DNA of 64,000 nucleotides from a virus (lineage: Duplodnaviria > Caudoviricetes), in IMG/VR virus record IMGVR_UViG_3300028805_000067, positions 71,256 to 135,255 of that record; one strand, given 5' to 3'. Below, piece by piece: positions 1 through 64,000 of the stretch. Positions within the stretch are counted from its first letter, which is position 1. Every line of letters begins with the position of its first letter. A model generated the notes under the pieces. It worked only from the letters and a program-made list of their open reading frames with translations. It was not told the origin of the DNA and searched no databases. The position numbers were made by a program, and so were the translations under genes.

Positions 1-80
1 ACTGTTGTTACCCCGAGAACCCAAGGACTAAGGAGTTTTTATTGCCGACTGCGTGAACTCTCATAGTGTTAAACACGCTC

Positions 81-130
81 GTGATTGTGGTGGATTTGAA
101 CCACCTTGCCCTTATGGCTTCCATTCAACC
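81..130 (-). ncRNA. tRNA-like minihelix (acceptor stem plus T-arm), not a full tRNA
   Basis: Minus strand TGGTTG..GCCATAAGGGC..GGTGG-TTCAAAT-CCACC-A-CAATCA: canonical T-loop closed by a 6-bp outer stem, with no D or anticodon arm. Confidence 0.4.
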
Positions 131-226
131 ATATTCAAGGGGTGGCGTGGCGTTGCCACCCCTGTATCTTTATAACCCAACTTGGTACGCACTGTTAGTA
201 GGCGTGTCAGGGAAGGAGTGCAAGGG

Positions 227-619
227 TTAAGCCCTTGCGAACACCTTAGCACCCTTATAAGCTACCATTTCCTCGTAAGTGAGTGGTGTCTTTTCCTTGT
301 TGTCCTTATAGGCTACCGCCTTGCCAGACTTAACAAGTTCCTTAAGACGAGGGGATACTTTCTGCGAAGTCCACTCTTCACCGATTGAACGAGCGATTGT
401 GGTTGCAGTTGCAGGCTCTGCGGTAAGTGCGTTATATACCGCCTCCATAGCCTTAGCATCCGCCTCAATCTCTGCCTTGCTCTTGCCTCCGCTTGACTTG
501 CGGTTAGCAATAGAGTTCTTAAGCTGAACGAGCTTATCATTGAGGTCTTTGTCATCTTTTACATTTGCGCCATTGAGAACCGCATCAAGTGCGGATACAT
601 AAGAATACTTATCTGCCAT
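227..619 (-). CDS. putative winged-helix DNA-binding protein
   Basis: RBS AAGAGGTG before ATG at 619; C-terminal TATTIARSIGEEWTSQKVSPRLKELVKSGK is HTH-like; own promoter at 657-685. Confidence 0.6.
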   Translation of the reverse strand: MADKYSYVSALDAVLNGANVKDDKDLNDKLVQLKNSIANRKSSGGKSKAEIEADAKAMEAVYNALTAEPATATTIARSIGEEWTSQKVSPRLKELVKSGKAVAYKDNKEKTPLTYEEMVAYKGAKVFARA

Positions 620-881
620 AATTAGCACCTCTTTCTTTTTTTATTTTTGTAAGTTTATTATATCATATTTTGTTCGGTTTGTCAAGTGTTTTTTAAAAAT
701 TTTTTATTTTAGTGGCTATGCGCACTTGCCACATGGTTGGTAGAATTTTTGTCACAACCCCTTGCACCACCTATATGGGGTTTTGTTCCGAATTAGCTTC
801 ATTATGTTTAGCACCTCTTTTCTTATCTTGTGTCTTTATTATACCATATTTTTTTGAGTTTGTCAAGAGTTTTTTTAACTT

Positions 882-924
882 TTTTCAAGTGAACCGTAAC
901 TGTTTCAGCCAACCCACCTTACTT
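882..924 (-). ncRNA. structured RNA motif, copy 1
   Basis: 43-nt ungapped match to 9207-9249 with compensatory stem changes; just downstream of promoter 954-982, no ORF. Confidence 0.6.
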
Positions 925-1089
925 TGTTTTCTCTCTTAACCTTTTGTACCTTTATTATAACATATTTTCTTGAATTTGTCAAGAGTTTTTTATTTTTTGT
1001 TAAGATTTTTGTCTGCCTCGCAACGGATTGTTTCTTTTCTTAACTGTCTACATTGTACCACAAAACCATAAAAATTACAATCGGCAAAT

Positions 1090-1119
1090 TGCATAAATTT
1101 TAGGATTATTTTTTGTGCA
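1090..1119. promoter_or_regulatory. TGCACAAA-N14-TTTGTGCA-like operator, copy 1 of 5 (others start at 5146, 5546, 6371, 8702)
   Basis: Inverted repeat always 9 nt upstream of a non-consensus -35 box. Confidence 0.7.
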
Positions 1120-1138
1120 ACTTTTTTGCAAATTTTGC

Positions 1139-1167
1139 TTGACAAATTGTTGAAGATATGGTATAAT
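1139..1167 (+). promoter_or_regulatory. rightward sigma70 promoter firing into 39-bp hairpin H1
   Basis: TTGACA-N17-(TG)-TATAAT perfect consensus; no credible downstream ORF. Confidence 0.7.
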
Positions 1168-1174
1168 GGAATTT

Positions 1175-1213
1175 TCGGCGCGGCGACGCAAAGTGCGGCT
1201 GTCGCCGCGCCGA
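1175..1213 (+). repeat. 39-bp GC-rich palindrome H1
   Basis: TCGGCGCGGCGAC-N13-GTCGCCGCGCCGA, 13-bp perfect stem. Confidence 0.85.
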
Positions 1214-1218
1214 CAAAC

Positions 1219-1242
1219 AAAAAAGGTGGCATCCGCCACCTT
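1219..1242 (-). terminator. intrinsic terminator
   Basis: AAGGTGGC-GGAT-GCCACCTT followed by a T-run on the minus strand. Confidence 0.75.
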
Positions 1243-1486
1243 AATCTTCAATTTCTGGATGAGATTCTAAAAAACTGTCTGTAATATCTTCTGAATAATC
1301 TTGTATATCGTTAAAGAAGTAATCATATGCTTCATCATCGGTACAATTTAGTATCATCTCTTGTATTGCTCCAAAAACATCATCATAATTTTTGAAAGGT
1401 AGTTTTTCATGTGCCGCCTCTAAAGCATCCAAAATATCTCCATCATCTGGTAAATTACAAGTTATAGTGCGTGTTAATGTTAGCAT
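1241..1486 (-). CDS. hypothetical acidic protein
   Basis: ORF with AAGGAGG RBS. Confidence 0.75.
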   Translation of the reverse strand: MLTLTRTITCNLPDDGDILDALEAAHEKLPFKNYDDVFGAIQEMILNCTDDEAYDYFFNDIQDYSEDITDSFLESHPEIED

Positions 1487-1501
1487 ATATGTACCTCCTT
1501 T

Positions 1502-1690
1502 TTATTTATCCCGAGAGCGGAATATTTCATCCCACTTTTTACGCTCTTCTTCTCTGCTTTTCTGAATAGCTTTAAGTATATTTAGAATGAATATCAGAGT
1601 TCCTTCAACAATAGAACATATTGCAAGAGGCACTCCCACATTAAAGCCACATAGATACAAAACACCAAATACAACTATTACAATATCCAT
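1502..1690 (-). CDS. small membrane protein
   Basis: Hydrophobic N-terminal two-thirds, charged tail, AAAGGAG RBS. Confidence 0.7.
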   Translation of the reverse strand: MDIVIVVFGVLYLCGFNVGVPLAICSIVEGTLIFILNILKAIQKSREEERKKWDEIFRSRDK

Positions 1691-1708
1691 TTTTATTATC
1701 GCTCCTTT

Positions 1709-1981
1709 CTATTTTACCCATTCACAATCACTATCTTTTAATATCTGTTTAACCTTATCAGCGACAAAAGATGTAGTATTCTGATCAAGATCTAATAAAT
1801 CTTTTTGACTTAATCTGTATGTGATAAGTTTACTTATTGAGCGTAAAGCAAGATATTCATAGTATTTTATTGAATACTTTTCTTCTTCTTCATTTGCATC
1901 CCACATCATATTTTCAACTGCATTTTTAATAACACTGTTAAAATTTTTATCAGGTACATCAATTGCAAGTGTAATTTTCAT
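1709..1981 (-). CDS. hypothetical protein
   Basis: ORF with AGGAGG RBS. Confidence 0.75.
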   Translation of the reverse strand: MKITLAIDVPDKNFNSVIKNAVENMMWDANEEEEKYSIKYYEYLALRSISKLITYRLSQKDLLDLDQNTTSFVADKVKQILKDSDCEWVK

Positions 1982-2031
1982 TTTTACCTCCTATGGCGGA
2001 GGCGCCTTATCAGCGCCCGCCGCCCCCTTTT

Positions 2032-2226
2032 TTATTCTATGTAATCATCATAAATTATTACAGATAAATCAACCTCGCCCCATATTTCATCAGGTACAGT
2101 CAATTTAGTACGCTCAATAATTATATCGGAATCAAATTCTCTTATTAGTTTTAATAAGCCATTAGTTTCCATTTCACGAACTTCTCTAAAAGCACTGTCG
2201 CTTGCTTTGGTGATATATACTTTCAT
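2032..2226 (-). CDS. hypothetical protein
   Basis: ORF with AGGAG RBS. Confidence 0.7.
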   Translation of the reverse strand: MKVYITKASDSAFREVREMETNGLLKLIREFDSDIIIERTKLTVPDEIWGEVDLSVIIYDDYIE

Positions 2227-2240
2227 TACTATATCATCTC

Positions 2241-2432
2241 CTATGCATTTTTAGTTATCTCAACATATTCTTTAAGTATTTTTACAAGTGCCGAGAAAAA
2301 TTCGTCCGCATCATCATTTTCAGAAGTTACAAACATGGCTTTAAGACCAGCCGCCGCCAAAACTTTACCAATGTCTTTATCAGCAGTTGCCAATATTTTA
2401 TTGAGTTCTTCATTTTTTACATAAGTTTTCAT
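2241..2432 (-). CDS. hypothetical protein
   Basis: Start moved to MKTYVK, which has an AGAGG RBS and lies below promoter 2472-2500. Confidence 0.7.
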   Translation of the reverse strand: MKTYVKNEELNKILATADKDIGKVLAAAGLKAMFVTSENDDADEFFSALVKILKEYVEITKNA

Positions 2433-2658
2433 TTTAGTTACCTCTTTTCTTTTTGTTTTTATTGTGCTTTTATTATAACACATTTTTTTGTTTTTGTCAA
2501 GACCTTTTTTATTTTCTTTAGGATTTTTTCACCGCCTTGACTTCGGTGCGCTTCCTTCATTTGATGGTTTAATTATAACAGATATTAGGCATTTTGTCAA
2601 TAGTTTTTTAATAAAAATTTGAAATATTTTTTTCTAACGATACTGCTTGTTGGATAAT

Positions 2659-2697
2659 GCGGAGCGCGGTCGGGGAACCCGAAGGCCCGCGCTCCGC
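2659..2697 (+). repeat. 39-bp GC-rich palindrome H2
   Basis: GCGGAGCGCGG-N17-CCGCGCTCCGC. Confidence 0.85.
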
Positions 2698-2724
2698 CAA
2701 AAAGAAAAGAGGGCATCCGCCCTC

Positions 2725-3027
2725 TTAATGTCCGAATCTGATATAGTGTTTTATCCAACTGTCACCAAAGTATTCTTTTAATTCTTGCTCGTACTGTGGA
2801 TAGTTTTGCAAAATTGATATCTTATAAATGGTATCATAGTCCATCATACAGTACCAACTATTATCGTCACCCTTGTAAAATCTTAATGTATCAAGAATGA
2901 AATTCATTGTTTCTTGCTTTAAATCAGCTTTAATACAATCCTCAAGGCTTACGAACTGACTATTAAAGATAGGTTTAATGTTAAAGTCTGTTACTTTTAC
3001 TCCACTCATTTTAGGTTCAAAATTCAT
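2725..3027 (-). CDS. hypothetical protein
   Basis: Start moved to MNFEPK with AAGGAGG RBS; terminator at about 2700-2726 follows. Confidence 0.7.
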   Translation of the reverse strand: MNFEPKMSGVKVTDFNIKPIFNSQFVSLEDCIKADLKQETMNFILDTLRFYKGDDNSWYCMMDYDTIYKISILQNYPQYEQELKEYFGDSWIKHYIRFGH

Positions 3028-3041
3028 TTTTATGTCCTCCT

Positions 3042-3212
3042 TTATTTGTAATATATTTCTGATGAAAAGTAATAGTTGTAAACTATAATCGCAACTTTTT
3101 CGATCTGCTTTACATATTTGCGCACTGTTATTGCGGATTCTTTGGGAATTACTCCCCATACTTCCAAATCATCAATATGTTCCATAAGGTCATCATACAT
3201 TTTTTCAGTCAT
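3042..3212 (-). CDS. hypothetical protein
   Basis: Start moved to MTEKMY with GGAGG RBS, overlapping the upstream stop. Confidence 0.65.
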   Translation of the reverse strand: MTEKMYDDLMEHIDDLEVWGVIPKESAITVRKYVKQIEKVAIIVYNYYFSSEIYYK

Positions 3213-3447
3213 CTTTTGTTCCCTCCTCCCAGAGTACATTATAAAGTCTACATAAGTCTGCCCATTCCCACTCGTCATCCGCAAACCATTCATAGTCCTC
3301 TTCTATTGCCTCATCAGGTATACCTAACTGAATCCAGTCGCTCCATATAAGCTCATCCCCGAGGTCTATGATACTCTCATTCATTTCCTTTGCAAGAGCA
3401 ATACGCTCATCTCTTGTTGTTTCATAAAAATCTCTTGTGTTTACCAT
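3205..3447 (-). CDS. hypothetical acidic protein
   Basis: AAGGAGG RBS; promoter 3479-3507. Confidence 0.75.
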   Translation of the reverse strand: MVNTRDFYETTRDERIALAKEMNESIIDLGDELIWSDWIQLGIPDEAIEEDYEWFADDEWEWADLCRLYNVLWEEGTKDD

Positions 3448-3563
3448 TGTTGGTACCTCCTTGTTTGTTTGTACCTAAAGTATATCATATTAGGACGGAT
3501 TTGTCAAGTAGTTTTTTGCATTTTTGAAAAAATATTTTTAGAGGGTGTTCTCTGTTAGACTTT

Positions 3564-3602
3564 GCGGAGGCTGTGCGCAAAAAGCCCACGCACAGCCTCC
3601 GC
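3564..3602 (+). repeat. 39-bp GC-rich palindrome H3
   Basis: GCGGAGGCTGTGCG-N11-CGCACAGCCTCCGC, 14-bp perfect stem. Confidence 0.85.
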
Positions 3603-4097
3603 TCATTTCGTGGAGGCTGTTAGTCTTTTGTAAAATGCTTGCACATTTATATTTAATTCTTGTTTAAATGTTTCAATCTTGTCTGGGTGCATCTTGTAAA
3701 ACCATATCGCCCAAGCGGTCGCCGCCTTTTCAAGTGGAAGATTAAAATATAATTTATTAGCTACATGATGCAATGGTTTTGGCAGCTTGTCAATTCCGAT
3801 TTTGCAAATCATATTCCACATGGTGTTAGTATCAGAAAAGTATTTGAAAGTTTTTAAATGTCCGATTTCATGCAGAATTGATAATATCATCAAATCAATT
3901 GTAGCTGGCTGAAAATCATATTTCCAATTCTTTTTTATAAATGAACAAAAGTCTTTGTCACATTTGTCACACTGTAAAGAGTAAGCGATTTGTTTGCGGT
4001 TTTTAGATACCCAAAAGTTTTGGTCAAGTGTTGCGGTTAAGGTTAAACCGCAACACTCTTTTATCATTTCGCTCATTTGTTTATTTAATATTTTCAT
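3603..4097 (-). CDS. putative zincin-like metallopeptidase (HExxH)
   Basis: ILHEIGH motif with a downstream E in LPLEKAATAWA. Confidence 0.55.
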   Translation of the reverse strand: MKILNKQMSEMIKECCGLTLTATLDQNFWVSKNRKQIAYSLQCDKCDKDFCSFIKKNWKYDFQPATIDLMILSILHEIGHLKTFKYFSDTNTMWNMICKIGIDKLPKPLHHVANKLYFNLPLEKAATAWAIWFYKMHPDKIETFKQELNINVQAFYKRLTASTK

Positions 4098-4306
4098 AAT
4101 TTTTTTAATACCTCATCAAGCCTTTCATCAAGGTAGGCATTGTTTACCATATAAAGTGCGGTTTTCAGTCCTTTTACTACACCCTTATAGTAGATTGCAT
4201 CCTCAGTTTCATCATTGTCGTCAGCATCCTTGCGATTCCATTGATAAATGTCTATCATCTGTCTCAGGGATGTCTCAATTTTTCGTGCCAGTTCTTCATT
4301 ACTCAT
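4094..4306 (-). CDS. hypothetical protein
   Basis: GGAGG RBS; promoter 4342-4370. Confidence 0.75.
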   Translation of the reverse strand: MSNEELARKIETSLRQMIDIYQWNRKDADDNDETEDAIYYKGVVKGLKTALYMVNNAYLDERLDEVLKKL

Positions 4307-4429
4307 TTTTTAATTCCTCCGTTTTTTTATTTTGTAATTAAAGTATAACACATTTTAGGATAAAAGTCAAGTATTTTTTTGAAAAAAATTAAAAATATTT
4401 TATTTAGAGGGCATAATATTAAAGTTAAT

Positions 4430-4468
4430 GCGGGTCGCTGCCGCGAAGAACTTGTGGCAGCGACCCGT
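4430..4468 (+). repeat. 39-bp GC-rich palindrome H4
   Basis: GCGGGTCGCTGCCGCGA..TTGTGGCAGCGACCCGT, three G-T pairs on the plus strand. Confidence 0.85.
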
Positions 4469-4496
4469 CCGAGCCACCGCCACAGTTTTGGAGGAT

Positions 4497-4814
4497 TTAT
4501 TCAAAATTATTTTCAAAAAGCCAATCTTCAATTACCTCGTCAGCAAGTGTTTCATAATCTACATTTTTCATGGCAAGCATTGCCCAGTTGTAAGCATCAG
4601 AACCAAGTCGATAATTAACACTGAATCCGATACTATCTTCACCAAGTGACTTTAGCATTTCGATTACATTTGTTTTGAGGGTTTTATCTTTATTCATCTG
4701 TAAGATTTCATCATCCTCGTAGAAAAAGGATAGTGAAAAATCTCCATATAAAAAATCTTCTTTAAACTTGTATGTTTCATAGTTTTTATATTTGCTATCA
4801 GGTCTATAATACAT
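4497..4814 (-). CDS. hypothetical protein
   Basis: Start moved to MYYRPD with AAGGAGG RBS. Confidence 0.7.
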   Translation of the reverse strand: MYYRPDSKYKNYETYKFKEDFLYGDFSLSFFYEDDEILQMNKDKTLKTNVIEMLKSLGEDSIGFSVNYRLGSDAYNWAMLAMKNVDYETLADEVIEDWLFENNFE

Positions 4815-4824
4815 ATTTGCCTCC

Positions 4825-5076
4825 TTAATGCGCCTCATAGGTTCTGTTTGATACTAAACCTGAGCCACAGTTCGTGACGAACCAACAATACTCATCAGTG
4901 CTCATAATCTCACCAGTTTCTGTATCAATTGCATCCACTATAGCGCTATACTCATAATAGTCTATATATGGCAATACAGAGTTCAGATAATGGATTACTG
5001 AATCCATATCATCAAAATCCTCACGCTCAAGAATGTAAAATCCTGTTGTGTCGCTTATTTCTACTGTGTATCTCAT
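4825..5076 (-). CDS. hypothetical protein
   Basis: Start moved to MRYTVE with GGAGG RBS; promoter 5108-5136. Confidence 0.7.
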   Translation of the reverse strand: MRYTVEISDTTGFYILEREDFDDMDSVIHYLNSVLPYIDYYEYSAIVDAIDTETGEIMSTDEYCWFVTNCGSGLVSNRTYEAH

Positions 5077-5205
5077 ATTGAGTACCTCCGTTTCATTTGA
5101 TAGCATAAGTATACTATATTTTAGGTAAAAAGTCAACATACAAAATGCACAAAGATTAGATTGAATGTTTGTGCACTTTTAACAAAAGAACAATGTGATT
5201 TGCCT

Positions 5206-5448
5206 TTATGAAATATCCAGATATATAGGCTCTAAATCGTGACAATCAGCAAATTCACTCGTTTCACCGTTGCCTTTATAGACTTTGAAATCTCTAATAA
5301 TATCACCATACTCTTCTATTTTACGCAGGCGACCACACACCCAAGATTTAAGATATGAATCTCTATACCGTTTATACGGCTTGCTGGTGCATACAATAAT
5401 GGTAAGATCCTCGGTGAAAACTACAAGGGTAAAAATCTGTTCGTTCAT
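5206..5448 (-). CDS. hypothetical protein
   Basis: MNEQIF start with GGAGG RBS; promoter 5508-5536. Confidence 0.7.
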   Translation of the reverse strand: MNEQIFTLVVFTEDLTIIVCTSKPYKRYRDSYLKSWVCGRLRKIEEYGDIIRDFKVYKGNGETSEFADCHDLEPIYLDIS

Positions 5449-5594
5449 AATAAAATCCTCCATAGGGTAAGTAGTGGTTTAAGGGTCTCTTCCTTAACTC
5501 TGGATACATTGTACCATATTTTAGGAAGAAAGTCAACATACAAAATGCACAAAATTGAATGGAATTTTTTATGCAATATATACAAATAGACAAT

Positions 5595-5633
5595 GCGGGC
5601 CGTCGACGCGAAAAACTTGTGACGACGGCCCGC
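5595..5633 (+). repeat. 39-bp GC-rich palindrome H5
   Basis: GCGGGCCGTCG-N17-CGACGGCCCGC. Confidence 0.85.
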
Positions 5634-5683
5634 CAAGACCGCCGTCCAAGTTTGGAGGATATTCTGTAATTTTAGTAAATTGA

Positions 5684-5730
5684 TTGGGAGCAAGGGAGTC
5701 GAACCCTACTACTGAGCCGTCAGCTCCCAA
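5684..5730 (-). ncRNA. tRNA-like minihelix 3' of ORF 5736-6056
   Basis: TTGGGAGC..AGGG-TTCGACT-CCCT-T-GCTCCCAA: acceptor-like stem plus T-arm and one short internal hairpin. Confidence 0.5.
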
Positions 5731-5735
5731 GTGGA

Positions 5736-6056
5736 CTAAAATGTCCACTCATCGAAAAGTAACTGGGCGATTTCTTCAAAATTTACATTATTTATTGCAA
5801 GCAATGCCCAACCATATACCTCTTTATAGAGTTTATAGTCTACATTAAATTTAAATGTTTCTACTACTGCATCTCTTAATTTCTCTGCTATATCTGCAAC
5901 CATAAACCCTTCTGCCATATTTTTTGAAACATCTTCGCAATACAGTTCAAATTCTTCATTTGGATCGTCATATACATTTTCAAGAGTTGCATCTGCGAAA
6001 AAATCTTTGTAGCATTCCCAAGTAGGATAATTTGAAAAACCATTAACTTTTGCCAT
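5736..6056 (-). CDS. conserved hypothetical phage protein
   Basis: N-terminal NGFSNYPTW resembles the YNGWxNYxTW motif of small phage early proteins; RBS and promoter present. Confidence 0.7.
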   Translation of the reverse strand: MAKVNGFSNYPTWECYKDFFADATLENVYDDPNEEFELYCEDVSKNMAEGFMVADIAEKLRDAVVETFKFNVDYKLYKEVYGWALLAINNVNFEEIAQLLFDEWTF

Positions 6057-6094
6057 TGTATTTACCTCTTTTCTTATTTTCTATAATGATTATA

Positions 6095-6301
6095 TCATAT
6101 TTTTTTGTTCTTGTCAATACCTTTTTTCATAATTTTTACACGCCTGCGGATGTTTCCGTTGTACCTGTGTGCTTCTACAATTGTATTAAGAACCTTTAAA
6201 TCATTGCATCTATTTGCAAAGTCTACAAACTGTGCGACTACATTATTGTAGCCATTGTAAATGTTGTACATTTCCTGAATGAGTTCCTGTTTATTCTTCA
6301 T
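6095..6301 (-). CDS. hypothetical protein
   Basis: GGAGG RBS; promoter 6333-6361. Confidence 0.7.
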   Translation of the reverse strand: MKNKQELIQEMYNIYNGYNNVVAQFVDFANRCNDLKVLNTIVEAHRYNGNIRRRVKIMKKGIDKNKKI

Positions 6302-6420
6302 TTTTTTGTCCTCCGTTCTTTATCTTGACTAAAATATACCATATTTTAGGTAAAAATACAATAGATAAAATGCACAAAAAATCAGCAAAAAATTTATACA
6401 ACCTGTCTATTGACAAAACA

Positions 6421-6459
6421 GCGGATGGCGCGCGACAGATGCTGCAGCCCGCCATCCGC
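6421..6459 (+). repeat. 39-bp GC-rich palindrome H6
   Basis: GCGGATGGCG-N19-CGCCATCCGC. Confidence 0.85.
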
Positions 6460-6485
6460 TCAATAAAAAAGAGTAGGCTTTTCGC

Positions 6486-6647
6486 CTACTCATATTCAAC
6501 AGTCCAATTGGTTGCGTAAATGTAATCATCAAATTCTTTTCTGTACTTGTACAGGTCGATTTTGTGTCCAAGTCTTGACCATTCAACTGCTTCCCTGTGG
6601 TTTGCAGTGAGTTTGTTTGTTACGGTGTCGTGATAGATAGTTTTCAT
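6486..6647 (-). CDS. hypothetical 53-aa protein (not in the ORF track)
   Basis: MKTIYHDTVTNKLTANHREAVEW...; AAGGAG RBS, promoter 6679-6707, terminator at about 6464-6491. Confidence 0.7.
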   Translation of the reverse strand: MKTIYHDTVTNKLTANHREAVEWSRLGHKIDLYKYRKEFDDYIYATNWTVEYE

Positions 6648-6684
6648 TGTTTAAATCTCCTTTGTTTTTTGTAATTTTATTATA

Positions 6685-6861
6685 TCATATGTCTTTTAAT
6701 TTGTCAACCATTTTATTTAATTCTTTCTGATATTTATAAGTTCTATTGCCTAAGCACCAATCGCATCCTCCGTGGTTTCTGCAAGTGCAATCAAAAGCCT
6801 TGCTACCCTTATATTGTTTGCGGTGTTCTTTTCCATACTCAATTGCTTTGTTCATGCTCAT
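6685..6861 (-). CDS. small Cys-rich (putative Zn-binding) phage protein
   Basis: DCTCRNHGGCDWCLGNR; AAGGAGG RBS. Confidence 0.7.
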   Translation of the reverse strand: MSMNKAIEYGKEHRKQYKGSKAFDCTCRNHGGCDWCLGNRTYKYQKELNKMVDKLKDI

Positions 6862-6939
6862 TTTTTTATCCTCCTTGTTCTTTTGTATCTTTATTATACC
6901 ATAGGGCTTGGCTTTTGTCAAGCCCTATTTTTAACTTTT

Positions 6940-7248
6940 TTAGCAATATGCCAAGTTCATTTTTCTCCATCCAAGAATTGAGATTTGGTTATGTTCTCTG
7001 CCTATTGCAAGTGCATCACATTTGCGTGTTACACGCTTACTCAGGTCGATATACCATATCCCGTCTGCGAACCAAATACCGCAGTTTCCACTATATGCTT
7101 TGATAGCTTTCATAGCCTCATGCATATCTTTTGTTTCAATACCCTCGGTAGCCACTTGCCAACCTGTCTTATAGGTTATAGGCTTGCCATTTTTAAGAGT
7201 TAAGCCGCCGTTGTTCTCAATTTTCTTAAGTGTTCTAATGTTTATCAT
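6940..7248 (-). CDS. hypothetical protein
   Basis: Start moved to MINIRT with GGAGG RBS; promoter 7279-7307. Confidence 0.7.
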   Translation of the reverse strand: MINIRTLKKIENNGGLTLKNGKPITYKTGWQVATEGIETKDMHEAMKAIKAYSGNCGIWFADGIWYIDLSKRVTRKCDALAIGREHNQISILGWRKMNLAYC

Positions 7249-7366
7249 ATCAGGTTCCTCCGTTCCTTTGATGATTAAAGTATACCACATTTCGGGTATT
7301 TTGTCAATGGGTAAAAATAAAAAAGTTGAAAAAATTTTGGCTGGATCAGCTCTCTTACTGGAACTT

Positions 7367-7405
7367 GCGGACTGCGCGCAGAGTTTGCGCCAGCGCGCAG
7401 TCCGC
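7367..7405 (+). repeat. 39-bp GC-rich palindrome H7
   Basis: GCGGACTGCGCGC-N13-GCGCGCAGTCCGC. Confidence 0.85.
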
Positions 7406-7443
7406 CAAAGAAAAAGACACTACTTTGCGTAGTGTCCTGTATT

Positions 7444-7626
7444 CTACTCGCCTGCGTAGTAGGCTGAACGGTAGCACTGAGGGTTCATTTCATTTTCAGT
7501 GTGAACAACCTCAAGTGCCCTGTCCTGAGTACTGTAAGCTCCATAGAACCAGTACTCGCCGTCACAGTAGGAAATTACCCACCAATCATACTCTCTTGCA
7601 TAGTCAGGAACATTGTTAATCTTCAT
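7444..7626 (-). CDS. hypothetical protein
   Basis: AGGAGG RBS; promoter 7659-7687. Confidence 0.7.
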   Translation of the reverse strand: MKINNVPDYAREYDWWVISYCDGEYWFYGAYSTQDRALEVVHTENEMNPQCYRSAYYAGE

Positions 7627-7694
7627 AATTAAGTCCTCCTCTTGTTTTTGTTGACTTTATTATAACATAATTGTTAAGGTTTGTCAAGCCTTTT

Positions 7695-7895
7695 TTAATA
7701 ATCTTTTCCGATTTCTACAACCATATCCCAAGCGATTTTTTCAAGTGAGAGATTGCATTTTTTTGCGTATCGTGTGACATCTGAATTAGCCTGCAGGCTT
7801 TTCATTACTTTGTTTAATGCGCTGTCCCAATTCTTTGCGGAAAATTCCTCGGGCAAGTCTACAAGATTGCGGTTGCGTGTAATTCTGTAATTCAT
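7695..7895 (-). CDS. hypothetical protein
   Basis: AGGAGG RBS; promoter 7926-7954. Confidence 0.7.
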   Translation of the reverse strand: MNYRITRNRNLVDLPEEFSAKNWDSALNKVMKSLQANSDVTRYAKKCNLSLEKIAWDMVVEIGKDY

Positions 7896-7968
7896 ATTTA
7901 AGCCTCCTGAACTTTTTGTAATTCTATTATATTACATTTTTGTAAATTTGTCAAGTGTTTTTTACATC

Positions 7969-8178
7969 TCATTCCGTTCCGTAAATATCCCACCAATTCT
8001 CCTCAGCTACAGGCTCAAGTCTAACATTTTTGCCTCTGCCCAAGCAATAGATATCTTCTTTTGTAGGTGCGTTGATAATTCTATCAACATCTGCCTGTGT
8101 ACCGTTTGCGTATACCATACAAGTTACGGTTACTCCATTGTTGAATGTGCAATCTGCAACGATCATGTACTTCTTCAT
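7969..8178 (-). CDS. hypothetical protein
   Basis: AGGAGG RBS; promoter 8224-8252. Confidence 0.7.
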   Translation of the reverse strand: MKKYMIVADCTFNNGVTVTCMVYANGTQADVDRIINAPTKEDIYCLGRGKNVRLEPVAEENWWDIYGTE

Positions 8179-8310
8179 AATTTAATCCTCCTAATTATTT
8201 GTTCTTTCCTTTTTTCTGATTAAAGTATATCATATTTTAGGATATTTGTCAATAGTTTTTTTCAAAAAAACTAAAAAAAGTTTTTTTAAACCTCCTCCCA
8301 GTAGAATAAC

Positions 8311-8349
8311 GCGGCTCAGTTGCCGCAAAAGCAAATGCAACTGAGCCGC
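8311..8349 (+). repeat. 39-bp GC-rich palindrome H8
   Basis: GCGGCTCAGTTGC-N13-GCAACTGAGCCGC. Confidence 0.85.
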
Positions 8350-8375
8350 CCGATTGTGACGGCTCAGTGAGTGGA

Positions 8376-8624
8376 CTAATATTCAATATCCTCGCAGAAT
8401 ACAACAGGCTCTCCGCTGAAGTACTTGTAACCAACAGAGTATTTTCTTTTTAGGATGCAAGCACCTGCCTCGTACCATGTTGCCTCTACATCATCAACAA
8501 TATTCTTGGTGTCTGCACCGAGCAGAAGTGCCTCAGCAGTGCGGTTTGCCTCTTCCCAAGTGGTCCAGAAAGTGGTCTTAACAGCGGTGTTAGTGGTTGT
8601 GTAGGTAAGCATAGTGTTCATCAT
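8376..8624 (-). CDS. hypothetical protein
   Basis: GGAGG RBS before MMNTML; promoter 8664-8692. Confidence 0.7.
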   Translation of the reverse strand: MMNTMLTYTTTNTAVKTTFWTTWEEANRTAEALLLGADTKNIVDDVEATWYEAGACILKRKYSVGYKYFSGEPVVFCEDIEY

Positions 8625-8740
8625 AATTGTTTCCTCCATTGTTCTTTCCTTTTTTCTGATTAAAGTATATCATAAATTGGATATTTTTGCAATAGTCAAA
8701 ATGTACAAAATTTTTAATATTTTTTGTGTACTCTGCACAA

Positions 8741-8947
8741 TCACTGCTTTACTACTGTGATAAGCCTGTTGTAAGTATCGGTAATAACAACCTTGTCATT
8801 TACAAATTTTTCAGCCATTTTGTTTGCGTAAGCATATGCCTGATCATAGTCATTAATCTGAGCTTCGCTAACTACTTTCCAGATGATACCGAAGAAGCCT
8901 TCGCCTTTGTTTCTCATAACCTTTACTTTGTAACCTGTTCCTGTCAT
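8741..8947 (-). CDS. hypothetical protein
   Basis: GGAGG RBS; promoter 8988-9016. Confidence 0.7.
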   Translation of the reverse strand: MTGTGYKVKVMRNKGEGFFGIIWKVVSEAQINDYDQAYAYANKMAEKFVNDKVVITDTYNRLITVVKQ

Positions 8948-9075
8948 ATTTTAATCCTCCGTTTCTTTCTTTCTTTATCTTGACTAAAGTATATCATATT
9001 TTGGGCGTTTTGTCAATAGTTTTGCGCAAAAAAACTTAAAAATTTTTATTTGGAAACATATATAATTAGAAAAAT

Positions 9076-9114
9076 GCGGTTCGGCTACGCAACGCACTGC
9101 CGCAGCCGAACCGC
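9076..9114 (+). repeat. 39-bp GC-rich palindrome H9
   Basis: GCGGTTCGGCT-N17-AGCCGAACCGC. Confidence 0.85.
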
Positions 9115-9206
9115 CCAATAAAAAAAGAGCCAAGTTAGTTTAACTTAGCTCTCTCATGTGATATTCATTTGTTTTACACCTCGTTTCTGAAAACCCCTGT
9201 TGCACC

Positions 9207-9249
9207 TTTTCAAAGCACCCGTAACTGTTTCAGCCAAGCGCCCCTACTT
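9207..9249 (-). ncRNA. structured RNA motif, copy 2
   Basis: See 882-924; lies between promoter 9281-9309 and terminator at about 9119-9152. Confidence 0.6.
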
Positions 9250-9324
9250 AGTGGCTGTTCTTTTCTCTTTTCTTGTCTTTATTATAGCACTCAATATCTA
9301 TTTTGTCAAGTGTTTTTTCACTTT

Positions 9325-9747
9325 TTAAAAAATAATTTTTGCGCCTTTTGTTTCAAGCCAGTAGCCTGCATGACCTGCTTTTATCCATGCATTGATATTT
9401 GCTTTTGTATCATCAATTAGCATCCCATCTTCTTTGATGTAATCTACTTTTTTACCACTACCAACTAAACAAATAAATTTATCACTTGTAATTTCAGGAA
9501 TGTATTTTGCAAGCCAATCAAGTTTGCCAAGTTTAGCATCTTCAGAAGCACAAGCAGTCAGGATGTAAACATTGTTGCCCTGAGCAATCAGCTTACGCAC
9601 AAGATTAACATTTTCTACAAAAGGCTCAAGGTTTGCAATCCATCTTCTCTGCATAACAAGATAACGCTTTGTAGCATCATAAGCCTTGTGGAAGTTAGCA
9701 AGAACACCGTCCATATCAAAATAGTAAGTGGCAATAGTAGTTCTCAT
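9325..9747 (-). CDS. HAD-family 5'(3')-deoxyribonucleotidase-like phosphatase
   Basis: FDMDGVLANF motif I, ILT motif II, K, and LIDD motif IV. Confidence 0.8.
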   Translation of the reverse strand: MRTTIATYYFDMDGVLANFHKAYDATKRYLVMQRRWIANLEPFVENVNLVRKLIAQGNNVYILTACASEDAKLGKLDWLAKYIPEITSDKFICLVGSGKKVDYIKEDGMLIDDTKANINAWIKAGHAGYWLETKGAKIIF

Positions 9748-9892
9748 AGTGACATCCTCCATCTCTTTATCTTGGCTTTATTATACCTCTGACTTGTGAA
9801 TTTGTCAAGTCTGTTTTGTATATTTTTTAAAAAAATTTTTATACAAAAACTGCTGCATAAAAATTTCTTGGAATGGATCAAGTAAAATAAAC

Positions 9893-9931
9893 TCGCTGCC
9901 TTTACGGCATATTCATTTGTAAAGGCAGCGA
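9893..9931 (+). repeat. 39-bp palindrome H10 (variant ends)
   Basis: TCGCTGCCTTTAC-N13-GTAAAGGCAGCGA. Confidence 0.65.
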
Positions 9932-10150
9932 CGAAAAATAGAGAAGCTCTCAAGGTTTTAAAAAATAGTGCTAGAAAGTGTATAGGCGGGGGGTGTATAT
10001 TGGGAAAAGATCCAGCTTTTTTTAAAAAAAGAAAACGCCACCCCCTCTCCCCGTCTAAATCTTTTTTCAATTTATTAAACACAATTTAACTCTCCGCCTA
10101 AATTTTTACTAAAACGACAGCACCTTTATCACTTTTTGCCCAATAAAAAA

Positions 10151-10179
10151 TTGACATCACCTAAAAATTTTGATATAAT
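10151..10179 (+). promoter_or_regulatory. sigma70 promoter of the packaging operon
   Basis: TTGACA-N17-(TG)-TATAAT followed by AAAGGAGG RBS. Confidence 0.8.
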
Positions 10180-10202
10180 TATATCAGAAAGGAGGTTATC
10201 AA

Positions 10203-11291
10203 ATGGCGAAATATAAATACCGTATATTAGATAAATCTTTAAAAACACCAGAAGAAAGAACTCAACTAGTTAACACTATATGCGAAGAAACCCCGCCTGA
10301 GTTCTTAACACCATATTACTGCACAACATTAGCAGATTATATATTAGAAGCATTACCTAAAAAAGAAAAATTATCCCACTATATCACCACTAAATACCGC
10401 CAAGTAACTCTTAACAAAAGAGAAACATCATATCAAGGCATGGCGGAAAAGCTTGAAGGCGGCGAAGATAGTATTTACAATTTAATTAGCGACTATGGCA
10501 AAGAACAATATCTTGATAATAAGGAAGATGAGCCCTTCCCTCAAGAACTACTAAACGAAAGTGCGGAGTTGCGGGTACTGCGCGAGGAAATAGACGATGT
10601 TTTACGACAACTTGCTACATCAACCGGCATGCGGCGTTCAGCCCTTCGCCGCCAACTCATAGAAATGCGGCAGCAGCAATACGACATCCGCGCTTCTTAC
10701 ATCAAACCCTACCGCACCACATCTATCACTCGTTCTTTTTCTCAATTGGATTTAAACGAAACTATTACAGTCAATGCGGATGGTAGTCTGACAACGAATG
10801 GATTATGTTCAATGCTGAATCCAAAACATGTCGCCGCAGTCCTTGCCAACTATGAAAGTTTACAACAACATTCATACGGCAAGTTTAACAGCGACAGCTG
10901 GTACTTCATGATGGACTTCACTAAACTCTTCGAGCAAGACTTTAAGGCGGCAAACCCTATGTATTACGATATCGCAAGGATGAAGATAGACGGCTGCAGC
11001 AACGCGGAAATCCGTACTATGCTTGACAACAAATACCATATAGTTCATTCAATTGAATACATTTCTACCCTTTGGACAAAGAAAATTCCTGCGGCGGTCG
11101 CTGCTCTGGCGGAGGAGCAATACATAGATTGGTACTTCACCTACAAGGTTAAAGGTAAATATAAAAAATGTAATAGATGTGGGCAAATTAAATTAGCTTT
11201 ACCTCGTTATTTTTCAAAGAATTCAAGTAGCAAAGATGGACTTTATTCCATTTGCAAAGATTGCAGAAACAATAAAGGAGGAGACAAATAA
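10203..11291 (+). CDS. putative DNA-binding/regulatory protein with C-terminal Zn ribbon
   Basis: HTH-like SNAEIRTMLDNKY..EYISTLW and CNRC..CKDC; first gene of the packaging operon. Confidence 0.55.
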   Translation: MAKYKYRILDKSLKTPEERTQLVNTICEETPPEFLTPYYCTTLADYILEALPKKEKLSHYITTKYRQVTLNKRETSYQGMAEKLEGGEDSIYNLISDYGKEQYLDNKEDEPFPQELLNESAELRVLREEIDDVLRQLATSTGMRRSALRRQLIEMRQQQYDIRASYIKPYRTTSITRSFSQLDLNETITVNADGSLTTNGLCSMLNPKHVAAVLANYESLQQHSYGKFNSDSWYFMMDFTKLFEQDFKAANPMYYDIARMKIDGCSNAEIRTMLDNKYHIVHSIEYISTLWTKKIPAAVAALAEEQYIDWYFTYKVKGKYKKCNRCGQIKLALPRYFSKNSSSKDGLYSICKDCRNNKGGDK

Positions 11292-11293
11292 CA

Positions 11294-12595
11294 ATGCCAA
11301 ATAAATTATATTGTCCACGATGTAACAAGGAGAAGGCGGAGGTGCAGTTCTTTAAGCTGCGTAATAACAAAGGTTTTTTTGAACTCTGCAAGGAATGTAC
11401 TTGTGCGCACATAGATAACTTTAATCCAGACACTTTTCTTTGGATACTTGAAAAGGCGGATGTACCTTGGGTGGAAACAGAATGGGTTAAAATTAGAGAT
11501 AAAACCATTCGTGAAAAAGGATATGAAGGTCTTAAAAATACTTCAGTAGTTGGAAAATATTTAGCTAAAATGCGTATTAATACATTTGCTAAATATACCT
11601 GGGCGGACAGTGCTAAATTTGCGGAGGACCAGAATGAGAAGCGGAAGGCCGCGCTTGAACAGATTGAAGCTAGAAAACAAATGTTAGAGCAAGACTTAAA
11701 TGAGGGAAGAATATCACAAGAAGAGTATGAGCTATTATCGTCCGCTCCTGATGTGACGCCTGAGGAAGAGCATTTTGCGCCGCCTACCGAAGAAATGCTT
11801 GCGGAAATCGCCGCTAAAGGTGCACAGCAAGCTAGTACTAATAATTCTGGCACTGGTCCGGTTACAATGAACTTCTTTGACGAAAAAAATTATATTCCAG
11901 AAGAAGAAATACCAGACCCCGCCGCAGATATGAGCCAAGAGCTAAAAATAGCATTGGTGCAAAAATGGGGTAGATTATATTCACCACAAGAACTTCTTGC
12001 TCTTGAAAATTATTATCAAGAAATGATGGCATCCTTTGATATTCATGATGCGGATACTCTTAATACACTTCGTCTATTGTCTAAAACAGTTCTAAAAATG
12101 GACCAAGCTATGGACCGCGGTGATACTGATACATATTTAAAACTGTCAAAAGTAGCAGATATGCAACGAAAATCCGCAAAATTTACAGCGGCACAGAATA
12201 AGGCAGATAACATTAATACATTTGATTCAGTTGGCGCGGTGGTAGCTTTATGCGAAAAAGAAGGAGATTTTATTCCTAGATATATTCCAGATGATAAATA
12301 CCCACAAGATAAAATTGATTTGACTTTAAAAGATACGCAGCAATATCTGTATAACTTGGTTACAGAAGATCTAGGTTTCAGTCAGCAACTAGAAAATGCT
12401 ATTAAGAATCTACAGAATAGACAACAGGCGGAGGCCCTTGCTGAAAAAGAAGCAGAGCTAGATAATTATTATAACGCCGACCGCCATATTTTAGATGATG
12501 AGTCATTTGAAGATTTCTATGCCTCAGTAGAAGAACAGCGTGCGGCGGATGCTGGTATCACTGCTGCACTTGATTTATCTAATGCGGAGGTATGA
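11294..12595 (+). CDS. putative terminase small subunit (N-terminal Zn finger)
   Basis: CPRC..CKEC; immediately upstream of and overlapping terL. Confidence 0.55.
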   Translation: MPNKLYCPRCNKEKAEVQFFKLRNNKGFFELCKECTCAHIDNFNPDTFLWILEKADVPWVETEWVKIRDKTIREKGYEGLKNTSVVGKYLAKMRINTFAKYTWADSAKFAEDQNEKRKAALEQIEARKQMLEQDLNEGRISQEEYELLSSAPDVTPEEEHFAPPTEEMLAEIAAKGAQQASTNNSGTGPVTMNFFDEKNYIPEEEIPDPAADMSQELKIALVQKWGRLYSPQELLALENYYQEMMASFDIHDADTLNTLRLLSKTVLKMDQAMDRGDTDTYLKLSKVADMQRKSAKFTAAQNKADNINTFDSVGAVVALCEKEGDFIPRYIPDDKYPQDKIDLTLKDTQQYLYNLVTEDLGFSQQLENAIKNLQNRQQAEALAEKEAELDNYYNADRHILDDESFEDFYASVEEQRAADAGITAALDLSNAEV

Positions 12596-14358
12596 TTATG
12601 GATGTTATTGAACAAGAATTACAACAATTTATTAAAATTGATAATAATTTAAAAAAGATAGGTATTTCACAAGCGCGTATTGAAGCTTGTATGCCAAAAC
12701 TGCGTAAACAAATTGCATTTTGGCGAGAGTATCCTGATTTATTTGTAGACTTTATGTGCGGCATAGATGCTGAAGGCGGAAAACCAAAAGAAACATTAAA
12801 TCTATTCTTTTATCAGCGTGTATTTTTGCGAGCGGCTATTCGTCATAGACTGGCCTATTGTGTTTTTCCACGAGCCTATTCTAAATCCTTTCTTAGCTTT
12901 TTAACGCTAATAGTTAGATGTATTTTATATCCTGGTGCTCAATTGTTCGTTACTACTGGTGGTAAAGCTCAGGCAGCTAGTATAGCAAAAGAAAAAGTTA
13001 ATGAAATTTGCTATCTTGTACCTGGTTTCCATAATGAGATTAACTGGACAAGAGGCGCATCTAAAGAAAGTAAAGATTATGTAGAATATATATTCAAAAA
13101 TGGTAGTAATTTAGCGGTTGTCGCTACCAGTAATGCTACGCGTGGTCAGCGTAAAACAGGTGGCTTAATGGAAGAGGTAATTCTTATAGATGGCCAGCTT
13201 TTGAATGAAGTTATCTTACCTTTGATGAATGTAGATAGACTTTTGCCAAATGGAACTAGACATGAAGAAGAAAATGTAAATAAATCACAAATATATATTA
13301 CGACTGCAGGCTTCAAACAAACATTTGCTTATCAGAAGCTGATTGAAATAGTTATTCAGCAGCTTATTAACCCAGACGCCGCGATTGTTTTAGGTGGAAC
13401 ATGGCGGGTTCCGGTAATGGAACATTTGCTTTCTAAAAATTTTGTAAATGAATTAAAAGATGCTGGAACATATAATGAGGATTCATTTGCACGAGAATAT
13501 GAGTCGCACTGGGTGGGGGATTCAGAAAATGCTTTCTTTTCTTCTGACAGCTTTGATAAAAATAGAATTTTATTACAGCCTGAATATGAATATTCTGGAA
13601 GAACTTCTAAATCTGGATATTATATATTATCTGTCGATGTAGGTCGTAAAGGTTGTACTTCTGAAGTGTGCGTATGGAAAGTTACACCACAAGTACAAGG
13701 AGCAAGTTTAAAATCATTAGTAATGTTATATTCTTATGATGAAGAACATTTTGGTCTGCAAGCTGCTCACTTAAAAAATTTATATTATAAATATAAAGCT
13801 AGACGGTTAATCATAGATGCCAATGGTCTTGGTATTGGTTTAGTAGACTTTATGGTAATCCCAACTACAGATCCTGATACTGGAGATGTTTATCCACCAT
13901 TTGGTGTAGATAATGATGAAGATGGTACATATAAAAAATTTAAAACTAGTGATATGGAGGCTAATGCTATGTGGCTGATTAAAGCTAATGCGCCTATAAA
14001 TACTGAAGCACATACAAATGCACAGACTCAATTGTCTAGTGGCAAAATAAAGCTATTAATAGACCAAAATACAGCTAAAGCTAAATTATTAGCTACTAAG
14101 CGTGGGCAAGAAATGACAGTAGAAGAAAGAAATAAATATTTACAGCCTTATGTAATGACATCTATTTTAAAAGAACAAATGGGTAATCTTATAGAGGAAA
14201 ATGAAGGTATTAATATTATATTAAAACAAAAAAACAAGGCAGTTTCTAAAGATAGGTTTTCTGCTTTTGAATATGGTTTATATTACATTAAGTTAGAAGA
14301 AGATTCTAAAAAGCGTAGAAAAGGTAATCGTATGGCTGATATAATGTTTTGGAATTAA
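12592..14358 (+). CDS. terL: terminase large subunit
   Basis: FYQ Q-motif, PRAYSKS Walker A variant, LMEE Walker B, YITTAG coupling motif, LSVDVGR and KDRFSA nuclease motifs. Confidence 0.92.
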   Translation: MIMDVIEQELQQFIKIDNNLKKIGISQARIEACMPKLRKQIAFWREYPDLFVDFMCGIDAEGGKPKETLNLFFYQRVFLRAAIRHRLAYCVFPRAYSKSFLSFLTLIVRCILYPGAQLFVTTGGKAQAASIAKEKVNEICYLVPGFHNEINWTRGASKESKDYVEYIFKNGSNLAVVATSNATRGQRKTGGLMEEVILIDGQLLNEVILPLMNVDRLLPNGTRHEEENVNKSQIYITTAGFKQTFAYQKLIEIVIQQLINPDAAIVLGGTWRVPVMEHLLSKNFVNELKDAGTYNEDSFAREYESHWVGDSENAFFSSDSFDKNRILLQPEYEYSGRTSKSGYYILSVDVGRKGCTSEVCVWKVTPQVQGASLKSLVMLYSYDEEHFGLQAAHLKNLYYKYKARRLIIDANGLGIGLVDFMVIPTTDPDTGDVYPPFGVDNDEDGTYKKFKTSDMEANAMWLIKANAPINTEAHTNAQTQLSSGKIKLLIDQNTAKAKLLATKRGQEMTVEERNKYLQPYVMTSILKEQMGNLIEENEGINIILKQKNKAVSKDRFSAFEYGLYYIKLEEDSKKRRKGNRMADIMFWN

Positions 14359-14417
14359 ATTTGGACTAAAATATAAAATCAACATATTATATTTTTAAAA
14401 AACAGTAGGAGGATAAA

Positions 14418-14774
14418 ATGAAAGCAAGTAGAGGCGAAATTACAATATGTGAAATTTTAACTATGAATGGAATTAATTTTCAAGAAGAATATAGTTTTCC
14501 TGATTTGGTATCAAGCCACGGTGTACCATTAAGATTTGACTTTGCTGTATTTGATGATGATGGAGATATTGATTTTTTAATAGAATATCAAGGTATTCAA
14601 CATTATAAACCAAAAGATAAATTTGGCGGTATGGCGGGCTTGGTTAAGCAGCAGTATAACGATATGTTGAAAAGAGAATACTGCAAAAAACATAATTTGA
14701 ATTTAGTAATTATTCCTTATACAGATGAAGGAAGATTAAGTTATGATTATATAATGCGGGCGGCTGGTTATTAA
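14418..14774 (+). CDS. free-standing Vsr/DUF559-like PD-(D/E)xK endonuclease
   Basis: SRGE..RFDFAVF..IEYQGIQHY..KREYC..IIPY; similar to the C-terminus of 38565-39392. Confidence 0.75.
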   Translation: MKASRGEITICEILTMNGINFQEEYSFPDLVSSHGVPLRFDFAVFDDDGDIDFLIEYQGIQHYKPKDKFGGMAGLVKQQYNDMLKREYCKKHNLNLVIIPYTDEGRLSYDYIMRAAGY

Positions 14775-14787
14775 GTCGTCTTGAAAG

Positions 14788-16446
14788 GTGGTAGAAATGA
14801 TAAATAGAAACATTATACAAACAACGGCTGCCGCCCCAGCAAAAGCATATAGAGATTTAAAAATCAGTTCAATAGATACTGTAAAAGACGCTACTATTCC
14901 TGAGAGCACATTAAAGCGTTTTAATAAAGATTTTGCTGATAAGCAAAAAATTTTGCGTGCAATTCAAAATTATGATATAATTAAATTGCGTGAGTTATCA
15001 AATTTTTATTTTAGCGCAAGCGGTATATATAGTAGATTATGTAGATATATGTCTAATATGTATCGTTTTGACTGGTATATTACTCCATATTTTCCAACTC
15101 ATAAAAATCCTAAAGCATTAGAAATGATGGCGGGTAATAGAGTATTAAGCAAAGAAGAACAAAAAGCTGTTGATACTTTTTATAATGTGCTTGAGTTTAT
15201 GGATAGATTTGAAGTAAAAAAGAATTTTCAAGATATTGCTTCTGTTGTAGTGCGTGAAGGCTGTTATTATGGTTATATTGTTGACGCACCAGATATGGTA
15301 ATGATACAAGAACTGCCTATTAAATATTGCAGGTCTAGATTTAATCATTTAGGCAAGCCTACCGTAGAATTTAACATGGCATATTTTGATGATGAATTTT
15401 CAGATGATTTAGCTAGAAAAGAGGTTTTAAAACTTTATCCACCAGAGTTTGCGGATGCTTATAAAAAATATAAAGCTGGTAAAATTAAGCCTGTTTTTAG
15501 TGGTGATACTGGCAGTTGGCATCTGCTAGATAGACAACGAGCTTTTAAGATAAATACTGGCGGCAGTGGGGCCGGTGGCGTAACAGATATGCCATTTTTA
15601 ATTTCTGTTATTCCCGCAATCATAGATTTAGATGAAACTCAAGATTTGGCTAAACAAAAATTACAACAAGAACTTATTAAATTAGTTGTACAAAAATTGC
15701 CACTTGATAAAAATAGTGAAATGGTATTTGATCCAGACGAAGCAAAGGATATACATAAGAATGCAGTGCAAATGGTTGCTAAAGCAGTAGGTGTTAATGT
15801 ACTTACTACTTTTGCAGATGTATCTGTAAATAGTTTAACTGAAAGCTCTCAGTCTAGTGTAACTGAAACCGTACTGGACTCCGCAAAAGATAATGTTTTT
15901 GATGAGGCCGGTGTATCACAGATGCAATTTAACTCTGATAACTCTGTTTCTCTTGAAAAATCTATATTAAATGATGAAGCTTCTTTGTATAATATGATTT
16001 TGCAATTGGAAAGATTGTTAAATGATATATTGGAATTAAAATGGAATAATAAAAAGAAATATTGGTTTAAGGCTCAAATACTTTCTACAACTATTTATAA
16101 TTATAAAGAAATGAGTAAATTGTATAAAGAGCAAACTCAATTAGGTTTCTCTAAAATGTTACCGCAAGTTGCTCTTGGACAGAGTCAAAGTTCTATTTTG
16201 GCAAATGTTAAATTTGAGAATGAAATGTTGCAACTTTGGGATCTGTTTATACCTCCTCTTATGAGTTCTACTATGTCTGGTGATTTCTTAAATAATAGAA
16301 CAGAAGGTACTGGTAAAGGCGGAAGTAAGAGTGTTGGCGGTGGCGGAACAGCTGGTGAAGAAAGTAAAGAAGCTGGCAGGCCTACCAATGAGTCACAAGG
16401 TAAACCGACTTCCGAAAAAACAGCAGCTAATAAGGAAGCGCAATAG
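14788..16446 (+). CDS. portal protein
   Basis: 552 aa, located between terL and the protease; SPbeta-like gene order. Confidence 0.8.
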   Translation: MVEMINRNIIQTTAAAPAKAYRDLKISSIDTVKDATIPESTLKRFNKDFADKQKILRAIQNYDIIKLRELSNFYFSASGIYSRLCRYMSNMYRFDWYITPYFPTHKNPKALEMMAGNRVLSKEEQKAVDTFYNVLEFMDRFEVKKNFQDIASVVVREGCYYGYIVDAPDMVMIQELPIKYCRSRFNHLGKPTVEFNMAYFDDEFSDDLARKEVLKLYPPEFADAYKKYKAGKIKPVFSGDTGSWHLLDRQRAFKINTGGSGAGGVTDMPFLISVIPAIIDLDETQDLAKQKLQQELIKLVVQKLPLDKNSEMVFDPDEAKDIHKNAVQMVAKAVGVNVLTTFADVSVNSLTESSQSSVTETVLDSAKDNVFDEAGVSQMQFNSDNSVSLEKSILNDEASLYNMILQLERLLNDILELKWNNKKKYWFKAQILSTTIYNYKEMSKLYKEQTQLGFSKMLPQVALGQSQSSILANVKFENEMLQLWDLFIPPLMSSTMSGDFLNNRTEGTGKGGSKSVGGGGTAGEESKEAGRPTNESQGKPTSEKTAANKEAQ

Positions 16447-16528
16447 TAAAATTTTTTGGACAGGCTGTTATAAAACAGTCTGTCTAAAAATGATATAATA
16501 TGAATGAATTTGATAAAGGAGAACTGTT

Positions 16529-17947
16529 ATGCAAACATATTCTGCAATAAGTGTTCCTGAAATCATTGACCTTCAACCTTTAGATGTAACTCCATATATA
16601 TCTAAAGTAGATATAAAAGTTTTTTATCTTGGAAATAATGATAATGGTTCTTCAATTGATAAAGATACCGCATTAAAAATGGCTAAAACATTACGCGGCA
16701 ACCCTATTGTCGGTTGGTATTCAGATAAATCTGAAGATTTTGTAGATCATGGTGAAGAGTGGGTACTGAATGGCGAAGGTTTTCAAGTTAATTGTTTAAC
16801 TCAGCCATATGGTTATGTAGCACCTGATTCTAAAGTGTGGTTTCAATGGTTTAGAGAAAAAGATAGAAAAACTGGAGAAATGGTTGACCGAGAATATTTA
16901 ATGTGCAATGGTTATTTATGGACTGGTCAATTTCCCGAGGCAGCTCAAGCATATAAAGAAGGTAAAGGGCAATCTATGGAACTTGATGATGCTTCACTTC
17001 AAGGCGAATGGTCAAATGATTGGGAATTTTTCGTAATAACTGATGCAAATATTACTAAACTTTGTCTGTTAGGAGATGAAGTTGAGCCTTGTTTTGAGGG
17101 CGCATCTGTAACAGCCGCCACAACTCAGTTTTCTCTTAATGAAAATGATAGTTGGTCCAAAATGCACGCTATGATAGATGAATTAAAATTTGCATTAGAA
17201 AAAGGAGGAAAGACAATGCCAAAGCCAGATGAAAATAATTTGGACAATCAAGTTCAAAACTCTGATGAGAACTTTCAATTAGAAGGAAAGGAAGAAGAAA
17301 ATTCTTCTACTCAACTGCCTGAAACACAGTTTGATGATGGCGGCGAGGGTGGCACTGAAGGTGGAGATAATGGCTCTGCTGAAGGTGGCGAATCCGGTGC
17401 TGCAGAAGGCAATGAAGCTGGTGCTACTGAAGGTAGTACAACTGGAGAAAATACTGGTTCTTCTACTACTGATTCCAATGAAGGAGAAGGTGGAACAGAT
17501 GATGATAAAGACGATATTGATCCAGAGACAGAAGATTTACTTGATGGCACTATGAATAGTGCTCAAAAAATTTATACTCAAGAAGATGTGGATGCTTTAA
17601 ATGCACAAATTACTGAGTTACAAGAGAAATATACTGCTCTTGAAAATGAAGCAATAACTTTAAGAGAGTTTAAGTTAAGCATTGAAAGAGTAGATAAGCA
17701 AAATAAAATTGCTGAATTTACTATGTTATCTGATGAAGATAAAGCAGAAATTGTAGAAAATATTGATAAATATACAATTGATGATATTGAATCTAAACTT
17801 GCTACAATTTGTTATAAAAAGAAAATTAATTTTACATCAGATAATAATACACAAGAGTGTGGAACTACTTTTTCATTAAATACTGAATCTTATATGCCTG
17901 ATTGGGTAAGAGCAGTAAGAGAAAAAGAAGAACAAAATAAGCTATAA
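16529..17947 (+). CDS. prohead protease/scaffold fusion
   Basis: GQSMEL and LCLLGDEVEPCFEGA protease-like motifs, acidic Gly-rich linker, coiled-coil C-terminus. Confidence 0.75.
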   Translation: MQTYSAISVPEIIDLQPLDVTPYISKVDIKVFYLGNNDNGSSIDKDTALKMAKTLRGNPIVGWYSDKSEDFVDHGEEWVLNGEGFQVNCLTQPYGYVAPDSKVWFQWFREKDRKTGEMVDREYLMCNGYLWTGQFPEAAQAYKEGKGQSMELDDASLQGEWSNDWEFFVITDANITKLCLLGDEVEPCFEGASVTAATTQFSLNENDSWSKMHAMIDELKFALEKGGKTMPKPDENNLDNQVQNSDENFQLEGKEEENSSTQLPETQFDDGGEGGTEGGDNGSAEGGESGAAEGNEAGATEGSTTGENTGSSTTDSNEGEGGTDDDKDDIDPETEDLLDGTMNSAQKIYTQEDVDALNAQITELQEKYTALENEAITLREFKLSIERVDKQNKIAEFTMLSDEDKAEIVENIDKYTIDDIESKLATICYKKKINFTSDNNTQECGTTFSLNTESYMPDWVRAVREKEEQNKL

Positions 17948-17968
17948 TAATATAGGAGGAATAAAGAA

Positions 17969-18490
17969 ATGGCTACTTTAAAAAGAATTGGTTTTGGTCA
18001 AGTAGAGCCTAACCATCTTTCAGCTCCTAGAAATGGCCAGGTATATGCACAGCTTCCCGCAAAGTCTAATATTAACATTCTTGAGAATGGTCAGTTTGTT
18101 AAATATGATTATGCAACTGGCGAGTGCAATTTTACTGGTGATGGAGAATGGTATCTGGTATATAATGAAGAAAAACTTTATGATGAAAGAAAACAGGCTC
18201 ATAAAGATTGGGCTATGCAGAAAGTTAATTATGTAGATGGAGTTATGACTCCTAGAGTATTTGCTGTAAAACCTGGTGATATTTATACTACTAATTGCTT
18301 TGAAGCTAATACTAGCGATTCTGCAGAGACTACTGGTGTTTCTGTAGCAGTTAATAACTACTTTACACCTGGTACAGCTGGCTATCTTGTTGCTGGAACT
18401 ACAGCTTCCGCAAGCCCTGTATTCAAAGTTGTTAAATATTACACTATGCCCGATGGACAAGATGGTGTAAAATTACAATGCATTAAATAA
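17969..18490 (+). CDS. capsid decoration/cement protein
   Basis: Small beta-rich protein between scaffold and MCP. Confidence 0.6.
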   Translation: MATLKRIGFGQVEPNHLSAPRNGQVYAQLPAKSNINILENGQFVKYDYATGECNFTGDGEWYLVYNEEKLYDERKQAHKDWAMQKVNYVDGVMTPRVFAVKPGDIYTTNCFEANTSDSAETTGVSVAVNNYFTPGTAGYLVAGTTASASPVFKVVKYYTMPDGQDGVKLQCIK

Positions 18491-18508
18491 TGAAGGAGGA
18501 TTACAAAA

Positions 18509-19537
18509 ATGGCATTAGATAGAGAAAACCTTATCGCTTTAGCTAAAGTTGTAGCAAATGGTAATCCTTCTACTAACTTTAGTTATAATGGCGAGACACT
18601 TAGCTGTGCTGCAGCTGAAGATGTTTTAAGAGATGAATTAAGAGCACTTGCTCCTGATTATAGAACCTATAAAGAAAATCAAAATACTATTTTCGCTCTT
18701 ATTGAGCAGGTTCTTACCGATACTCTTCCTAAAGAAGTAAAACAGCAATATGGAATGTTTGCTGATGTTATTACTATTGGACAGGGTGACCAGTATGTAT
18801 TTACTCAGAAGATTACTGAAGATTCAAGAAGAAGAGCAAAGAAAAACTTCGTTACAAAAGTTGGTCTTGCTGGTAGATATGAAGTATTCATGCTTGATGG
18901 AAAGCAAGTTGAAGTTAAGACTACTGCATACGGCGGCGCTGCTAGAATCGGTCTTGAGGAGTTCCTTGATGGTAGATTTACTTTTGATCAGTTTATCTCT
19001 ATTATTAGAGAAGGTATGGCTGAGAAAGTTTATGATGAAATTATTAAAGCTCTTGACGGCGTAGTTGCTTCTATTAGACTTAGAGCTAGCAATTTCAAAT
19101 CTGAAACTGCTTTCGTAGAGGCTTCTATGGATGACCTGCTTCAAGTTGCTGATAGCTATGGTAGGGCAGATATCTTCTGTACTTACAGATTTGCTGCTAC
19201 TATGGTTCCTCAGGCTGGTTGGATTTCTAACGAGATGAAGAATAAAAAGTGGACTCAGGGTTACCTTGGCGACTACAAGGGACACAGAGTTATCGTTCTT
19301 GATCAGTCTTTTGAAGATGAAAAGAATACTGTAAAAGTTCTTAATGACCAGATTGCTTACATTATTCCTAATGGTGGTGAGAAGGTAGTTAAGATTGTCT
19401 TTGAAGGACAGGCTCTTGTTCGTGAAGTTGAAGACAATGACGATTGGTCAAGAGATTTCCAGACCTATCATAAACTTGGCGTAGCTGTTGTTGGTGTAAA
19501 TAACGGTTTCTGCGTTTATGAGAATACAGATCTGTAA
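18509..19537 (+). CDS. major capsid protein
   Basis: 342 aa, position in the head module, strongly biased codons, followed by a terminator. Confidence 0.85.
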   Translation: MALDRENLIALAKVVANGNPSTNFSYNGETLSCAAAEDVLRDELRALAPDYRTYKENQNTIFALIEQVLTDTLPKEVKQQYGMFADVITIGQGDQYVFTQKITEDSRRRAKKNFVTKVGLAGRYEVFMLDGKQVEVKTTAYGGAARIGLEEFLDGRFTFDQFISIIREGMAEKVYDEIIKALDGVVASIRLRASNFKSETAFVEASMDDLLQVADSYGRADIFCTYRFAATMVPQAGWISNEMKNKKWTQGYLGDYKGHRVIVLDQSFEDEKNTVKVLNDQIAYIIPNGGEKVVKIVFEGQALVREVEDNDDWSRDFQTYHKLGVAVVGVNNGFCVYENTDL

Positions 19538-19551
19538 TTAGATATTGAGTG

Positions 19552-19583
19552 TGAGTGAGGTACAATTGTACCTCACTCATTTT
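19552..19583 (+). terminator. intrinsic terminator after MCP
   Basis: Perfect palindrome TGAGTGAGGTACAATTGTACCTCACTCA followed by TTTT. Confidence 0.75.
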
Positions 19584-19625
19584 CTAATATCATAAGGAGT
19601 ATAAAGAGAAAAAGGAGAAAAAATT

Positions 19626-20204
19626 ATGTCAGATATAAAAACTGTAGAAATTATAAATAGAGCAACTCATTCAGTTGGTTATACAATACAAGATACTGGT
19701 GTACATAGAAGTTTTAATCCGGGTGAAGTAAAAAGATTGCCTTTAGATGAACTTAAACAATTAGCATGGACAACTGGTGGACAGCGTATTTTAGATAGAT
19801 ATTTAATTATTCCTGATGCCGCTGCAAGAGAAGAGATATTTGGTACATCTGAGGTAGAGCCAGAGTATTATTACTCAAAAGAAGATGTAGAAAATATTGT
19901 AATGAATGGTACTTTAGAACAGCTTGAAGATTGTTTAACTTTTGGTTCAGATGGAGTTAAAAAATTAGTAATAGAAGTTGCTTTTGAGAATAAGTTACCA
20001 GATATAAATAAAAGAAAATTAATTTTGGAAAAAACCAGCTATAATTTAGACAATATGATAAGATTAGATGAGGAAAATAATGAAGGCGCGGATGTCGCTG
20101 CTGATAAAGTTACAGCGCCAAAGAGAAAAGCTAGTGTTCCTGAAGTAAAAGGAAGAAAAGCTCCTACTCCTACTAATTATAAAATTGTAGCTGATAAAAA
20201 ATAA
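19626..20204 (+). CDS. hypothetical head-module protein
   Basis: ORF with RBS after MCP. Confidence 0.6.
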   Translation: MSDIKTVEIINRATHSVGYTIQDTGVHRSFNPGEVKRLPLDELKQLAWTTGGQRILDRYLIIPDAAAREEIFGTSEVEPEYYYSKEDVENIVMNGTLEQLEDCLTFGSDGVKKLVIEVAFENKLPDINKRKLILEKTSYNLDNMIRLDEENNEGADVAADKVTAPKRKASVPEVKGRKAPTPTNYKIVADKK

Positions 20205-20222
20205 ATATAAGGAGGTGCGACA

Positions 20223-20741
20223 ATGGCTGATATAATAACACCTACGCCCTTCTCTGATGTATACAATATATTTTTATCAAAATGTACTGACGATATGTAT
20301 ATGGAATTAACCGAGGCCGATACAGAAAAAATGCTGAAAAAATTATTGTTAAGCGCGCTGCATTGGTTCGAGTTCCCGCGTCAAGACATGACTGATTACG
20401 ATATTGATTTAGAAATGTTCAATATAGAATTAACAAGAGAAGAAGCTAATATAATTGCTACTTATATGGTAGTAGAATGGCTTGGTCAACAATTAGCACA
20501 TATTGATCTTGTTAGGGAAATGTATAGTGGTAGTGACTTTAAATTTACTTCACAGGCAAATCACATGGAAAAACTTAGATTACTGCGTGAGCAATATAAA
20601 CAAGAAGGTTTCCATTTGCAAAGGTTGTATAAAAGACACAAAACGGTAAATAATAAAGTATATTCCACTATGATTTTATTATCCGAATACGGAATGGATA
20701 ATTTACCAGATAATGATATATACGATATCCTTAGAGAATAG
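20223..20741 (+). CDS. putative head-tail adaptor
   Basis: Size and synteny. Confidence 0.55.
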   Translation: MADIITPTPFSDVYNIFLSKCTDDMYMELTEADTEKMLKKLLLSALHWFEFPRQDMTDYDIDLEMFNIELTREEANIIATYMVVEWLGQQLAHIDLVREMYSGSDFKFTSQANHMEKLRLLREQYKQEGFHLQRLYKRHKTVNNKVYSTMILLSEYGMDNLPDNDIYDILRE

Positions 20742-21048
20742 TAGCTCTATAGAGTTACAAATAACAGACCAAGCTAAAAGAAATTTTGATAGATTAAAAA
20801 ATCAAATTTATAAATTGTTGCCAAATAGAGAAGAAGGCTTAGACTGGGCTAGGTCTTTAGATTCTATTATAGAAGAGTTTTGCGGGATGTATAAAATACT
20901 GCAATCGCAACAAGATATAATTTTTTCTATTATATGTAAGTTAGAAGGCTTATATACTTTAACAGAGTATGAACATTATGGCTTATTTAGAAAAACTATT
21001 TTTGAATGTTTAAGTCTTGTAACTCAATTGATAAACAATGTTGGATAG
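20713..21048 (+). CDS. hypothetical neck-module protein
   Basis: Overlapping ORF within the operon. Confidence 0.55.
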   Translation: MIYTISLENSSSIELQITDQAKRNFDRLKNQIYKLLPNREEGLDWARSLDSIIEEFCGMYKILQSQQDIIFSIICKLEGLYTLTEYEHYGLFRKTIFECLSLVTQLINNVG

Positions 21049-22030
21049 AAGTGATTTAGCAGCACGATTAACCTATCATGGCGGGATTCAGCATGAACTC
21101 CGCATGCAAAATGGTAAAGAACGAGCATTAAGGCGAGCCTTAATTCATTCTTATCAAGGTTGTACTATTCAATTGGATGATGGTAGGGAATTTCGTGCAT
21201 TGATGAACCCAGTTAAGAATAGTGAAGATAAAGATATTAAACAGTTATCAATCCCATATAAAGATATACAATTAAATGATATTCCACATGGTAAAACAAT
21301 TGATGGTCGAGTTACTATTGGTATTAAGCCAGGTGATGTATTTGTTTGGAAAGAAACAAATACTCATTGGCTAGTTTTTCTTGAATTTATTGAAGAGGAT
21401 GCTTATTTTAGGGCGCAAGTTATACGATGTGATCAATGGATTATGATTGATGGTACAAAATATTGGTGTCATGTTCGCTCTGCTTTAGAGGCTACTTTAG
21501 ATTGGAAAACACAAAATTCTATTATTAGAAATAATCCTAATTATCATTTAATTATGTATATTACTCGGAATCAGCAAACAGATGATTATTTTCATAGATT
21601 TTCTAAAATAAAAGTCGGACAAGTGGAAAATACTTGGGAAGGCGGAGAACATTTTAAAAATTGGGAAATAATTAGTCGTAATCCTTATGCAGGGGATGGA
21701 GTATTAGCACTCTATCTTAAAGAAGATTATAGCAATACTATTGCAGAGGCTGAGGCGGATGCTCAACAACAAGTACCGCCGCCTCCAGAACAAGATATGA
21801 GTCTTCCATATATAGATGCTCCAAAAGAAGTAGAAATATATTCTACTTTTACTGCTATTCTTCATAATGTATCTGATTTATCTGGCTCTTGGTCTATAAG
21901 TAATACTAAGGCAAAAATTGTAGAAAATTTAAATGATTCAGTGCAGATTAAAGTAGTTACAGGTAAATCAGGTACTTTTGATATAAAATATGGTGATTTA
22001 ATACATACTGTTAAAATATTGCCAGCATAG
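21038..22030 (+). CDS. putative head closure/neck protein
   Basis: Synteny; GDVFVWKETNTHWLV beta-rich segment. Confidence 0.55.
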   Translation: MLDRSDLAARLTYHGGIQHELRMQNGKERALRRALIHSYQGCTIQLDDGREFRALMNPVKNSEDKDIKQLSIPYKDIQLNDIPHGKTIDGRVTIGIKPGDVFVWKETNTHWLVFLEFIEEDAYFRAQVIRCDQWIMIDGTKYWCHVRSALEATLDWKTQNSIIRNNPNYHLIMYITRNQQTDDYFHRFSKIKVGQVENTWEGGEHFKNWEIISRNPYAGDGVLALYLKEDYSNTIAEAEADAQQQVPPPPEQDMSLPYIDAPKEVEIYSTFTAILHNVSDLSGSWSISNTKAKIVENLNDSVQIKVVTGKSGTFDIKYGDLIHTVKILPA

Positions 22031-22048
22031 AGTTAAAGGAGAGCAAAA

Positions 22049-22627
22049 ATGAGAAGGGATGCTTTTAAAGTATGTAAATCTTCTTTTCTTCTTTGTGAAA
22101 AGGATATAGAAAGAATACTGGCAAAATTATTTACAGAATCTAATCCTTATAGTGAAGATTTAATAAGATTGCTAGTAATTAATACTAAAGACTGTTTAGA
22201 TAATAAAACAAGTGAAGTCTATAATCAAAAAATAAAAGAAATGACATTACCTAAATTATTAAAAGAAGGTTATGTTAAAATAGTTCCTAAAATGCTTATT
22301 CCAGAACATGAAGAAATTAAATCTTATATTATCATTTCATTTGATAATTTTACACCTACTAGTAATCCACAGTTTAGAGATTGTGTAGTTCATTTTGATA
22401 TTATATGTCATACCGATTATTGGGATTTAGGCGATTATCGTTTAAGACCATTTAAGATTGCAGGTATTATTGATGGGTTGCTAGATAACACTAAGTTAAC
22501 AGGTATAGGTACTTTTCAGTTTTTAGGTTGTAATGAGTTAATTCTGAATGAAGAATTATCAGGCTACTCTTTAATGTTCGCCGCAGTACATGGTTCTGAT
22601 GACTGGATACCAGATAAAGAACAATGA
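22049..22627 (+). CDS. putative tail terminator/completion protein
   Basis: Synteny; FDIICH..RPFKIAGIID. Confidence 0.55.
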   Translation: MRRDAFKVCKSSFLLCEKDIERILAKLFTESNPYSEDLIRLLVINTKDCLDNKTSEVYNQKIKEMTLPKLLKEGYVKIVPKMLIPEHEEIKSYIIISFDNFTPTSNPQFRDCVVHFDIICHTDYWDLGDYRLRPFKIAGIIDGLLDNTKLTGIGTFQFLGCNELILNEELSGYSLMFAAVHGSDDWIPDKEQ

Positions 22628-23373
22628 TAGATAAATTAATATTACAGAGTGGCGCGGATGTTGCGTTTAATGAGGGGCGTTTAATGATACATCCGCCAAG
22701 CTTATATGAAATAGGTTTAATTGGTGGTGAAGTTGTTTTATGGGAAGCCTGTGATATAATAACAACTACTAAAAAAGATTTAATAGATGTGGACAAAAGT
22801 GTTTTAGATGAAATTTCTAATTTTGATATTATAATGTCAATGGTAAAAGATAAAAATATAAAGACAAGGCAAAAAATGATTAGTGTCTTTAAATTGTTTT
22901 CACTATTGTTTCCAAATAGAGAGGTTAAAATAGAAGATAAACAAATTATATTTAAATCCACTCAAGGCCAAATTGATGGATTTTTAGATACTAATAATTT
23001 TGATTTGTTTCAAAAAATAATTACAGATATTTTTGATTTGAATAAAATTAGGGGTAAGAAAGATTATAACCCTGTTAATGATGCTGCTGCAAAAATAGCT
23101 GAAAAATTAAAAAAGGCTTCTATGCGAAAAGCAAAGCAACAAAGTAAAAATAATGTAACTATTTTTGATAGGTATATTTCAATCTTAGCTGTTGGGGAAC
23201 ATAAAAATCAAACTGATTTAGTTAAATTAACTATTTATCAACTTTATGATGAATATGAGCGTTTTATGTTAAATCAAAATTATGATTATAATATTAGATG
23301 GAGAATGGCGGGTGCCACAGATATGGAAACTCCTTCAGACTGGCGCTCTGATATTCACACGGATGAAAGTTAA
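22624..23373 (+). CDS. hypothetical tail-module protein
   Basis: ORF within the operon. Confidence 0.55.
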   Translation: MIDKLILQSGADVAFNEGRLMIHPPSLYEIGLIGGEVVLWEACDIITTTKKDLIDVDKSVLDEISNFDIIMSMVKDKNIKTRQKMISVFKLFSLLFPNREVKIEDKQIIFKSTQGQIDGFLDTNNFDLFQKIITDIFDLNKIRGKKDYNPVNDAAAKIAEKLKKASMRKAKQQSKNNVTIFDRYISILAVGEHKNQTDLVKLTIYQLYDEYERFMLNQNYDYNIRWRMAGATDMETPSDWRSDIHTDES

Positions 23374-23396
23374 AATTTTTCAAGGAGGAAAAAGAT

Positions 23397-24446
23397 ATGG
23401 CTAATATTATAGCACAACGCTTTGGCGTTCGTGAAATTTGTAATGTAGTATTTAAAGCAAAAGCTCCTATGAAAATTGGTAATACCAGTTTTGTAAAAGG
23501 TCAGCCAGTACTTTATATTGATAGTGCTAAGACCTCTACACTTGAAGGAGCTGCTACTACTGTATACGCTACAGGTGGTCGTGGTAATACTAGACTTATT
23601 GCTTGGGAAGGTGAGAAAACTCTCACTTTCACAGTAGAAGATGCTCTGTTATCTCCTATTTCATTTGCAATGCTGTCTGGTGCTGGTTTGCTTGGTGGTT
23701 CAAGTACAACTGATTTAGTACATGTACATGTTACTTCTTACGCTGTTGTTTCTAAAACTACTAGTGGCGCTACTATTGACCTGAGTGATGCTCTTGCTGC
23801 TGCTGAATATATTTGTCCCGATGCTCCACTGTTCATTATGAAGAGTGCTGCAGATGGTGCTATTTATGGCGGTGTTATTGAAGCTGAAGAGCTTACTGGT
23901 GCAACTAAAGTGCTTACATTAACTTCTGATGCAGCTGCTTTAGTATCTAATGGTGATACAGTATTTGTAGATTACTATATTGTAAAACCTGAGAAGAATG
24001 TAACTGAAATGCAGATTGATATGGAGCATTTTGGTGGTTACTACTATGTAGAAGCTGATACTCTTTACAGATTCCAAGAGGATGGACAGGATTATCCTGC
24101 TATTATTACACTTCCTAATGTAAAGATTCAGTCCAACTTTACATTCTCTATGGCTGCTACTGGCGATCCTTCAACATTCACATTCACAATGGATGCTTTC
24201 CCTGGATACACTTATTTCAACAAGACCAGAAAAGTTCTCTGCGTAATTCAGGTTGTTGATGCTGCTGGTGAAGTTGCAGATATTCAGTCTGTAATGCGTC
24301 ATGGTGACGGTGTAAAGATTGCATCTCACGATGATTCAATTGGAATGTTAGATTCACTTCCTAATGATTTCATTGATAGTTCTGATATGGCATCTACTGC
24401 TGCGCCTTATGTAAAGGCTGCTAACAGTAAAGATGATACTCAGTAA
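23397..24446 (+). CDS. major tail tube protein
   Basis: Thr/Ala-rich, biased codons, C-terminal GDPSTFTFTMD, followed by a terminator. Confidence 0.75.
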   Translation: MANIIAQRFGVREICNVVFKAKAPMKIGNTSFVKGQPVLYIDSAKTSTLEGAATTVYATGGRGNTRLIAWEGEKTLTFTVEDALLSPISFAMLSGAGLLGGSSTTDLVHVHVTSYAVVSKTTSGATIDLSDALAAAEYICPDAPLFIMKSAADGAIYGGVIEAEELTGATKVLTLTSDAAALVSNGDTVFVDYYIVKPEKNVTEMQIDMEHFGGYYYVEADTLYRFQEDGQDYPAIITLPNVKIQSNFTFSMAATGDPSTFTFTMDAFPGYTYFNKTRKVLCVIQVVDAAGEVADIQSVMRHGDGVKIASHDDSIGMLDSLPNDFIDSSDMASTAAPYVKAANSKDDTQ

Positions 24447-24459
24447 TAAGAATTGAAAG

Positions 24460-24498
24460 GTGGCGGAGGTAGCTTAAATGCTGCTTCCGCCATTTTTT
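24460..24498 (+). terminator. intrinsic terminator
   Basis: TGGCGGAGGTAGC..GCTGCTTCCGCCA followed by a T-run. Confidence 0.75.
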
Positions 24499-24516
24499 GT
24501 ATTTGGAGGTGAGTAA

Positions 24517-26178
24517 ATGAGTGCTATTGGTGATTATATTTATTATACTTATCAAGATTATGTATCAGGAGCGGTTCCGCCAGAATCAGATTTTAAAAAT
24601 GCATTAAGGCATGGTGATGCGACAAAAGCATTTAATCAAAAAATGCAAAGAGTACGATCTCATATGCAGACATTGGGTGATATAGAAACAGCTCAACAAT
24701 TACAAAATTTGTATAATATGTATAGTGGTACGCAGTCTAGCAATAAAGATAATATATCACAACAAGATGTGAAAGTTCAACAACAAATTAATAAAGCTGT
24801 TCAAAAAACATTTAAAGAAAATAAAATTTCTTCTGAGTTATTTAATATTAAAGACTTAACACTTAAAAGCCCTTTAAGTGTAATTAAAAGTAATCAAGAA
24901 TTTACAAATGGTATAGAGCATCTTAAGAAAAATGCTAGTGTAGAAAAAGATTTATTAGATGATTTGCAAAATCTTTTAGATATTGCAACCAAATATAAGC
25001 CATTAATTGAATCAAATACACAAAATGTTATTATGAATGATAATGTTACTAAAAGATTAGTAATGTTACAACAATTGATTTATAAAATGCAACATGCAAC
25101 TGAAGATACATTAAAAGCCTGGGAATCTACTTTATCTGATAAACAGAAAGAGTATTTAGTGGGAGAGAAAGCATTACAAAATGCTATCAATTGGTATCAT
25201 AATAATCAATCTGCATTATCCACCGGTTTACATAGCTATAATACCGGTGATAAAGGTGGCAATAATATTTGGAACAATATATCTGTTTTAGCTCGTTCTA
25301 TCATTACCGCCAGTTCTGGTAGAGTTGGTGAAATTATTGAGTTAATTCTTCCCATTATTCCAACTATGGCTATTAGGCAAGCTGGTTACCAGATACAAAA
25401 TCCTAAACAATTGGGTAATTTAAAATCTGCTAATGTAATAGCATATAAACCAGTTAATAGTGAATTAATTACCTTTTATAATGCTCATTATAAAATTGCT
25501 CTTCCAAATAAAGAAGGAGTTTATATAGCTCAAAATGAAACCGATGGAAAAGTGGATGTAAGTTTTGATTTAGTTGATAATGAAGGAAATGTTAAACCAA
25601 TTAATATATCTGCAAAATATACATCTGGTAATGATTTTAAAATATTAACAGGTGGTGTTATGTATGATTTAGTAGCATTAGAGAACCAAAGAGATTTTGT
25701 TAATCATTATATTAATATTATGGCTCCAAAGTTTGAAAAAGGTGGCACAAAAGGAAAGGCAGCTGTTGTAAATAGTCAAGATAGCGCAAAAGAAGCTATG
25801 TATTCTTTATTATTAGCAAAAGCATTAGCTGGATATAATACATTAGGTTATTCCTCAGCTACTAATTCTATTGAAAGACAATTAGAAGTTAATTATTCTA
25901 TTATATATAGTAAAAAGCAAGGTTCGTGGATAGTAGAGCCAGAAAGTGTATTATATCAAACACTTTTAAATAATCCTTCTGCCGTTAATATTACAGGAGA
26001 GTCAAATACAAAATATTTAAAAGATTTACAACCTTTTCCTAATACTATTGTACAAATCACTAAGGATGTGGGTAATGATAAAAAGCAAATTATTAAAGGT
26101 AGAATAGCAAAGACTATTAACTTTTTACATGCTCAAAAATTAAATCTAAAAGTTAAGATGTCAGCACTGTCAAAATAA
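24517..26178 (+). CDS. hypothetical protein, possible PD-(D/E)xK-fold C-terminal domain
   Basis: 553-aa ORF with GEIIE..KVDV..NISAK motif. Confidence 0.5.
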   Translation: MSAIGDYIYYTYQDYVSGAVPPESDFKNALRHGDATKAFNQKMQRVRSHMQTLGDIETAQQLQNLYNMYSGTQSSNKDNISQQDVKVQQQINKAVQKTFKENKISSELFNIKDLTLKSPLSVIKSNQEFTNGIEHLKKNASVEKDLLDDLQNLLDIATKYKPLIESNTQNVIMNDNVTKRLVMLQQLIYKMQHATEDTLKAWESTLSDKQKEYLVGEKALQNAINWYHNNQSALSTGLHSYNTGDKGGNNIWNNISVLARSIITASSGRVGEIIELILPIIPTMAIRQAGYQIQNPKQLGNLKSANVIAYKPVNSELITFYNAHYKIALPNKEGVYIAQNETDGKVDVSFDLVDNEGNVKPINISAKYTSGNDFKILTGGVMYDLVALENQRDFVNHYINIMAPKFEKGGTKGKAAVVNSQDSAKEAMYSLLLAKALAGYNTLGYSSATNSIERQLEVNYSIIYSKKQGSWIVEPESVLYQTLLNNPSAVNITGESNTKYLKDLQPFPNTIVQITKDVGNDKKQIIKGRIAKTINFLHAQKLNLKVKMSALSK

Positions 26179-26179
26179 T

Positions 26180-26208
26180 TTGACAAAATAACAAAATTTT
26201 GTTATAAT
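26180..26208 (+). promoter_or_regulatory. sigma70 promoter inside the tail module
   Basis: TTGACA-N17-(TG)-TATAAT. Confidence 0.7.
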
Positions 26209-26237
26209 TTAGAAAAAGGATAAAAAGGAGAATAATT

Positions 26238-26774
26238 ATGAAGTTTAATGAACTACAGATAAAAAAGATTGAGCCTGAAAAAAATGTAATTACTATAAAT
26301 GGACAAAATGTTACTGTTTATGATATTATTCCAGCTCAAGAACAATTTAATCTAGTAATGGCGACGGTGGACAAATCTAAACAAAATGGAATTTATAATC
26401 CTTATTTAGTTGAATTATATTTAACTATATATATAGTGTCTGAGCATACTGATATAGAGTTTGAAGCAGATGACTGGAATGATCCTTTAGCCTTATATGA
26501 TAAAATAAAAAATAGCGGCTTATTTGGTGCTGTTGTATCAGTAATGCCTAAAGAAACAATTGAAAATTATATGAATTTCATTGATAGGGTTATTGAGGCA
26601 AAGGAAAAAACTGATTTGTCTATTGTTGCTACTATTAATAATTATTTAGAAGAGTTCCCTAAATTAATGGAGCAGGCTAGTGATATAGTAAATAATTTTG
26701 ATCCAGATAAATATCAAAATCTAGTAAATATTGCCGAAACCGTAAATGGTAATAGACCTATTCCACAGAAATAA
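26238..26774 (+). CDS. putative tail assembly chaperone
   Basis: Directly precedes the tape measure gene. Confidence 0.5.
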   Translation: MKFNELQIKKIEPEKNVITINGQNVTVYDIIPAQEQFNLVMATVDKSKQNGIYNPYLVELYLTIYIVSEHTDIEFEADDWNDPLALYDKIKNSGLFGAVVSVMPKETIENYMNFIDRVIEAKEKTDLSIVATINNYLEEFPKLMEQASDIVNNFDPDKYQNLVNIAETVNGNRPIPQK

Positions 26775-26876
26775 TTGGGCAAAACAATATAAATTATCGT
26801 CCTCTATTATTATATAAAATAATAGAGGACTTTTTCTTTTTGTAAAAAGCAATAAGAAAACAAGGAGGACAAGGAT

Positions 26877-29800
26877 ATGGCTGGTCAAAAACTTGCGCAA
26901 TATACTGTTGGCGTAGATTTTCAAGTTGATACTAAAGGCTTGCAAAATGCTATGGCGGCAGTGCGTCAGCAAATGGATATTAAAAAATTTCAGAATTTAC
27001 ATCTTGATTTAGATATTAAAGATGCTCAAGCCAGATATTCTGAAATAATGAAAACTGAAAAAATAGTTAGACAAGCATTAGATAAATCATATAATTTAAA
27101 ATTAAATACTTATGATTTTAATAAGTTTACTGCTGCTTTAAATGATATTAGTTTTAATAAAGTCCAAAAAGATTTTACAGATTTAGGTGCAACTGGACAA
27201 CGAGCCTTATTAGAAATGACAAAGGCTTTTACTACTACTAATATTCAGCTAACACAAACTCATACTTTGCTAGAAAAGATGGGTACTACTTTAGCTAATA
27301 CTTTAAGATGGCAAGCTGCTACTAAAGCTATTCAGTCTGTAACTGGTAGTATTCAACAGGCTTATTATTTCACAAAAGATTTAGATAAATCATTAAATGA
27401 TATTAGAATAGTTACTGATAAATCTGCGGTAAGTATGGAGAAATTTACTGCACAGGCAATTAGTGCAGCAAAGGCTTTAGGTAAATCTACTACAGATTAT
27501 ACCAACGCTTCATTACTGTACTATCAGCAAGGTTTAAGTGACGAGGAAGTAGCAAGAAGAACTGAAACCACTTTAAAAGCTGCAAATGTCACCGGCCAGG
27601 CTGCCTCTGCAGTATCAGAAGAATTAACAGCAGTTTGGAATGGTTTTCAAGTTGAGCTAGATAAAACAGAGGAAACTGTAGATAAATTGGCGGCAGTGGC
27701 TGCTCATTCCGCATCTAACCTGGAAGAAATTTCTACAGCTATGTCTAAAGTGGCGTCCGCAGCTAATATGACTGGTGTTAATATAGATCAATTAACTGCA
27801 CAGATTGCTACTATTGTATCTGTTACTAGACAAGCACCTGAAACAGTTGGTACCGCATTAAAAACAATTTATGCTAGAATGTCTGATTTGAAGCTAGGCG
27901 AAACTGATGAAGAAGGCGTATCACTTGGTGATGTATCTAGCACTTTACATTCTCTTGGAGTTGAAGTATTAGATACCACTGGTAATTTAAGAGATATGGG
28001 TACAGTTATTGAAGAAATAGCTGTTAAATGGGATACTTTAAATACAGCACAACAAACTGCATTAGCTCAATCTCTTGGTGGCAAAAGACAATATACAAAT
28101 CTTGTTGCTTTATTTGATAACTGGAGTATGTATAATCAGAATTTAAAGATTTCTGAAAATTCTTTGGGAACTTTACAAAGACAGCAAGATACATACATGG
28201 AAAGCACTAAGGCTCATTTACAGGAACTTGCTACTGCAAAAGAAGAATTGTATGCTAGTATTATGGATGCGGATACTATTAATAAAAGCGCGTATGCCCT
28301 TAGATCAATGGTAGAATCTGTAACAAAAATAGTTAAGACTCTTGGTGGTGGAAAAGGCGTATTTAATACTATTTCTGGTATTTTGATGATGGCCATGAAA
28401 GCACCATTAGGAAAAGCTATTAGTACTAGTATGAATAATGCTTTAATTAAGGCAAACAATCAACAAGCAATAGATTATGTTCTTAAATCTTCTGATAGTT
28501 TAAAACAATATTTTAGTCAAACTTATGCTAAAAATGACCAATCAAATATTATAGCTGCACAATATAATGAAGATATTAATAAATATACTAAACAGTATAC
28601 TGATAATGCTGGTATGACAGTTGAACAATATACAGCATTACGCGATGCAGCTTTTCAATATGCAGAGGCTAAAATAAAATTAGCAGAAGTTGATGAATTA
28701 AATATTGAAGCACAAAATAAATATCAACAAGCATTAAATGAAGAATTAAAATTTGAAAATCGTGGCGAGTTAGATGCATCTAAAAGTAAATTAGTTAAAA
28801 AATTAGAGCAAGAAACTCAATTATTAGAGAAAGCTAAGTTTGCATTAGAGCAATATAAATCTGCACAAGAAACTAGAGATACTATTAGTTTATCTAATGA
28901 AAGACAAATAAGAGATGCAAAAATAAGGCAGTCAGGTTTAAAAGATGTCACTTATGATGCATTAGTTGGCAATACTATTCAAGAAAAATTGCAATATGCA
29001 CAAGGGCAGCAACTGGCTGCAAATACTAAAGCAACAGCCACTGGTTGGGAAAATATAGCAAAAGCATTACAAGTATATATTGATAAGTTAGAAAGTTTAA
29101 AACAGGCTCATGCTACCACAACACAAGATATAAACAAATTACAAAATGCAGTCGATAAGCATACTAAAGAAGTTAATAAATTAACTGATGCAGAAGAAGC
29201 TCTTAAAAATGCTACATCAGCTGCATCTGCCGCGGAAGAAGTTGAAACTCGAAAATTTAATCAAATGCGATTAGAAAGAGAGGCTCTAACAAGTGCTACT
29301 GGACAAGCAATATCTGGACTAATAACTGGTATTGGTAGCTTTGCTATGGGAGTGTCGCAACTTTCTAATATTTTTCAGCAAATGCAAAAAGGAGAGGCAG
29401 ATTTTGCTTCATTAACATCTAGTTTAGCCATGACTTTACCAATGATTGCAAAAGGGTATAAATCTATTACAAACAATGTGGCAATTTTAGGTAATCGTTA
29501 TTTAACTGCAACTAGAAATTTAATTGCATCACAAGGAGTAATGCAAGGACTTACTACAGCTAGTTCAAAATTTTTAAGTATATTAATAAGTATTGGTAAG
29601 CGTTTTGCAATTATAATTGCAATAATAGCGACAATGAATACTATTAATAATCTTATTACAAAACAACAAAATATTCGTAAAAAACAGTTAGAATTACTTG
29701 AAGAAGAGGCAAAAGCAACGCGTAAACTTGCTGAAGAGACAGCTGAAGAACAAAAAAAAGTAGTAGAGCTATCACAAGCCTATCAGAAATTACAAAAAGA

Positions 29801-32800
29801 ATTAGTTGATAATAATACATCTAAAGAAGAAGAATTACAAGCTACTTATAATTTATTACAACAATATGGATATGAAAATGAGGCTATAGATTTATTAACT
29901 GGTAAATATCAAAACTATGCAGATGCTATTTCAGCAGTTACTCAAGCAAAAATTAATGAGGCTAGCACTGCAGCCGATGATGATATCGCAAAACAACAAA
30001 AATTAGTAGAATCACAAATTATTCAAGCTAATTTACAAAATGTATATCGAGGTTTAAGTCCTGTAAGTCAGGCTGAAGATCAAATACAACAACAATTATT
30101 TGAAGAAGCATTTAATATAGACCTTGATAATATTAATGCTATTAGTGAATTATTATTAAATGAGAATACAAGGGCAAAAGTACAGCGTTGGGTTAAGGCT
30201 CAAGTTGAAGCTGGGGCGGCTTCTTCAGAAGATATATTTGTAGGTGCTTTATCTAATTTATTGACAAATACACAAAGCAATTATGATATTATACAAAGTA
30301 ATCAGGATACTAAAAAAGAAGGACAAAAAACTATTAGATTTAATCAGTCAGGAAGAGCTTTATTATCTGGCACTACACAAGAGAAAGTTGCAGAATATCA
30401 ACAATTATTAAATGAAGGATATACTCAAGAAGAAGTTAAAGAATTAGCTACAAATTATGATGATTTAAATAGCTATTATAAAACATTTTTAATTAAAAAT
30501 GAACAACTATTTAAACAGTATGGTAATGATATTTATGGATTTTCTTTGCAAGAATCTGCTGCTTTATATGATTTAATTACTAATTATAAAACATTTGAAG
30601 GTGACACTTTAGATGCAATTAAAAATATAAAATTAGCTTATGCTGATTATCTTACAGAGTTAAATAAAGTGGGCGCCGCCCAACAAGCTATTTTATCTTT
30701 TGATACTTCTAAAGGATACCATTCAAAAGAAGATTTTAAAAATATTTTTGACACTGAACAATTAGAACAGTTTTCAAAATATTTGGATTCAATTGGTTAT
30801 GATATAGAAACATTTTATAATCATTTTGATGAAGAAATGCAAAGTAAAGTATTAAATAATTTTTATTTTAGTTCAATTACTGATGCTAATCATGCTATTG
30901 ATTTTACAAATTTGGTTAATAAACAAGTAGAAGAAGAGCGAACACGATTATTAGAAGAACGAGAGAAAATACAACATCTGCGAGATACAGAATTTGATAA
31001 ACAAATAAATGATGAAATAAATAAAATAAGCAGCTTTTTTGCAAATATTACAGATCCTATGTGGGAAGCAGCAATAGCAGAACAAATAGGTATTGCACAA
31101 GAAAACTTTTCACAATTTCGAGATGCAGGAACTGATAAAATTAATTATGTATTAGATGATGATAATTCTAATTATTTAACTGAAGATGAAGAAAAATATA
31201 AAAAATATATTAGTAATAAAATTAATAATGTGTTACTTAATAGTCAACAATTAAATGATTATGATGAACAATTAATTAATTTAAATAATGCTATAACAGC
31301 ATTACAAGAATCGCAACGAACTGGTGAACATGTAGCAAAAGCATATAATACTATTATAGAAGCAAGCACACATGATTTTAAATTAGCAAGTTCAGCGGTA
31401 GATGAATTACAATCTACTTATAATACACTTGCAGACGCAGTAGACACTTATAATGAGAATGGTTATATAACTCTTGATCAAATGCAACAGTTAGTAGCCA
31501 TGGATGCTGACCAGTTACAATACCTTACTCTTGAGAATAATGAAATGGGCGTGCAAACTGATGCAATAAATGATTTATTACATGCAAAAGTTGGCATGAT
31601 GCGTCAGCAAATTATAAATACTACTTATACTCAATTAGAGGCATTAAAAACAGATAACTTAAAAGATGTTGTTATGTCAGCTTCATATGCTAATTTAGCT
31701 ATGGCAGCAAGTGAAGGCACTTTAACAGATGCGATGAAAGAAACCGTATATACAGTTCACGCATTGGTTGAAGAAATTGGAGCACAAGATGCTGAGAAAA
31801 AGGCTTATGCTGAATGGCTTGAGCAGGATATGCAAAAACGATTAAATTTAATTGACAAATATGTTAATATGGATGTATCCTCTAGTCGTAGTAAAGCTGA
31901 AGATGAAATTTTAAAAGATGTAGAAGCTGAACTTGATATTTATCATGACATTAATATTGAATTAGAAAAGATTAATAAAGCTACTGAAAGATTAAAGAAA
32001 ACAAGAGACCAATTAGTTGGACAAGATTTATTAGATTCTTATGCACAAGAAATAACTTTATTAAATAGTGAGAATGATGCGCTTGAAAGAAAATTAGCAT
32101 TACAACAACAGGACGCTGCAGATAAGCGTGCAGAACTTGGCGCTCATGGTGTTGCATTTGATGTTAATGGACAAGTTGCAAATTATAATACTATTTTAGC
32201 TCGCTGGGCAAATCAGGTTAACGCAGTAACTGATAAAGAGCAGCGGGAGGCGATGGAAGAGCAGCGTCAGAAACTCATTGATACATTAAAAGATTATGAA
32301 GATTTATGGAATAATGAGATAGAAGAAGTACAAGATAAGCTAACTGATAACTCTGCCGCTATAATTCAAGCGCAAGTGGATAGAATGAATATTGTAGTTG
32401 ATACTACAATTGATTTGAAAGACTTAAAGCGCAAATTTAATGAGTTTAAACGCGACTATATAGACAAGTTACTTCCTACTGAGTTTGCTAAAGCAATTGA
32501 TACCATTAATAATAATATGTCTGCTACTTACCAAGCTATGGGCATGAGTTACGACTATGTAACTAAAGCTCTTGCGGAAGTACAGAAAATGCAACAAGGC
32601 TTTGAGTCAGATTTATATGGTAATAATATTAATCTTGCACTTGAAGATTTGCGCAGTAATAGCGAAAAATTACAAGCTGCTATGCAAGAAGTTACAGGAG
32701 ATTTAGTAGCGGCTACAGAGAAATATAGAGAAAGCATTGATGAGTTGTCTAATGCTTTTGATAGACAAACTGAATATCTTGAAAAATTGGCTGGTGCTTA

Positions 32801-35252
32801 TGATAAGCAAACTAAAGCATATCAGTTATTATATGGCGAGAATGGTGCTGCAAGCGTTGCCGCACAAAATCTTGAAACAATTTCTGATATTTATAATAAA
32901 CAAGCTGACAAATATGCACAACAAGCTAGTTATTGGCAATCTAAAATTAGTGAATGGGAAACTACTTTAAGTGACCCCGCAATTACTACTGAGTTAGCGC
33001 AAGCGTTAACAGAGCAGATTAAAGACGCTCAAGATAAAATGATTGATGCTAATGAAAAGGCGGGAGAGGCTTATGTGAATGCAGTTGAAAAAGCTAATGA
33101 GGGCTTCGCTCAACGCATTGCCGCGGAAAATAACCAACTTGCTGAAGGTATTTTAGGTCAGAGCTTAGATAAGTTTAAAACTGACTGGGAAGCTACTAAA
33201 GAGTTAAGTGATATGTATTATGACAATGTTAATCGTGCATATCAGACTTCTTTATTGATGGGTAAGTATCAAAAGAGCATCAATGAGAATACAGGTGCCG
33301 CCCAGCAGAAATTACAAAATGCTTATGATAAAGAGCTAGCAACATTAAAAGAAAAAGATAAATTAACTAAATATGATTTAGAAAGAGCAGAAAAGAGATA
33401 CCAGTTAGTTCTTGCTCAAATTGCTCTTGAAGAAGCTCAACAGAATAAAAATACATTAAAACTTGCAAGAGATAGTCAAGGTAATTACACTTATCAATAT
33501 GTAGCAGATTCTAATGCTATTAATGAGGCTCAAGACAAAGTAAATAGCTTAGCTAATGATATTTATAATTTAGATAAAGATAATTGGCGTGCTAATACAG
33601 ATGCAATTATTGCAGACTTAGAAAGACTTAGTCAAAAAGCTGCGGAAGTATTTAGAATATTTGGTGCAGACAGTGATGAAGGTAATGAAGTAGTTGCTAA
33701 GTACTATGAAAAACTTAATGAACTTGCTAACCAGAGAGTTACTATTGCTGGTAATTCAGAAGAAAGTATGGTAAGTGAATTAAAGAGAATTGCGGATAGT
33801 GATGATGTTGCTCAGTTGATTGGTAATAAAGAATACAATCTGGAAAAAGAAAAATATACTGATTTAGCTAATACTAATTTATTAAAGATGGAAGAAGCTT
33901 TGGTGAATGCATTATCTAATGAAAGAAATAGATTAAATCAAGATTTAATTCTTCAAAATGCACAATTAACTGATGATGTTGCACAAAATCTTGATAAGAA
34001 TTTTATTAAGTGGTCGCAAACTAATGAAAATATTAATCAAGATACACACGAATTAATGGTTAGAATCAATGGTGAATTAATTAGTTTACAAGATGCTACT
34101 GATAATGTATTAACTGCAATTGAAAATAGAAATCTACAAGTATTAGGTGTTATACAAGATAATTCAAAATTGGCGGTTGCTGCATATGACGAAATGGTTA
34201 AGGAAATTGCGGAAGAGCTTATTCCGGCACATGAGAAATATGTAGATGAGCTGCAACAAGAAGTTGAATTTACCGAGTACGCATTGGACGCTTGTGATAA
34301 ACTGGCTAGAAAATTTGATAATTTATATAATAGTAGTGGCAAAGTAATTGAACAGGTTACTGGTATTTATGACGCATTAAAGAAATTTGATGAAATACCT
34401 AATACAATTACAAAAACTATTGTTACTGATTATCAAGTTAGAAATGAAGATAAAGCCGGAGGATTAAATGCTGGCACATCTGGCGGACAAGGTACTGCAT
34501 CTACAAACTCTTCAACTGGCTGGGTAAAAGAAGAAGATATAAATTATGTTGTACATAGTGTACATAGATCGCCTACTGGAATATCTGATTTGGCACCGCA
34601 AATCACATCTAAACATGGCGAGCCATTAACTTATAAACTTGTCAATCCTTCTGGCGGTTATCCTATTTATGTAAAGAGCGGTAGTCAAGAAGGATATATT
34701 AGTTTTAATACTTTCAATCTTTTAGCTAAATTGTATAGTAACTTAGATACAAGTACAGTACCAGTTTCATATAAAGAAAATGCTAATAATGGAAGAAATG
34801 GTATGCCAACTAATGCTTATCAGGCCGATGTAACATATATGGATGGTACAGTAAAAACTATGAATTACAATCAAGCAGTTGCTTTAATGAAAAATAAAAA
34901 ACAAGAATGGACATTTGATACTGGTGGTTACACTGGCCAATGGGCAAATGGTAGTAAAGAAGGCCGTATGGCTATGTTACATCAAAAAGAAATTGTACTT
35001 AATGCAACTGATACTGCTAACTTATTAGATATGGTTAAATATCAGCGTGAGATGCTAATGATTGAAAGAGATGCTGCATTAAATAAAGTTAGTGCAGTTA
35101 ATGAATCGCTTAAATCAAATGGCGGTATTATAAATCCTGTTTATAATATTACTGCAAGTTTCCCTAACGCAGTTGACCATAAAGAAATTGAGCTGGCTAT
35201 CTTAGATTTACCTAACTTCGCAGCGCAAAGAGCAAATAGCAATTTAATGTAA
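26877..35252 (+). CDS. tail tape measure protein
   Basis: 2791 aa, TP901-like core, long coiled coils, C-terminal FDTGGYTG..MLHQKEIVLN motif. Confidence 0.92.
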   Translation: MAGQKLAQYTVGVDFQVDTKGLQNAMAAVRQQMDIKKFQNLHLDLDIKDAQARYSEIMKTEKIVRQALDKSYNLKLNTYDFNKFTAALNDISFNKVQKDFTDLGATGQRALLEMTKAFTTTNIQLTQTHTLLEKMGTTLANTLRWQAATKAIQSVTGSIQQAYYFTKDLDKSLNDIRIVTDKSAVSMEKFTAQAISAAKALGKSTTDYTNASLLYYQQGLSDEEVARRTETTLKAANVTGQAASAVSEELTAVWNGFQVELDKTEETVDKLAAVAAHSASNLEEISTAMSKVASAANMTGVNIDQLTAQIATIVSVTRQAPETVGTALKTIYARMSDLKLGETDEEGVSLGDVSSTLHSLGVEVLDTTGNLRDMGTVIEEIAVKWDTLNTAQQTALAQSLGGKRQYTNLVALFDNWSMYNQNLKISENSLGTLQRQQDTYMESTKAHLQELATAKEELYASIMDADTINKSAYALRSMVESVTKIVKTLGGGKGVFNTISGILMMAMKAPLGKAISTSMNNALIKANNQQAIDYVLKSSDSLKQYFSQTYAKNDQSNIIAAQYNEDINKYTKQYTDNAGMTVEQYTALRDAAFQYAEAKIKLAEVDELNIEAQNKYQQALNEELKFENRGELDASKSKLVKKLEQETQLLEKAKFALEQYKSAQETRDTISLSNERQIRDAKIRQSGLKDVTYDALVGNTIQEKLQYAQGQQLAANTKATATGWENIAKALQVYIDKLESLKQAHATTTQDINKLQNAVDKHTKEVNKLTDAEEALKNATSAASAAEEVETRKFNQMRLEREALTSATGQAISGLITGIGSFAMGVSQLSNIFQQMQKGEADFASLTSSLAMTLPMIAKGYKSITNNVAILGNRYLTATRNLIASQGVMQGLTTASSKFLSILISIGKRFAIIIAIIATMNTINNLITKQQNIRKKQLELLEEEAKATRKLAEETAEEQKKVVELSQAYQKLQKELVDNNTSKEEELQATYNLLQQYGYENEAIDLLTGKYQNYADAISAVTQAKINEASTAADDDIAKQQKLVESQIIQANLQNVYRGLSPVSQAEDQIQQQLFEEAFNIDLDNINAISELLLNENTRAKVQRWVKAQVEAGAASSEDIFVGALSNLLTNTQSNYDIIQSNQDTKKEGQKTIRFNQSGRALLSGTTQEKVAEYQQLLNEGYTQEEVKELATNYDDLNSYYKTFLIKNEQLFKQYGNDIYGFSLQESAALYDLITNYKTFEGDTLDAIKNIKLAYADYLTELNKVGAAQQAILSFDTSKGYHSKEDFKNIFDTEQLEQFSKYLDSIGYDIETFYNHFDEEMQSKVLNNFYFSSITDANHAIDFTNLVNKQVEEERTRLLEEREKIQHLRDTEFDKQINDEINKISSFFANITDPMWEAAIAEQIGIAQENFSQFRDAGTDKINYVLDDDNSNYLTEDEEKYKKYISNKINNVLLNSQQLNDYDEQLINLNNAITALQESQRTGEHVAKAYNTIIEASTHDFKLASSAVDELQSTYNTLADAVDTYNENGYITLDQMQQLVAMDADQLQYLTLENNEMGVQTDAINDLLHAKVGMMRQQIINTTYTQLEALKTDNLKDVVMSASYANLAMAASEGTLTDAMKETVYTVHALVEEIGAQDAEKKAYAEWLEQDMQKRLNLIDKYVNMDVSSSRSKAEDEILKDVEAELDIYHDINIELEKINKATERLKKTRDQLVGQDLLDSYAQEITLLNSENDALERKLALQQQDAADKRAELGAHGVAFDVNGQVANYNTILARWANQVNAVTDKEQREAMEEQRQKLIDTLKDYEDLWNNEIEEVQDKLTDNSAAIIQAQVDRMNIVVDTTIDLKDLKRKFNEFKRDYIDKLLPTEFAKAIDTINNNMSATYQAMGMSYDYVTKALAEVQKMQQGFESDLYGNNINLALEDLRSNSEKLQAAMQEVTGDLVAATEKYRESIDELSNAFDRQTEYLEKLAGAYDKQTKAYQLLYGENGAASVAAQNLETISDIYNKQADKYAQQASYWQSKISEWETTLSDPAITTELAQALTEQIKDAQDKMIDANEKAGEAYVNAVEKANEGFAQRIAAENNQLAEGILGQSLDKFKTDWEATKELSDMYYDNVNRAYQTSLLMGKYQKSINENTGAAQQKLQNAYDKELATLKEKDKLTKYDLERAEKRYQLVLAQIALEEAQQNKNTLKLARDSQGNYTYQYVADSNAINEAQDKVNSLANDIYNLDKDNWRANTDAIIADLERLSQKAAEVFRIFGADSDEGNEVVAKYYEKLNELANQRVTIAGNSEESMVSELKRIADSDDVAQLIGNKEYNLEKEKYTDLANTNLLKMEEALVNALSNERNRLNQDLILQNAQLTDDVAQNLDKNFIKWSQTNENINQDTHELMVRINGELISLQDATDNVLTAIENRNLQVLGVIQDNSKLAVAAYDEMVKEIAEELIPAHEKYVDELQQEVEFTEYALDACDKLARKFDNLYNSSGKVIEQVTGIYDALKKFDEIPNTITKTIVTDYQVRNEDKAGGLNAGTSGGQGTASTNSSTGWVKEEDINYVVHSVHRSPTGISDLAPQITSKHGEPLTYKLVNPSGGYPIYVKSGSQEGYISFNTFNLLAKLYSNLDTSTVPVSYKENANNGRNGMPTNAYQADVTYMDGTVKTMNYNQAVALMKNKKQEWTFDTGGYTGQWANGSKEGRMAMLHQKEIVLNATDTANLLDMVKYQREMLMIERDAALNKVSAVNESLKSNGGIINPVYNITASFPNAVDHKEIELAILDLPNFAAQRANSNLM

Positions 35253-35369
35253 AAATGTAGCTTTGAGGCGGGCTCCCGCCTCGAGGCTTATTTTATTGGG
35301 CGTTTTTATATAAAAAATATAGATAATTTTTTATATAATTAAAAGAGTAATAAAGGAGGAAAGGGCTAA

Positions 35370-36857
35370 ATGATTACACTTAATTCTGATTTTATGAATT
35401 ATTCTGATAATCCTGTTGGCATGGAAAATATCAATACAGAAGATATTTTTCATATTGATGTTAATTCTCGTCAGATTATTGTACCAGATTCATGGACTGC
35501 AGTTGGTGCTTTACAAGACCATTTAGCAGAAAAAATTTGGTTTGCTATTGATAGATTTTTTGATGATAGAGATTTTGCTACTGCAACAAGATTTTCTATT
35601 AACTTTTTAAATGCTGCATCAGAAGGATATATTCATAATTCTACTGAAGTATATAAGTGGGATGAAGTAAATAATGTTGTTATTCCTGTTGATGATACTG
35701 AACATGATGACCCAATGGTTTACAATAAATTATTATTCCGTTGGAGAATTTCTCAAAATGTTACAGTAAAAACTGGTAAAGTTATTTTTGCAGTTAGAAT
35801 TGGTAAATATGAAACTTTAAATGATGATAGTGTAGAAGCCACTTTAGAGCAGGATGAAACTACTTGGATGTGGAATACTACTATTGCCTCATTAGCAGTA
35901 CTTGAATCTGTTGCAGTTGAAGCCGGAGCGGATAGTGAAGGTAATGAGTGGGGCGTTAATGATATGGCTAGATGGTTCTATGCTATATCTAATGCACAAA
36001 TTAGTTTAAATGAATTTATTGGTATGTATACAGCTATGGACCATGTAGTAGCTGGCCCAAAGGGTAACTTCACTTGGTCACAGTTTAAATATATAGGTGA
36101 TACAATAGAAGAACAACCTATGAGTACTCCAGAACCACCTTTTGAAATACAGAATGATGTTATGACTGTTACGCCAAATGGCTATACTGAATTAACAACT
36201 GCCACTTGGCGAAATAATATGTGGATTAATACTGATACTAGTACTAGAACAACTGTAACCATTCCAGAAGTTAATGATACTGCTACTAATTTGATTGATA
36301 CTTGGAGTTCTAGTAAAATTTCGGCAGAAAATAATAACATTAAAGATTATATAAACAGTAAAATATATAGTACAACTGCGGGTAGCGGTACTACGGGTGC
36401 ATGGGCAGTTAATCCTACGACAGCTTATATACAAGCTCAATTTGGTACCTCGTCAGCGACTGCCGCGACTTCAGGAATGAGCGCTCAGGGTATAAGACAA
36501 TATGCGGATAGCAAAATTACTAATACTGCAAGTGATACTTCTACTTCAGTTGGCTTATCTGCAAGTGCAGTTAAAAGTTATATGAGCACTAATTATCTTA
36601 CTACTGCGGCAGCAGCTAGTAATTATCTTGCTGCTTCTGCTATTGATGATACCACAACTGCTTCTAATAAATTATGGTCTTCGCATAAAGTAAAAGATTA
36701 TGTAGATAGTAAAGATTCTTTACCATCTGTTACCTCTGCAGATGCTGGTAAAGTATTAATGGTTGATGCTAATGGAGATTGGGTAGTTGGTACTATTAGT
36801 GGTGGTGGTATTCCACAAGTAGTAGCATCAATAACAACAATGGGAGGTATTGAATAA
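35370..36857 (+). CDS. putative baseplate/tail fibre protein (BppU-like N-terminus)
   Basis: DHLAEKIWFAIDRFFD..WRISQNVT..GKVIFAVRI; repeated WSSxKI fibre motifs. Confidence 0.6.
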   Translation: MITLNSDFMNYSDNPVGMENINTEDIFHIDVNSRQIIVPDSWTAVGALQDHLAEKIWFAIDRFFDDRDFATATRFSINFLNAASEGYIHNSTEVYKWDEVNNVVIPVDDTEHDDPMVYNKLLFRWRISQNVTVKTGKVIFAVRIGKYETLNDDSVEATLEQDETTWMWNTTIASLAVLESVAVEAGADSEGNEWGVNDMARWFYAISNAQISLNEFIGMYTAMDHVVAGPKGNFTWSQFKYIGDTIEEQPMSTPEPPFEIQNDVMTVTPNGYTELTTATWRNNMWINTDTSTRTTVTIPEVNDTATNLIDTWSSSKISAENNNIKDYINSKIYSTTAGSGTTGAWAVNPTTAYIQAQFGTSSATAATSGMSAQGIRQYADSKITNTASDTSTSVGLSASAVKSYMSTNYLTTAAAASNYLAASAIDDTTTASNKLWSSHKVKDYVDSKDSLPSVTSADAGKVLMVDANGDWVVGTISGGGIPQVVASITTMGGIE

Positions 36858-37447
36858 TGTTCGTGTCAAATTTTTTTAAATTTAGAAATCATATAAACAA
36901 TGCTGTGCCAGTGGACCGTAGCGGTAGTACAACAACGGAAATGTTTACTGTAACAGATGCTAAATCAAATACAAATGAAAGTATTAAAATTATTCAAGAT
37001 TTTTATTACTATAATACTGATACTAGTCTAACAAATAATGTCGCTAGAGTATGGGAAAAAATGAAATTAAATTATGGAAAAATATTATATGCTCCAATTA
37101 TAAAATTATCAACAACAGATACAGTATCATTTGATGACTATGAAATTGATAATATTAATTCTGATATTGCTATTAGCAATTTGGTATACAATTCAACATT
37201 TGAAAATAATAAAACAATTATTACAATTAACTGTACAGTTACTAATAATGGCACTGATACAGAAATCAAAAAAGCTGGTATTTATAATACTGTAGAATAT
37301 TTTAATTCATTTGATAATACGGTAAGTAAAGGTTATTCTCCTATAACTCAACAAATGCTTATAGCTGAACATGTATTTGATTCACCTATCACACTTCTTG
37401 CAAATGAATCAAAATCATTAACAATTCAACTTGTACTTGCAAGTTAA
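36857..37447 (+). CDS. hypothetical virion-associated protein
   Basis: Translationally coupled to the fibre gene; beta-rich. Confidence 0.5.
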   Translation: MFVSNFFKFRNHINNAVPVDRSGSTTTEMFTVTDAKSNTNESIKIIQDFYYYNTDTSLTNNVARVWEKMKLNYGKILYAPIIKLSTTDTVSFDDYEIDNINSDIAISNLVYNSTFENNKTIITINCTVTNNGTDTEIKKAGIYNTVEYFNSFDNTVSKGYSPITQQMLIAEHVFDSPITLLANESKSLTIQLVLAS

Positions 37448-37453
37448 ATATAA

Positions 37454-37499
37454 AAATAAAAACCCCTTAAACTTATTTAAGTTTAAGGGGTTATTTTTT
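37454..37499. terminator. bidirectional terminator between convergent modules
   Basis: AACCCCTTAAACTTA-TT-TAAGTTTAAGGGGTT flanked by A- and T-runs. Confidence 0.8.
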
Positions 37500-37520
37500 A
37501 TGCCTAAAAATTAAAATTTT

Positions 37521-38021
37521 TCACCATGCGAGTTTTCTATCATTGTCCTTAAAATAACTTAAAGCTATACAGATTGCATCAGCTGCATCATCATTTGTTT
37601 CAATATTATATGTATCTTTTACAAATTGTATATCTTCCTCTTTTAATGATGCTCTTTTGACACCTCTACCTTGTTTTATACCAAGTTTACTACGCCAAGA
37701 GGAAGGATATATATATTCTGTTGCGGCGGGGCATGTATCGTGTAGCATGAAAGCTACTGATGCTTGTGTCCACATAAGTGTTTTATATGTTTGTAAATTA
37801 AGACCACCATCTGGTCTTACTTCTTCCATAAGAATTTTATCTATTTTATAGTTAGCTGAAAAACTTTCAACGAACTCTTTTAATTCATTTGTTATTTTTT
37901 GTATTCTTTTTATAGTATCAGTTCCTGATGCAGTTATAGTGGTATATGCTATAATTTTTTCATCTTGCAATAATGCAACACCAGTACTTTTAGAACTCAA
38001 ATCTAATCCTAATATAATCAT
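37521..38021 (-). CDS. ruvC: RuvC-like Holliday junction resolvase
   Basis: ILGLDLSSKSTG, ILMEE, PSSWR, DDAADAICI. Confidence 0.85.
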   Translation of the reverse strand: MIILGLDLSSKSTGVALLQDEKIIAYTTITASGTDTIKRIQKITNELKEFVESFSANYKIDKILMEEVRPDGGLNLQTYKTLMWTQASVAFMLHDTCPAATEYIYPSSWRSKLGIKQGRGVKRASLKEEDIQFVKDTYNIETNDDAADAICIALSYFKDNDRKLAW

Positions 38022-38139
38022 TGACTAGCCTCCAAAATTTTTTCTTTATTATATCAAAAATTTTAGAAAAAGTCAATCCCTCATTTTGAGGGTTAAAAAT
38101 AAAAAATACCCCTCAAAATGAGGGGTAAATGTTGCATTA

Positions 38140-38346
38140 TTAATTGGCTCCGGTGCTGCCGAAACCGCCGTCACCGCGTTCGGTATCAGACATATCTTCT
38201 ACTTTATCTGTAATTTCAAAATTTACTACACAATATGGTATGATTACAAGCTGGGCAATTCTATCGCCTTTAGCTATATCTCTTATTTTATCACTGTCGT
38301 TATGAAGTGCTACTATAACTGGTCCACGGTAATCTGCGTCTATAAC
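38140..38346 (-). CDS. dut: dUTPase exon 2
   Basis: VIDADYRG, GDRIAQ, RGDGGFGSTG (motifs 3-5). Confidence 0.9.
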   Translation of the reverse strand, partial: VIDADYRGPVIVALHNDSDKIRDIAKGDRIAQLVIIPYCVVNFEITDKVEDMSDTERGDGGFGSTGAN

Positions 38347-39500
38347 CATTTGTTATCGTAAAGGCTTTTTATCCTTTACTTCTTATAGTTTCCTATAAGT
38401 TCAGCATATCTTTTCACCTATATAGGTGCCCCGGCCTCGTGGTAGGATTATATCTTTTCACCTACTATGCGTTGCCCCTGACTATACTTAGTATAGCCTT
38501 CGGTTCGGATTAGCGTATCTATTGACTTAGCTTTCCCGCTTAATTCCGGAGTTTATTGTCGGCATTATATAATAAATTGACTTGTTTCAAGTTTTAAATC
38601 TTTTAAATTTAAAGTATCATATTTAGTAAATGGAATTCTAATTAATGGTATATTATTGTCTTTACACCATTGATTTTTTATTAAATCGTGTTTATGAGTA
38701 TATTCATAATCAAAAACACTATCTTTATCAAAATGTTGCTCTCCATCATATTCTATTAAATACTTATTATCAACATAAAAATCAAAAGGTAATTCTTTTT
38801 TATCTTTGCAAGTAGTAAAAGTTTTTTCTACTTCATAATTAATATTTGCTTCATCTAATATATCTGCAATTTTTACATTTCCTCTTGATATATTATTATG
38901 TAAACCGCAGCTTAAACTTCTATTTTGTCTTAAACTAGTTCCTAATACATCTTTTTCTCTACCGCACTCACATCGGCAATGCCAATAAATAGTTCCACCT
39001 GTATTGCGTTTATTTGTTTTATATAATACCGTCCATTTACCAATTTTTTGTCCTGTCATATCTATTTCAGTTGTTTTAAAATTTGGAATAGTCTTTCCTA
39101 TTAAACCGGCATCATACCATGTTTTAGTAATCATTCCTCTACTTACATTAAACTCTTTAGCTAACTCAGTAGAAGTTTTATTATTATATTGTGCAATAAT
39201 TACCTCTTTATCTTTTATAGATAATTTTGGAGTTTGTGCAGTATTAGGATCAAATCCTATATCTTTACAATGTCTTAATATTGTTGATTTAGAACATCCA
39301 TAAAAATCTGCTACTTTTCTAGAACTTTTTAATTCTTTATAAGTATTAATAAAATCTTCATTAGAAACTGTGAATTGAAATTTTGCTGTCATAAGAATAT
39401 TCTCCTTTTTATATAATATTTTCTTATAATATATAAAAATTCGATTATTCCGGTTTAATCAACTTGTCCAAGATAATCAAAATTTTTTATATGATAGTTT
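38347..39500 (-). mobile_element. group I intron in dut
   Basis: 5' exon ends in T (GGT) and intron ends in G; P (AATTAAGCGGGAAA), Q (AATCCGAACC), P7 variant GCATA/TATGC; splicing restores CVG|VIDADYRG. Confidence 0.88.
38565..39392 (-). CDS. intron-encoded homing endonuclease, Vsr/EDxHD-like PD-(D/E)xK type
   Basis: Two HTH repeats, WHCRCECG..SCG domain, PFDFYV..IEYDGEQHF..HDLIKNQWC. Confidence 0.8.
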   Translation of the reverse strand: MTAKFQFTVSNEDFINTYKELKSSRKVADFYGCSKSTILRHCKDIGFDPNTAQTPKLSIKDKEVIIAQYNNKTSTELAKEFNVSRGMITKTWYDAGLIGKTIPNFKTTEIDMTGQKIGKWTVLYKTNKRNTGGTIYWHCRCECGREKDVLGTSLRQNRSLSCGLHNNISRGNVKIADILDEANINYEVEKTFTTCKDKKELPFDFYVDNKYLIEYDGEQHFDKDSVFDYEYTHKHDLIKNQWCKDNNIPLIRIPFTKYDTLNLKDLKLETSQFII

Positions 39501-39785
39501 ACCGACACAATTAGCTGGCCTAAGCCCCTGTTTAGTAGCTAGTCCTGAACGAGCAAAAATAGCGCCAAATGTTCCTTGAGGTAATTCTATTGAAATACCA
39601 GTATCAATCTTAACAGTCTCGCCTGGGTAAATATTAACTTCGTCATGTGAATATAAATCAAGCCCTGCCGCACTTGTACTACCTCTTGTTGGAATAATAC
39701 TGTCTTCAAATCTTTTTACAATTTTAGGATTGTGTATTCTAATAGCATTATTATTTATTGTAATTATATCATCTGCCGTAATCAT
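39501..39785 (-). CDS. dut: dUTPase exon 1
   Basis: AAGLDL motif 1, ARSGLA motif 2; AGGAGG RBS before ATG at 39785. Confidence 0.9.
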
Positions 39786-39786
39786 A

Positions 39787-40047
39787 TTATTCCTCCTCAA
39801 ATGCGTTACCGTTACCATAGCTAATACTTACATTACGGTCTGGTTCTTTTTCACTTGTAAACGATTTAACAATGGTGACTCTATACCATTCGTCCACGAT
39901 TTCACCCTTAGCTTTGCTACATTTGTATTCGCTAGAATATTTGTCAACTGTGTAGTTATGATTACGCTTCTGCTCTTCAATAAAATCTTTAGCTTCCTGT
40001 TCGGAATCTGCTCGATAAACTTCTGTAGTTTTAATCAGATACTTCAT
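39787..40047 (-). CDS. hypothetical protein
   Basis: ORF with AAGGAG RBS. Confidence 0.7.
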   Translation of the reverse strand: MKYLIKTTEVYRADSEQEAKDFIEEQKRNHNYTVDKYSSEYKCSKAKGEIVDEWYRVTIVKSFTSEKEPDRNVSISYGNGNAFEEE

Positions 40048-40327
40048 ATATTTTATGCTCCTTTATTGTTACATGTATTTTATTACTATAATGAGTTAAT
40101 AGCTGTTTTGCAAATTTTTCACAGTAAGTATGTCCACCTACAAATTGAATTTCCTGCACTTCTTGCTCATCAATTGCTTGTTTAATACTATCTGGCAAAT
40201 TATTTTTAATCAGCCTAAAATTTTCTTTAAATAAAACTTTATCATTATCTAAATCTAATATATAAGCACGGTTAATAGATACTGGACTCATAAAGATAAA
40301 CATTTTCTTACCTTTTACATCATTCAT
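40031..40327 (-). CDS. hypothetical protein
   Basis: GGAGG RBS before MNDVKG. Confidence 0.65.
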   Translation of the reverse strand: MNDVKGKKMFIFMSPVSINRAYILDLDNDKVLFKENFRLIKNNLPDSIKQAIDEQEVQEIQFVGGHTYCEKFAKQLLTHYSNKIHVTIKEHKIYEVSD

Positions 40328-40707
40328 AATCCGCCCTCCCAACATTCTATTGTATTATCATTAGCTGGAAAGAAATAATATAAACTTACTTCATCTCCAT
40401 CTTGTATCCAAATTTGAGTAATTTCATCGTTACTGTCTATGATTTTTGCTTTACCTCTATTTTTAATACAAGTCTTTAATTCCATAGCCAATCTATCATA
40501 AGCAGTTGCATTATGCTCTCCAATATTAAATAATGTATAATCTGCTTTTTCTCTACAAAGTAGCATATAATATTTATTATTGGTTTTTGCTACCATATCT
40601 TTAACTTTATTATATGCATCATTCATAGCAGCTTTTGTCATTGGATACATTTCTCGTACTGCATCTTTTTGCATATCATACATTGTTCCTAATGTTATAT
40701 CTGCCAT
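40324..40707 (-). CDS. conserved hypothetical phage protein
   Basis: Start MADITL with RBS; YYMLLCREKADYTLF. Confidence 0.7.
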   Translation of the reverse strand: MADITLGTMYDMQKDAVREMYPMTKAAMNDAYNKVKDMVAKTNNKYYMLLCREKADYTLFNIGEHNATAYDRLAMELKTCIKNRGKAKIIDSNDEITQIWIQDGDEVSLYYFFPANDNTIECWEGGL

Positions 40708-40733
40708 TGTCCTTTTTCTCCTTTTAATTAGTA

Positions 40734-40836
40734 TAAAGCAGGTAAGGATTTGCACCTTACATAATTAAACTTACAACCTATGTACACTCGGTGTTAATCT
40801 TATGCCGTAAGCGTTTACCTATTCCGCCACTACTTT
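40734..40836 (-). ncRNA. tRNA-Leu-like RNA with a non-canonical anticodon arm
   Basis: 7-bp acceptor AAAGTAG/CTGCTTT plus A, Leu-type D-arm TGGCGGAATAGGTAAACGC, T-arm TAAGG-TGCAAAT-CCTTA, about 50-nt middle region; promoter at about 40864-40892. Confidence 0.6.
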
Positions 40837-40893
40837 ACTGATATATTATTTATTTACAAATATATTATATCAAATTTTTTTATTTTTTTCAAA

Positions 40894-41967
40894 TTATGAT
40901 AATGGATCTAGCATAAACTTTAATGCAATATTCCAATCTTGTCCTGCATTAGCATTCCAACAATTACCATCTTCACCTTCAAGCCAAACACGAATAATTA
41001 ATTTAGTTGCTTCGCCATAACTTGTTCCATCGCCAGCCGCCAATGATGCGATTACTGTTGAGCCATCATTTTTAGTAATAGTTGACCAAGTAGGAGTTGT
41101 TGCAGAGATAGCAGAAATACCAGTTGCGCCAGTAGTTCTATTATTATAATTATCTGAATCTAAGATACCATCACTAATAGTTGTTGGAAATGCGGCAGCG
41201 TGTTCAGCGGAAGCCGCACTAATTAATGTATCTCCGCCATCTGCTAAGGTAAGACATCCACCATTTGCAGCATAAGCATCAGTTAATATTGCAACCCTAA
41301 CAGCTTGATATAAGTCATCAGTATCTTCATTGTTTTCTTCAGTTTTATCTGTTACATATCCACAAATATAAATATCTTGCACAGTCTGACTAGATGTTCT
41401 TAACCATACTGGAATATCAATATAATAGCCGTCGTCATTAGTAATATTCCAAGCAGTAGAATTTGTACTAGTCCACTCTGTAGCTGTATTTAAATGTGCG
41501 GTTGCTTGTAAAGTGCTAGTACCAGAACCAATAATACTTTCATTTGTGGCGGTGCCTGCTAGTGCGGCAGCATAAAAAGTGCTGCCCGCCTTAATTGTTC
41601 TACCTATTCCATTTGCGCCAGGTGTAAAATAAATGTTTTCACCATCAGTTGAAGATGCTGGAATAAGTTTACCAAAACTATAATAATGCCCAACATCCGC
41701 AGAATTAGACCAATCATAAATGCTACTTGGAGCATTTCCGCTTAAATAGCCTGTATTTTTTGCTAAATTATTTGCTTCACTTGCATTAGTAATTTCGCCT
41801 AATGAAATTTGAATATTCTCTGGCATTGTGGCAACCATTTGGATGCCAGCAATTTCTACTTCTCTTGCCATTGTAAACCAAGCATATGTAGATGTACCTA
41901 GCATAGCTATTGATAATAATAGCATAAGAAAAGCTGATAAAATTTTTTTATTAGTTTTCTTCTTCAT
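40894..41967 (-). CDS. secreted protein with SipW-cognate (TasA/camelysin-type) signal peptide
   Basis: MKKK-hydrophobic-GTSTYAWFT N-terminus; Thr/Ala/Ser-rich beta body; C-terminal IRVWLEGED. Confidence 0.75.
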   Translation of the reverse strand: MKKKTNKKILSAFLMLLLSIAMLGTSTYAWFTMAREVEIAGIQMVATMPENIQISLGEITNASEANNLAKNTGYLSGNAPSSIYDWSNSADVGHYYSFGKLIPASSTDGENIYFTPGANGIGRTIKAGSTFYAAALAGTATNESIIGSGTSTLQATAHLNTATEWTSTNSTAWNITNDDGYYIDIPVWLRTSSQTVQDIYICGYVTDKTEENNEDTDDLYQAVRVAILTDAYAANGGCLTLADGGDTLISAASAEHAAAFPTTISDGILDSDNYNNRTTGATGISAISATTPTWSTITKNDGSTVIASLAAGDGTSYGEATKLIIRVWLEGEDGNCWNANAGQDWNIALKFMLDPLS

Positions 41968-41983
41968 ACATCCATCCTCCCTC

Positions 41984-43528
41984 TTATAATTTTTTACTGT
42001 GTTTATACCTCATTTCTACTTCTTGTTGTTTACCTTTGTTAAAAGCTGTTTTATAGTCGCCAGTTAAGTAACCAGTAACTCGTCTTAATCTTTGAATATG
42101 ATAACCGCCGCATTGAGGACATACTTCATTTAAATCATCTGTATATCCACAATCCATACAAGTATCACAAGGCACATTAATAGCAAAATAAGGTATATCT
42201 TTGTCCATAGCATATAATACAATTGTTTCAAGAGCCTCTAAGTTATTTTTTGCACTTGCATCAAATTCTACATAAGTAATGCAACCAGCTGAACTATATC
42301 CAGTTAACTGGCTCTCAATGTCTATTTTTTCAAAAGGAGATATTTGTTTCCATACTGGCACATGCATAGAATTTGTAAAGAAATCTTTATCACTTACATT
42401 TGGAATTTCGCCATATCTCTTCTTAAACTTTTGCATGGCAGTATATGCCAAATTTTCAGCCGGCGTATAATATACACCAAAATTCAACTTAAGTTCTTGC
42501 TTAAATGCTGCACACTTATCTTTAAATAATTGTTCAATTCGTTTAGCTAATTCCATACCTTTTTCTGTTGTATGATCACAACCAATTAAAATTTGTAATG
42601 CTTCAGCTAACCCTAATTGTCCTATAGCTAGTGTGCCATGTTTAAGAGCACTTCTAATTCCTTCGGCTGGAATATATCCTTCCATTGTGCCATTTTCATA
42701 CATAAATTTTGCGGAGGCTGGGTTTTGATTGCAGATAAACTCAAAGCGTTCAATTAACATATCTTTTGCATCATCTATTGCTTCACTAAGAATATCCATA
42801 AAAATAAGTGTCTTATCTGCATCTTTATTATTCTTTTCAATTGCTTCCATAGCCAAAGTAGGTAATATGATAGTCACGGGACAAATATTACCACGACCAT
42901 CTTTCTTTTGACCTAGTCCATTGATATCATAACCATTGCTCGTGCGGCAGCCCATTGTACTAAAGTAAGTGGTAGGGTCATTAACATCGTATCCTGCGTT
43001 ACCCGACCAATCAATATTTGCATAATTAGGATATAGTCTTTGACTAGTTGATTTCAGTGCTAATTTGAATAAATCATAATTTGGATCGCCAGGGTATTTA
43101 TTTATTCCTTTACCTAATTGGAATATGCCACAAGGGAAAATTGGTGTTCTGTGAAACTTGCCAACACCTTTTATTGAGCCTTCAAGCAGTGCTTTAATTA
43201 CCATTCTGCCTTCTGGTAAAGTACATGTACCATAATTAATACTAGTGAATGGTAACTGATTGCCAGACCTACTTTGCAGAGTATTTAGGTTATGATACAT
43301 ACCCTCAACTGCCTGTTGAGTTTCTCTAACTGTCATATCCATAGCATATTGATATGCTTTGTTAAAATATTTATATTCTTCTGATTCAATATTTAATTTT
43401 TTATCAAAAGGTTGTATATTATATTCATTTTCTTTATATAAATATTTTAAACCATCACAATAATGTTTATAAAAACTTTTTCTTACATAAGGAACCATAG
43501 TCCAGTCTAAATGTGTCGCGGAAACACC
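41984..43528 (-). CDS. nrdD: anaerobic ribonucleoside-triphosphate reductase, 3' exon
   Basis: MGCRT, GRGN, TPAE, CxxC-CxxC and RRVTGYL glycyl-radical motif. Confidence 0.93.
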   Translation of the reverse strand, partial: GVSATHLDWTMVPYVRKSFYKHYCDGLKYLYKENEYNIQPFDKKLNIESEEYKYFNKAYQYAMDMTVRETQQAVEGMYHNLNTLQSRSGNQLPFTSINYGTCTLPEGRMVIKALLEGSIKGVGKFHRTPIFPCGIFQLGKGINKYPGDPNYDLFKLALKSTSQRLYPNYANIDWSGNAGYDVNDPTTYFSTMGCRTSNGYDINGLGQKKDGRGNICPVTIILPTLAMEAIEKNNKDADKTLIFMDILSEAIDDAKDMLIERFEFICNQNPASAKFMYENGTMEGYIPAEGIRSALKHGTLAIGQLGLAEALQILIGCDHTTEKGMELAKRIEQLFKDKCAAFKQELKLNFGVYYTPAENLAYTAMQKFKKRYGEIPNVSDKDFFTNSMHVPVWKQISPFEKIDIESQLTGYSSAGCITYVEFDASAKNNLEALETIVLYAMDKDIPYFAINVPCDTCMDCGYTDDLNEVCPQCGGYHIQRLRRVTGYLTGDYKTAFNKGKQQEVEMRYKHSKKL

Positions 43529-44572
43529 CGTCGATTCCTATGTTTCCATAGGGACTGACTATATCTTAACGAGTTAAAAACTCGCAAAACCCATTTCAAA
43601 TTGCGTATCAATAGCAATTTTACTCTCCCGATGCGGAGATAGTCGATACAGGTTTATAATTATTTATATCAATAATCTCATTATTTAATATCCATCGTTT
43701 TTTCATTTTTTGATAAATAGGAATATGAGAATAGGTTCTTGTTAATACTCCTCTGAAACCATCTTTAGAATAATTTTTTCCATATTTATCAAAAGTTTCT
43801 TGTAATGTATGATTAACATAGAATTTCCTTGCTTCTAAAACTTGTTCTTCTGTTAATATAGCATTACCATTTTTACTTCCTGGATTAGCTTTTTGATGGC
43901 TATGAAGTTTAATATTTTCTTTTGTATAAACTTCATCCATTATTCCTTGCCATGCAGTGCCCTCCCAAATTTTTTGAAATGCAGAATAAGAAATTTTATC
44001 TTTAAACATTTCCCAACACTCTTGGAGTCTTAATTCTCCCATAGCATAAATTTCTCTAATTTGAACTACTTCATCATATGTTAATTTTGCTGCGGGATTT
44101 GCATCCCATTGATTTGATTCTCCACCAGCAGTTAAATTATATCCTTTATCAGGATTTTGAGAATCATACTGTTTAATATATTTTCTTTCTAATTTTCCTA
44201 ATTCTTTTAAATTATTAGTAGAATCAATTTGTTCAATAGAGAAATTTTCTAATCCATATTTTCTCATAGATTTATATAAATGTTTTTTATTCTTTTCATT
44301 CCTACCTTCTGTAAGATGTTTGCTCCATCTATATTCTAAAGAACAAGTAGTTAATCCAATATATACTTTTCCATTTATATTATTTTTTATTTTATAAATT
44401 ATCAAATATATCATCTCCTTTTAGGAGAGATTATTGAGATTAAATAATTATTTTCCCACGGGATTACCATGCATTTCTGTTTAGGCTTCCCCGTTAGCAT
44501 ATATACCATTTGTTTGGTGTATATATACCCCGTTGATGAGACGGAAAAGGTTTAACAGGCAGTGTTTAATCT
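43529..44572 (-). mobile_element. group I intron in nrdD
   Basis: P1 GTTTGGT/GTTAAAC with U-G at the splice site, P10 AAACACT/GGTGTTT, R CGACTATC, S AAGATATAGTC, terminal G; restores QQFG|GVSATHLD. Confidence 0.92.
43620..44414 (-). CDS. intron-encoded GIY-YIG homing endonuclease
   Basis: IIYKIKN..KVYIG..R..H..E..GYN; 3' end overlaps the intron R element. Confidence 0.88.
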   Translation of the reverse strand: MIYLIIYKIKNNINGKVYIGLTTCSLEYRWSKHLTEGRNEKNKKHLYKSMRKYGLENFSIEQIDSTNNLKELGKLERKYIKQYDSQNPDKGYNLTAGGESNQWDANPAAKLTYDEVVQIREIYAMGELRLQECWEMFKDKISYSAFQKIWEGTAWQGIMDEVYTKENIKLHSHQKANPGSKNGNAILTEEQVLEARKFYVNHTLQETFDKYGKNYSKDGFRGVLTRTYSHIPIYQKMKKRWILNNEIIDINNYKPVSTISASGE

Positions 44573-45237
44573 ACCAAACTGCTGCAATGATTGCAATTGA
44601 AAAATAACTGCAACCAATTGAAAAGCAGTATTAACACTATTGGCTGGTCTAATATCAGTTTGTCTAGTGTTAAAACCTTGGGCCAGCAATTTATCAAATG
44701 GGATAGACAGACAGTTATGCATACCTACTGGATAAGAATCTAAATCGTGTATGTAGATTCTATTATTAAGATGATTTTCTCTGCTTCTTTTACACATACA
44801 AAAATCAAGTGCATACTGTTTCATAAGTTCATTGGTAGCTTCACCGCGGCGCCCGCCAAATGAATATTCATCAACATTGGCATTTTGATTTTGTACATTA
44901 GATGCCTCAATCTTTTGTCCAATAATTTTAATTAGATTAGAGTTTTTATTTCTTTCTCTTGTTCTACTGTCACGATAAGTTATATACGCTCTAGCTACAT
45001 CTTTTCTTTTACAGACATTAGTCCTTTTTCGACTAAATCTTGCACTTCTTCAACTGAATAGACATGATCACTAATAGTAAGCTCATGTTCAATATAAGTA
45101 GATATATTATTTGCTTTTTCTTGAGCATAATTACTTATATCTCCATCTACTGCGACAAAGGCTTTTAATACAGCCTCTTCAATTTTACTACGGTCAAACA
45201 TTACTGTTCTTCCATCTCTTTTGATGATATATAACAT
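44573..45237 (-). CDS. nrdD: nrdD 5' exon (ATP cone), broken by a 1-nt frameshift near 45011
   Basis: IIKRDGR..FDRSKI ATP cone; continues in the -1 frame as KRKDVARAYITYR..NANVDE..IYIHDLD..HNC. Confidence 0.85.
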
Positions 45238-45298
45238 ATTTACCTCCTAAGATAATTATATAGTTTATAGGATTATAAATAATATAAAAAAACTTATT

Positions 45299-45850
45299 TT
45301 AATCTTGGTCAAAATTGCCCAATAATTCTTCTAACTTAGGGGCTAATTTATTAATATCATCATCTGAATTAAATAAAGTTTCATAGCTAAAATCAATTGT
45401 AGCAAAATCTTCTTCATCTTTTAAAAATCTTCTACATATTTCATGTACATCAGGGGATTGTTCTCTATTTAAGCATCTTAATAATCGTGTTTTATTTGAT
45501 GCTTGTACATATACTGGTAAAATTTGCACCCTATCATCCGCTAACAGCATATTAATTCCATTTATATTAAAAACACCTACATTAACTTTATCCTCTGATA
45601 ATGATTCAATTGGTGTACCATAATACCAATTTCTAAAAGAAGTGGCCTCTAACATAGTTCCATCTAAAACTTTATCTGTAAATTCTTCTTCTGTTAGAAA
45701 ATAATAATCTACAGTATCTTGTTCATATTCACGCGGAGGCCTGGTAGTCGCGCTGACTATTTCATGTATATCAGCGTGACTTGCATACCATTTTTGTATT
45801 GTATCTTTACCAGCTCCACTCGGTCCAAATAATGCTAATATTTTATACAT
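45299..45850 (-). CDS. gmk: guanylate kinase-like protein
   Basis: GPSGAGKD P-loop, TTRPPREYE, DYYF, YYGT. Confidence 0.88.
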   Translation of the reverse strand: MYKILALFGPSGAGKDTIQKWYASHADIHEIVSATTRPPREYEQDTVDYYFLTEEEFTDKVLDGTMLEATSFRNWYYGTPIESLSEDKVNVGVFNINGINMLLADDRVQILPVYVQASNKTRLLRCLNREQSPDVHEICRRFLKDEEDFATIDFSYETLFNSDDDINKLAPKLEELLGNFDQD

Positions 45851-47954
45851 TGATTTTTATCCTTTCTGATTGCAAAAACATTTGTCCATCTGTTGTTATT
45901 TTATTTATTTTATATAACTGATGTGTTGCAGTATCTGCATAGGTTTTACCAATGAAGGTATCACTCTTTCTATAGCCAGTTATCATTAGTTTAGTACCGC
46001 GCTTAAACCATCCAGGTTCCACTACTTTTTTAGTTCCATCTGGTTGAATTTGTGATATCTGTCGCTTAAACATAGCATAAAACTCTTTTGTAAATTTAAC
46101 ACTAATAACACCAGTTGTAGTTAATAATGATATTGTTGACTTATTATCATTTTTACCAATTACTGTACCTACAATAACTGATAGTTTCCATAATGGTATA
46201 TCTCTACCATTTTTTCTAAAATATCGAGCGGGTTCTGGTTCTTCTGGTAACTTATTAAAATCTTGTATACCAAATACTTCTCGTTCGATATGAGCTAGTT
46301 CATGTTCATTATAATAAAAACATAAACTATCCATTTCCCATTTTGATAATGAACCTAATGCATATTTATCCCAGCATTCTTTAAACAAAAGTCCATTATA
46401 TTTTTGAAGCATTTCAATTTGATGTTCTTTTAAATATTCACGAGGAACATCCATTATTGCATCATATGCTTTTTTCCAACTTTTTTTACTTATAGTATAT
46501 AGTTGTATGTTAGGATTATATTCTAAATCTATAATTTTTAATTCAGTCAACAAATCTTCAAAATTAAATAATGAATTTAATATTTCTATATTTTTTTCAC
46601 TAAATACTACTTGCTCTCTATTACCTTTTATTTTATTAAACTTATATAACTCTACATAATTATTTAATTCTTCAGGTAACAATTGTTTTTCTATTAGAGA
46701 GTTAAAATTCTGAAGATTTAATCTAGTCTTTGGTTCGCATATTTGAGATATATAATATCCCATACTAGCTTTCCTGATATCAATACCTAAGTCCGCCGCC
46801 CATTTTTTATCAATGTTATCAAAGGCTCCACCCTTAATTAATGCAATCATAGCGGGTTTTTTTAATTTGATTTTATTCATAAAATCTTTGATAGATACAT
46901 AAGGTCTATTCTTATAAATCTGCTCAATAATTTCATCATTAATATTTGTTAGTGGTTTAAAACCATACATAATAACATTATTTTCAACATCAGGCTCAAA
47001 AGTATATCCAGATTTATTTATATCCAATAATGATACTTGTACACCTTGTTGCTGAATTACACCAATAGCTTTTGCTATTTTTTCATAGTTTGTATTTGCG
47101 GATTTCTTTTCATCTTCTTCATCATCAGCATTATCTTCAACAGCTAAATCTGCATCTTCTATTGGTTCTTCCTCTATTGATGCACTATTAACTATTAAAC
47201 AAGCGCAATTCCAATATATAGGATTCCACTTAGTCGCAATATAGGCGGTTTGATAACCTATGATGGAATATGCTAGTGCATGTATGACAGAAAAGCTATA
47301 TCCCATTTGAGGGCCAATCCCACATTCCCATATATATCTACCTATTGCTGGAGACGATGCTTGCTTAAATACCTGCTCTCTCAGAGTCGGTATCTTATTC
47401 ATCTGTTTTTTTCCAACTATTTTTCTAGCCTTATTTGCATCAGCTAGTGAAAAGTTACATAAATGTTCATCCATTAACATCTGCATCATTTGCTCTTGGC
47501 TAGGAGGCACTCCAAATGATTTTTCAAAATATGGTTTAATATATTCTACTTCTTGAGAAGATAAACCATATCGTTTCATTTCATCATACCATAAGTTAAT
47601 ATTATTCTTATAACGAACATATTTATTCATAGGCGTTTCTGCACCTTTTTCAGCAGTCATAAGTCTCATTAATCCATTACTATCTGTAAGCTCTATGATA
47701 TTTTTAGGTGCGATTTTCTTCGCGGCTTGCGAACCTACATCAGAATCAAACTGGAATAGATTTATAACTGAACCGGTTCTAATTGCTTTCCATGCTGGTT
47801 CATAATCAAGTGGCATAACATTAGGATGAAAATATTTATTATATATTTCTCTAATACTTAAATCTTTTTCTAATTGTCCATATTTCTGAAGTAATTTAAT
47901 AGCCTCAAGTAATTTGTCTTGCACATCTGTAACCAAGAAGTCATACTTTGTCAT
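45843..47954 (-). CDS. dnaE: DNA polymerase III alpha subunit, exon 2
   Basis: KYDFL catalytic Asp, YSFSVIHALAY, HhH and OB regions. Confidence 0.92.
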   Translation of the reverse strand: MTKYDFLVTDVQDKLLEAIKLLQKYGQLEKDLSIREIYNKYFHPNVMPLDYEPAWKAIRTGSVINLFQFDSDVGSQAAKKIAPKNIIELTDSNGLMRLMTAEKGAETPMNKYVRYKNNINLWYDEMKRYGLSSQEVEYIKPYFEKSFGVPPSQEQMMQMLMDEHLCNFSLADANKARKIVGKKQMNKIPTLREQVFKQASSPAIGRYIWECGIGPQMGYSFSVIHALAYSIIGYQTAYIATKWNPIYWNCACLIVNSASIEEEPIEDADLAVEDNADDEEDEKKSANTNYEKIAKAIGVIQQQGVQVSLLDINKSGYTFEPDVENNVIMYGFKPLTNINDEIIEQIYKNRPYVSIKDFMNKIKLKKPAMIALIKGGAFDNIDKKWAADLGIDIRKASMGYYISQICEPKTRLNLQNFNSLIEKQLLPEELNNYVELYKFNKIKGNREQVVFSEKNIEILNSLFNFEDLLTELKIIDLEYNPNIQLYTISKKSWKKAYDAIMDVPREYLKEHQIEMLQKYNGLLFKECWDKYALGSLSKWEMDSLCFYYNEHELAHIEREVFGIQDFNKLPEEPEPARYFRKNGRDIPLWKLSVIVGTVIGKNDNKSTISLLTTTGVISVKFTKEFYAMFKRQISQIQPDGTKKVVEPGWFKRGTKLMITGYRKSDTFIGKTYADTATHQLYKINKITTDGQMFLQSERIKINV

Positions 47955-49208
47955 CGGTTTTATCTTATATTTCTATAAGTCCTGACTATATCTTACTCAT
48001 TACAATAATGAGAACACTATTTCGAGTTGCGTATCAATAGTAACTCTACTCTCCTTCCGGGAGATAGTCGATTGGCATTTATGTTAAATTATTCTTTCCA
48101 AGTTTTATTATTTATAATATTTCTAATTGAAGTAGCACTTATTTGAGGGTAAAGTTTATAAAGCTCACTATTAGAAATTTTTTCTTCTTTGCTTAATCTT
48201 CTTATTTCTCTTACATCATCCCAAGTTAATTTTGCTCGACCATTTAATGGACCTTGTTTACTTAAACTTGAATGATAATGTTTTAATTCTGGAGTAAATA
48301 CTTCTGGCATTACTAGTTTATATTTATTACCTACATATATATTCCAAAAACTCCACTCATCTTTAAAAATATCTTTATATTTTTCATAAGCATCTCTCCA
48401 ATATACTTTATTTTTATATTGATTTCTTAATTCAACAACTTCATTATAAGTTAATTTATTATTAGAAGTAAATTGATTAGAAAATTCTAAATTAAAAGGA
48501 TAAATTCCAACATGAGGTTTTATATTTAAATATGTTTTATCTAAATAAATTTGTTTAAAAGCATCATAACTAATTTTTTCAGAAAATTTTTCATATAAAA
48601 CATATTCAGGAATATTTCTATGGTCTTTAATATATTGAGCTTCTTCATTTGTTAATTTAGAATTACTATTTTCTTCTCCAAATTTTTGAATTCCTGTAGC
48701 ACCATTAAAACCACCTTTTGCTACATTATATCCATTTGGAACCAATGTATTTTTTTCTTTAATTAACTCTATTTCTTTTAAAGAGGCTTGTTCTAAACTT
48801 AATCCTTCAAACAATAATTCAAATTTAAAATTTTCCACTCCATATTTTTTTATTGCTTTACAAATTACCATATTTGGACTATTACAATTTCTATGATTAC
48901 TCCATCTTTTTTTGTAATCATTTGTAATTCCAATGTACTGTTTTCCATTTTTTAAATTTGTTATCTGATATACATACATATATTTGCTCTCCTTATTTAT
49001 TTTTTATTAATCATATTTTTTTACCCTCATAAATAAATAAGAATTACAAAAGAATAATTTAACAATTTAGCCCAGGATTACCTTCAACTTTACTTGCTAA
49101 GGCTCCCCTGGCAGCTGCATAGGTATTTTTTACTTACTCTATTTAATATAGATGCCTATGCAACCCCGCTGATAAACGGTTAAGTGTTTACAGGCTAGAC
49201 ATTCGTTA
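47955..49208 (-). mobile_element. group I intron in dnaE
   Basis: P1 GCAGGT/GCCTGT with U-G, R CGACTATC, S AAGATATAGTC, terminal G; restores EAAG|MTKYDFL. Confidence 0.92.
48089..48979 (-). CDS. intron-encoded GIY-YIG homing endonuclease
   Basis: YVYQITN..KQYIGIT..R..H..E..GYN; repeated N-x-KLT helical DNA-binding modules. Confidence 0.88.
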   Translation of the reverse strand: MYVYQITNLKNGKQYIGITNDYKKRWSNHRNCNSPNMVICKAIKKYGVENFKFELLFEGLSLEQASLKEIELIKEKNTLVPNGYNVAKGGFNGATGIQKFGEENSNSKLTNEEAQYIKDHRNIPEYVLYEKFSEKISYDAFKQIYLDKTYLNIKPHVGIYPFNLEFSNQFTSNNKLTYNEVVELRNQYKNKVYWRDAYEKYKDIFKDEWSFWNIYVGNKYKLVMPEVFTPELKHYHSSLSKQGPLNGRAKLTWDDVREIRRLSKEEKISNSELYKLYPQISATSIRNIINNKTWKE

Positions 49209-51086
49209 ACCTGCTGCTTCTGCATCATGCAACTCATATTGAGTTATTACATCACCACGCGGCGTTCGCATAAAGCAAGCATACTCATAAGGATCTTCAT
49301 CAAAAAAGATTACACCAGAAGCATGTGAACCTCTACTTACTATCAATCCAGAAATACCTAACATAATATCTAATAAACCGGGATATTTTGCAACTTCTGC
49401 TAAAAATGTTGTATTTGGCTTTCTATCTTTTTCTTCATTTCCATATACTAAATCATTGATGCTGTATACAAAACCTCTTTCTTGTGGTACAAGAGAGCTA
49501 ATATATTGTGCAGTATCAATATCTATTCCTTTAGGGAACTGCTCAGACCGATACCCGCTACATGCAATCTGAATTGCCCTTTTAGTAGAAGCTGTACCAA
49601 AAGTAGCAACTAAAGTAGCACCAAAGTATTTTCTTGCTATTGGACTTATATCTTCTTTAAAATGCTTTGCTCTATCTTTACTGATTTCATTAATTACTTT
49701 TGGCCTCTGGCTTGGTGAAATGTCAATATCTATATCTCCAAGTTCTTCTCTAGCTTTATTGAGATATCTCCAGAAAGGCAATCCCCATTCCAGCGGGTCT
49801 AATTGAGTTACACCCAACAAATAATGATTCAATCCAGAACATGAACTACCTCTTCCAGCACCAACAAGTGAACCAGCTTCCCATATTTTATCTATATAAT
49901 GCGAAAGTGTAATAGGATAACTAAACATATTAGTTTCCAATTTGTCACCTATTGTCTTTTTTATATCCGCCTCTTCTTCAAGTCGGTCTATATACTTTGT
50001 TTCATATTTATTAATTTCTTTTAGTTTATCTACACATTTATTTACCCAATATCTATCATAATTATTATCTGATTCATATAAAGACGATAAAGTTGGATAC
50101 TTATCTTTAATTTCTGGCGGCGGACACTGCTTTTGTATCTGCGGAATATCTACTGTAGGGATATGTTGCTTATGTCTTAAATCATAAACTTGTATCTTTT
50201 CCCATACTTCTTTTGAGTTCTCAAAAGCTTCATCAACTATTTGCTCTGCCTCATCACCGAACGCCGCCTTCATATGCTTTAATATATCTTCATTATCTTG
50301 CAAATAAGCATACTCATAAAAAGCATCTACTTCTCTATCACCATTTTTTGAGTTAAGAAAGTTTTTATGAATTGCTCTATCTTCTTTTGTTAAATAATGG
50401 CTATCACAATTTATTAAAAACTTTATATTTAATGCTTCTGCTATTGAGTATAATTTTTTATTTACTTCTATTTGCTCTTCAGACGCGCTCGGTGGTAGTT
50501 CAATATAAAAATCATCGCCAAATAATTCTTTACAATTATTTAAAAAATTAATGATGTTTTTGTAAGTTTCATTAGCTTTTACACTATCACCAATTGCTCT
50601 ATATGTATTCAATTGTATTACCGATTGAGATAACTCTCCACCAATACAAGCAGTGGTTGCAATTAAATGCCCTGGATTCTTTTTAATGACATTCGCTAAT
50701 TCAGATTTTAAAGTAGGCACTCTTTCCATTTTACCGACTTTAAAACTTTGCATCCAAGACTCAGAAGATAATATTCTTAATTGCTTATGTCCTATTGCAT
50801 CTTTAGCTACAAGAATAAAATGATAAAATTTTTGTTTACTATCACGGGTATCTGTAAGATAGATTTCATTTCCTATTGCTATTTTAAAATCAGGATATTT
50901 ATCTTGAATTCTACATACCTCCATAGATGCAGATAAGCATTCGTGATCGGTAATACCTATTCCTTTCATATTTAAATTAATAGCTCGCTTTACTAAGCCT
51001 TCTACAGTATTAATACTGTCAATTAGGCGGATGTTTGAATAAGTAGTATGCGCGTGTAAATCTATATATCTTATATTCTGCAACAT
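49209..51086 (-). CDS. dnaE: DNA polymerase III alpha subunit, exon 1 (PHP + palm)
   Basis: LHAHT, ITDH, DSHY PHP motifs; GAGRGS, DIDID, HASG. Confidence 0.92.
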
Positions 51087-51131
51087 ATCTCAAACATTTC
51101 CTTTCATTTTTATAATTATATTATATCATAA

Positions 51132-51800
51132 TTATTTTAATTTTTCAAATTTTTGCAATCTTGTTAATGCTTTATCATAATATTCTTTATTTAATTCGCA
51201 CCCTAAGTATCTTCTATTATTTTGTGCTGCAACTAATAATGTGGAACCGCTGCCAGCACAAGGGTCAAATATTAAGTCACCTTCATTAGAATTGTCTAAT
51301 ATTAATTCTTTAATTAGTCCATGATGCTTTTCAGTTGGATGGATGCGATTAGTGCCACCCCAGATAGGATATCTAAATACTGTATTTTTACAATGTGCAT
51401 TAAAAGTACCTTTACTCTTTCTAAACCAAATAGCATTTTCAATACCACTTAAATATACATATTGTCCATTGGATGGTACAGGATTAGTTTTTTCCCATAT
51501 TAGCTGTCTACAAGTTCCTTGTTTAGCCTGTTGTTTGGCGCCAAAAAAAATGCTAATCTCTGATATTTGCTCTCTAGAACACCAAATGATAATACTAGAT
51601 TTAGCAATACGATAGCACTCTTTTAAAAATATATCTAGCGGGAAGGTAACGATATCTGCCTCCCCGCGGTCTAAAATAAATAAGCCATTTGATTCTCTTG
51701 AAATAACACCATAAGGTATATCAGTATGTATTAAATCAACTGAATTAGATGGCATAGTTTTCATATATTCTATACAATCAGTATTTATAAATTCATTCAT
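51132..51800 (-). CDS. N4-C/N6-A DNA methyltransferase (beta class)
   Basis: DIPY motif IV N-terminal, HPTEK, FDPCAGSGS motif I C-terminal. Confidence 0.88.
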   Translation of the reverse strand: MNEFINTDCIEYMKTMPSNSVDLIHTDIPYGVISRESNGLFILDRGEADIVTFPLDIFLKECYRIAKSSIIIWCSREQISEISIFFGAKQQAKQGTCRQLIWEKTNPVPSNGQYVYLSGIENAIWFRKSKGTFNAHCKNTVFRYPIWGGTNRIHPTEKHHGLIKELILDNSNEGDLIFDPCAGSGSTLLVAAQNNRRYLGCELNKEYYDKALTRLQKFEKLK

Positions 51801-52438
51801 GCTTTTCCTTCTTTATGTATCCAATGCATTATAGTCTGAGTATATGGTTTGGTAAAGTCCCAATAGAACCAAGCATATGCTTGCACACCCGCTTGTGGAA
51901 TATTAAAATCTCCATTTTTAAAACAATTAATTCTCTCTACATAAGCATATATATCTGTTGGCGGGCATTCGCTAAATATTTTATTGAATCTAGATTGTCC
52001 TTCTATAAACTGTAGTCTACCAAACATTAGCACGCCTTTTTTGGCAAGACCTAGAGATTTCATACAAAAACCTTCTATAACACTAAATGGCGGATTCATA
52101 ATAACATAATCAATATCTTGTGTAAGAGGATATTCATCTGATAAGAAATCAAATTCTTTACCTGACATAATAAGTAAATTATCATCATGCGCTCTCTCTT
52201 GAATATCTGATGCAACTATTTTGGCTTCTGGTTCGTAAGCTAAGATACCTTGCATCATATGGCCTCCGCCAGCTGCAGGTTCAAGGATTACTTGTTTTTT
52301 TAAATTTAACTGTAATATATTCAAAATATTGGTAACTTCTTTTGGCGGAGTGGCATAATAATCTAATGCTTCTCTTTCTTTATTGTTTTTATCATATCCG
52401 CTATATAAACCTTTTTTGCCATATGAACTTCTATTCAT
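51797..52438 (-). CDS. N6-adenine DNA methyltransferase
   Basis: DYYATP, LEPAAGGG, IMNPPF, YAWFYW. Confidence 0.85.
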   Translation of the reverse strand: MNRSSYGKKGLYSGYDKNNKEREALDYYATPPKEVTNILNILQLNLKKQVILEPAAGGGHMMQGILAYEPEAKIVASDIQERAHDDNLLIMSGKEFDFLSDEYPLTQDIDYVIMNPPFSVIEGFCMKSLGLAKKGVLMFGRLQFIEGQSRFNKIFSECPPTDIYAYVERINCFKNGDFNIPQAGVQAYAWFYWDFTKPYTQTIMHWIHKEGKA

Positions 52439-52985
52439 TTGACTTCCTCACATTAATTAAACAAGATTTAGCAACAGTAAGCGCTGCTTGATGTGCTTCT
52501 TTGCTAGTGCCTACACATAAATCCTCTAAAATAGTAATTTGAGTTTTTGGACATATTTTTCTTAACAATAGTGCATTACTAATTACACATATGTCAGTAC
52601 AATAACCAATAATTTCAATTTCATCTGGTATATTAGCAATATTATTTTCTGTAATTAATCTTTCTATTTCAGCTGCATCGTACAAGTCCATCATAAAAGC
52701 ATGTTTTAGAATAATACTTTCACAAGCAGCGACTGGTACCATAATAGCGCTGCCATTAGTATTTTCAATGCAATGTTTAGGTATCTGTTGCATTTCTATT
52801 GTATTATCAGTAACCGTATGATAATCTTGTGTAAACATAACTAATTTACTTAGTTGTGTTGAACTTCTAAAATCTTCTACATATTTTTGGATTGCGAGCA
52901 GTGTCTTTTGAGCCGCTTCAGAACCAAGTGTGCCGTCAATAAAATCTTTTTGGACATCTACTACTAACAAAATTTTCATTATCAA
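52431..52985 (-). CDS. pncA: isochorismatase/nicotinamidase-family hydrolase
   Basis: LLVVDVQKDF..G.L, QDYH, HC, K, GYCTDICV. Confidence 0.8.
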   Translation of the reverse strand: MIMKILLVVDVQKDFIDGTLGSEAAQKTLLAIQKYVEDFRSSTQLSKLVMFTQDYHTVTDNTIEMQQIPKHCIENTNGSAIMVPVAACESIILKHAFMMDLYDAAEIERLITENNIANIPDEIEIIGYCTDICVISNALLLRKICPKTQITILEDLCVGTSKEAHQAALTVAKSCLINVRKSNE

Positions 52986-53245
52986 TTCTCCTTTATTCCA
53001 ATTATTTCTCGTAATCTGTCTCTACAACTATAACATATAACTCGTGGTGCATCTATTATGCGCCCGCATATCTCACATTCATATACAACTTTAGGTTGTG
53101 GGAAATTGGGTATTGTTGGCAGTGGTTCTTGACTATTCGTACCAGGACAGGCATACACTGCTACCACCCAATCTTGTAAAGGATTATAATTGTCTATATT
53201 TGTTGTTTTCCAATTTTGAAAATTATCTATATTTGTTTTCTTCAT
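52982..53245 (-). CDS. small Zn-finger protein
   Basis: CEIC..CYSC. Confidence 0.55.
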   Translation of the reverse strand: MKKTNIDNFQNWKTTNIDNYNPLQDWVVAVYACPGTNSQEPLPTIPNFPQPKVVYECEICGRIIDAPRVICYSCRDRLREIIGIKEN

Positions 53246-53252
53246 AACAATG

Positions 53253-54440
53253 CTACCTCAATATAACTAAATTTTTACTAGATCTTGTCGCAGCGGTATA
53301 TAGAGCTCTTCTATGCTGCTCTGGGTCAAAGGGAAAAGATTCTTCAAGAACTAATACTTTATCCCATTCACTACCTTGAGCCTTCCATGCTGTAATTGCA
53401 TAACCATAGGTAAATTCAAGTGGTTTGCGAGGTTCAAGTATTTTACTATGTTTAATTTTATATAATATCTTCCCATCTATATCATAATTACCTGTAATAA
53501 TATTTGCTTTATCCATAATCAATTCGTGATAGGTTTCTCCATTATCATTAATAAAGTTACCGCAAATAAAAGGTATTTGTGACTGTTGATCATTAGTTAG
53601 CATATAATCTGGAATAGTAAAAATGCCTTCATAAAAATCTTGTAATGTACCTATCATACCATTAATTAAAGGTGCATTACCAGTAGTATCAAATCTTTCC
53701 CATTCATTGTGTAAACAAATTAATTTATCCCCTTTTTCAATTGGTTCGGTGAAACCTTTATGCTTACGAATATACTTATTCATTTCATTTCGTTTAGCAT
53801 TAGTGAAAGTAATTACGATGTCTGCCCATTCTAACATTCCAAAAGATAATTCTGACATTTTACCTACATACGCATCATTTCCATATTTACCAAAAGATAA
53901 TTGAGTTCCTGTGCGGATGGCGGTTGCTACATCTATAATGCCGCTGTCAGTCCCCTGCCGCATGATTTCTGTTAATTTAGCATGCGGGTTCTCTAATAGC
54001 CCATTATCTTCACTTTTTACGGGCGGTAACTGCGCATCATCACCTAAATAAATAGTATATACATTATAGAAACCCATTAACATTTCTACCATGTTTTTTG
54101 GTACCATAGAACATTCATCTACAATAACAATAGAATAAGGTATTTCTTTTACAGGTGTATGTATAAAAGTACCATTAGGTAATTGATGAGTATTATAAAG
54201 TAGCTTATGTAAAGTCATTACATTATCATTACCCTTTTTCCGAAGGACATCCGCCGCCTTACCAGTATATGTTGCATATACAACTTTATCTGGATCTACA
54301 TGCATGGCGGCAATAGCAAATTTAACTAGACTTGATTTACCAGTACCAGCATATCCCGCAATTGTTGTATATTTTTGATGCTCTTGCCATCTCTTTAATA
54401 TAATATTTAATGCTTCTTCTTGCTTTTTATTAAGTTCCAT
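53253..54440 (-). CDS. Dda/RecD-like SF1B helicase
   Basis: GYAGTGKS, DECSM, GDDAQLPPV, YAIT.KAQGSEW, YTAATR. Confidence 0.9.
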   Translation of the reverse strand: MELNKKQEEALNIILKRWQEHQKYTTIAGYAGTGKSSLVKFAIAAMHVDPDKVVYATYTGKAADVLRKKGNDNVMTLHKLLYNTHQLPNGTFIHTPVKEIPYSIVIVDECSMVPKNMVEMLMGFYNVYTIYLGDDAQLPPVKSEDNGLLENPHAKLTEIMRQGTDSGIIDVATAIRTGTQLSFGKYGNDAYVGKMSELSFGMLEWADIVITFTNAKRNEMNKYIRKHKGFTEPIEKGDKLICLHNEWERFDTTGNAPLINGMIGTLQDFYEGIFTIPDYMLTNDQQSQIPFICGNFINDNGETYHELIMDKANIITGNYDIDGKILYKIKHSKILEPRKPLEFTYGYAITAWKAQGSEWDKVLVLEESFPFDPEQHRRALYTAATRSSKNLVILR

Positions 54441-54587
54441 TATAAAATCTCCACTTTTTTATTCTTTGTAATTATATTATAACATAATTTTTAAAAATTT
54501 GCAATATAAAAAACCGCAATAGAAAATTCTAAAAGTGATTTTAGTTTCATCTATTGCGGCATTCACCCTTCTGTTCAGTCCAAGCAA

Positions 54588-56384
54588 CTAGAATAAATTC
54601 CACACATTTGGCGATACAACCTCATAATCAATTAATTGCAATTGAGGATACTGATTACCTTGCCATTCATTAATACAACATTTACATACTACATTCCATG
54701 TATTAAACTTTAATTCTGGTCCAGTAAGCGATTCAATCATTTCATCTGATGCCCCAAAAACAACTATTGATACTTGTGAATTAGGGATATCTATTTTTAT
54801 TGTATTATTTTTCATTATTCTTACATTATCTGATGTAACATTTAATTTTTCAATAGCAATATAAGGTCGTTCAAAATCTTGTCCAATAAAGTTATTCATT
54901 TTACCTATATCAAGAATAATATTTTCATCTATATTATTAAGATTAAATATATAGTCTACATAGTATATAGTATCATTAATACCTTTAGGCATATTTTCTT
55001 CTAGTGTCTGCACAAAATCATTTATATCTTGTACCGGTACACTTAAACCAAAAGCATTTGCATGACCCATTGTATATTCAGTAAGACCTGTTGCAGCACA
55101 TATATCTTTAAAACTCTCTAAGCCAGTTTTAGTATATCCTCTAGCTGAACCTTTATAGCTATCCCCCACTCTTGTTAAAATAAATACTGGTCGCTGATAT
55201 TTTGCCATCATCTTATTTGCTGCTAATCCAGCGACGCCAGATTCAATTTGACCGGGCTCTAGTATAAATGGTAAGAAGCTAAGTTTTAATAACTCTGGGT
55301 TATTTTTTAGTTCTTGTTCAAGCAGTTCCATTCCGGCAGTTTCCGCCTTAGTTTGCCTATTTTTAACATTAGTACAAGTTCTTAATGCTTGTTCTACTAT
55401 TGTTTCTGTGTCACCTGGTTTATGACCTCTTTTAGTAGAGTCAACAACTTCATATGCGTATTCATTAAGCATCGCAGCAAATACTAATTGTTTTTCTTCT
55501 AAAGTACCACTACGACAAATGGCATTAATAAATGGAACAATAAAAAAACTTGCCCCCATTGGAGTAATCGCCATTTCAGTTGACTGATAATCACTTTTTG
55601 ATAAACTATATGATTGTTTAGTTGCCATTTCTTTTATAAAGGGATTGAATAAAGCATAAATATCTTTAAATCCTTTGGTGATTAAACTGCGGGTTTCTAA
55701 ACTTTGAAGTGACATCATATCACCACATAGTCCAAGTGCAACTAAATCTAAAAATAAATCCGCTACTTCATCTGAAATAATACTGCATACTTGATATACT
55801 ACTCCAACCCCACTTAAATCTTTATTTTCATAAATGCCTATTTGATTATTGCAAATAACTATTGAATCATTAAAAGTTATATCAGGGTTTTCAACTTCAT
55901 GGTGGTCCATGACAATACAAGATATATTTAATGTTTCAAGCTGTTTTAATTGTTCTATATCATTACTGCCCGCATCTGGAACTATAACTGCGGCAATAGT
56001 ATCAGCATGAGTTACAATATTGTCAATATGGTCAGATAAACCATGTTGTTTTCCTTCGTGAAATAAAAATTTAATTCTATATTTTACCCAAGAGCCATAA
56101 TATGTTGTACAGAAATTCATAAAAAATGCTGCTGATGTAAAGCCATCACAGTCACTATCCACAATGCAGACTAGATACTTTATATTATCATGTCTTAATA
56201 CATCTATAGCTTTTTCAATGGCGGCGGCGGCCTTTTCAGCGCCATGCAAATATATATAATCTTGCGGCGGCACTTCACCGTTAACTGCCTTTAGATATTG
56301 TTTAAAATCTTTAATACCCCTATTATACAATATCTGTTCTATTGTACTATTTTGTTTTTCTTGTGTTAAATTTTTTATTATCAT
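54588..56384 (-). CDS. recJ: RecJ-like ssDNA exonuclease (DHH family)
   Basis: DSDCDG, HG, DHH, GSARG, GHANAFG. Confidence 0.88.
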   Translation of the reverse strand: MIIKNLTQEKQNSTIEQILYNRGIKDFKQYLKAVNGEVPPQDYIYLHGAEKAAAAIEKAIDVLRHDNIKYLVCIVDSDCDGFTSAAFFMNFCTTYYGSWVKYRIKFLFHEGKQHGLSDHIDNIVTHADTIAAVIVPDAGSNDIEQLKQLETLNISCIVMDHHEVENPDITFNDSIVICNNQIGIYENKDLSGVGVVYQVCSIISDEVADLFLDLVALGLCGDMMSLQSLETRSLITKGFKDIYALFNPFIKEMATKQSYSLSKSDYQSTEMAITPMGASFFIVPFINAICRSGTLEEKQLVFAAMLNEYAYEVVDSTKRGHKPGDTETIVEQALRTCTNVKNRQTKAETAGMELLEQELKNNPELLKLSFLPFILEPGQIESGVAGLAANKMMAKYQRPVFILTRVGDSYKGSARGYTKTGLESFKDICAATGLTEYTMGHANAFGLSVPVQDINDFVQTLEENMPKGINDTIYYVDYIFNLNNIDENIILDIGKMNNFIGQDFERPYIAIEKLNVTSDNVRIMKNNTIKIDIPNSQVSIVVFGASDEMIESLTGPELKFNTWNVVCKCCINEWQGNQYPQLQLIDYEVVSPNVWNLF

Positions 56385-57481
56385 TTTCCATTACCATCCA
56401 ATCTATTATTATATAGTTCTATAAATATATCTTTTCCTCTATCAGTAGGACTATCTTTATAATTTAATAAATTTTGTGTATCAAAAATAAAACTAATATT
56501 AACATAATTGCCATATTTTTTATTTATCATTTGTAATTTTTTAACCCAGTTTTGATATTCAGCATCGCCAATAGTTTGATACTGCCTATCAAAACCAATA
56601 ATTATATCTTTAACGCCAAGTCTATTAAGTATGGCAAATTGATTCCAAGACAAATTGCTACCGCACACAGCCACGCTGATGTCATTATTCGTTCCAAACA
56701 TTGTAGCATATTGTAATGTAGACTTCTCTGATTCAAAGACCAATACTCTTTTAGTTCTTTGTATTGAGTCCAAAGAAAAACATAAATTATAGCAATTGCC
56801 TCCAAGAGGATGGTTATATTGTTTACCATCAAGTATAGCAGGTCTATATTTTCCATATTTCTCCGCGTTCTCCTTTACTAAAGTTCTTTCTCGTATTCCA
56901 ATTAAATTACCATACATATCATAATGTGGAATAACTATACCATGATATACTGGATCGTAACAAATTCCTCTTTGTTCCATAATATCTCTTGATATGCCAT
57001 CTTCTATCCACGGTTGAATAATTGGATGTGGTAAATATTTTAAAATATTTTTATCGTAGATTGGAGGTTCTATTATTTTTGGTGGAGTATATATCGCAGT
57101 AGTACTGTATCTTTTTAAAATATCCCAATCTTGTAGTGGTTCCTGCAAATCCCATACTGCGGGTGCTTCTATTTCATCAACAATACCAAAATAAACTGCA
57201 ACTTTAGTAACGCACCACGGTAAAGTATGTTCTACATTATGTTCTCTATTTTTTACCCTTTTGTATAAATCATAAATGTCAAAGCTGTCGCCGCAATCAG
57301 TGTAGCAGTGAAAAAGTTGCGTCTCGGGGTAGTAATATAATTTATGACTCTGGCCACAATGACATATAGTTTTACAAATAAGTACACCATTTTGCTCTTG
57401 TGGCTCTCCGCCTAATTCATTAACCAAATCTGCAACTTGTGCAATTGTTAATTCTCGTTTAATTTTATCTTTATCATACAT
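56381..57481 (-). CDS. DNA primase
   Basis: N-terminal CH..CYTDC Zn domain; TOPRIM FESEKS and GFD. Confidence 0.82.
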   Translation of the reverse strand: MYDKDKIKRELTIAQVADLVNELGGEPQEQNGVLICKTICHCGQSHKLYYYPETQLFHCYTDCGDSFDIYDLYKRVKNREHNVEHTLPWCVTKVAVYFGIVDEIEAPAVWDLQEPLQDWDILKRYSTTAIYTPPKIIEPPIYDKNILKYLPHPIIQPWIEDGISRDIMEQRGICYDPVYHGIVIPHYDMYGNLIGIRERTLVKENAEKYGKYRPAILDGKQYNHPLGGNCYNLCFSLDSIQRTKRVLVFESEKSTLQYATMFGTNNDISVAVCGSNLSWNQFAILNRLGVKDIIIGFDRQYQTIGDAEYQNWVKKLQMINKKYGNYVNISFIFDTQNLLNYKDSPTDRGKDIFIELYNNRLDGNGK

Positions 57482-57484
57482 ATT

Positions 57485-57739
57485 TTAAGTTACCGTTATC
57501 ATTAAATCTTCTAATTCAATTACTTCATAATTATACTTAGTTGCAAACATTGGTTCAACTCTACAAATACCTCTATTACCTCTACACCATAGATAAATAC
57601 CTTTCCAGCGTCCTCTTCTATTTTTATATATTGAGATTTTTATTGTGGGTTCCTCTAATCCTCTATTTTGTATAATAGGGGCAAGTTTTTCTCTATCTTG
57701 TTGAGTTACTTCTAGCATAATCATACCAGTATCTATTTT
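57485..57739 (-). CDS. dnaB: replicative DnaB-like helicase, exon 2
   Basis: KIDTGMIM..IYKNRRG arginine-finger motif. Confidence 0.85.
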   Translation of the reverse strand, partial: KIDTGMIMLEVTQQDREKLAPIIQNRGLEEPTIKISIYKNRRGRWKGIYLWCRGNRGICRVEPMFATKYNYEVIELEDLMITVT

Positions 57740-58918
57740 CCTTAATACTTTTACTTTCATAAAAGAGTAGACTATATCTTCATCATGTACAATATTATTA
57801 TTGTATTTAGATGCCCCACACTTCCATTTTATATAAAAATGTACTCCGCGCTACCGGATAGTCGTTGAACCTTCCTCTGTTCGAGGCTTGGCTGCTGATT
57901 GCCCAATCTATTAAATTTTCAAACTGTCATACTTGATTTTATTTCATATCTATGTTGTAGTTTTAATAGCTCTAAGGGTTTTCCAGCAGTTCATGGGGTA
58001 ATAATCATTTAATATTTCTATTAAAGACGACTGTTTCTAAAATTGTAAAAATTTCATATTTTCTATCTAAATGAATATCAACACTATCGTATAATTGTTT
58101 TAAAATTTGATATGGTTTTTGTATACCTCCACATCTTATATAATAATTATTAGTATTATTATCTCTTCTTTTTTCTAATTTATTTGAAATATTCAATATA
58201 CTATTAATCCATTCTAAAGTTTCTTTTGTTCCTTCTATACTTATTCCAAATTCATTTTGTTTTGTTTGGAATATAGAACCATCACCATCAAAATATCCTA
58301 AAATGTATGGTAATGCAAAATTATTATCAATCTTAGGAGGTTGTAAAGTAAGACTTTTTCTTGGGGTAACTCCTATATTAGATAAATCTTCAGACATTTT
58401 TATACTGTTAATTGTAATTTTACTCATAGGAGTATTATTTGAAAATCCTTGATTTTGTATATGGTCTATTATCTGTAAAGAATCTCCTTTTACAAATTTT
58501 TTAAATTTTTCTAAGTGTTCTCTATCTTTTCGATGAATATTAATTACAATAGATGCGTTAATATCTCGTTGATAATTACAACCATCTGCAGCAATAAAAC
58601 CAAGCCAATATGCTTTTTCTGCTGTATCAATATTTTCAAATATGTTAATATCACATTGATATTTTCTATTAGTATGGTCTAATACTATATTATTTTCTTT
58701 TAAAACTCTTGAAATAACAGTTTTAGATACTCCAAAATATTCTCCTAACTGTCGTGTTGAATAATTTTCTTTTTGATACTTATGTATCATATCCTGTAAT
58801 TGTTCTTGTGAAAATATTACTTTTTTCATCTTATTTATTCTCCTTTTAAAATAGATTTAGGTTTTATTCCTATATCTATTTTAAAAGATTATTAAGATGC
58901 TTTTAACAATTTTGTCCA
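57740..58918 (-). mobile_element. group I intron in dnaB
   Basis: P AACTGCTGGAA, Q AATCAGCAGCC, R GTTCAACGACTATC, S AAGATATAGTC; exon ends in T and intron ends in G; restores GAKSIAD|KID. Confidence 0.92.
58005..58829 (-). CDS. intron-encoded LAGLIDADG homing endonuclease
   Basis: AYWLGFIAADG and YILGYFDGDG motifs, N-terminal HTH. Confidence 0.9.
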   Translation of the reverse strand: MKKVIFSQEQLQDMIHKYQKENYSTRQLGEYFGVSKTVISRVLKENNIVLDHTNRKYQCDINIFENIDTAEKAYWLGFIAADGCNYQRDINASIVINIHRKDREHLEKFKKFVKGDSLQIIDHIQNQGFSNNTPMSKITINSIKMSEDLSNIGVTPRKSLTLQPPKIDNNFALPYILGYFDGDGSIFQTKQNEFGISIEGTKETLEWINSILNISNKLEKRRDNNTNNYYIRCGGIQKPYQILKQLYDSVDIHLDRKYEIFTILETVVFNRNIK

Positions 58919-60178
58919 ATCAGCGATTGATTTAGCTCCACGCAATAGATTTTGATCAGGGGTTTCAGATGCCACGTAATCGCTATTTAATTGAGTCGCA
59001 GACATAATAAATACATTATACTGTACACATATATCCTTCAGTCTAATACTCATCATAAATAGAATGTTATCTTCTCTAAGACGGACGCCGCCTGAACGCT
59101 TTGTAATTTCTTCCAAAACTTTCATACTTGTATGAAGATAATCAAGGAAGATATAAATAACACCCCTATCACGAATATTTTTCTTTACTGTATTTTCGAC
59201 ATCTTGTAAACTAAAATCTGGTAAAGATTCAAAGTAAAGTGAGCCAGCTTTAATAATTTGAGCAGCTTGCTTTACTCTTTCATATTCCCCTACATAATAT
59301 TGACCTGTTAAAATATGTTCTTCATCAACACCACTAATAAAAGCGAGACACATTGTTTGCACTTCTGACAAATCTTGCTCAGTTGCTATATATAATGTTG
59401 GTTGAGCAACACCCGTACTTTTCCAGCATTCTTCCTTTAAATCCCATATCTGATTACAGCCAATATAACAGGCATCCGCCACCATACTTCTTGACTTACC
59501 TACACCTGTGGCAGCTGACCTTAAATAAAATTTACCTAATCTTGCTCCTCGTGTGATTGTATTAATATAAGGTCCAAATAAAGGATAACCAATCTCTGGG
59601 CACTCTTTAAATTTTTCTATTAATTCTTCTATTCCTGTGCCCATTTGTTCAGATTCTTCATCTGCCAAATCAGCATATTTTAATTTAATGTTATCTATTT
59701 TATCATCAATTTTCTTTACTATATCTACAAGAGTAGCATTATCAAGCCAATCTTCTTGTTGCTGTTGTTTCTTAACATCTAATTCATTAGGGTTATATAC
59801 AAATGTTAAATCCATTCCAAGAGATTCATATCCGCGAAGTAAAGACATCTTTTTTAATCTTTGATAATAATAATCAAATGCTTGGGATTGAGCATTCTCT
59901 TTACATGTTAAGATGTATTCACCACCCTTATTTTGATCATAAATTGCTTTCTTATTAGGTCGTTGTGATAAGTAATCTTCTATTGTTTCAAGAGATAATG
60001 ACTTACCACCTAAATGCCAAATATTATACATTGAGCCAAAAACAATTCTATGAAATTCATTAGGAAAATCATCTTCACTAAAAGTATATTTATCTTCATT
60101 ATCTAATAATGAAGGATTTAAAAAGATATTACCTATGACTTGAACAATTGCAGAAGTATCTACAAATTTAGTTTTCAT
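58919..60178 (-). CDS. dnaB: replicative DnaB-like helicase, exon 1
   Basis: AATGVGKS Walker A, ATE, IFLDY Walker B, ATQLN. Confidence 0.9.
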
Positions 60179-60707
60179 TATTATCTCCTTCGTTATTTAA
60201 TGATTTAAATATTTTATGCGGCGGGCGTTGTGGCTGAGGCGGTTTAATAGTTACTGTAGAAGTTTGCACTTTTGCTAATTTATCAGCGCCTAACATAGCT
60301 CGCTGTTGTGCTTCCCATATCTGGTAATAATAATCATAGGCCTCTTGATACACATAAGGAATAATACCAATGCCGCCATTACTTTTGGCAGCATCATTCT
60401 TTTTAACTTCATAGAAATAAATTAAAGTTGTTTTCATTCCTTTTAAAGTATATCCTTTATTAAGATATTCTTTAATCTGTTTTTTTATTAAAACCCAATT
60501 CGCTTTCTTACCATATATCTTACTAATACAATCATTCAATGCTTTTGCGTCAGGATCTTTTTCAGTAGAACCAGTCATAGGTATTAGTTCACCTTTTGGA
60601 AAGCATTTTTGATGTGCATAACGAGTTTTACTTGCTTTTACGCCTTGTATACTATTTAAATCAAATGATTCTCCACATACTACACATTTTACAATATGTT
60701 TTGCCAT
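60168..60707 (-). CDS. hypothetical replication-associated Zn-finger protein
   Basis: CVVC..HQKC, GIGIIPYVY; directly upstream of the helicase. Confidence 0.55.
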   Translation of the reverse strand: MAKHIVKCVVCGESFDLNSIQGVKASKTRYAHQKCFPKGELIPMTGSTEKDPDAKALNDCISKIYGKKANWVLIKKQIKEYLNKGYTLKGMKTTLIYFYEVKKNDAAKSNGGIGIIPYVYQEAYDYYYQIWEAQQRAMLGADKLAKVQTSTVTIKPPQPQRPPHKIFKSLNNEGDNNEN

Positions 60708-60816
60708 TTTTCTTATTTCCTTTTTTATAATATTTTCCTTATAAGAATATTATAACATAATTTTTTAAAAAAATAAAATGCGGCAACCGCCTAAGCAGTT
60801 ACCGCATAATCTATTT

Positions 60817-61809
60817 TTACAGTTGTGAAATTAAATCTTCTTTTATTTCTTCATTAATCAGATGAATTAACTCAACTTGGTCTATTGTTGCTTCAGATAC
60901 TTTCTTACCTTTTCCAAGATATTTAGTAATAACCTGTGAGATAAGTGGACCGAACTTATCTTGGTCAGCTGCCATTAGTTTGCTAATCATTTCTTTACAG
61001 TTTGTCATTTCAACAGAGTAATCATAATTCTGTGCTATTTCAACAGTTTCTCTTTCATTTGTTACAAACTTATTATTTAATTCAGCAGCTTCTTTATCTA
61101 TTGCATCTTGTACTGCTTGTACAAGTGCTTCATAACTCATTTCGCATTCAGGAGCCATATACTTAAATCTACTTCCAGTATCAACACTATTATCTGTTGA
61201 ACGAAGAATGAGTTTTACTTTTGCCATACCTCCATCTTCATATTTTTCAGTATAAGCATAAATATCTGCTAAGTCTTTTGCGATATTATTAAAAGTATTT
61301 GCGCAAGATGGAACAGTTTGATTATATTTTGTACCATCTTTTCTTGTAAATTCTTTATCTTTATCATGTGAAATGAAAAATACTGCATACCCCTGTGAAG
61401 TAATTGCTCTTATTGTTTCAGAGAACTCTTTTTTCAGTAAATTCCAACCAGAGCCAAAATTACCCGCTGCGGCAATAGAGTCTACACCTTTTTGTGAAAG
61501 AATATACTTTTCTACCATTTCGCCTGCTATATCTACTGTATCAAAGATAATAACTTTGAATTTTTCTTTTACTTCAGGTTTCTTTAATTCCCTACATACT
61601 GATTTAACATCACCCCAAGACGCTATATCTACTGGAAATACCCCAGGTAATGCGCCATAACCTTTTTCAAAGGCAAGGAGCAGCGCACCCCCCGCCCTTG
61701 TAGCTAAAGTTGTTTTTCCAGACTTAGCAGGCCCATAGAGGTAGGTTATATAACCAGAAAGGTCACGAGAAACTTTATGCGGCTGTATAGCCAATAAATC
61801 TATAGCCAT
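60817..61809 (-). CDS. Sak4/AAA_24-like ATPase (ssDNA annealing/recombination)
   Basis: YGPAKSGKTT, FEKG, IIFDT, ISH. Confidence 0.8.
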   Translation of the reverse strand: MAIDLLAIQPHKVSRDLSGYITYLYGPAKSGKTTLATRAGGALLLAFEKGYGALPGVFPVDIASWGDVKSVCRELKKPEVKEKFKVIIFDTVDIAGEMVEKYILSQKGVDSIAAAGNFGSGWNLLKKEFSETIRAITSQGYAVFFISHDKDKEFTRKDGTKYNQTVPSCANTFNNIAKDLADIYAYTEKYEDGGMAKVKLILRSTDNSVDTGSRFKYMAPECEMSYEALVQAVQDAIDKEAAELNNKFVTNERETVEIAQNYDYSVEMTNCKEMISKLMAADQDKFGPLISQVITKYLGKGKKVSEATIDQVELIHLINEEIKEDLISQL

Positions 61810-61826
61810 TTCCTACCTCCTATGCA

Positions 61827-62819
61827 TTAGAACAACTGAAAACTTTCGTTCTTAACACTTGTTACTGTTGCTTTAGGCGCTGATGTGTTATCTCCAAAAG
61901 GAAGTTCATTCTTGCTATTCTGATACTCAACTGCACGGTTCTTTTCAGCTGCAAGTTTAATCTCTCTATCAGCCTTAGCTTTCTTTACTTCTTCAATTGA
62001 AAGAAGGTCACCCTCTTCACCGAATGAATAAGGAACGCCCGCCATATTGTCAATAACAACTTCTTTTCTTGTCTTTGTTACCTCTTTAACAATAGGTTCG
62101 CCCCAAGCAGACTCTTCTTCAATTCTAACAGAAGAATTTACATTATTTATATGTCCAATTGCCTTTACGAAGTAAGGGCCTTTATCTAACTCGCCCAGAA
62201 TGAAATCAATACCTTTAGGATTGTAAAGGTTAAACTTCATAGGCAAAATTTCTTTTCTAAAGTTAAATACTGCACCTTCAAGCTCAAGGAAACGAGGGGT
62301 ATGATTTTCTTCATCCTCTTCATGCTCAATACCCTTTGTGAACAGAACATCAGCTTCAACCTTATTACGAGCTTCAACATTTGCATCAATAGATGATACA
62401 ATTGTTACAAAACCGCCACTATAGATTCTTGCTGAAACAAGTTCCCAATCAGTAGTGCCATTTCTATTTGTATAGAAGTCATTAAGGTCAAGTGAAGTAT
62501 CTACTTTTACCTTAATTGCGCCCTCTTTACCAGAATTCATAACTGTTTTATTTTCAGTGATAATAGTATTAAGTGCAGTATATGTTCTATTTTCAGAACC
62601 AGCCTTTGTAGTAGGAGTTACATAAGTATAATCGACTTCTACAATATTCTGTGCATCTTCATCAACTTGTACTTTAAGTTTTCCACCGATATAACTCTTA
62701 CCAAAATTAGGATTAGGAGTTCCATCAGGTTTCTTTTCTGACTTTACTGTTTTAATCTCAAGTGAATGCTCATAAACATAACCCTGAATCTTTACGCTAT
62801 TTAACATCTTATCTTTCAT
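61827..62819 (-). CDS. putative single-stranded DNA-binding protein
   Basis: Two OB-like halves (NSVKIQG.., NKVEAD..), ELPF and terminal F tail; adjacent to Sak4. Confidence 0.6.
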   Translation of the reverse strand: MKDKMLNSVKIQGYVYEHSLEIKTVKSEKKPDGTPNPNFGKSYIGGKLKVQVDEDAQNIVEVDYTYVTPTTKAGSENRTYTALNTIITENKTVMNSGKEGAIKVKVDTSLDLNDFYTNRNGTTDWELVSARIYSGGFVTIVSSIDANVEARNKVEADVLFTKGIEHEEDEENHTPRFLELEGAVFNFRKEILPMKFNLYNPKGIDFILGELDKGPYFVKAIGHINNVNSSVRIEEESAWGEPIVKEVTKTRKEVVIDNMAGVPYSFGEEGDLLSIEEVKKAKADREIKLAAEKNRAVEYQNSKNELPFGDNTSAPKATVTSVKNESFQLF

Positions 62820-62893
62820 ATCTACTTTTTCCTTTCAAAATAACTTTTTTCTTAACTTTGTATAATAATTATATCATAATTTTTTATTTTTGT

Positions 62894-63616
62894 CTATTCG
62901 GCATCATTATGATAAAATATTAATTCTTCCGCATAAGGAAGTGTTTTTATAAAATCAACGAACTGATGCCACTCTGATAACTTGTGTTTTGACCTCCAAT
63001 GAACTATGTTTCTTAGCACTTCATAATTAGCTGTCCATGTTCTAGTCTGTAGCCAACTTTCGGGAAGAAGTCTAATTAATTCCTTCCAATATCTAATATC
63101 TTTAGTTTCAACATAGCGTTGACGAAGTGTTTCACAATGGTCAATTACTTCATCCCATATATCATCTGTATAATCATCAATATTATAAGGTTCTCTATCA
63201 AAAACCTTCATATTTTCATAATCATCCATTTCAAAACATTCTTTAGTTATTGGTGTACTAGCTAGTTTATGCATTGTACTAGTAGAATTTGCGGTTGTTC
63301 CTATCTTGTAGGTATCCAGCTCCTTCCAGAGGTATAACGGGCAGGTGAGGTCGATTGTAACAAAGATTTGACGAAGAAATTTAGAGTGCGGAGGCCCGCC
63401 TTTAATCAGTCTTTGAGCTAGGTCTAAATCTTTTTCACCAATTATAAAGGTACTGCCATTACCACACCAGTTTGGATCGTACTCACAATCTTTACATTGT
63501 TTATTTTCTGCAAAACAATCTAAATGACTATCACTTTTAGCCCAGCTTTCAAGCGGATTCCTCATTCCTCGTAATGCGCCCTCAAAATTAAATACCTCTG
63601 CGTGTTCAAATTTCAT
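62894..63616 (-). CDS. ThyX-like flavin-dependent thymidylate synthase family protein
   Basis: RGMRNP, HSKFLR, DTYKIG..S.STMH, LLPES..R..NY..L. Confidence 0.65.
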   Translation of the reverse strand: MKFEHAEVFNFEGALRGMRNPLESWAKSDSHLDCFAENKQCKDCEYDPNWCGNGSTFIIGEKDLDLAQRLIKGGPPHSKFLRQIFVTIDLTCPLYLWKELDTYKIGTTANSTSTMHKLASTPITKECFEMDDYENMKVFDREPYNIDDYTDDIWDEVIDHCETLRQRYVETKDIRYWKELIRLLPESWLQTRTWTANYEVLRNIVHWRSKHKLSEWHQFVDFIKTLPYAEELIFYHNDAE

Positions 63617-63624
63617 CTTCGTCC

Positions 63625-63999
63625 TCACAATTCCATTGACTTACCAATTCCACTGCTCGTATTATAACCAGCATTAACGCTATTAAAAAGTTTAATATAA
63701 GTAGTTTCTTTCTCATTTAATTCTTCCTTTTTGCAACTGTCTAATAATTCAAAAGTAAAATTCCATATTCCATATTTTTGCATAGCATTATATAGTTTAT
63801 TTGATGCGGGAGTGTCTATTCCGCAGCCGCATTTACAATGTTCCTGCCAACGCTTGTTAACATCGACAGCCTGTCCCACATAACACTCGCCAGTAGGTAT
63901 ATAAGTAATTTTATAAATACCAGTAACAACTTTATCACCTAATACTTTGGATGATAATGTTTTAAGCGGTTTTTGTATATATGTTTGCCATAATAACAT
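63625..63999 (-). CDS. protein with C-terminal GIY-YIG nuclease domain (5' end probably outside the window)
   Basis: GIYKIT..CYVGQA..RW..H..E..GYN. Confidence 0.75.
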   Translation of the reverse strand: MLLWQTYIQKPLKTLSSKVLGDKVVTGIYKITYIPTGECYVGQAVDVNKRWQEHCKCGCGIDTPASNKLYNAMQKYGIWNFTFELLDSCKKEELNEKETTYIKLFNSVNAGYNTSSGIGKSMEL

Positions 64000-64000
64000 A

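What the first reader, a model, noticed from the sequence alone, without database searches (positions are those of the whole stretch)
882..9249. A 43-nt structured RNA motif in two copies with compensatory base changes
Seen on the minus strand: AAGTAAGGTGGGTTGGCTGAAACAGTTACGGTTCACTTGAAAA (882-924) and AAGTAGGGGCGCTTGGCTGAAACAGTTACGGGTGCTTTGAAAA (9207-9249). All 8 differences lie in the outer stem and preserve pairing: U-A to G-C, G-C to C-G and G-U to C-G double changes, plus two single changes to G-U. The inner hairpin TGGCTG-AAA-CAGTTA and the CG bulge are invariant. G-U pairs place it on the transcribed strand. Both copies start about 30 nt below a -10 box, in leaders with no normal ORF. 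Inference: an RNA element I do not recognise, such as a put/nut-like antiterminator, a protein decoy, or an antitoxin or crRNA mimic.
Basis: partly seen in the sequence, partly recalled or inferred. Interest (0 to 1): 0.72.

Follow-up and report, generated by a model that had tools for sequence, protein, structure and literature searches.

The report
Orphan two-copy phage RNA hairpin
A 135-kb gut/rumen phage carries two copies of a 43-base RNA hairpin right behind two strong early promoters; its stem has changed while keeping its pairing, so it is almost certainly a real functional RNA, but it matches no known RNA family and I found it in no other genome, so its job can only be guessed.

Summary
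The two 43-nt copies (882-924 and 9207-9249, minus strand) are the only ones in the 135-kb virus record. All 8 differences lie in a 7-bp stem: three double compensatory changes, two single changes to G-U, no broken pair. The other 29 positions are identical, while the flanks have diverged beyond recognition. The fold works only on the transcribed strand, and swapping stem arms between copies destroys it.

Each copy starts about 24-26 nt after the predicted start of a perfect sigma-A-type early promoter. Copy 2 is followed only by a 4-codon ORF and two tandem terminators, which predicts an RNA of about 158 nt with no protein payload. Copy 1 lies between stacked promoters.

No Rfam family matches. 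I found no homologue in IMG/VR, JGI metagenomes, 185,579 GTDB species genomes, GenBank phages or the nearest relatives. CRISPR-repeat and ToxI-antitoxin mimicry found no support.

Best reading, at low confidence: an early, abundantly transcribed protein-binding small RNA module acting in trans. Rivals are a cis leader element for RNase III-type processing, as in SP82/SPO1/T7, or for antitermination. With two sequences from one genome the covariation evidence is thin.

The parts
882..924 (-). Motif copy 1: basal AAGUA / GAAAA flanks, 7-bp variable stem, invariant apical hairpin with AAA loop and a 3'-side bulge
   Evidence: (CM 66 bits, E 6.5e-15)
9207..9249 (-). Motif copy 2: same architecture; the stem differs at 8 positions and every pair is kept
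   Evidence: (CM 65.5 bits)
954..982 (-). Perfect TTGACA-17-TATAAT promoter (with TG) driving copy 1; predicted start near 947, so the motif begins at about +24
9281..9309 (-). Perfect TTGACA-17-TATAAT promoter (with TG) driving copy 2; predicted start near 9274, so the motif begins at about +26
838..866 (-). Next perfect promoter, 16 nt after the end of copy 1 (stacked promoters); there is no terminator between it and the motif
752..802 (-). 16-codon ORF with a Shine-Dalgarno site, behind the promoter at 838-866; downstream neighbour of copy 1
9154..9182 (-). Shine-Dalgarno site (9182-9177) and 4-codon ORF MNIT (9168-9154) after copy 2; its stop codon overlaps the foot of the terminator stem
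   Evidence: read from the sequence
9116..9155 (-). Intrinsic terminator after copy 2: 11-bp core stem (15 bp if the first U residues are counted), 3-nt loop, U-tract. It predicts an RNA of about 158 nt
9070..9114 (-). 39-nt GC-rich palindrome (14-16 bp stem) followed by AUUUUU: a second, tandem terminator-like hairpin and a member of the cassette-boundary palindrome family
   Evidence: read from the sequence; earlier notes e1-5960867 and e1-5960857

Best explanation
The 43-nt element is the functional core of a phage-specific small structured RNA, made in large amounts at the very start of infection from two host-type consensus promoters.

Shown here:
- It folds, on the transcribed strand only, into a tiered hairpin.
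- The middle helix is free to change sequence as long as it pairs.
- The apical hairpin, the bulge and the basal AAGUA/GAAAA loop are held invariant.
- The two transcription units share nothing else.

Inferred: the invariant unpaired and apical nucleotides are a recognition surface for a protein, and the variable helix is only a spacer. The RNA itself is the product. Copy 2 is a self-contained unit of about 158 nt, made of promoter, motif and double terminator, with no protein payload. The RNA would act in trans, most likely by binding or titrating a host or phage protein early in take-over. Two genes give dosage.

The basal loop has the sequence signature of a sarcin-ricin (bulged-G) internal loop, AGUA opposite GAA, which is a common protein-docking motif. 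I rate 'real, selected, strand-specific structured RNA' at about 0.8. The confidence given below is for the trans-acting protein-binding mechanism.
For: - Covariation and strand specificity.
- Only two copies, both 24-26 nt behind perfect early promoters.
- Similarity between the loci ends sharply at the motif borders. Upstream only the generic promoter and purine-rich leader are alike; downstream nothing is.
- Copy 2 is followed by a 4-codon ORF and two tandem terminator hairpins within 140 nt. The unit encodes no protein.
- Copy 1 sits in a stack of promoter-driven short non-coding units.
- AGUA/GAA is the canonical sarcin-ricin motif sequence (PMC1865062) and lies in the right orientation in both copies.
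- The plus-strand ORFs over the motif are not homologous outside it.
Against: - There is no transcript data.
- There are only two sequences from one genome.
- No partner protein can be named. The 20 early ORFs scanned gave no Pfam match above cut-off.
- Copy 1 has no terminator of its own, so it would be the 5' part of longer RNAs unless it is processed.
- The outer helix needed to close a sarcin-ricin loop is 5 bp in copy 2 but only 3 bp in copy 1.
- The same facts fit a cis-acting leader element.
Confidence: 0.35

Rival explanations
1. Cis-acting processing or stability signal. The hairpin with its internal loop is cut by host RNase III (or another double-strand-specific nuclease), or it protects the 5' end. 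This would work like the conserved internal-loop hairpins in early leaders of Bacillus phages SP82/SPO1 and the R sites of T7.
For: SP82 target RNAs have internal loops and are cut once on the downstream side by Bs-RNase III (PMC1935012; PMC4838370). The SPO1 host-takeover leaders that I folded carry a repeated hairpin with conserved lower stem and internal loop and a covarying upper stem, between promoter and ribosome-binding site. The motif here is likewise a promoter-proximal tiered hairpin with a 3'-side bulge in an early region of similar design.
Against: Copy 2 has no mRNA downstream to be processed or stabilised, only 4 codons and then terminators. The continuous helix is only 13-14 bp, shorter than the roughly two helical turns usual for RNase III substrates (my knowledge). 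There is no sequence or CM similarity to the SPO1 hairpins. Only 2 of about 30 early units carry it.
Confidence: 0.2
2. Cis-acting RNA antiterminator (put-like). The nascent hairpin modifies the RNA polymerase that made it, so that transcripts from these two promoters read through the terminators separating the early cassettes.
For: The position mimics put/nut: just behind early promoters. One copy is 0.9 kb from the start of the roughly 17-kb leftward early array and the other is 8.3 kb further on. Copy 2 lies directly upstream of terminators. RNA-only or RNA-plus-protein processive antiterminators exist in phages and in Firmicute mobile elements (put, EAR, conAn2; PMC8191782).
Against: It is a single 43-nt hairpin. 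By comparison, put has two stem-loops of about 70 nt in all and EAR is about 120 nt (my knowledge), and conAn2 is 260-600 bp. Every downstream cassette has its own perfect promoter, so read-through is not needed. The second hairpin after copy 2 has a 14-16-bp stem, the length class shown to resist conAn antitermination (PMC10325885). That result is for a different system, so the argument is weak. No terminator follows copy 1 for several hundred nt.
Confidence: 0.15
3. Anti-defence RNA mimic. The hairpin imitates a host CRISPR repeat (RNA anti-CRISPR) or a type III antitoxin repeat and so neutralises a host defence nuclease.
For: Phage RNA mimics of both kinds are known (my knowledge: Racr RNAs; pseudo-ToxI of phage PhiTE). 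The unit size (43 nt) and the A-rich borders resemble antitoxin repeat units. ToxN genes are common in Lachnospirales, in 55 of 401 genomes sampled.
Against: The core, with two degenerate positions, gave 66 single hits in 185,579 species genomes, about as many as expected by chance (my estimate). None was in an array; none of the 66 gave a full-structure CM match, and the 9 I inspected lie in open frames of 115 to 2666 aa. The CM with filters off found nothing (best E 0.6) in 30 ToxN loci, whose repeats are unrelated. The copies are 8.3 kb apart, not in tandem.
Confidence: 0.07
4. No RNA function. The motif is a duplicated leader fragment or a double-stranded DNA protein-binding site, and the pairing pattern is chance.
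For: There are only two sequences. The tool's shuffle control cannot be significant at n=2 (61 of 500). Fold z-scores of the single copies are modest.
Against: All 8 changes fall in 14 of 43 positions (2e-5), and all pairs are kept (0.7% for random bases at those sites). The flanks have diverged completely while 29 of 29 non-stem positions are identical. Three or four G-U pairs per copy make the element a poor DNA palindrome, and the antisense fold is near zero.
Confidence: 0.08

Closest known systems
Bs-RNase III processing hairpins in early leaders of Bacillus phages SP82/SPO1 (Panganiban & Whiteley 1983; Mitra & Bechhofer 1994, as cited in PMC4838370 and PMC1935012), and the T7 R sites
   Same: Firmicute (or T7) phage early region with many strong host-type promoters. 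A hairpin family with an internal loop lies between promoter and gene. Some tiers are conserved in sequence and another tier covaries (SPO1 leaders at L098 about 11811-11853, 12439-12481 and 12757-12790).
   Different: No sequence or CM similarity. Here the apical hairpin is invariant and the middle stem varies, whereas in SPO1 the lower stem and loop are conserved and the upper stem varies. The helix is shorter. Copy 2 precedes no gene. Cleavage is untested.
HK022 put RNAs and other RNA antiterminators (EAR, conAn2)
   Same: A structured RNA encoded immediately downstream of early promoters of a mobile element, in two copies, upstream of terminators.
   Different: It is one 43-nt hairpin, against two stem-loops (put), about 120 nt (EAR) or 260-600 bp (conAn2). 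No Rfam hit of any kind. Downstream cassettes have their own promoters.
Sarcin-ricin / bulged-G (loop E-type) internal loop
   Same: The invariant flanks contain AGUA on the 5' strand and GAA on the 3' strand, directly abutting the helix. This is the canonical sequence and orientation of the motif (PMC1865062).
   Different: This is a local 3D motif, not an RNA family or a function. The outer closing helix is weak (5 bp in copy 2, 3 bp in copy 1). No 3D test was possible.
Phage-encoded decoy or mimic RNAs (RNA anti-CRISPRs, pseudo-ToxI)
   Same: A short structured RNA unit behind its own strong promoter, carried by a phage.
   Different: No resemblance to any repeat array or to the ToxI repeats searched.

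Membership tests
Any Rfam 15 family | Covariance-model match at or above the gathering score, or at least E <= 10 at the motif | tested here: not met
   0 matches in the whole window at gathering score; with permissive filters, no match overlaps either copy.
HK022 put antiterminator RNA | Two consecutive stem-loops, about 65-70 nt in all | tested here: not met
   A single tiered hairpin of 43 nt. Similarity between the copies stops at its borders.
HK022 put antiterminator RNA | Lies just downstream of an early promoter and upstream of terminators | tested here: met
   About +24 and +26 from the predicted starts. Terminators follow copy 2.
HK022 put antiterminator RNA | Factor-independent, cis-only terminator read-through | not testable with these tools
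   Needs reporter or in-vitro transcription assays.
Lambda nut (boxA + boxB) | 15-nt boxB hairpin with a GNRA-like pentaloop, plus a boxA sequence | tested here: not met
   The loop is AAA closed by G-C (or GAAAC), without the closing A of a GNRA-like fold. No boxA-like sequence is seen in either leader on reading.
SP82/SPO1-type Bs-RNase III leader site | Hairpin with an internal loop in an early leader | tested here: met
   Compare the SPO1 leaders.
SP82/SPO1-type Bs-RNase III leader site | Sequence or structure homology to the SPO1/SP82 hairpin family | tested here: not met
   CM R1 with filters off on the SPO1 terminal 13.5 kb: best E 2.8.
SP82/SPO1-type Bs-RNase III leader site | Cleavage by RNase III on the 3' side of the stem | not testable with these tools
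   Needs an enzyme assay or end mapping.
CRISPR-repeat mimic (RNA anti-CRISPR) | Close similarity to the repeat of a CRISPR array in a host genome | tested here: not met
   The core pattern in 185,579 species genomes gave 66 single hits and no locus with more than one match. No full-length CM match. The 9 hits I inspected lie in open frames of 115 to 2666 aa. The exact-match requirement limits sensitivity.
Type III antitoxin (ToxI-like) mimic | Similarity to tandem repeats upstream of a ToxN-family gene | tested here: not met
   30 ToxN loci from 401 Lachnospirales genomes: repeats of 34-52 nt are unrelated to the motif, and the best CM E-value is 0.6. The cptIN and tenpIN families were not searched.
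Sarcin-ricin internal loop | AGUA opposite GAA, in that orientation, next to a Watson-Crick helix | tested here: met
   Columns 2-5 and 39-41 of alignment A1, invariant in both copies. Consensus from PMC1865062.
Sarcin-ricin internal loop | A closing helix on the outer side as well | tested here: inconclusive
   Predicted at 5 bp in copy 2. In copy 1 it is 3 bp plus a distant 8-bp helix. The sequences there are not conserved.
Group II intron domain 5 | AGC catalytic triad near the 5' foot of a 34-nt hairpin with a 2-nt 3' bulge; intron context | tested here: not met
   The alternative fold has D5-like proportions. But the triad positions read AGG and GGG, RF00029 gives no hit, and there is no intron ORF nearby.

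The most novel reading that the evidence does not exclude
The motif is the first member of a new class of very small (about 43 nt) phage early RNAs that bind a host factor through an invariant apical hairpin, a bulge and a sarcin-ricin-like basal loop. It would do so either as a trans-acting decoy that disarms a host RNA-binding protein or nuclease during take-over, or as the smallest known polymerase-modifying antiterminator RNA.
Probability: 0.25. Interest if true: 0.6.

Novelty: new variant of a known kind. Interest (0 to 1): 0.35.

Why it matters
Large lytic phages of gut Firmicutes are mostly uncultured, and their early host-takeover regions are full of unknown functions. This genome packs several promoter-driven non-coding units into that region.

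A 43-nt RNA with a fixed recognition surface and a free spacer helix, expressed from two consensus promoters at the start of infection, is a compact and easily synthesised handle. It could be used to fish for the host or phage protein it binds. If that partner is a defence nuclease, RNase III or RNA polymerase, the element would be a new minimal regulator or inhibitor.

As it stands it is a single-genome orphan motif. Its main value is as a well-defined candidate for pull-down and reporter tests.

Tried and rejected
**Searches for homologues (all empty)**
1. Exact invariant core. IMG/VR gave 2 coding chance hits. JGI/ENA metagenomes gave 18 hits, none with the outer stem. GTDB species genomes gave 66 single hits; none had the full structure, and the 9 inspected lie in long open frames.
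2. Half-core plus flank patterns in IMG/VR: 0 hits each.
3. A structure-only pattern keeping just the unpaired bases: 25 hits, at most 7 of 13 pairs.
4. CM R1 on the nearest relatives (62-63% terminase identity, 145-150 kb): nothing. One relative, L011, was not held.
5. blastn against 50,697 GenBank phage records: only chance-level hits. The one overlapping the motif is coding.
6. Relatives through the flanking proteins. The NT5C-like gene found only distant viral loci. The wHTH gene found none.

**Readings rejected**
7. Coding reading. Plus-strand ORFs cross both copies in the same frame, but they are alike only over the motif and at opposite ends of the ORFs.
8. Antisense targets. There is no complementary stretch of 12 nt or more anywhere in the genome, and the 11-mers occur at chance frequency.
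9. Group II domain 5, anticodon-loop mimic, k-turn, BglG-type RAT, preQ1-I and guanidine-II resemblances were considered from memory. Each fails on a defining nucleotide or on register, and none has an Rfam hit.
10. The repeated leader in relative G001 is not the same structure.

Full report
**What is there.** The window is the right-hand 64 kb of a 135,255-bp IMG/VR virus record. The terminase is 44-46% identical to those of Geobacillus virus E3 and the large Enterococcus phages EF1 and H1, and 61% identical to a human-faecal phage fragment. The record carries a sigma-factor gene, a split DNA polymerase and a 2791-aa ORF.

Window positions 1-10,100 and a further roughly 7 kb to the left form a leftward early region of small ORFs. 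None of the 20 small early ORFs I scanned has a Pfam match above cut-off. About 30 promoters drive these ORFs, most of them perfect TTGACA-17-TATAAT. This layout resembles the SPO1 host-takeover module.

Their 18-nt core occurs twice against 0.01 expected. A covariance model built from them finds only these two in the window and in the 20 kb to its left, even with filters off: 66 and 65.5 bits, with the next best at 16 bits. The whole-record search finds the same two.

**Is it more than chance?**
- 35 of 43 positions are identical, and the 8 differences all lie in the 7-bp outer helix.
- All 13 pairs are standard in both copies. Three pairs changed on both sides, two on one side to G-U.
- Sliding the 3' partners by 1-3 columns drops pairing from 100% to 35-46%.
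- Random bases at the same eight sites keep all pairs in 0.7% of a million trials. Eight random hits fall within those 14 positions with probability 2e-5.
- Outside the motif the two loci share only the generic promoter and a purine-rich leader, and nothing downstream. So the 29 invariant non-stem positions are conserved against a diverged background.
- The model structure scores -8.7 and -10.2 kcal/mol on the transcribed strand, -2.8 and -2.1 on the other strand, and +3.4 and -0.3 when arms are swapped between copies.

The limits are real. With n=2 the built-in shuffle control bottoms out at 1/8. Single-sequence z-scores are ordinary. The invariant inner part allows two nearly equal folds: 7 bp + U/CGG + 6 bp, or 10 bp + UA bulge + 4 bp, and RNAalifold prefers the second.

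**Context.** Copy 1 starts 30 nt after the -10 hexamer of the promoter at 982-954. Copy 2 starts 32 nt after that of the promoter at 9309-9281. That puts them about +24 and +26 from the likely starts.

In ordinary cassettes of this region a ribosome-binding site and start codon occupy this position. Here the motif does.

After copy 2 come a good Shine-Dalgarno site and a 4-codon ORF whose stop overlaps the foot of a strong terminator (9155-9123 plus U-tract). Then comes a 39-nt GC-rich palindrome followed by AUUUUU, and then the next promoter. The unit should therefore give an RNA of about 158 nt with no protein product.

After copy 1 there is no terminator. Another perfect promoter lies 16 nt later (866-838), followed by a 16-codon ORF, hairpins, a further promoter (685-657) and a 133-aa gene with a weak HTH match. 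A weaker promoter with its own 60-nt hairpin lies just upstream.

**Known families and homologues.** Rfam gives nothing at gathering score. With permissive filters, nothing overlaps either copy. ARAGORN finds no tRNA in the window.

The exact core, half-core patterns and a structure-only pattern found no homologue:
- IMG/VR.
- JGI/ENA metagenomes.
- One genome for each of 185,579 prokaryote species.
- GenBank phages by blastn.

The nearest relatives that could be reached (62-63% terminase identity) have the same kind of early region but no match to the model.

An 86%-identical homologue of the gene just upstream of copy 2 exists on five metagenome contigs. So the obvious route to orthologous copies and to transcript evidence was blocked.

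- crRNA mimic. No genome has the core in a repeat array. All 66 hits are single, about the number I estimate for chance; none gave a full-structure CM match, and the 9 I inspected lie in long open frames.
- Antitoxin mimic. ToxN genes are frequent in Lachnospirales (55 of 401 genomes) and carry 34-52-nt tandem repeats upstream. None of these resembles the motif (best CM E 0.6). The phage copies are also not in tandem.
- put/nut-like antiterminator. The position fits, but the element is a single small hairpin without boxA or a boxB-type loop. Known RNA antiterminators are larger. Each downstream cassette has its own promoter. Copy 2 runs straight into two terminators, the second with a 14-16-bp stem, the length class that resists conAn antitermination in pLS20. 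I first read the first terminator as 15 bp, following the scan. Its lower four pairs use the U-tract, so 11 bp is the safer figure and I do not lean on it.

**What it most likely is.** The only thing the two units share is the hairpin. What selection holds fixed in it is the apical hairpin, the bulge and the basal AAGUA/GAAAA loop, while the helix between them is a free spacer. That is the signature of a recognition element for a protein rather than a base-pairing RNA. It also has no complementary target of 12 nt or more in the phage.

The basal loop reads AGUA opposite GAA in the orientation of the sarcin-ricin motif (PMC1865062). This is an inference from sequence, and the outer closing helix is only weakly predicted.

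Because copy 2 is a complete promoter-to-terminator unit with no coding payload, I favour an abundantly made early small RNA that acts in trans on a host or phage protein (0.35).

The best-documented analogue by design is the family of internal-loop hairpins in SP82/SPO1 early leaders and T7, which are RNase III sites. That cis-processing reading (0.2) is weakened by the lack of any mRNA behind copy 2 and by the short helix. Antitermination gets 0.15, anti-defence mimicry 0.07, and no RNA function 0.08. The rest is unassigned.

**Novelty and score.** The motif belongs to no described family, so it is a new RNA motif. As a kind of thing, a small structured RNA in a phage early region, it is familiar. 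It is confined, as far as I can see, to one uncultured phage, has two members, and has no experimental handle yet. I score interest at 0.35. The most novel reading still open is a new class of minimal host-factor-binding early RNA, or a minimal antiterminator. I give that about 0.25 probability and 0.6 interest if true.

Noticed in passing
window 1139-1260 (+); also 415, 2245, 3944 and 6159 nt to the left of the window start (+ strand): Five perfect plus-strand promoters run antisense to the early genes. Each fires at about +5 into a 39-nt GC-rich perfect hairpin whose stems differ in sequence but keep pairing. An A-rich linker and a terminator follow, giving sRNA-like units of about 90 nt. 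The palindrome after motif copy 2 (9076-9114) is of the same family but has only a degenerate promoter. Relatives G001 and G003 have analogous plus-strand units with different paired hairpins.
   Followed up: partly
window 2472-2600, 5508-5536; also about 485-602, 2395-2562 and 4038-4164 nt to the left of the window start (- strand): Further stacked promoters whose short leaders hold small hairpins and a Shine-Dalgarno-like TAAGGAAG box without a start codon. These may be 5' stabiliser-type ribosome-binding sites.
   Followed up: no
window 45843-51086 (-): The DNA polymerase is split into two ORFs (626 aa and 703 aa) with a 296-aa ORF between them (48089-48979). This could be an intron or intein with a homing-endonuclease insert. 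Rfam found no group I or group II intron at gathering score.
   Followed up: no
window 89-105 (-): A T-arm-like sequence (5-bp stem with a UUCAAAU loop) lies in the non-coding tract downstream of the wHTH gene, although ARAGORN calls no tRNA in the window.
   Followed up: no
L008 2380-2459 and 1050-1121 (-): The relative G001 has its own two-copy leader repeat (45-60 nt) directly behind two early promoters, each followed by another promoter. The stacked design is the same, but the sequence is unrelated and no common fold is predicted.
   Followed up: partly
L098 (SPO1) 11811-11853, 12439-12481, 12757-12790 (- strand leaders of gp57, gp59, gp60): A repeated leader hairpin with conserved lower stem and internal loop and a covarying upper stem. 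These are probably the SPO1 counterparts of the SP82 RNase III sites. The record does not annotate them.
   Followed up: partly
L129-L158 (Lachnospirales genomes): ToxN-family toxin genes occur in 55 of 401 sampled Lachnospirales genomes, most with 2-3.3 tandem repeats of 34-52 nt just upstream.
   Followed up: partly
window 9325-9762 (-): The 5'(3')-deoxyribonucleotidase-like (PF06941) gene just upstream of copy 2 has 484 homologues at E <= 1e-10, many on short metagenome contigs. One of them is 86% identical.
   Followed up: partly

Follow-up and report, generated by a model that had tools for sequence, protein, structure and literature searches.

A split inverted repeat upstream of weak early promoters in a Caudoviricetes phage: a candidate site for a host PucR/CdaR-family activator

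Introduction

At the class I CRP-dependent promoters of E. coli, dimeric sites near -61.5, -71.5 and -82.5 act through the alpha-CTD of RNA polymerase. In phage phi29, the p4 protein is said (Badia and colleagues, 2006, and other work of the Salas laboratory) to activate the late A3 promoter from an upstream inverted repeat. Sites for host regulators are also found in phage control regions, including Spo0A boxes in phi29 and LexA boxes in some temperate phages; these are mostly repressive, and at early or switch promoters they couple phage development to the state of the host. Within the PucR family, the PutR site of B. subtilis is TTGTGG-N5-CCACAA.

With one exception, the characterised regulators of the PucR family are activators, B. 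subtilis PucR being able to repress as well; GabR forms an octamer whose site, immediately before the -35, comprises two inverted repeats, both needed for strong binding; and the PutR and AdeR sites are inverted repeats of 17 and 24 bp, respectively (PMC7652997). In B. subtilis and relatives, a short PucR-type gene, yxkF, is located directly upstream of msmX, the gene for a multitask sugar-ABC ATPase, and the yxkF-msmX operon is under CcpA/cre control (PMC8849057, PMC5730181). YxkF itself is uncharacterised.

We analyzed a window of 64,000 nt from a rumen phage (positions 71,256 to 135,255 of the IMG/VR record IMGVR_UViG_3300028805_000067), in which a palindromic box had been described upstream of early promoters. 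Like the sites of PutR/PrcR at putBCP and AdeR at ald in B. subtilis, and of GabR at gabTDP in C. glutamicum, the box is an inverted repeat directly upstream of a sigma-A-type -35. Unlike these, it has in its main form a spacer of 14 or 24 free bases between two 8-bp arms, and in contrast to such single-operon sites the box regulon is genome-wide in Clostridia and the site is also used by phages. The yxkF-msmX junction is the exact place of the box in 15 sampled Bacilli genomes. As at class I CRP promoters, the box stands upstream of a poor -35 in one-turn steps, with centres near -59.5, -69.5 and -80.5; the protein family and the motif differ from those of CRP, the half-sites of the box are separated by two or three turns, as against one at CRP sites, and the analogy is one of mechanism only. 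The phage promoters resemble phi29 A3 in lacking a good -35 and in having an upstream inverted repeat with arms about two turns apart, but while p4 is phage-encoded and limited to phi29-like phages, the box factor is apparently host-encoded and common to many phage families. Unlike the mostly repressive Spo0A and LexA sites, the geometry of the box points to activation, by a regulator that is uncharacterised.

Results and discussion

Box copies in the phage genome

The arm motif of the phage boxes is TGCACAAA-N14-TTTGTGCA, an inverted repeat. All five copies listed by the sequence-only reading are present, starting at window positions 1090, 5146, 5546, 6371 and 8702, the last with an N13 spacer. 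Box 1 (1090..1119; TGCATAAA-N14-TTTGTGCA) lies between divergent promoters and box 2 (5146..5175; TGCACAAA-N14-TTTGTGCA) is perfect, while box 3 (5546..5575) is TGCACAAA-N14-TTTATGCA and box 4 (6371..6400) is TGCACAAA-N14-TTTATACA. Box 5 (8702..8741) consists of TGTACAAA-N13-TTTGTGTA and a third half-site, TGCACAAT; this extension of the distal half had been noticed, and it is indeed found, at 8734, 3 nt past the distal arm TTTGTGTA. A pattern search of the window at up to 3 mismatches gave five matches versus 0.85 expected, a number attained by none of the shuffles; four of the five are the N14 boxes, the fifth, at 33980 with 3 mismatches, is probably a chance match, and the N13 box at 8702, which is not among the five, was read directly. 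Just outside the window, to its left, we found three further copies, two of them perfect (genome positions 68961 and 70791) and one an N24 variant (67252-67291), giving a total of eight boxes within 13 kb of the phage genome.

Between the phage copies, the arms are 85-92% identical, and the spacer and flanks 34-41%, which for the flanks is background. With the arms conserved and the flanks at this level, the boxes are therefore not plain duplication, and the recent duplication with equally conserved flanks that had been named as an outcome speaking against an activator site was not what we found. Boxes 2 and 3 have the linker and much of the promoter in common, and a few pattern matches elsewhere (L119, L117) are extended hairpins with T runs, resembling terminators; both observations would suit a box with no protein partner, namely a hairpin in the RNA, acting as terminator or processing site, or else what is left of duplicated promoter modules. 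We give this explanation the least credence, as the arms are invariant and do not co-vary, the box keeps a constant distance from the -35, on the side that is not transcribed, and flank identity stays at background. Identification of the box as an intrinsic terminator or RNA hairpin was rejected on the basis of its invariant arms, a loop of 14 or 24 nt of free sequence and the lack of a T-run rule.

Promoters at the boxes

Exactly 9 nt separate each of the five boxes from a downstream -35 on the minus strand, in agreement with the spacing claimed for them, and the five hexamers are non-consensus, as had also been reported (TTGTAA, TTGACT, TTGACT, TTGTAT and TTGCAA for boxes 1 to 5); after 17 nt, each is followed by a good -10. 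At box 1, the promoter (1052..1080; TTGTAA-17-TACAAT; extended -10) is followed by no separate ORF and leads into the strong promoters at 982, 866 and 685. All of the others drive ORFan genes: 4825-5076 and 4497-4814 for box 2 (promoter 5108..5136; TTGACT-17-TATACT), 5206-5448 for box 3 (5508..5536; TTGACT-17-TACAAT), 6095-6301 for box 4 (6333..6361; TTGTAT-17-TATATT) and 8376-8639 for box 5 (8664..8692; TTGCAA-17-TATACT). Three boxed promoters are located directly upstream of strong promoters, where the gain from activation is not evident, and this counts against an activator. Box 1 also lies 19 nt upstream of a rightward consensus promoter (1139..1167, plus strand; TTGACA-17-TATAAT) that reads into two hairpins, the first of them GC-rich, and may give an RNA of about 80 nt; in four modules, a divergent strong promoter is found 19 nt from the module's box.

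None of the window's 16 leftward TTGACA promoters has the box at the corresponding position, as the sequence-only reading had stated, and 11 of the 16 have an A5-6 tract there, resembling the proximal subsite of an UP element. The description of the weak promoter at 4370 as one with no box was correct. The accompanying claim, that the box goes with weak -35 elements only, stands as a tendency and fails as a rule, as consensus TTGACA promoters stand on both sides of the box at genome position 70791, 19 and 20 nt away from it.

The box in other viruses

The exact box, with all 16 specified bases identical, was found in more than 116 IMG/VR contigs, most of them unrelated, and also in chromosomes; about 90 unrelated viral contigs carry it in identical form. 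A phage-specific operator of the CI/Cro type was rejected, as the site is not private to one phage. Several phages have a different, phage-specific palindrome within the box spacer and in the promoter spacer.

For 122 exact IMG/VR boxes, promoters were counted at offsets of 9 nt (36), 10 nt (13), 19 nt (10), 20 nt (14) and 30 nt (6), versus about 0 promoters at random positions. A de-duplicated set of 238 exact boxes, taken from other phages and from bacteria, has sigma-70-like promoters 0-49 nt downstream, reading away from the box, which almost never overlaps the core promoter. An unbiased scan of the gap between the arms revealed peaks at N14 (32) and N24 (25) with a background of 0-4. Exclusivity for weak promoters is not general; of the -35 hexamers at 9-10 nt, 79% are non-consensus.

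A two-fold symmetric site upstream of the core promoter and without overlap is the arrangement expected of a PucR/CdaR-family activator site, and a suboptimal -35, no UP element and a helically phased upstream site, all found here, characterize class I activator-dependent promoters. The preferred offsets and the direction of the promoters thus agree with the activator-type site that had been proposed. Could the same host protein instead act as a repressor or silencer, by occlusion of the UP region or by bridging of boxes, so that the cassettes are off until the regulator is inactivated? The box spans -74 to -45, otherwise the region for alpha-CTD binding, eight boxes in 13 kb could allow looping, and B. 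subtilis PucR represses as well as activates (PMC7652997). We nevertheless regard repression as improbable, given that among the 238 boxes overlap with the core promoter, or a location downstream of it, is almost never seen, that the box goes with poor -35 hexamers, those of the boxed host msmX promoters being very poor, and that steps of 9-10, 19-20 and 30 nt are the helical phasing usual in class I activation.

The box in bacterial chromosomes

Exact copies of the box also exist in Clostridia chromosomes, where it is strongly over-represented. At up to 2 mismatches, genomes G003, G005, G208, G209 and G210 contain 24, 17, 16, 8 and 8 sites, respectively, versus 0 in each for the reversed-pattern control, and a site with up to 1 mismatch turned up in 52 of the 201 Clostridia sampled (control, 0 of 201). 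The targets include ECF sigma operons, solute-binding proteins, LacI-type genes, msmX and spo0A; ECF-type promoters, too, have the box in front of them, in keeping with a contact that all holoenzymes share. The suggestion of a host factor is supported by this over-representation, by the occurrence of the box in phages of unrelated proteomes, and by the phage itself, in which no gene for an HTH_30 (PucR-type) protein was found.

An early protein of the phage that binds the box and times a delayed-early class is very unlikely. Its candidates would be two paralogous winged-helix-like proteins (window 227-619 and L237:9793-10164) with a weak HTH_20 match (E 0.0013) and a match to phrog_19455; both are expressed from strong early promoters, and their family is common to about 22 related box-bearing loci. 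However, the identical box is found in the unrelated viral contigs and chromosomal regulons described above, and this query gave no homologue in five box-bearing bacterial genomes, including G002, a phage-like contig of which has eight boxes at up to 1 mismatch.

Bacilli usually have one copy of the box, between a YxkF-like PucR-family gene and msmX. Fifteen box matches in Bacilli, including 13 of the 14 perfect ones, lie 0-110 nt past a full-length YxkF-like gene with an HTH_30 domain (E 1e-11 to 1e-16); four of these adjoining genes are divergent orthologues that had been left out of query construction. The order is box, 9 nt, weak -35, 17-18 nt and the -10 of msmX, with a cre site present. 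In Bacilli, the site is therefore linked to a gene encoding the PucR C-terminal HTH (HTH_30), and its position at the 3' end of that gene in 13 of 14 perfect cases supports the assignment to the PucR/CdaR family, which had first been drawn from a resemblance to known boxes.

The candidate regulator

Five box-rich Clostridia each encode exactly one HTH_30 protein above the Pfam cut-off, with GGDEF_2 and HTH_30 in the three that were scanned and a weak Diacid_rec match in two of the three. The box occurs in 46% of genomes with a close orthologue versus 6% of those without (Fisher p 4e-5, which ignores phylogeny; the orthologue query was taken from box-rich genomes). The clostridial protein and YxkF differ in their N-terminal halves, the profile matching only positions 83-286 of 291, and their orthology is therefore not proven. 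The HRNTL-YRL recognition segment occurs throughout the family, and this motif is not predicted from it alone. The N3 dyad of box 5 is a 19-bp inverted repeat with a TTGTG-N7-CACAA skeleton, the spacing of the 17-bp repeat; likeness to characterised family sites is confined to this skeleton, and the N14/N24 form has no described counterpart.

A single PucR/CdaR-type gene in box-rich Clostridia and none in the phage point to a host PucR-family activator site. On balance, and with modest confidence, we favour the box as an upstream activating site for a host-encoded oligomeric PucR/CdaR-family activator, which phages would have copied. It is possible, though in our judgement unlikely, that the host factor is another conserved clostridial DNA-binding protein and that the linkage to yxkF in Bacilli arose through the common target msmX. 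The host regulon and the promoter phasing are independent of the identity of the binder, upstream of the clostridial regulator gene no canonical box was found, and the outward-pointing N14/N24 arms are unlike the compact 17-24-bp repeats reported for the family (PMC7652997). This alternative is countered by the perfect Bacilli boxes, 13 of 14 adjoining the YxkF-like gene itself, by a box frequency that follows the presence of the homologue, and by the one HTH_30 gene per box-rich genome.

Proposed mechanism

What we observe is the layout of the box, its conservation and its genomic link with the regulator gene; that a host PucR/CdaR-family protein binds it, that the effect is to activate and not to repress, and that a host metabolite may play any part are inferred. 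The binder would be the YxkF-type regulator in Bacilli; Oscillospirales-type Clostridia would use their one CdaR-like regulator, the gene of which adjoins ftsEX. It may touch both 8-bp arms on one helix face, with arm centres 22 bp apart (32 bp in N24 variants) and possibly a third arm 11 bp away. A distance of 9 nt from the box to the -35 puts the centre of the box near -59.5, in the place that the UP-element A-tract takes at consensus promoters, and the bound regulator is predicted to recruit RNA polymerase to promoters with a poor -35, through a contact with alpha-CTD suggested by geometry alone. The phage would have copied the design of host msmX-type promoters, so that eight early-region promoter modules would need, or gain from, a host regulator that is already in the cell at infection; four of them may have a box that also serves the divergent strong promoter 19 nt away.

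Implications

A wider proposal, which we put forward tentatively and as rather less than even in probability, is that TGCACAAA-N14/24-TTTGTGCA is the operator of an undescribed global regulon in gut and rumen Clostridia, run by the single ftsEX-adjacent PucR/CdaR-type regulator. This regulon may have descended from the local YxkF-msmX switch of Bacilli, and its operator may have been captured by many unrelated virulent and temperate phages for promoters of early genes and of the lysis-lysogeny switch, with the temperate phages' own operators placed in the free spacer. Phage development would then be gated by one metabolite-sensing host activator.

To our knowledge, almost no transcription-factor regulons are known for Oscillospirales-type Clostridia, the dominant fibre degraders of gut and rumen, and if the proposal is true these bacteria would have a class-wide one. 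The uncharacterised YxkF/CdaR-like branch of the PucR family would gain a motif, a role and a core target, msmX, whose product powers many sugar importers in common. In Clostridia that are hard to manipulate genetically, the box may offer a portable activator-dependent promoter design, and as a sequence signature it would assign uncultured phages to hosts that carry the regulator. Many phages would be borrowing one host activator site, in fixed helical phase, for early and repressor-gene promoters, which would give a testable handle on how Clostridia phages sense the state of their host.

Box copies and promoter designs in the phage early region

The virus record comprises 135,255 bp with 33% G+C, the window being its right-hand 64 kb. 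Its early region, consisting of window positions 1-10,100 and about 7 kb leftward of them, carries short minus-strand ORFan genes, most of which have their own promoter and terminator. Megablast of this region against INPHARED phages returned no near-identical match. Sheep-gut metatranscriptome contigs covered much of it and bridged the box at 8702; such contigs convey no starts, strand or level and may contain DNA carry-over. Sixteen leftward window promoters follow a consensus design, TTGACA-17-TATAAT or TATACT, and 11 of them have an A5-6 tract within the 11 nt preceding the -35. Based on established knowledge of UP elements, this tract looks like a proximal UP-element subsite. The motif GGCTGAAACAGTTACGG recurs on the minus strand at 891-914 and 9217-9240, each time in a non-coding leader that follows an early promoter. 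A tRNA-like stretch seen by eye at 5680-5750 was not called by ARAGORN, which called no tRNA in the whole window. Another promoter class, TTGAAA-AAAWTAAAAAWTTTTGA-TATAAT-ATAATT with a near-invariant spacer, was found on the minus strand at 40864-40892, 51120-51148 and 62868-62896, with about 11 further copies in the left half of the genome. All of these lie outside the early region and are probably middle or late promoters, and the conserved AAAWTAAAAAWTTTTGA spacer hints at the involvement of a further factor.

The box, composed of two 8-bp inverted-repeat arms around a free spacer (N14, with N13 and N24 variants), belongs to a different design. A pattern search of the window allowing up to 3 mismatches gave five matches against 0.85 expected, four of them being the N14 boxes at 1090, 5146, 5546 and 6371; the N13 copy at 8702 can be read directly in the sequence, so that all five boxes of the sequence-only reading are present. 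Each reads on the minus strand as box, 9 nt, -35 (TTGTAA, TTGACT, TTGACT, TTGTAT and TTGCAA, respectively), 17 nt and a good -10. Searching the whole genome added perfect boxes at genome positions 68961 and 70791 and the variant TTCACAAA-N24-TTTGTGCA at 67252, making eight copies, all inside 13 kb. Six of the eight have the 9-nt/weak -35 layout, while the box at 70791 is flanked by consensus promoters on either side, at 19 and 20 nt, and the N24 copy has a TTGACT promoter 34 nt off. Recent duplication would leave the flanks as conserved as the arms; the arms are 85-92% identical from copy to copy, in contrast to 34-41% for spacer, flanks and downstream sequence, and duplication therefore does not account for the box.

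Four boxes, including that at 1090, also have a rightward consensus promoter 19 nt downstream, which starts about 7 nt before a GC-rich hairpin of 37-39 nt. A second hairpin after it serves as the bidirectional terminator of the convergent gene. These plus-strand modules lie at window 1139-1262 and, in locus L237, at 11311-11436, 13010-13135 and 14840-14965; fold prediction gives them z-scores of -5 to -10, and they are candidates for phage RNAs of 70-90 nt, partly antisense to the leftward cassettes. Where relatives have an N24 box, the equivalent rightward promoter lies 9 nt from it, and therefore the distance from promoter to far arm stays at 41 nt. GC-rich palindromes of about 39 bp (GCGG...CCGC, variable in sequence) sit at cassette boundaries, just past leftward terminators, at 1176-1213, 2659-2697, 3562-3600, 4430-4467, 5594-5632, 6422-6460, 7367-7405, 8311-8349 and 9076-9115.

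Box-promoter arrangement across phages and bacteria

An exact-pattern scan of IMG/VR found the box in at least 116 contigs, of which, among the matches listed, only about 20 have nucleotide similarity to this phage and about 22-26 have early proteins in common with it. For 122 exact boxes among the matches listed, sigma-70-like promoters were offset from the box end by 9 (36 cases), 10 (13), 19 (10), 20 (14), 30 (6) and 34 nt (6), compared with 0-2 for randomly chosen positions in these loci. When the range is widened, promoters in both the viral and bacterial sets cluster 0-49 nt downstream of the box and point away from it, and virtually none in either set overlaps it. When the gap between the arms was left free (3-33 nt), sharp peaks appeared at N14 (32) and N24 (25), with 6 at N25, over a background of 0-4. 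The opposite, everted arrangement TTTGTGCA-Nx-TGCACAAA showed just one modest peak, at N3; in several bacterial loci a third half-site takes this everted N3 form too, and the extension of the 8702 box noted in the sequence-only reading is an instance of it, with the extra half-site at 8734.

Spacings and offsets that change in steps of one helical turn, together with a core promoter left free, are characteristic of an upstream activator site read on one face of the DNA, and not of an operator or an RNA hairpin. The sequence-only reading had confined it to promoters with weak -35s. This survives as a tendency, since 79% of -35 hexamers at 9-10 nt are non-consensus, but it fails as a rule because about half of those at 19-20 nt are TTGACA, and the copy at genome 70791 faces consensus promoters. 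The DnaA box, CIRCE, cre, Rex, AraR, marbox and Spo0A box do not appear to match in sequence and spacing, and literature searched in full text for the motif yielded nothing beyond primers and unrelated papers.

Many unrelated phages have, within the 14-nt box spacer, a distinct palindrome of their own and repeat it in the promoter spacer or flanks (IMG/VR loci L020:5598, L009:3960, L010:9598, L022:3805, L024:1756, L093:1588 and L107:1386). These loci adjoin genes for CI-like or ribbon-helix-helix-like proteins (the latter with a weak NikA-like Pfam hit), and the box lies 66-71 nt upstream of such repressor genes. This arrangement fits arms used by a general factor and a spacer between them used by private repressors, and it looks as if the private repressor competes with or gates the common host factor.

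Candidate binders encoded by this phage were also considered. Two paralogous early proteins with strong promoters, of 130 aa (window 227-619, minus strand) and 123 aa (L237:9793-10164, minus strand), were the only ones among 16 early proteins to give a hit with Pfam and PHROGs, a weak match to HTH_20; they also match phrog_19455. Their winged-helix-like family is common to about 22 related phage loci. We dropped these paralogues as box binders because no homologue was found with this query in box-bearing bacterial genomes. Clustering of about 12,800 ORFs from 236 loci revealed no gene family common to all box loci.

Box sites in Clostridia and Bacilli

In a prokaryote scan with one genome per species, about 85% of the matches listed were Clostridia, mostly gut and rumen MAGs of Oscillospiraceae, Ruminococcus, Acutalibacteraceae and Lachnospiraceae. 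Whole-genome counts at up to 2 mismatches gave 24 sites in G003 (a Eubacteriales MAG), 17 in G005, 16 in G208, and 8 each in R. flavefaciens (G209) and Faecalibacterium (G210), with 0 for the reversed pattern in every case. In an even sample, 52 of 201 Clostridia genomes had a site at up to 1 mismatch (control 0/201). The sites are spread over many contigs, 45-140 nt upstream of ordinary host genes, including paralogous ECF sigma/anti-sigma operons, solute-binding proteins, LacI-type regulators, an msmX/ugpC-type ATPase, spo0A and an aminotransferase; some bacterial pattern matches are chance occurrences or terminators (L119). More than 10 of the ECF operons are boxed in G003 (L239, L244, L253, L254, L258, L259 and L261), and similarly in G208; those of G003 have CCTTCC in the box spacer, followed by nnnnTACAAAA, an A-tract, an ECF-type -35 (GYGYRAC) about 35 nt off and a conserved AAGTGAAGGGAC leader. 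A perfect box (L177:6740-6769) in a Clostridia MAG from goat caecum lies 89 nt upstream of spo0A (TIGR02875, 240 bits), with a TTGCAA-17-TAAAAT promoter at 20 nt. No gene with HTH_30, the PucR C-terminal HTH, was found in the phage record, which is about 90% complete. Judged from these sequence searches, the box-binding factor is most likely host-encoded, which the sequence-only reading had raised as a possibility.

In the Bacilli sample, sites were few, being present in 31 of 201 genomes, with the control pattern matching in 10. A single site turns up repeatedly, its arms unchanged and its spacer variable, between a gene of 283-301 aa, whose product carries HTH_30 (E 1e-11 to 1e-16), and an msmX-type ATPase gene. 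A profile built from six of these YxkF-like proteins (A1) retrieved full-length homologues in the sample, and comparison of coordinates placed 15 box matches 0-110 nt past the 3' end of an A1-type gene, including 13 of the 14 perfect boxes; four of the adjoining genes are divergent orthologues outside the A1 profile. Towards msmX the order is box, 9 nt, weak -35 (TATTCA, TTTATT or TTTACC), 17-18 nt and -10, the same design as in the boxed phage promoters; a cre-like site lies in the spacer. Each of two halophilic Bacilli has a single site, at yxkF-msmX, rather than a regulon. For B. subtilis, the yxkF-msmX operon and its control by CcpA have been documented (PMC8849057, PMC5730181); our literature search turned up neither a function nor a site for YxkF. 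Clostridial msmX also carries the box, with TATGAA as the weak -35 in one locus, and its upstream neighbour looks like tex, as judged by N-terminal sequence and an S1-like C-terminus.

A CdaR-like regulator in Clostridia

With the A1 profile, each of five box-rich Clostridia yielded exactly one homologue, and this was the only protein of the genome to score above the Pfam cut-off for HTH_30. The homologues have 363-378 aa, and their HTH segment is invariant across genera; each of the three that were scanned contains GGDEF_2 and HTH_30, and two of these also give a weak Diacid_rec hit. In L485-L489 the gene lies directly upstream of one resembling ftsE by N-terminal sequence; in L488 and L489 an rsmE-like gene flanks it on the other side. 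Autoregulation was set aside, the canonical box being absent upstream of the Clostridial regulator genes.

We binned the same 200 Clostridia by the E-value of the best homologue of A2, a CdaR-like query from box-rich genomes. The box occurred in 46% of 54 genomes with E below 1e-140 (60 sites), 36% of 42 at 1e-140 to 1e-100 (16 sites), 17% of 36 at 1e-100 to 1e-50 (6 sites), 19% of 16 at 1e-50 to 1e-20 (4 sites) and 6% of the 52 in which no homologue was found (3 sites). The share thus drops as the best homologue grows more distant (Fisher p 4e-5, Spearman rho 0.40, kinship among genomes being ignored). The PucR/CdaR family proposed in the sequence-only reading is favoured by the perfect Bacilli boxes abutting an HTH_30 gene and by the one HTH_30 protein per box-rich Clostridium; against it, the orthology of YxkF and the Clostridial protein appears to be partial.

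The PucR-type regulators characterised so far act as activators; the one exception, PucR, activates but can also repress. In C. glutamicum, the octameric GabR binds two 21-bp inverted repeats directly upstream of the -35, both required for strong binding, and PutR and AdeR bind inverted repeats of 17 and 24 bp (PMC7652997). Solved structures include only distant PucR-family fragments and no DNA complex. An oligomer reaching several arms on one DNA face would explain the N14/N24/N3 grammar.

Proposed mechanism

We hold with good confidence that the box would be an upstream site of a host factor copied by phages. That this factor is an oligomeric activator of the PucR/CdaR family, the box being its upstream activating site, we consider somewhat probable. 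Activation as the sign of regulation is suggested by the geometry. A host PucR-family oligomer would occupy the arms (the 9-nt offset puts the box centre near -59.5), stand in for the UP element and recruit RNA polymerase to promoters with a poor -35. Because the box precedes ECF-type promoters too, contact may be with a subunit common to all holoenzymes, alpha-CTD being the simplest guess. Eight early phage modules, including four window ORFan cassettes and three weak promoters that precede strong ones, would then depend on, or be boosted by, a regulator already in the cell. Readout of host nutritional state by the phage, as the sequence-only reading envisaged, would hinge on the effector of that regulator.

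Follow-up and report, generated by a model that had tools for sequence, protein, structure and literature searches.

What do the GC-rich palindromes do that recur between the early genes of an uncultured rumen phage? The genome that carries them is that of a Firmicutes-type siphophage (135 kb, 32% GC, roughly 90% complete, tape measure of 2791 aa), of which the window is a 64,000-nt stretch. The first-pass annotation had described ten palindromes here and read them as a recognition site in single-stranded or cruciform DNA. The array is real and the observation is confirmed in part. The interpretation is also partly supported: the boundary role and the likeness to PeSL cassettes are right, but the central inference is not.

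A palindrome array confined to the early region

Palindromes are present at 1175, 2659, 3564, 4430, 5595, 6421, 7367, 8311, 9076 and 9893. Their coordinates and common length of 39 nt hold, except that H6 reaches 41 nt through an extra A-T pair. As described, eight copies start with GCGG and seven of these end with CCGC; the exception, H4, ends with CCGT, which leaves a terminal G-T. The ends of H1 are TCGG and CCGA, and H10, with a GC content of only 46%, lies outside the GCGG type. The measured spacing (1484, 905, 866, 1165, 826, 946, 944, 765 and 817 bp) reproduces the reported range of 765-1165 bp with one 1484-bp gap, and the shorter GC hairpin noted near 1995 was found at 1995-2027.

The 18.5-kb early region holds 15 perfect, GC-rich stems of at least 10 bp, whereas 30 dinucleotide shuffles gave 0.03 on average and the remaining 116.8 kb of the genome has one. 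The array cannot be due to chance, and the hairpins are confined to the early region. It does not begin at 1175: at least five further copies lie upstream of the window (37, 37, 39 and 38 nt, with 48- and 52-nt forms as well). The features are listed below, with the strand where one applies.

1139-1167, plus: consensus sigma70-type promoter opposing the early genes; 12/12 hexamer matches, TG extension; its -10 ends 7-8 nt before H1
1175-1213: H1, GC-rich palindrome of 39 nt, class I (with counter-promoter); folds at -30.8 (plus) and -30.2 (minus) kcal/mol
1223-1242, minus: T1, primary sense terminator of block 1241-1981; U-tract abuts H1
1995-2035, plus: shorter GC hairpin with a T-run on the plus strand only; putative antisense-direction terminator within a sense operon (sequence reading and fold)
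2659-2697: H2, class II (without counter-promoter); orthologue at L002 1548 keeps the pairing with a different stem
2707-2726, minus: T1 beside H2
3564-3602: H3 (palindrome search, fold)
3592-3620: alternative hairpin using the 3' arm of H3 (third arm copy); T-rich tail flanks on the plus strand
4430-4468: H4, perfectly paired span of 37 plus terminal G-T; three pairs differ on both sides in the orthologue at L002 3438
5595-5633: H5 (palindrome search, fold)
5621-5646, minus: sense terminator overlapping H5 (terminator scan); its U-tract lies within the loop of the H5 palindrome
6421-6459: H6; compensated changes in the orthologue at L002 5146
6471-6491, minus: T1 beside H6
7367-7405: H7 (palindrome search, fold)
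7414-7438, minus: T1 beside H7
8311-8349: H8 (palindrome search, fold)
8340-8368: alternative hairpin using the 3' arm of H8 (third arm copy)
9076-9114: H9 (palindrome search, fold)
9123-9155, minus: T1 beside H9
9893-9931: H10, 39-nt palindrome richer in AT, heading the early region; best minus-strand U-tail, 7/8
2572-9808, minus: early promoters after the hairpins; -35 outer edges at 2600, 3507, 4370, 5536, 7307, 8252, 9016 and 9808

Pairing is conserved, with no strand bias

Stem sequences are unrelated between copies yet complementary, as first proposed. We found 96.4% of cells paired, a level reached in none of 500 shuffles, and both sides changed in 10 of 13 pairs. The suggested preference of wobble pairs for the plus strand was not recovered. 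Of the window copies, two (H4 and H5) give the better fold as plus strand and four (H3, H6, H8 and H9) as minus strand. Across the family, mismatches show no plus-strand bias (11 G-T versus 15 A-C), and the folds contain 14 versus 12 G-U pairs by strand (Wilcoxon p = 0.74). Only 2 of 221 cells are G-U. The scarcity of G-U cells together with the lack of strand bias fits an element that is required to fold when read in either direction.

Hairpins lie between terminators and early promoters

Separate U-tailed terminators (T1) adjoin H1, H2, H6, H7 and H9 on the minus strand, in agreement with the earlier description. Their U-tracts are 9-12 nt long and the hairpin starts at the end of the tract. 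On the other side, the -35 outer edge of the next early promoter is 57-60 bp away (H2, H3, H4, H5, H7, H8 and H9; 85 bp for H10), and 12 hairpin-promoter modules align without gaps. As had been claimed, early transcription units are bounded by the palindromes.

The statement that they are not the terminators was too strong. Among the 22 long hairpins of this phage and its closest relative (L002), 14 are followed by at least 5 U in the 8 nt past the stem on the mRNA strand, over a background of 10-16% (p = 2e-9 to 5e-7), compared with 1 of 22 on the plus strand. Six of the ten window copies have such a tail; it is poor in H1, H2, H3 and H7. With fold energies of -24 to -34 kcal/mol versus -13 to -17 kcal/mol for the T1 terminators, the hairpins are twice as stable.

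Two classes of hairpin

A consensus promoter pointing backward, with the hairpin foot 7-9 nt downstream, is found at H1 and at four upstream copies, giving five such units in the phage. The coupling extends to the early regions of 80 relatives, where a GC hairpin follows 44 of 163 antisense consensus promoters (37 of the 44 begin 7-9 nt after the -10) and 13 of 514 sense promoters. At H2-H10, the promoter scan detected no plus promoter above chance-level matches. The L002 contig also has five counter-promoter units, all further left, which indicates that the split between distal copies with a promoter and proximal copies without one is conserved. In H2, H4, H6 and their orthologues, the plus promoter is absent from both phages and the stem is preserved through two-sided changes.

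A plus-sense terminator within 130 nt ends 9 of 43 counter-promoter units, so the antisense RNAs appear to be a heterogeneous class. Terminators that work in the plus sense only are predicted within sense operons at 1995-2035 and 4027-4057, and suggest that antisense transcription may exist and be bounded. The hairpin at 1995-2035 and the gene at 2032-2226 are both missing from contigs of near relatives.

A proposed boundary element acting at the RNA level

With belief and doubt about evenly balanced, we favour the reading that the palindromes are RNA-level boundary stem-loops of PeSL-like terminator-promoter modules, serving as a second sense terminator and, where a counter-promoter exists, as an antisense 5' cap. 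On the minus (mRNA) strand, a unit would close with an ordinary terminator or with one overlapping the palindrome. Next would come the 39-nt GC-rich hairpin with its U-rich tail, an AT-rich upstream element of about 58 bp and the consensus early promoter. In the sense direction, the hairpin most likely provides a second, fail-safe terminator or an insulator. Since it is a palindrome, the opposite reading of the same DNA would yield the same hairpin. In the distal early region (H1 and the four upstream copies), the backward promoter would start transcription at the hairpin foot. The class I hairpin would then form the 5'-terminal stem-loop of a predicted antisense RNA entering the preceding unit, a geometry taken from the sequence. 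H2-H10 have no counter-promoter but keep the hairpin by compensatory change, hence the sense-direction role would cover most of the window.

Several features fit a plain terminator poorly. The loops, 7-19 nt when counted by perfect pairing, are long for an intrinsic terminator. A strong T1 should let little sense RNA through to the hairpin, which counts against a fail-safe role. Face-to-face promoter pairs flanking a single hairpin (L035, L036, L049 and L056) are hard to reconcile with pure termination. The near-absence of G-U pairs is not explained by the boundary reading, and a plain terminator does not account for the fixed frame, the conserved loop letters or the lineage-typical lengths described next.

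Conserved frame and alternative RNA roles

The 39-nt frame aligns without gaps in 17 copies from the two phages. C13, C22 and G27 are invariant, the 5' half of the loop is A-rich on the plus strand, with identical polarity in both classes, and the closing pair is C-G in 17/17 copies and G-C in none. In relatives the length differs, with 27 nt commonest (34 copies), followed by 25 and 29 nt (11 each) and then 36-37 nt; 39 nt is found only in this phage, L002 and one L014 copy. Total length is typical of the lineage, and stem and loop trade off within it.

Such regularities would be expected if a phage or host protein reads a hairpin of fixed frame and loop letters on one RNA strand, so that frame length (27 or 39 nt) co-evolves with the factor. 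It could serve as a boxB/nut-like antitermination loading site for backward transcripts, a processing site or a 3'-end protection site. The gap-free frame, the invariant letters with the A-rich loop half, the constant closing pair and the trade-off at lineage-typical length all agree with this, as do loop letter families that recur on the promoter strand in relatives (ending CCAT or containing GGAAC, for example) and the position of class I hairpins directly 3' of a promoter, like nut and put sites. However, we identified no candidate protein, the stems are much longer than boxB, no boxA-like element was seen, and class II has no promoter on the loop-conserved strand. The proposed inner helix (positions 14-15 with 21-22) is only 56% paired, no better than shuffles. 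Shared descent of the module may explain the invariant letters. The 39-nt length is most simply a lineage trait retained by descent, and its fixed total could reflect selection against indels in the palindrome, with the total constant while the stem/loop partition varies. A dedicated factor is an unlikely explanation, albeit one to be taken seriously.

In another reading, which is rather unlikely, the plus-strand RNA is the main product and all copies, including H2-H10, work inside backward transcripts; these would be short and stable, or else long antisense RNAs reading through from the distal counter-promoters. The hairpins would be 5' caps, internal stabilisers or antiterminators that prevent bidirectional terminators from ending the antisense RNA, and early genes would be shut down through collision or duplex formation. 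Such a role is supported by how tightly consensus counter-promoters are coupled to the foot of the hairpin, and by the A-rich loop polarity shared by both classes. In the plus-sense terminator form at H3, H4, H5 and H8, the descending arm would be tied up by the outer arm, and the sense form could still fold first. Repression by a synthetic unidirectional terminator with an antisense promoter (PMC4731013) offers a precedent. Against this, plus promoters at H2-H10 are at chance level, RNA begun at the H1 promoter should end short of H2 at the plus-strand terminator (1995-2035), a nearby plus-sense terminator in only 9 of 43 units makes the class heterogeneous, and the plus-strand wobble preference was not found.

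Relatives argue against a DNA-level site

According to the first-pass annotation, hairpins extruded from single-stranded or supercoiled DNA are recombinase, nickase or primase sites, with a role in exchanging cassettes or as periodic signals on the first-injected DNA. Perfect Watson-Crick palindromes with few G-T pairs and no strand bias, conserved GCGG/CCGC ends and a frame fixed within the lineage would suit this proposal, and homology stops twice at the promoter-side hairpin edge (window 5598 and L002 4364, in paralogous/orthologous comparisons). Two findings that the annotation itself had named as contrary were made: hairpin length is not constant among relatives, and breakpoints do not coincide with the hairpins. 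In the comparison of this phage with L002, homology carries on across H2, H4 and H6, and its blocks stop in promoter/5'UTR repeats or at gene ends. What moves is the single promoter-gene module, not a block bounded by hairpins. Indels in near-relative contigs are likewise flanked by promoter repeats, as in a 485-nt insert between copies of 7256-7290. A search of the genome, roughly 90% complete, for a co-occurring enzyme revealed no gene for a Tyr recombinase, a Ser recombinase or a Y1 HUH protein. Cruciforms do not readily extrude around spacers as long as 7-19 nt. The flanks are polar, the plus strand being T-rich before and A-rich after the hairpin, with counter-promoters on one side only. 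We regard a DNA-level site for shuffling, nicking or priming as improbable.

That H2-H10 are decaying counter-promoter modules without present function is very improbable: RGA letters 4-8 nt before class II hairpins match the class I promoter start region and the -10 and -35 elements are gone, but 96% of the stem is paired, two-sided changes in orthologues postdate promoter loss in both phages, and GC-rich stems endure in a 32% GC genome.

Comparison with known systems

The RNA-level boundary element we favour shares features with several systems. Integron attC sites and REP/RAYT elements are also imperfectly conserved palindromes at gene boundaries, and attC sites keep structure while sequence varies. 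Unlike these, the phage has no detected integrase or RAYT gene. There is no core-site consensus and no extrahelical base as in attC, the cassettes carry their own promoters, and the copies lack the near-identity of REPs.

Lambda OOP and P22 sar are short convergent antisense RNAs of phages. In a synthetic part that combines a unidirectional terminator with a constitutive antisense promoter, repression is proportional to promoter strength (PMC4731013). H1 and the other class I units resemble these in that a unit would have at its 3' end a constitutive promoter that fires back into the unit across a sense-only terminator. They differ in occurring at many unit ends instead of one and in the sequence-variable GC hairpin at the start of the predicted RNA; 9 of the 10 window copies have no such promoter.

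Tandem intrinsic terminators close strongly transcribed units. The likeness lies in two successive mRNA-strand hairpins, both with a U-rich stretch behind them, ahead of the next promoter. Here, however, the second hairpin has twice the stability of the first, its loops are long, its U-tract is often imperfect, and it is a Watson-Crick-only palindrome with conserved loop letters.

The PeSL (promoter-early stem-loop) cassettes of T4-type phages (PMC2839356, PMC4122927), to which the first-pass annotation already pointed, come closest among known systems. In contrast to them, this phage is a siphovirus with Firmicutes-type signals and no sequence relation, in half of the copies its stem-loop is an extra one behind a distinct canonical terminator, the frame is fixed at 39 nt, and many copies are coupled to a backward consensus promoter, with which PeSLs have not been described. 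Both combine an intergenic, GC-ended stem-loop with an AT-rich stretch and a near-consensus sigma70 promoter, both are repeated among small non-essential early genes in a plastic region, and in both the exchanges between relatives fall in the promoter, AT-rich or 5'UTR part.

The early region and its relatives

The virus contig, from sheep or bovine gut, is a single sequence of 135,255 bp (~32% GC), and the window covers its right-hand 64 kb. From position 10203 on, the plus strand encodes a sigma factor, a terminase, a portal protein and a 2791-aa tape measure protein; the phage is therefore a large siphovirus. In the early region, small minus-strand genes follow one another, nearly every one or two of them with a consensus promoter of the sigma70/sigma-A type; sixteen minus-strand sites match the consensus at 11 or 12 of 12 positions. 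Among isolates, large Enterococcus phages come closest; the palindromes described below are absent from Enterococcus phage EF1, which is of this type, and no DNA similarity was found between the early region and known phages. A protein search with the sigma factor returned nearest relatives at 97%, 61% and 58% identity. Through this neighbouring gene, which is present in at least 478 contigs of the viral collection, 80 related loci were reached; a search of viral contigs with the single protein gave no match, an alignment-based search did.

The sigma-factor-like gene (10203-11291) heads the structural operon and has more than 1700 metagenome homologues. Its C-terminal, cysteine-rich part shows weak matches to HNH and Lar-like families. 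The early region has, at its extreme left and past the last plus-strand gene, an AT-rich palindrome that is likewise 39 nt long (genome 63629-63667; 7130-7168 of L001, the locus of the studied phage). The same edge carries five direct repeats (L001 7385-7480, genome ~63,885-63,980) with a unit of ~15 nt, a T-run followed by ATCTGAGAG, which look like iterons or a terminal feature. tRNA-like T-arm motifs occur in non-coding early-strand stretches at L001 14420-14960 (up to window position 205) and window 5634-5735. ARAGORN detects no tRNA genes, and these stretches give only a weak Rfam tRNA-Sec match (E = 0.09).

The palindromes are under selection for structure

The ten palindromes reported in the first-pass annotation (H1-H10, at 1175, 2659, 3564, 4430, 5595, 6421, 7367, 8311, 9076 and 9893) are real and under selection for structure. 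All are 39 nt long; eight start with GCGG and seven of these end with CCGC. The array extends beyond the window: four copies, of 37, 37, 39 and 38 nt, lie upstream of it, together with two longer forms. The early region contains 15 GC-rich perfect stems of at least 10 bp, against a mean of 0.03 in dinucleotide shuffles, and there is one in the other 116.8 kb of the genome. We aligned 17 copies from the phage and its closest relative, L002, without gaps. Standard pairs fill 96.4% of the stem cells and 10 of the 13 pairs have changed on both sides; none of 500 shuffles comes close. The alignment bears out the earlier observation that the stems are unrelated in sequence and remain complementary.

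G-U pairs are nearly absent (2 of 221 stem cells). The proposed wobble preference for folding of the plus strand was found neither in the window nor in the family; wobble and folding-energy comparisons of the two strands were both negative. The closing pair C13-G27 is C-G in 17/17 copies and loop position C22 is invariant in the same alignment. Read on the plus strand, the loop is rich in A over its 5' half, with or without an adjacent backward promoter. Stems of 10-16 bp and loops of 7-19 nt (by perfect pairing) trade off at constant total length. Folding adds a few inner loop pairs in some copies; an inner helix within the loop receives no support from the pairing test.

Descent together with counter-selection of indels can explain the fixed total length. 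The fixed frame, the C13, C22 and G27 letters, the A-rich loop and the scarcity of G-U pairs fit an element that is required to fold whichever way it is read, and a specific binding factor would be compatible with them too. No Rfam family matches the palindromes at gathering or relaxed thresholds. The best match, at half its cut-off, is the model of an 88-nt S. pyogenes sRNA, spanning H7 and T1, the ordinary sense terminator beside a palindrome.

Palindromes sit between terminators and promoters

Twelve modules can be aligned without gaps. On the mRNA (minus) strand, the palindrome begins at the end of a terminator U-tract, and after it an AT-rich stretch of 57-60 bp leads to the -35 element of the next consensus promoter (7 copies; 11-12 of 12 promoter matches). 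Canonical terminators separate from the palindromes, as noted in the first pass, are present beside H1, H2, H6, H7 and H9. At the other unit ends, a terminator-like hairpin shares an arm with the palindrome and takes the palindrome loop as its U-tract; this form was called by the scan at H5, is indicated by third arm copies at H3 and H8, and was recognized by eye at H4.

At least five U residues in the 8 nt past the palindrome are found on the mRNA strand in 14 of 22 copies from the phage and L002, against a background of 10-16%, and on the plus strand in 1 of 22. The palindromes thus have the polarity of sense terminators, with U-rich tails in 6 of the 10 window copies and poor ones in the other four. 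Intrinsic terminators have loops of 3-8 nt, whereas the palindrome loops span 7-19 nt by perfect pairing.

Backward promoters divide the palindromes into two classes

At H1 and four copies upstream of the window, a consensus plus-strand promoter facing against the early genes precedes the palindrome by 7-8 nt (class I). At H2-H10 (class II), plus-strand promoters do not rise above chance level. The arrangement recurs in the early regions of the 80 related loci, where a GC hairpin follows 44 of 163 antisense consensus promoters. In 37 of these 44 the hairpin starts 7-9 nt past the -10 element, and the predicted backward transcript would therefore start at the hairpin foot. Of 514 sense promoters, 13 have a GC hairpin after them, and for most of these 13 an antisense promoter lies opposite, on the far side of that hairpin. 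A plus-sense terminator lies within 130 nt downstream in 9 of 43 promoter-hairpin units; most of the others meet one at 285-1136 nt or none. Two terminators in the window, each a hairpin with a T-run after it on the plus strand only, suggest from their sequence that backward transcription exists and is bounded:

1995-2035, plus strand, plus-sense-only terminator inside a minus-strand operon or gene
4027-4057, plus strand, plus-sense-only terminator inside a minus-strand operon or gene

RNA contigs from one sheep-gut metatranscriptome (a single unstranded study with possible DNA carry-over) cover parts of the early region. One contig has its end at 8313, where the outer foot of H8 lies, and others break off to the left or right of the 1995-2024 hairpin; neither these ends nor the uncovered parts carry any inference.

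In L035, L036, L049 (705-800, 2286-2380 and 3149-3250) and L056, one 23-27-nt GC hairpin stands alone between face-to-face consensus promoters, which would place both transcript starts inside one palindrome. The promoter-coupled 25-27-nt hairpins of L010, L012, L018, L049, L055, L056, L067 and L070 show recurring families of loop letters on the promoter strand, with a CCAT ending in ~10 of 43 and an internal GGAAC or GGAGC in ~9 of 43. Operator-like inverted repeats with the half-site TTGCACAAA and a spacer of ~14 nt occur at window 5142-5179, L001 14292-14325 and L001 12462-12495. They adjoin early promoters with a weak -35 and sit upstream of backward promoters. A compact form of this repeat is found in L002, 8-9 nt before several hairpins, at the expected place of the -10 element.

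The sigma factor of L002 is 64% identical to that of the phage. Nine promoter-less GCGG-type hairpins lie beside its sigma gene and five promoter-coupled hairpins of 36-37 nt farther away; the exact promoter-plus-CGG pattern has no match in the L002 contig, and the five were found by reading the remainder. The predicted split into two classes is thus conserved between the phages. H2, H4 and H6 have orthologues in L002, inside blocks of ~70% identity. Both members of each orthologue pair are without a backward promoter, and yet base pairs have changed in both arms and remained complementary (three base pairs in H4 alone). The hairpin therefore has a function independent of the backward promoter.

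Gene exchange does not break at the palindromes

It was proposed that the palindromes are structure-specific DNA sites for cassette shuffling. Homologous genes have been relocated singly among hairpin-bounded intervals (for example 6095-6301 and 7695-7895), and the suggested inspection of breakpoints showed indels and replacements bounded by modules. The crossovers themselves fall in the promoter, AT-rich or 5'UTR part. Homology blocks between the phage and L002 pass through the hairpins; their limits lie in repeats of the promoter or 5'UTR, or coincide with gene ends. In two gut metagenome runs, near relatives have an additional cassette of 485 nt, with the 35-bp promoter stretch 7256-7290 present once on each side of it. 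Near-relative contigs are also without 1985-2242, and their matches break at 8230 and 8645, two copies of one promoter-leader sequence. This indel and crossover evidence comes from one close relative (L002) and near-relative contigs.

Hairpin length varies as well: it peaks at 27 nt in the relatives, followed by 25, 29 and 36-37 nt, and among those measured the 39-nt form is confined to the studied phage, L002 and a single case in L014. The absence of a recombinase or HUH gene noted for the window extends to the ~90% complete genome, which has no tyrosine or serine recombinase (no match to PF00589, the IntI-type family) and no Y1 transposase (no match to PF01797). With variable lengths, breaks at promoter and 5'UTR repeats and no recombinase, the shuffling-site proposal is not supported.

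Proposed boundary stem-loops of terminator-promoter modules

The palindromes are best read as the boundary stem-loops of terminator-promoter modules resembling PeSL cassettes. We infer the mechanism: most likely, the palindromes would act as fail-safe sense terminators, and distal copies would also form the 5' stem-loops of predicted backward RNAs. A bolder proposal, which we regard as improbable, is that a dedicated factor reads the fixed-size hairpins as a directional valve that stops sense RNA polymerase and loads or passes backward transcription at every early-unit boundary. The objects read would be frames of 39 nt here and of 27 nt in other lineages, whose stems are purely Watson-Crick and which have the invariant letters C13, C22 and G27. 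Phages would then possess a timing device of a new kind, whose molecular ruler is specific to the lineage.

Among the uncultured siphophages of gut and rumen, a large clade has its host-takeover region organised by one repeated junction unit. If the terminator-promoter unit works as proposed, it would be a natural, compact insulation of very strong promoters from each other, backward transcription would tune or shut down early genes, and single genes could be swapped with their neighbours undisturbed. New from this window is that compensatory evolution keeps the hairpin even without a backward promoter, so the hairpin has a role of its own.

Comparison with known systems

PeSL cassettes combine a stem-loop that ends transcription in reporter assays (PMC2839356) with crossovers located either in the AT-rich part or downstream of the -10 element, before the start codon (PMC2839356, PMC4122927). 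The phage modules likewise place a stem-loop, an AT-rich stretch and a sigma70-like promoter between small early genes, and the breakpoints of the phage and its relatives follow the same pattern. PeSLs are known from T4-type myoviruses, whereas this genome is of the siphovirus type and its modules are unrelated in sequence to described PeSLs. The modules are an analogue, not a homologue, of PeSL.

Cis-antisense RNAs of the OOP/sar type start from a convergent promoter that lies where the target unit has its 3' end. Such a promoter is present at H1 and the four upstream copies and absent at H2-H10. OOP/sar RNAs are discrete and short, with their own terminator, which is predicted within 130 nt in the minority of units counted above. 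The nut/boxB elements are short conserved hairpins with GNRA-like loops that follow a promoter and go together with boxA and an N-like protein; here only class I occupies this position, stems are long, loops are A-rich, and no boxA was seen. Integron attC sites flank promoterless single-gene cassettes and have core sites with extrahelical bases, whereas the hairpin-bounded intervals hold 1-4 consensus promoters apiece and the stems are fully Watson-Crick with GCGG/CCGC ends; with no core sites and no IntI-type recombinase, attC was rejected. REP/RAYT systems require near-identical copies and a Y1 HUH protein, and here the stems are unrelated and the PF01797 search was empty. N4-type hairpin promoters, which a virion RNA polymerase recognizes, have a 5-7-bp stem and a 3-nt loop, in contrast to stems of 10-16 bp and loops of at least 7 nt here, and the sole giant ORF is the tape measure protein. 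CRISPR-repeat mimics were dismissed because the stems all differ, and the lack of conservation in the arms spoke against operators bound by a dimeric regulator. T5-type injection-stop or nick sites were weighed too and not adopted.

For the PeSL-like boundary modules, a further parallel comes from synthetic biology, where a unidirectional terminator has been combined with an antisense promoter in a single part (PMC4731013). By analogy, the distal modules may be its natural counterpart.
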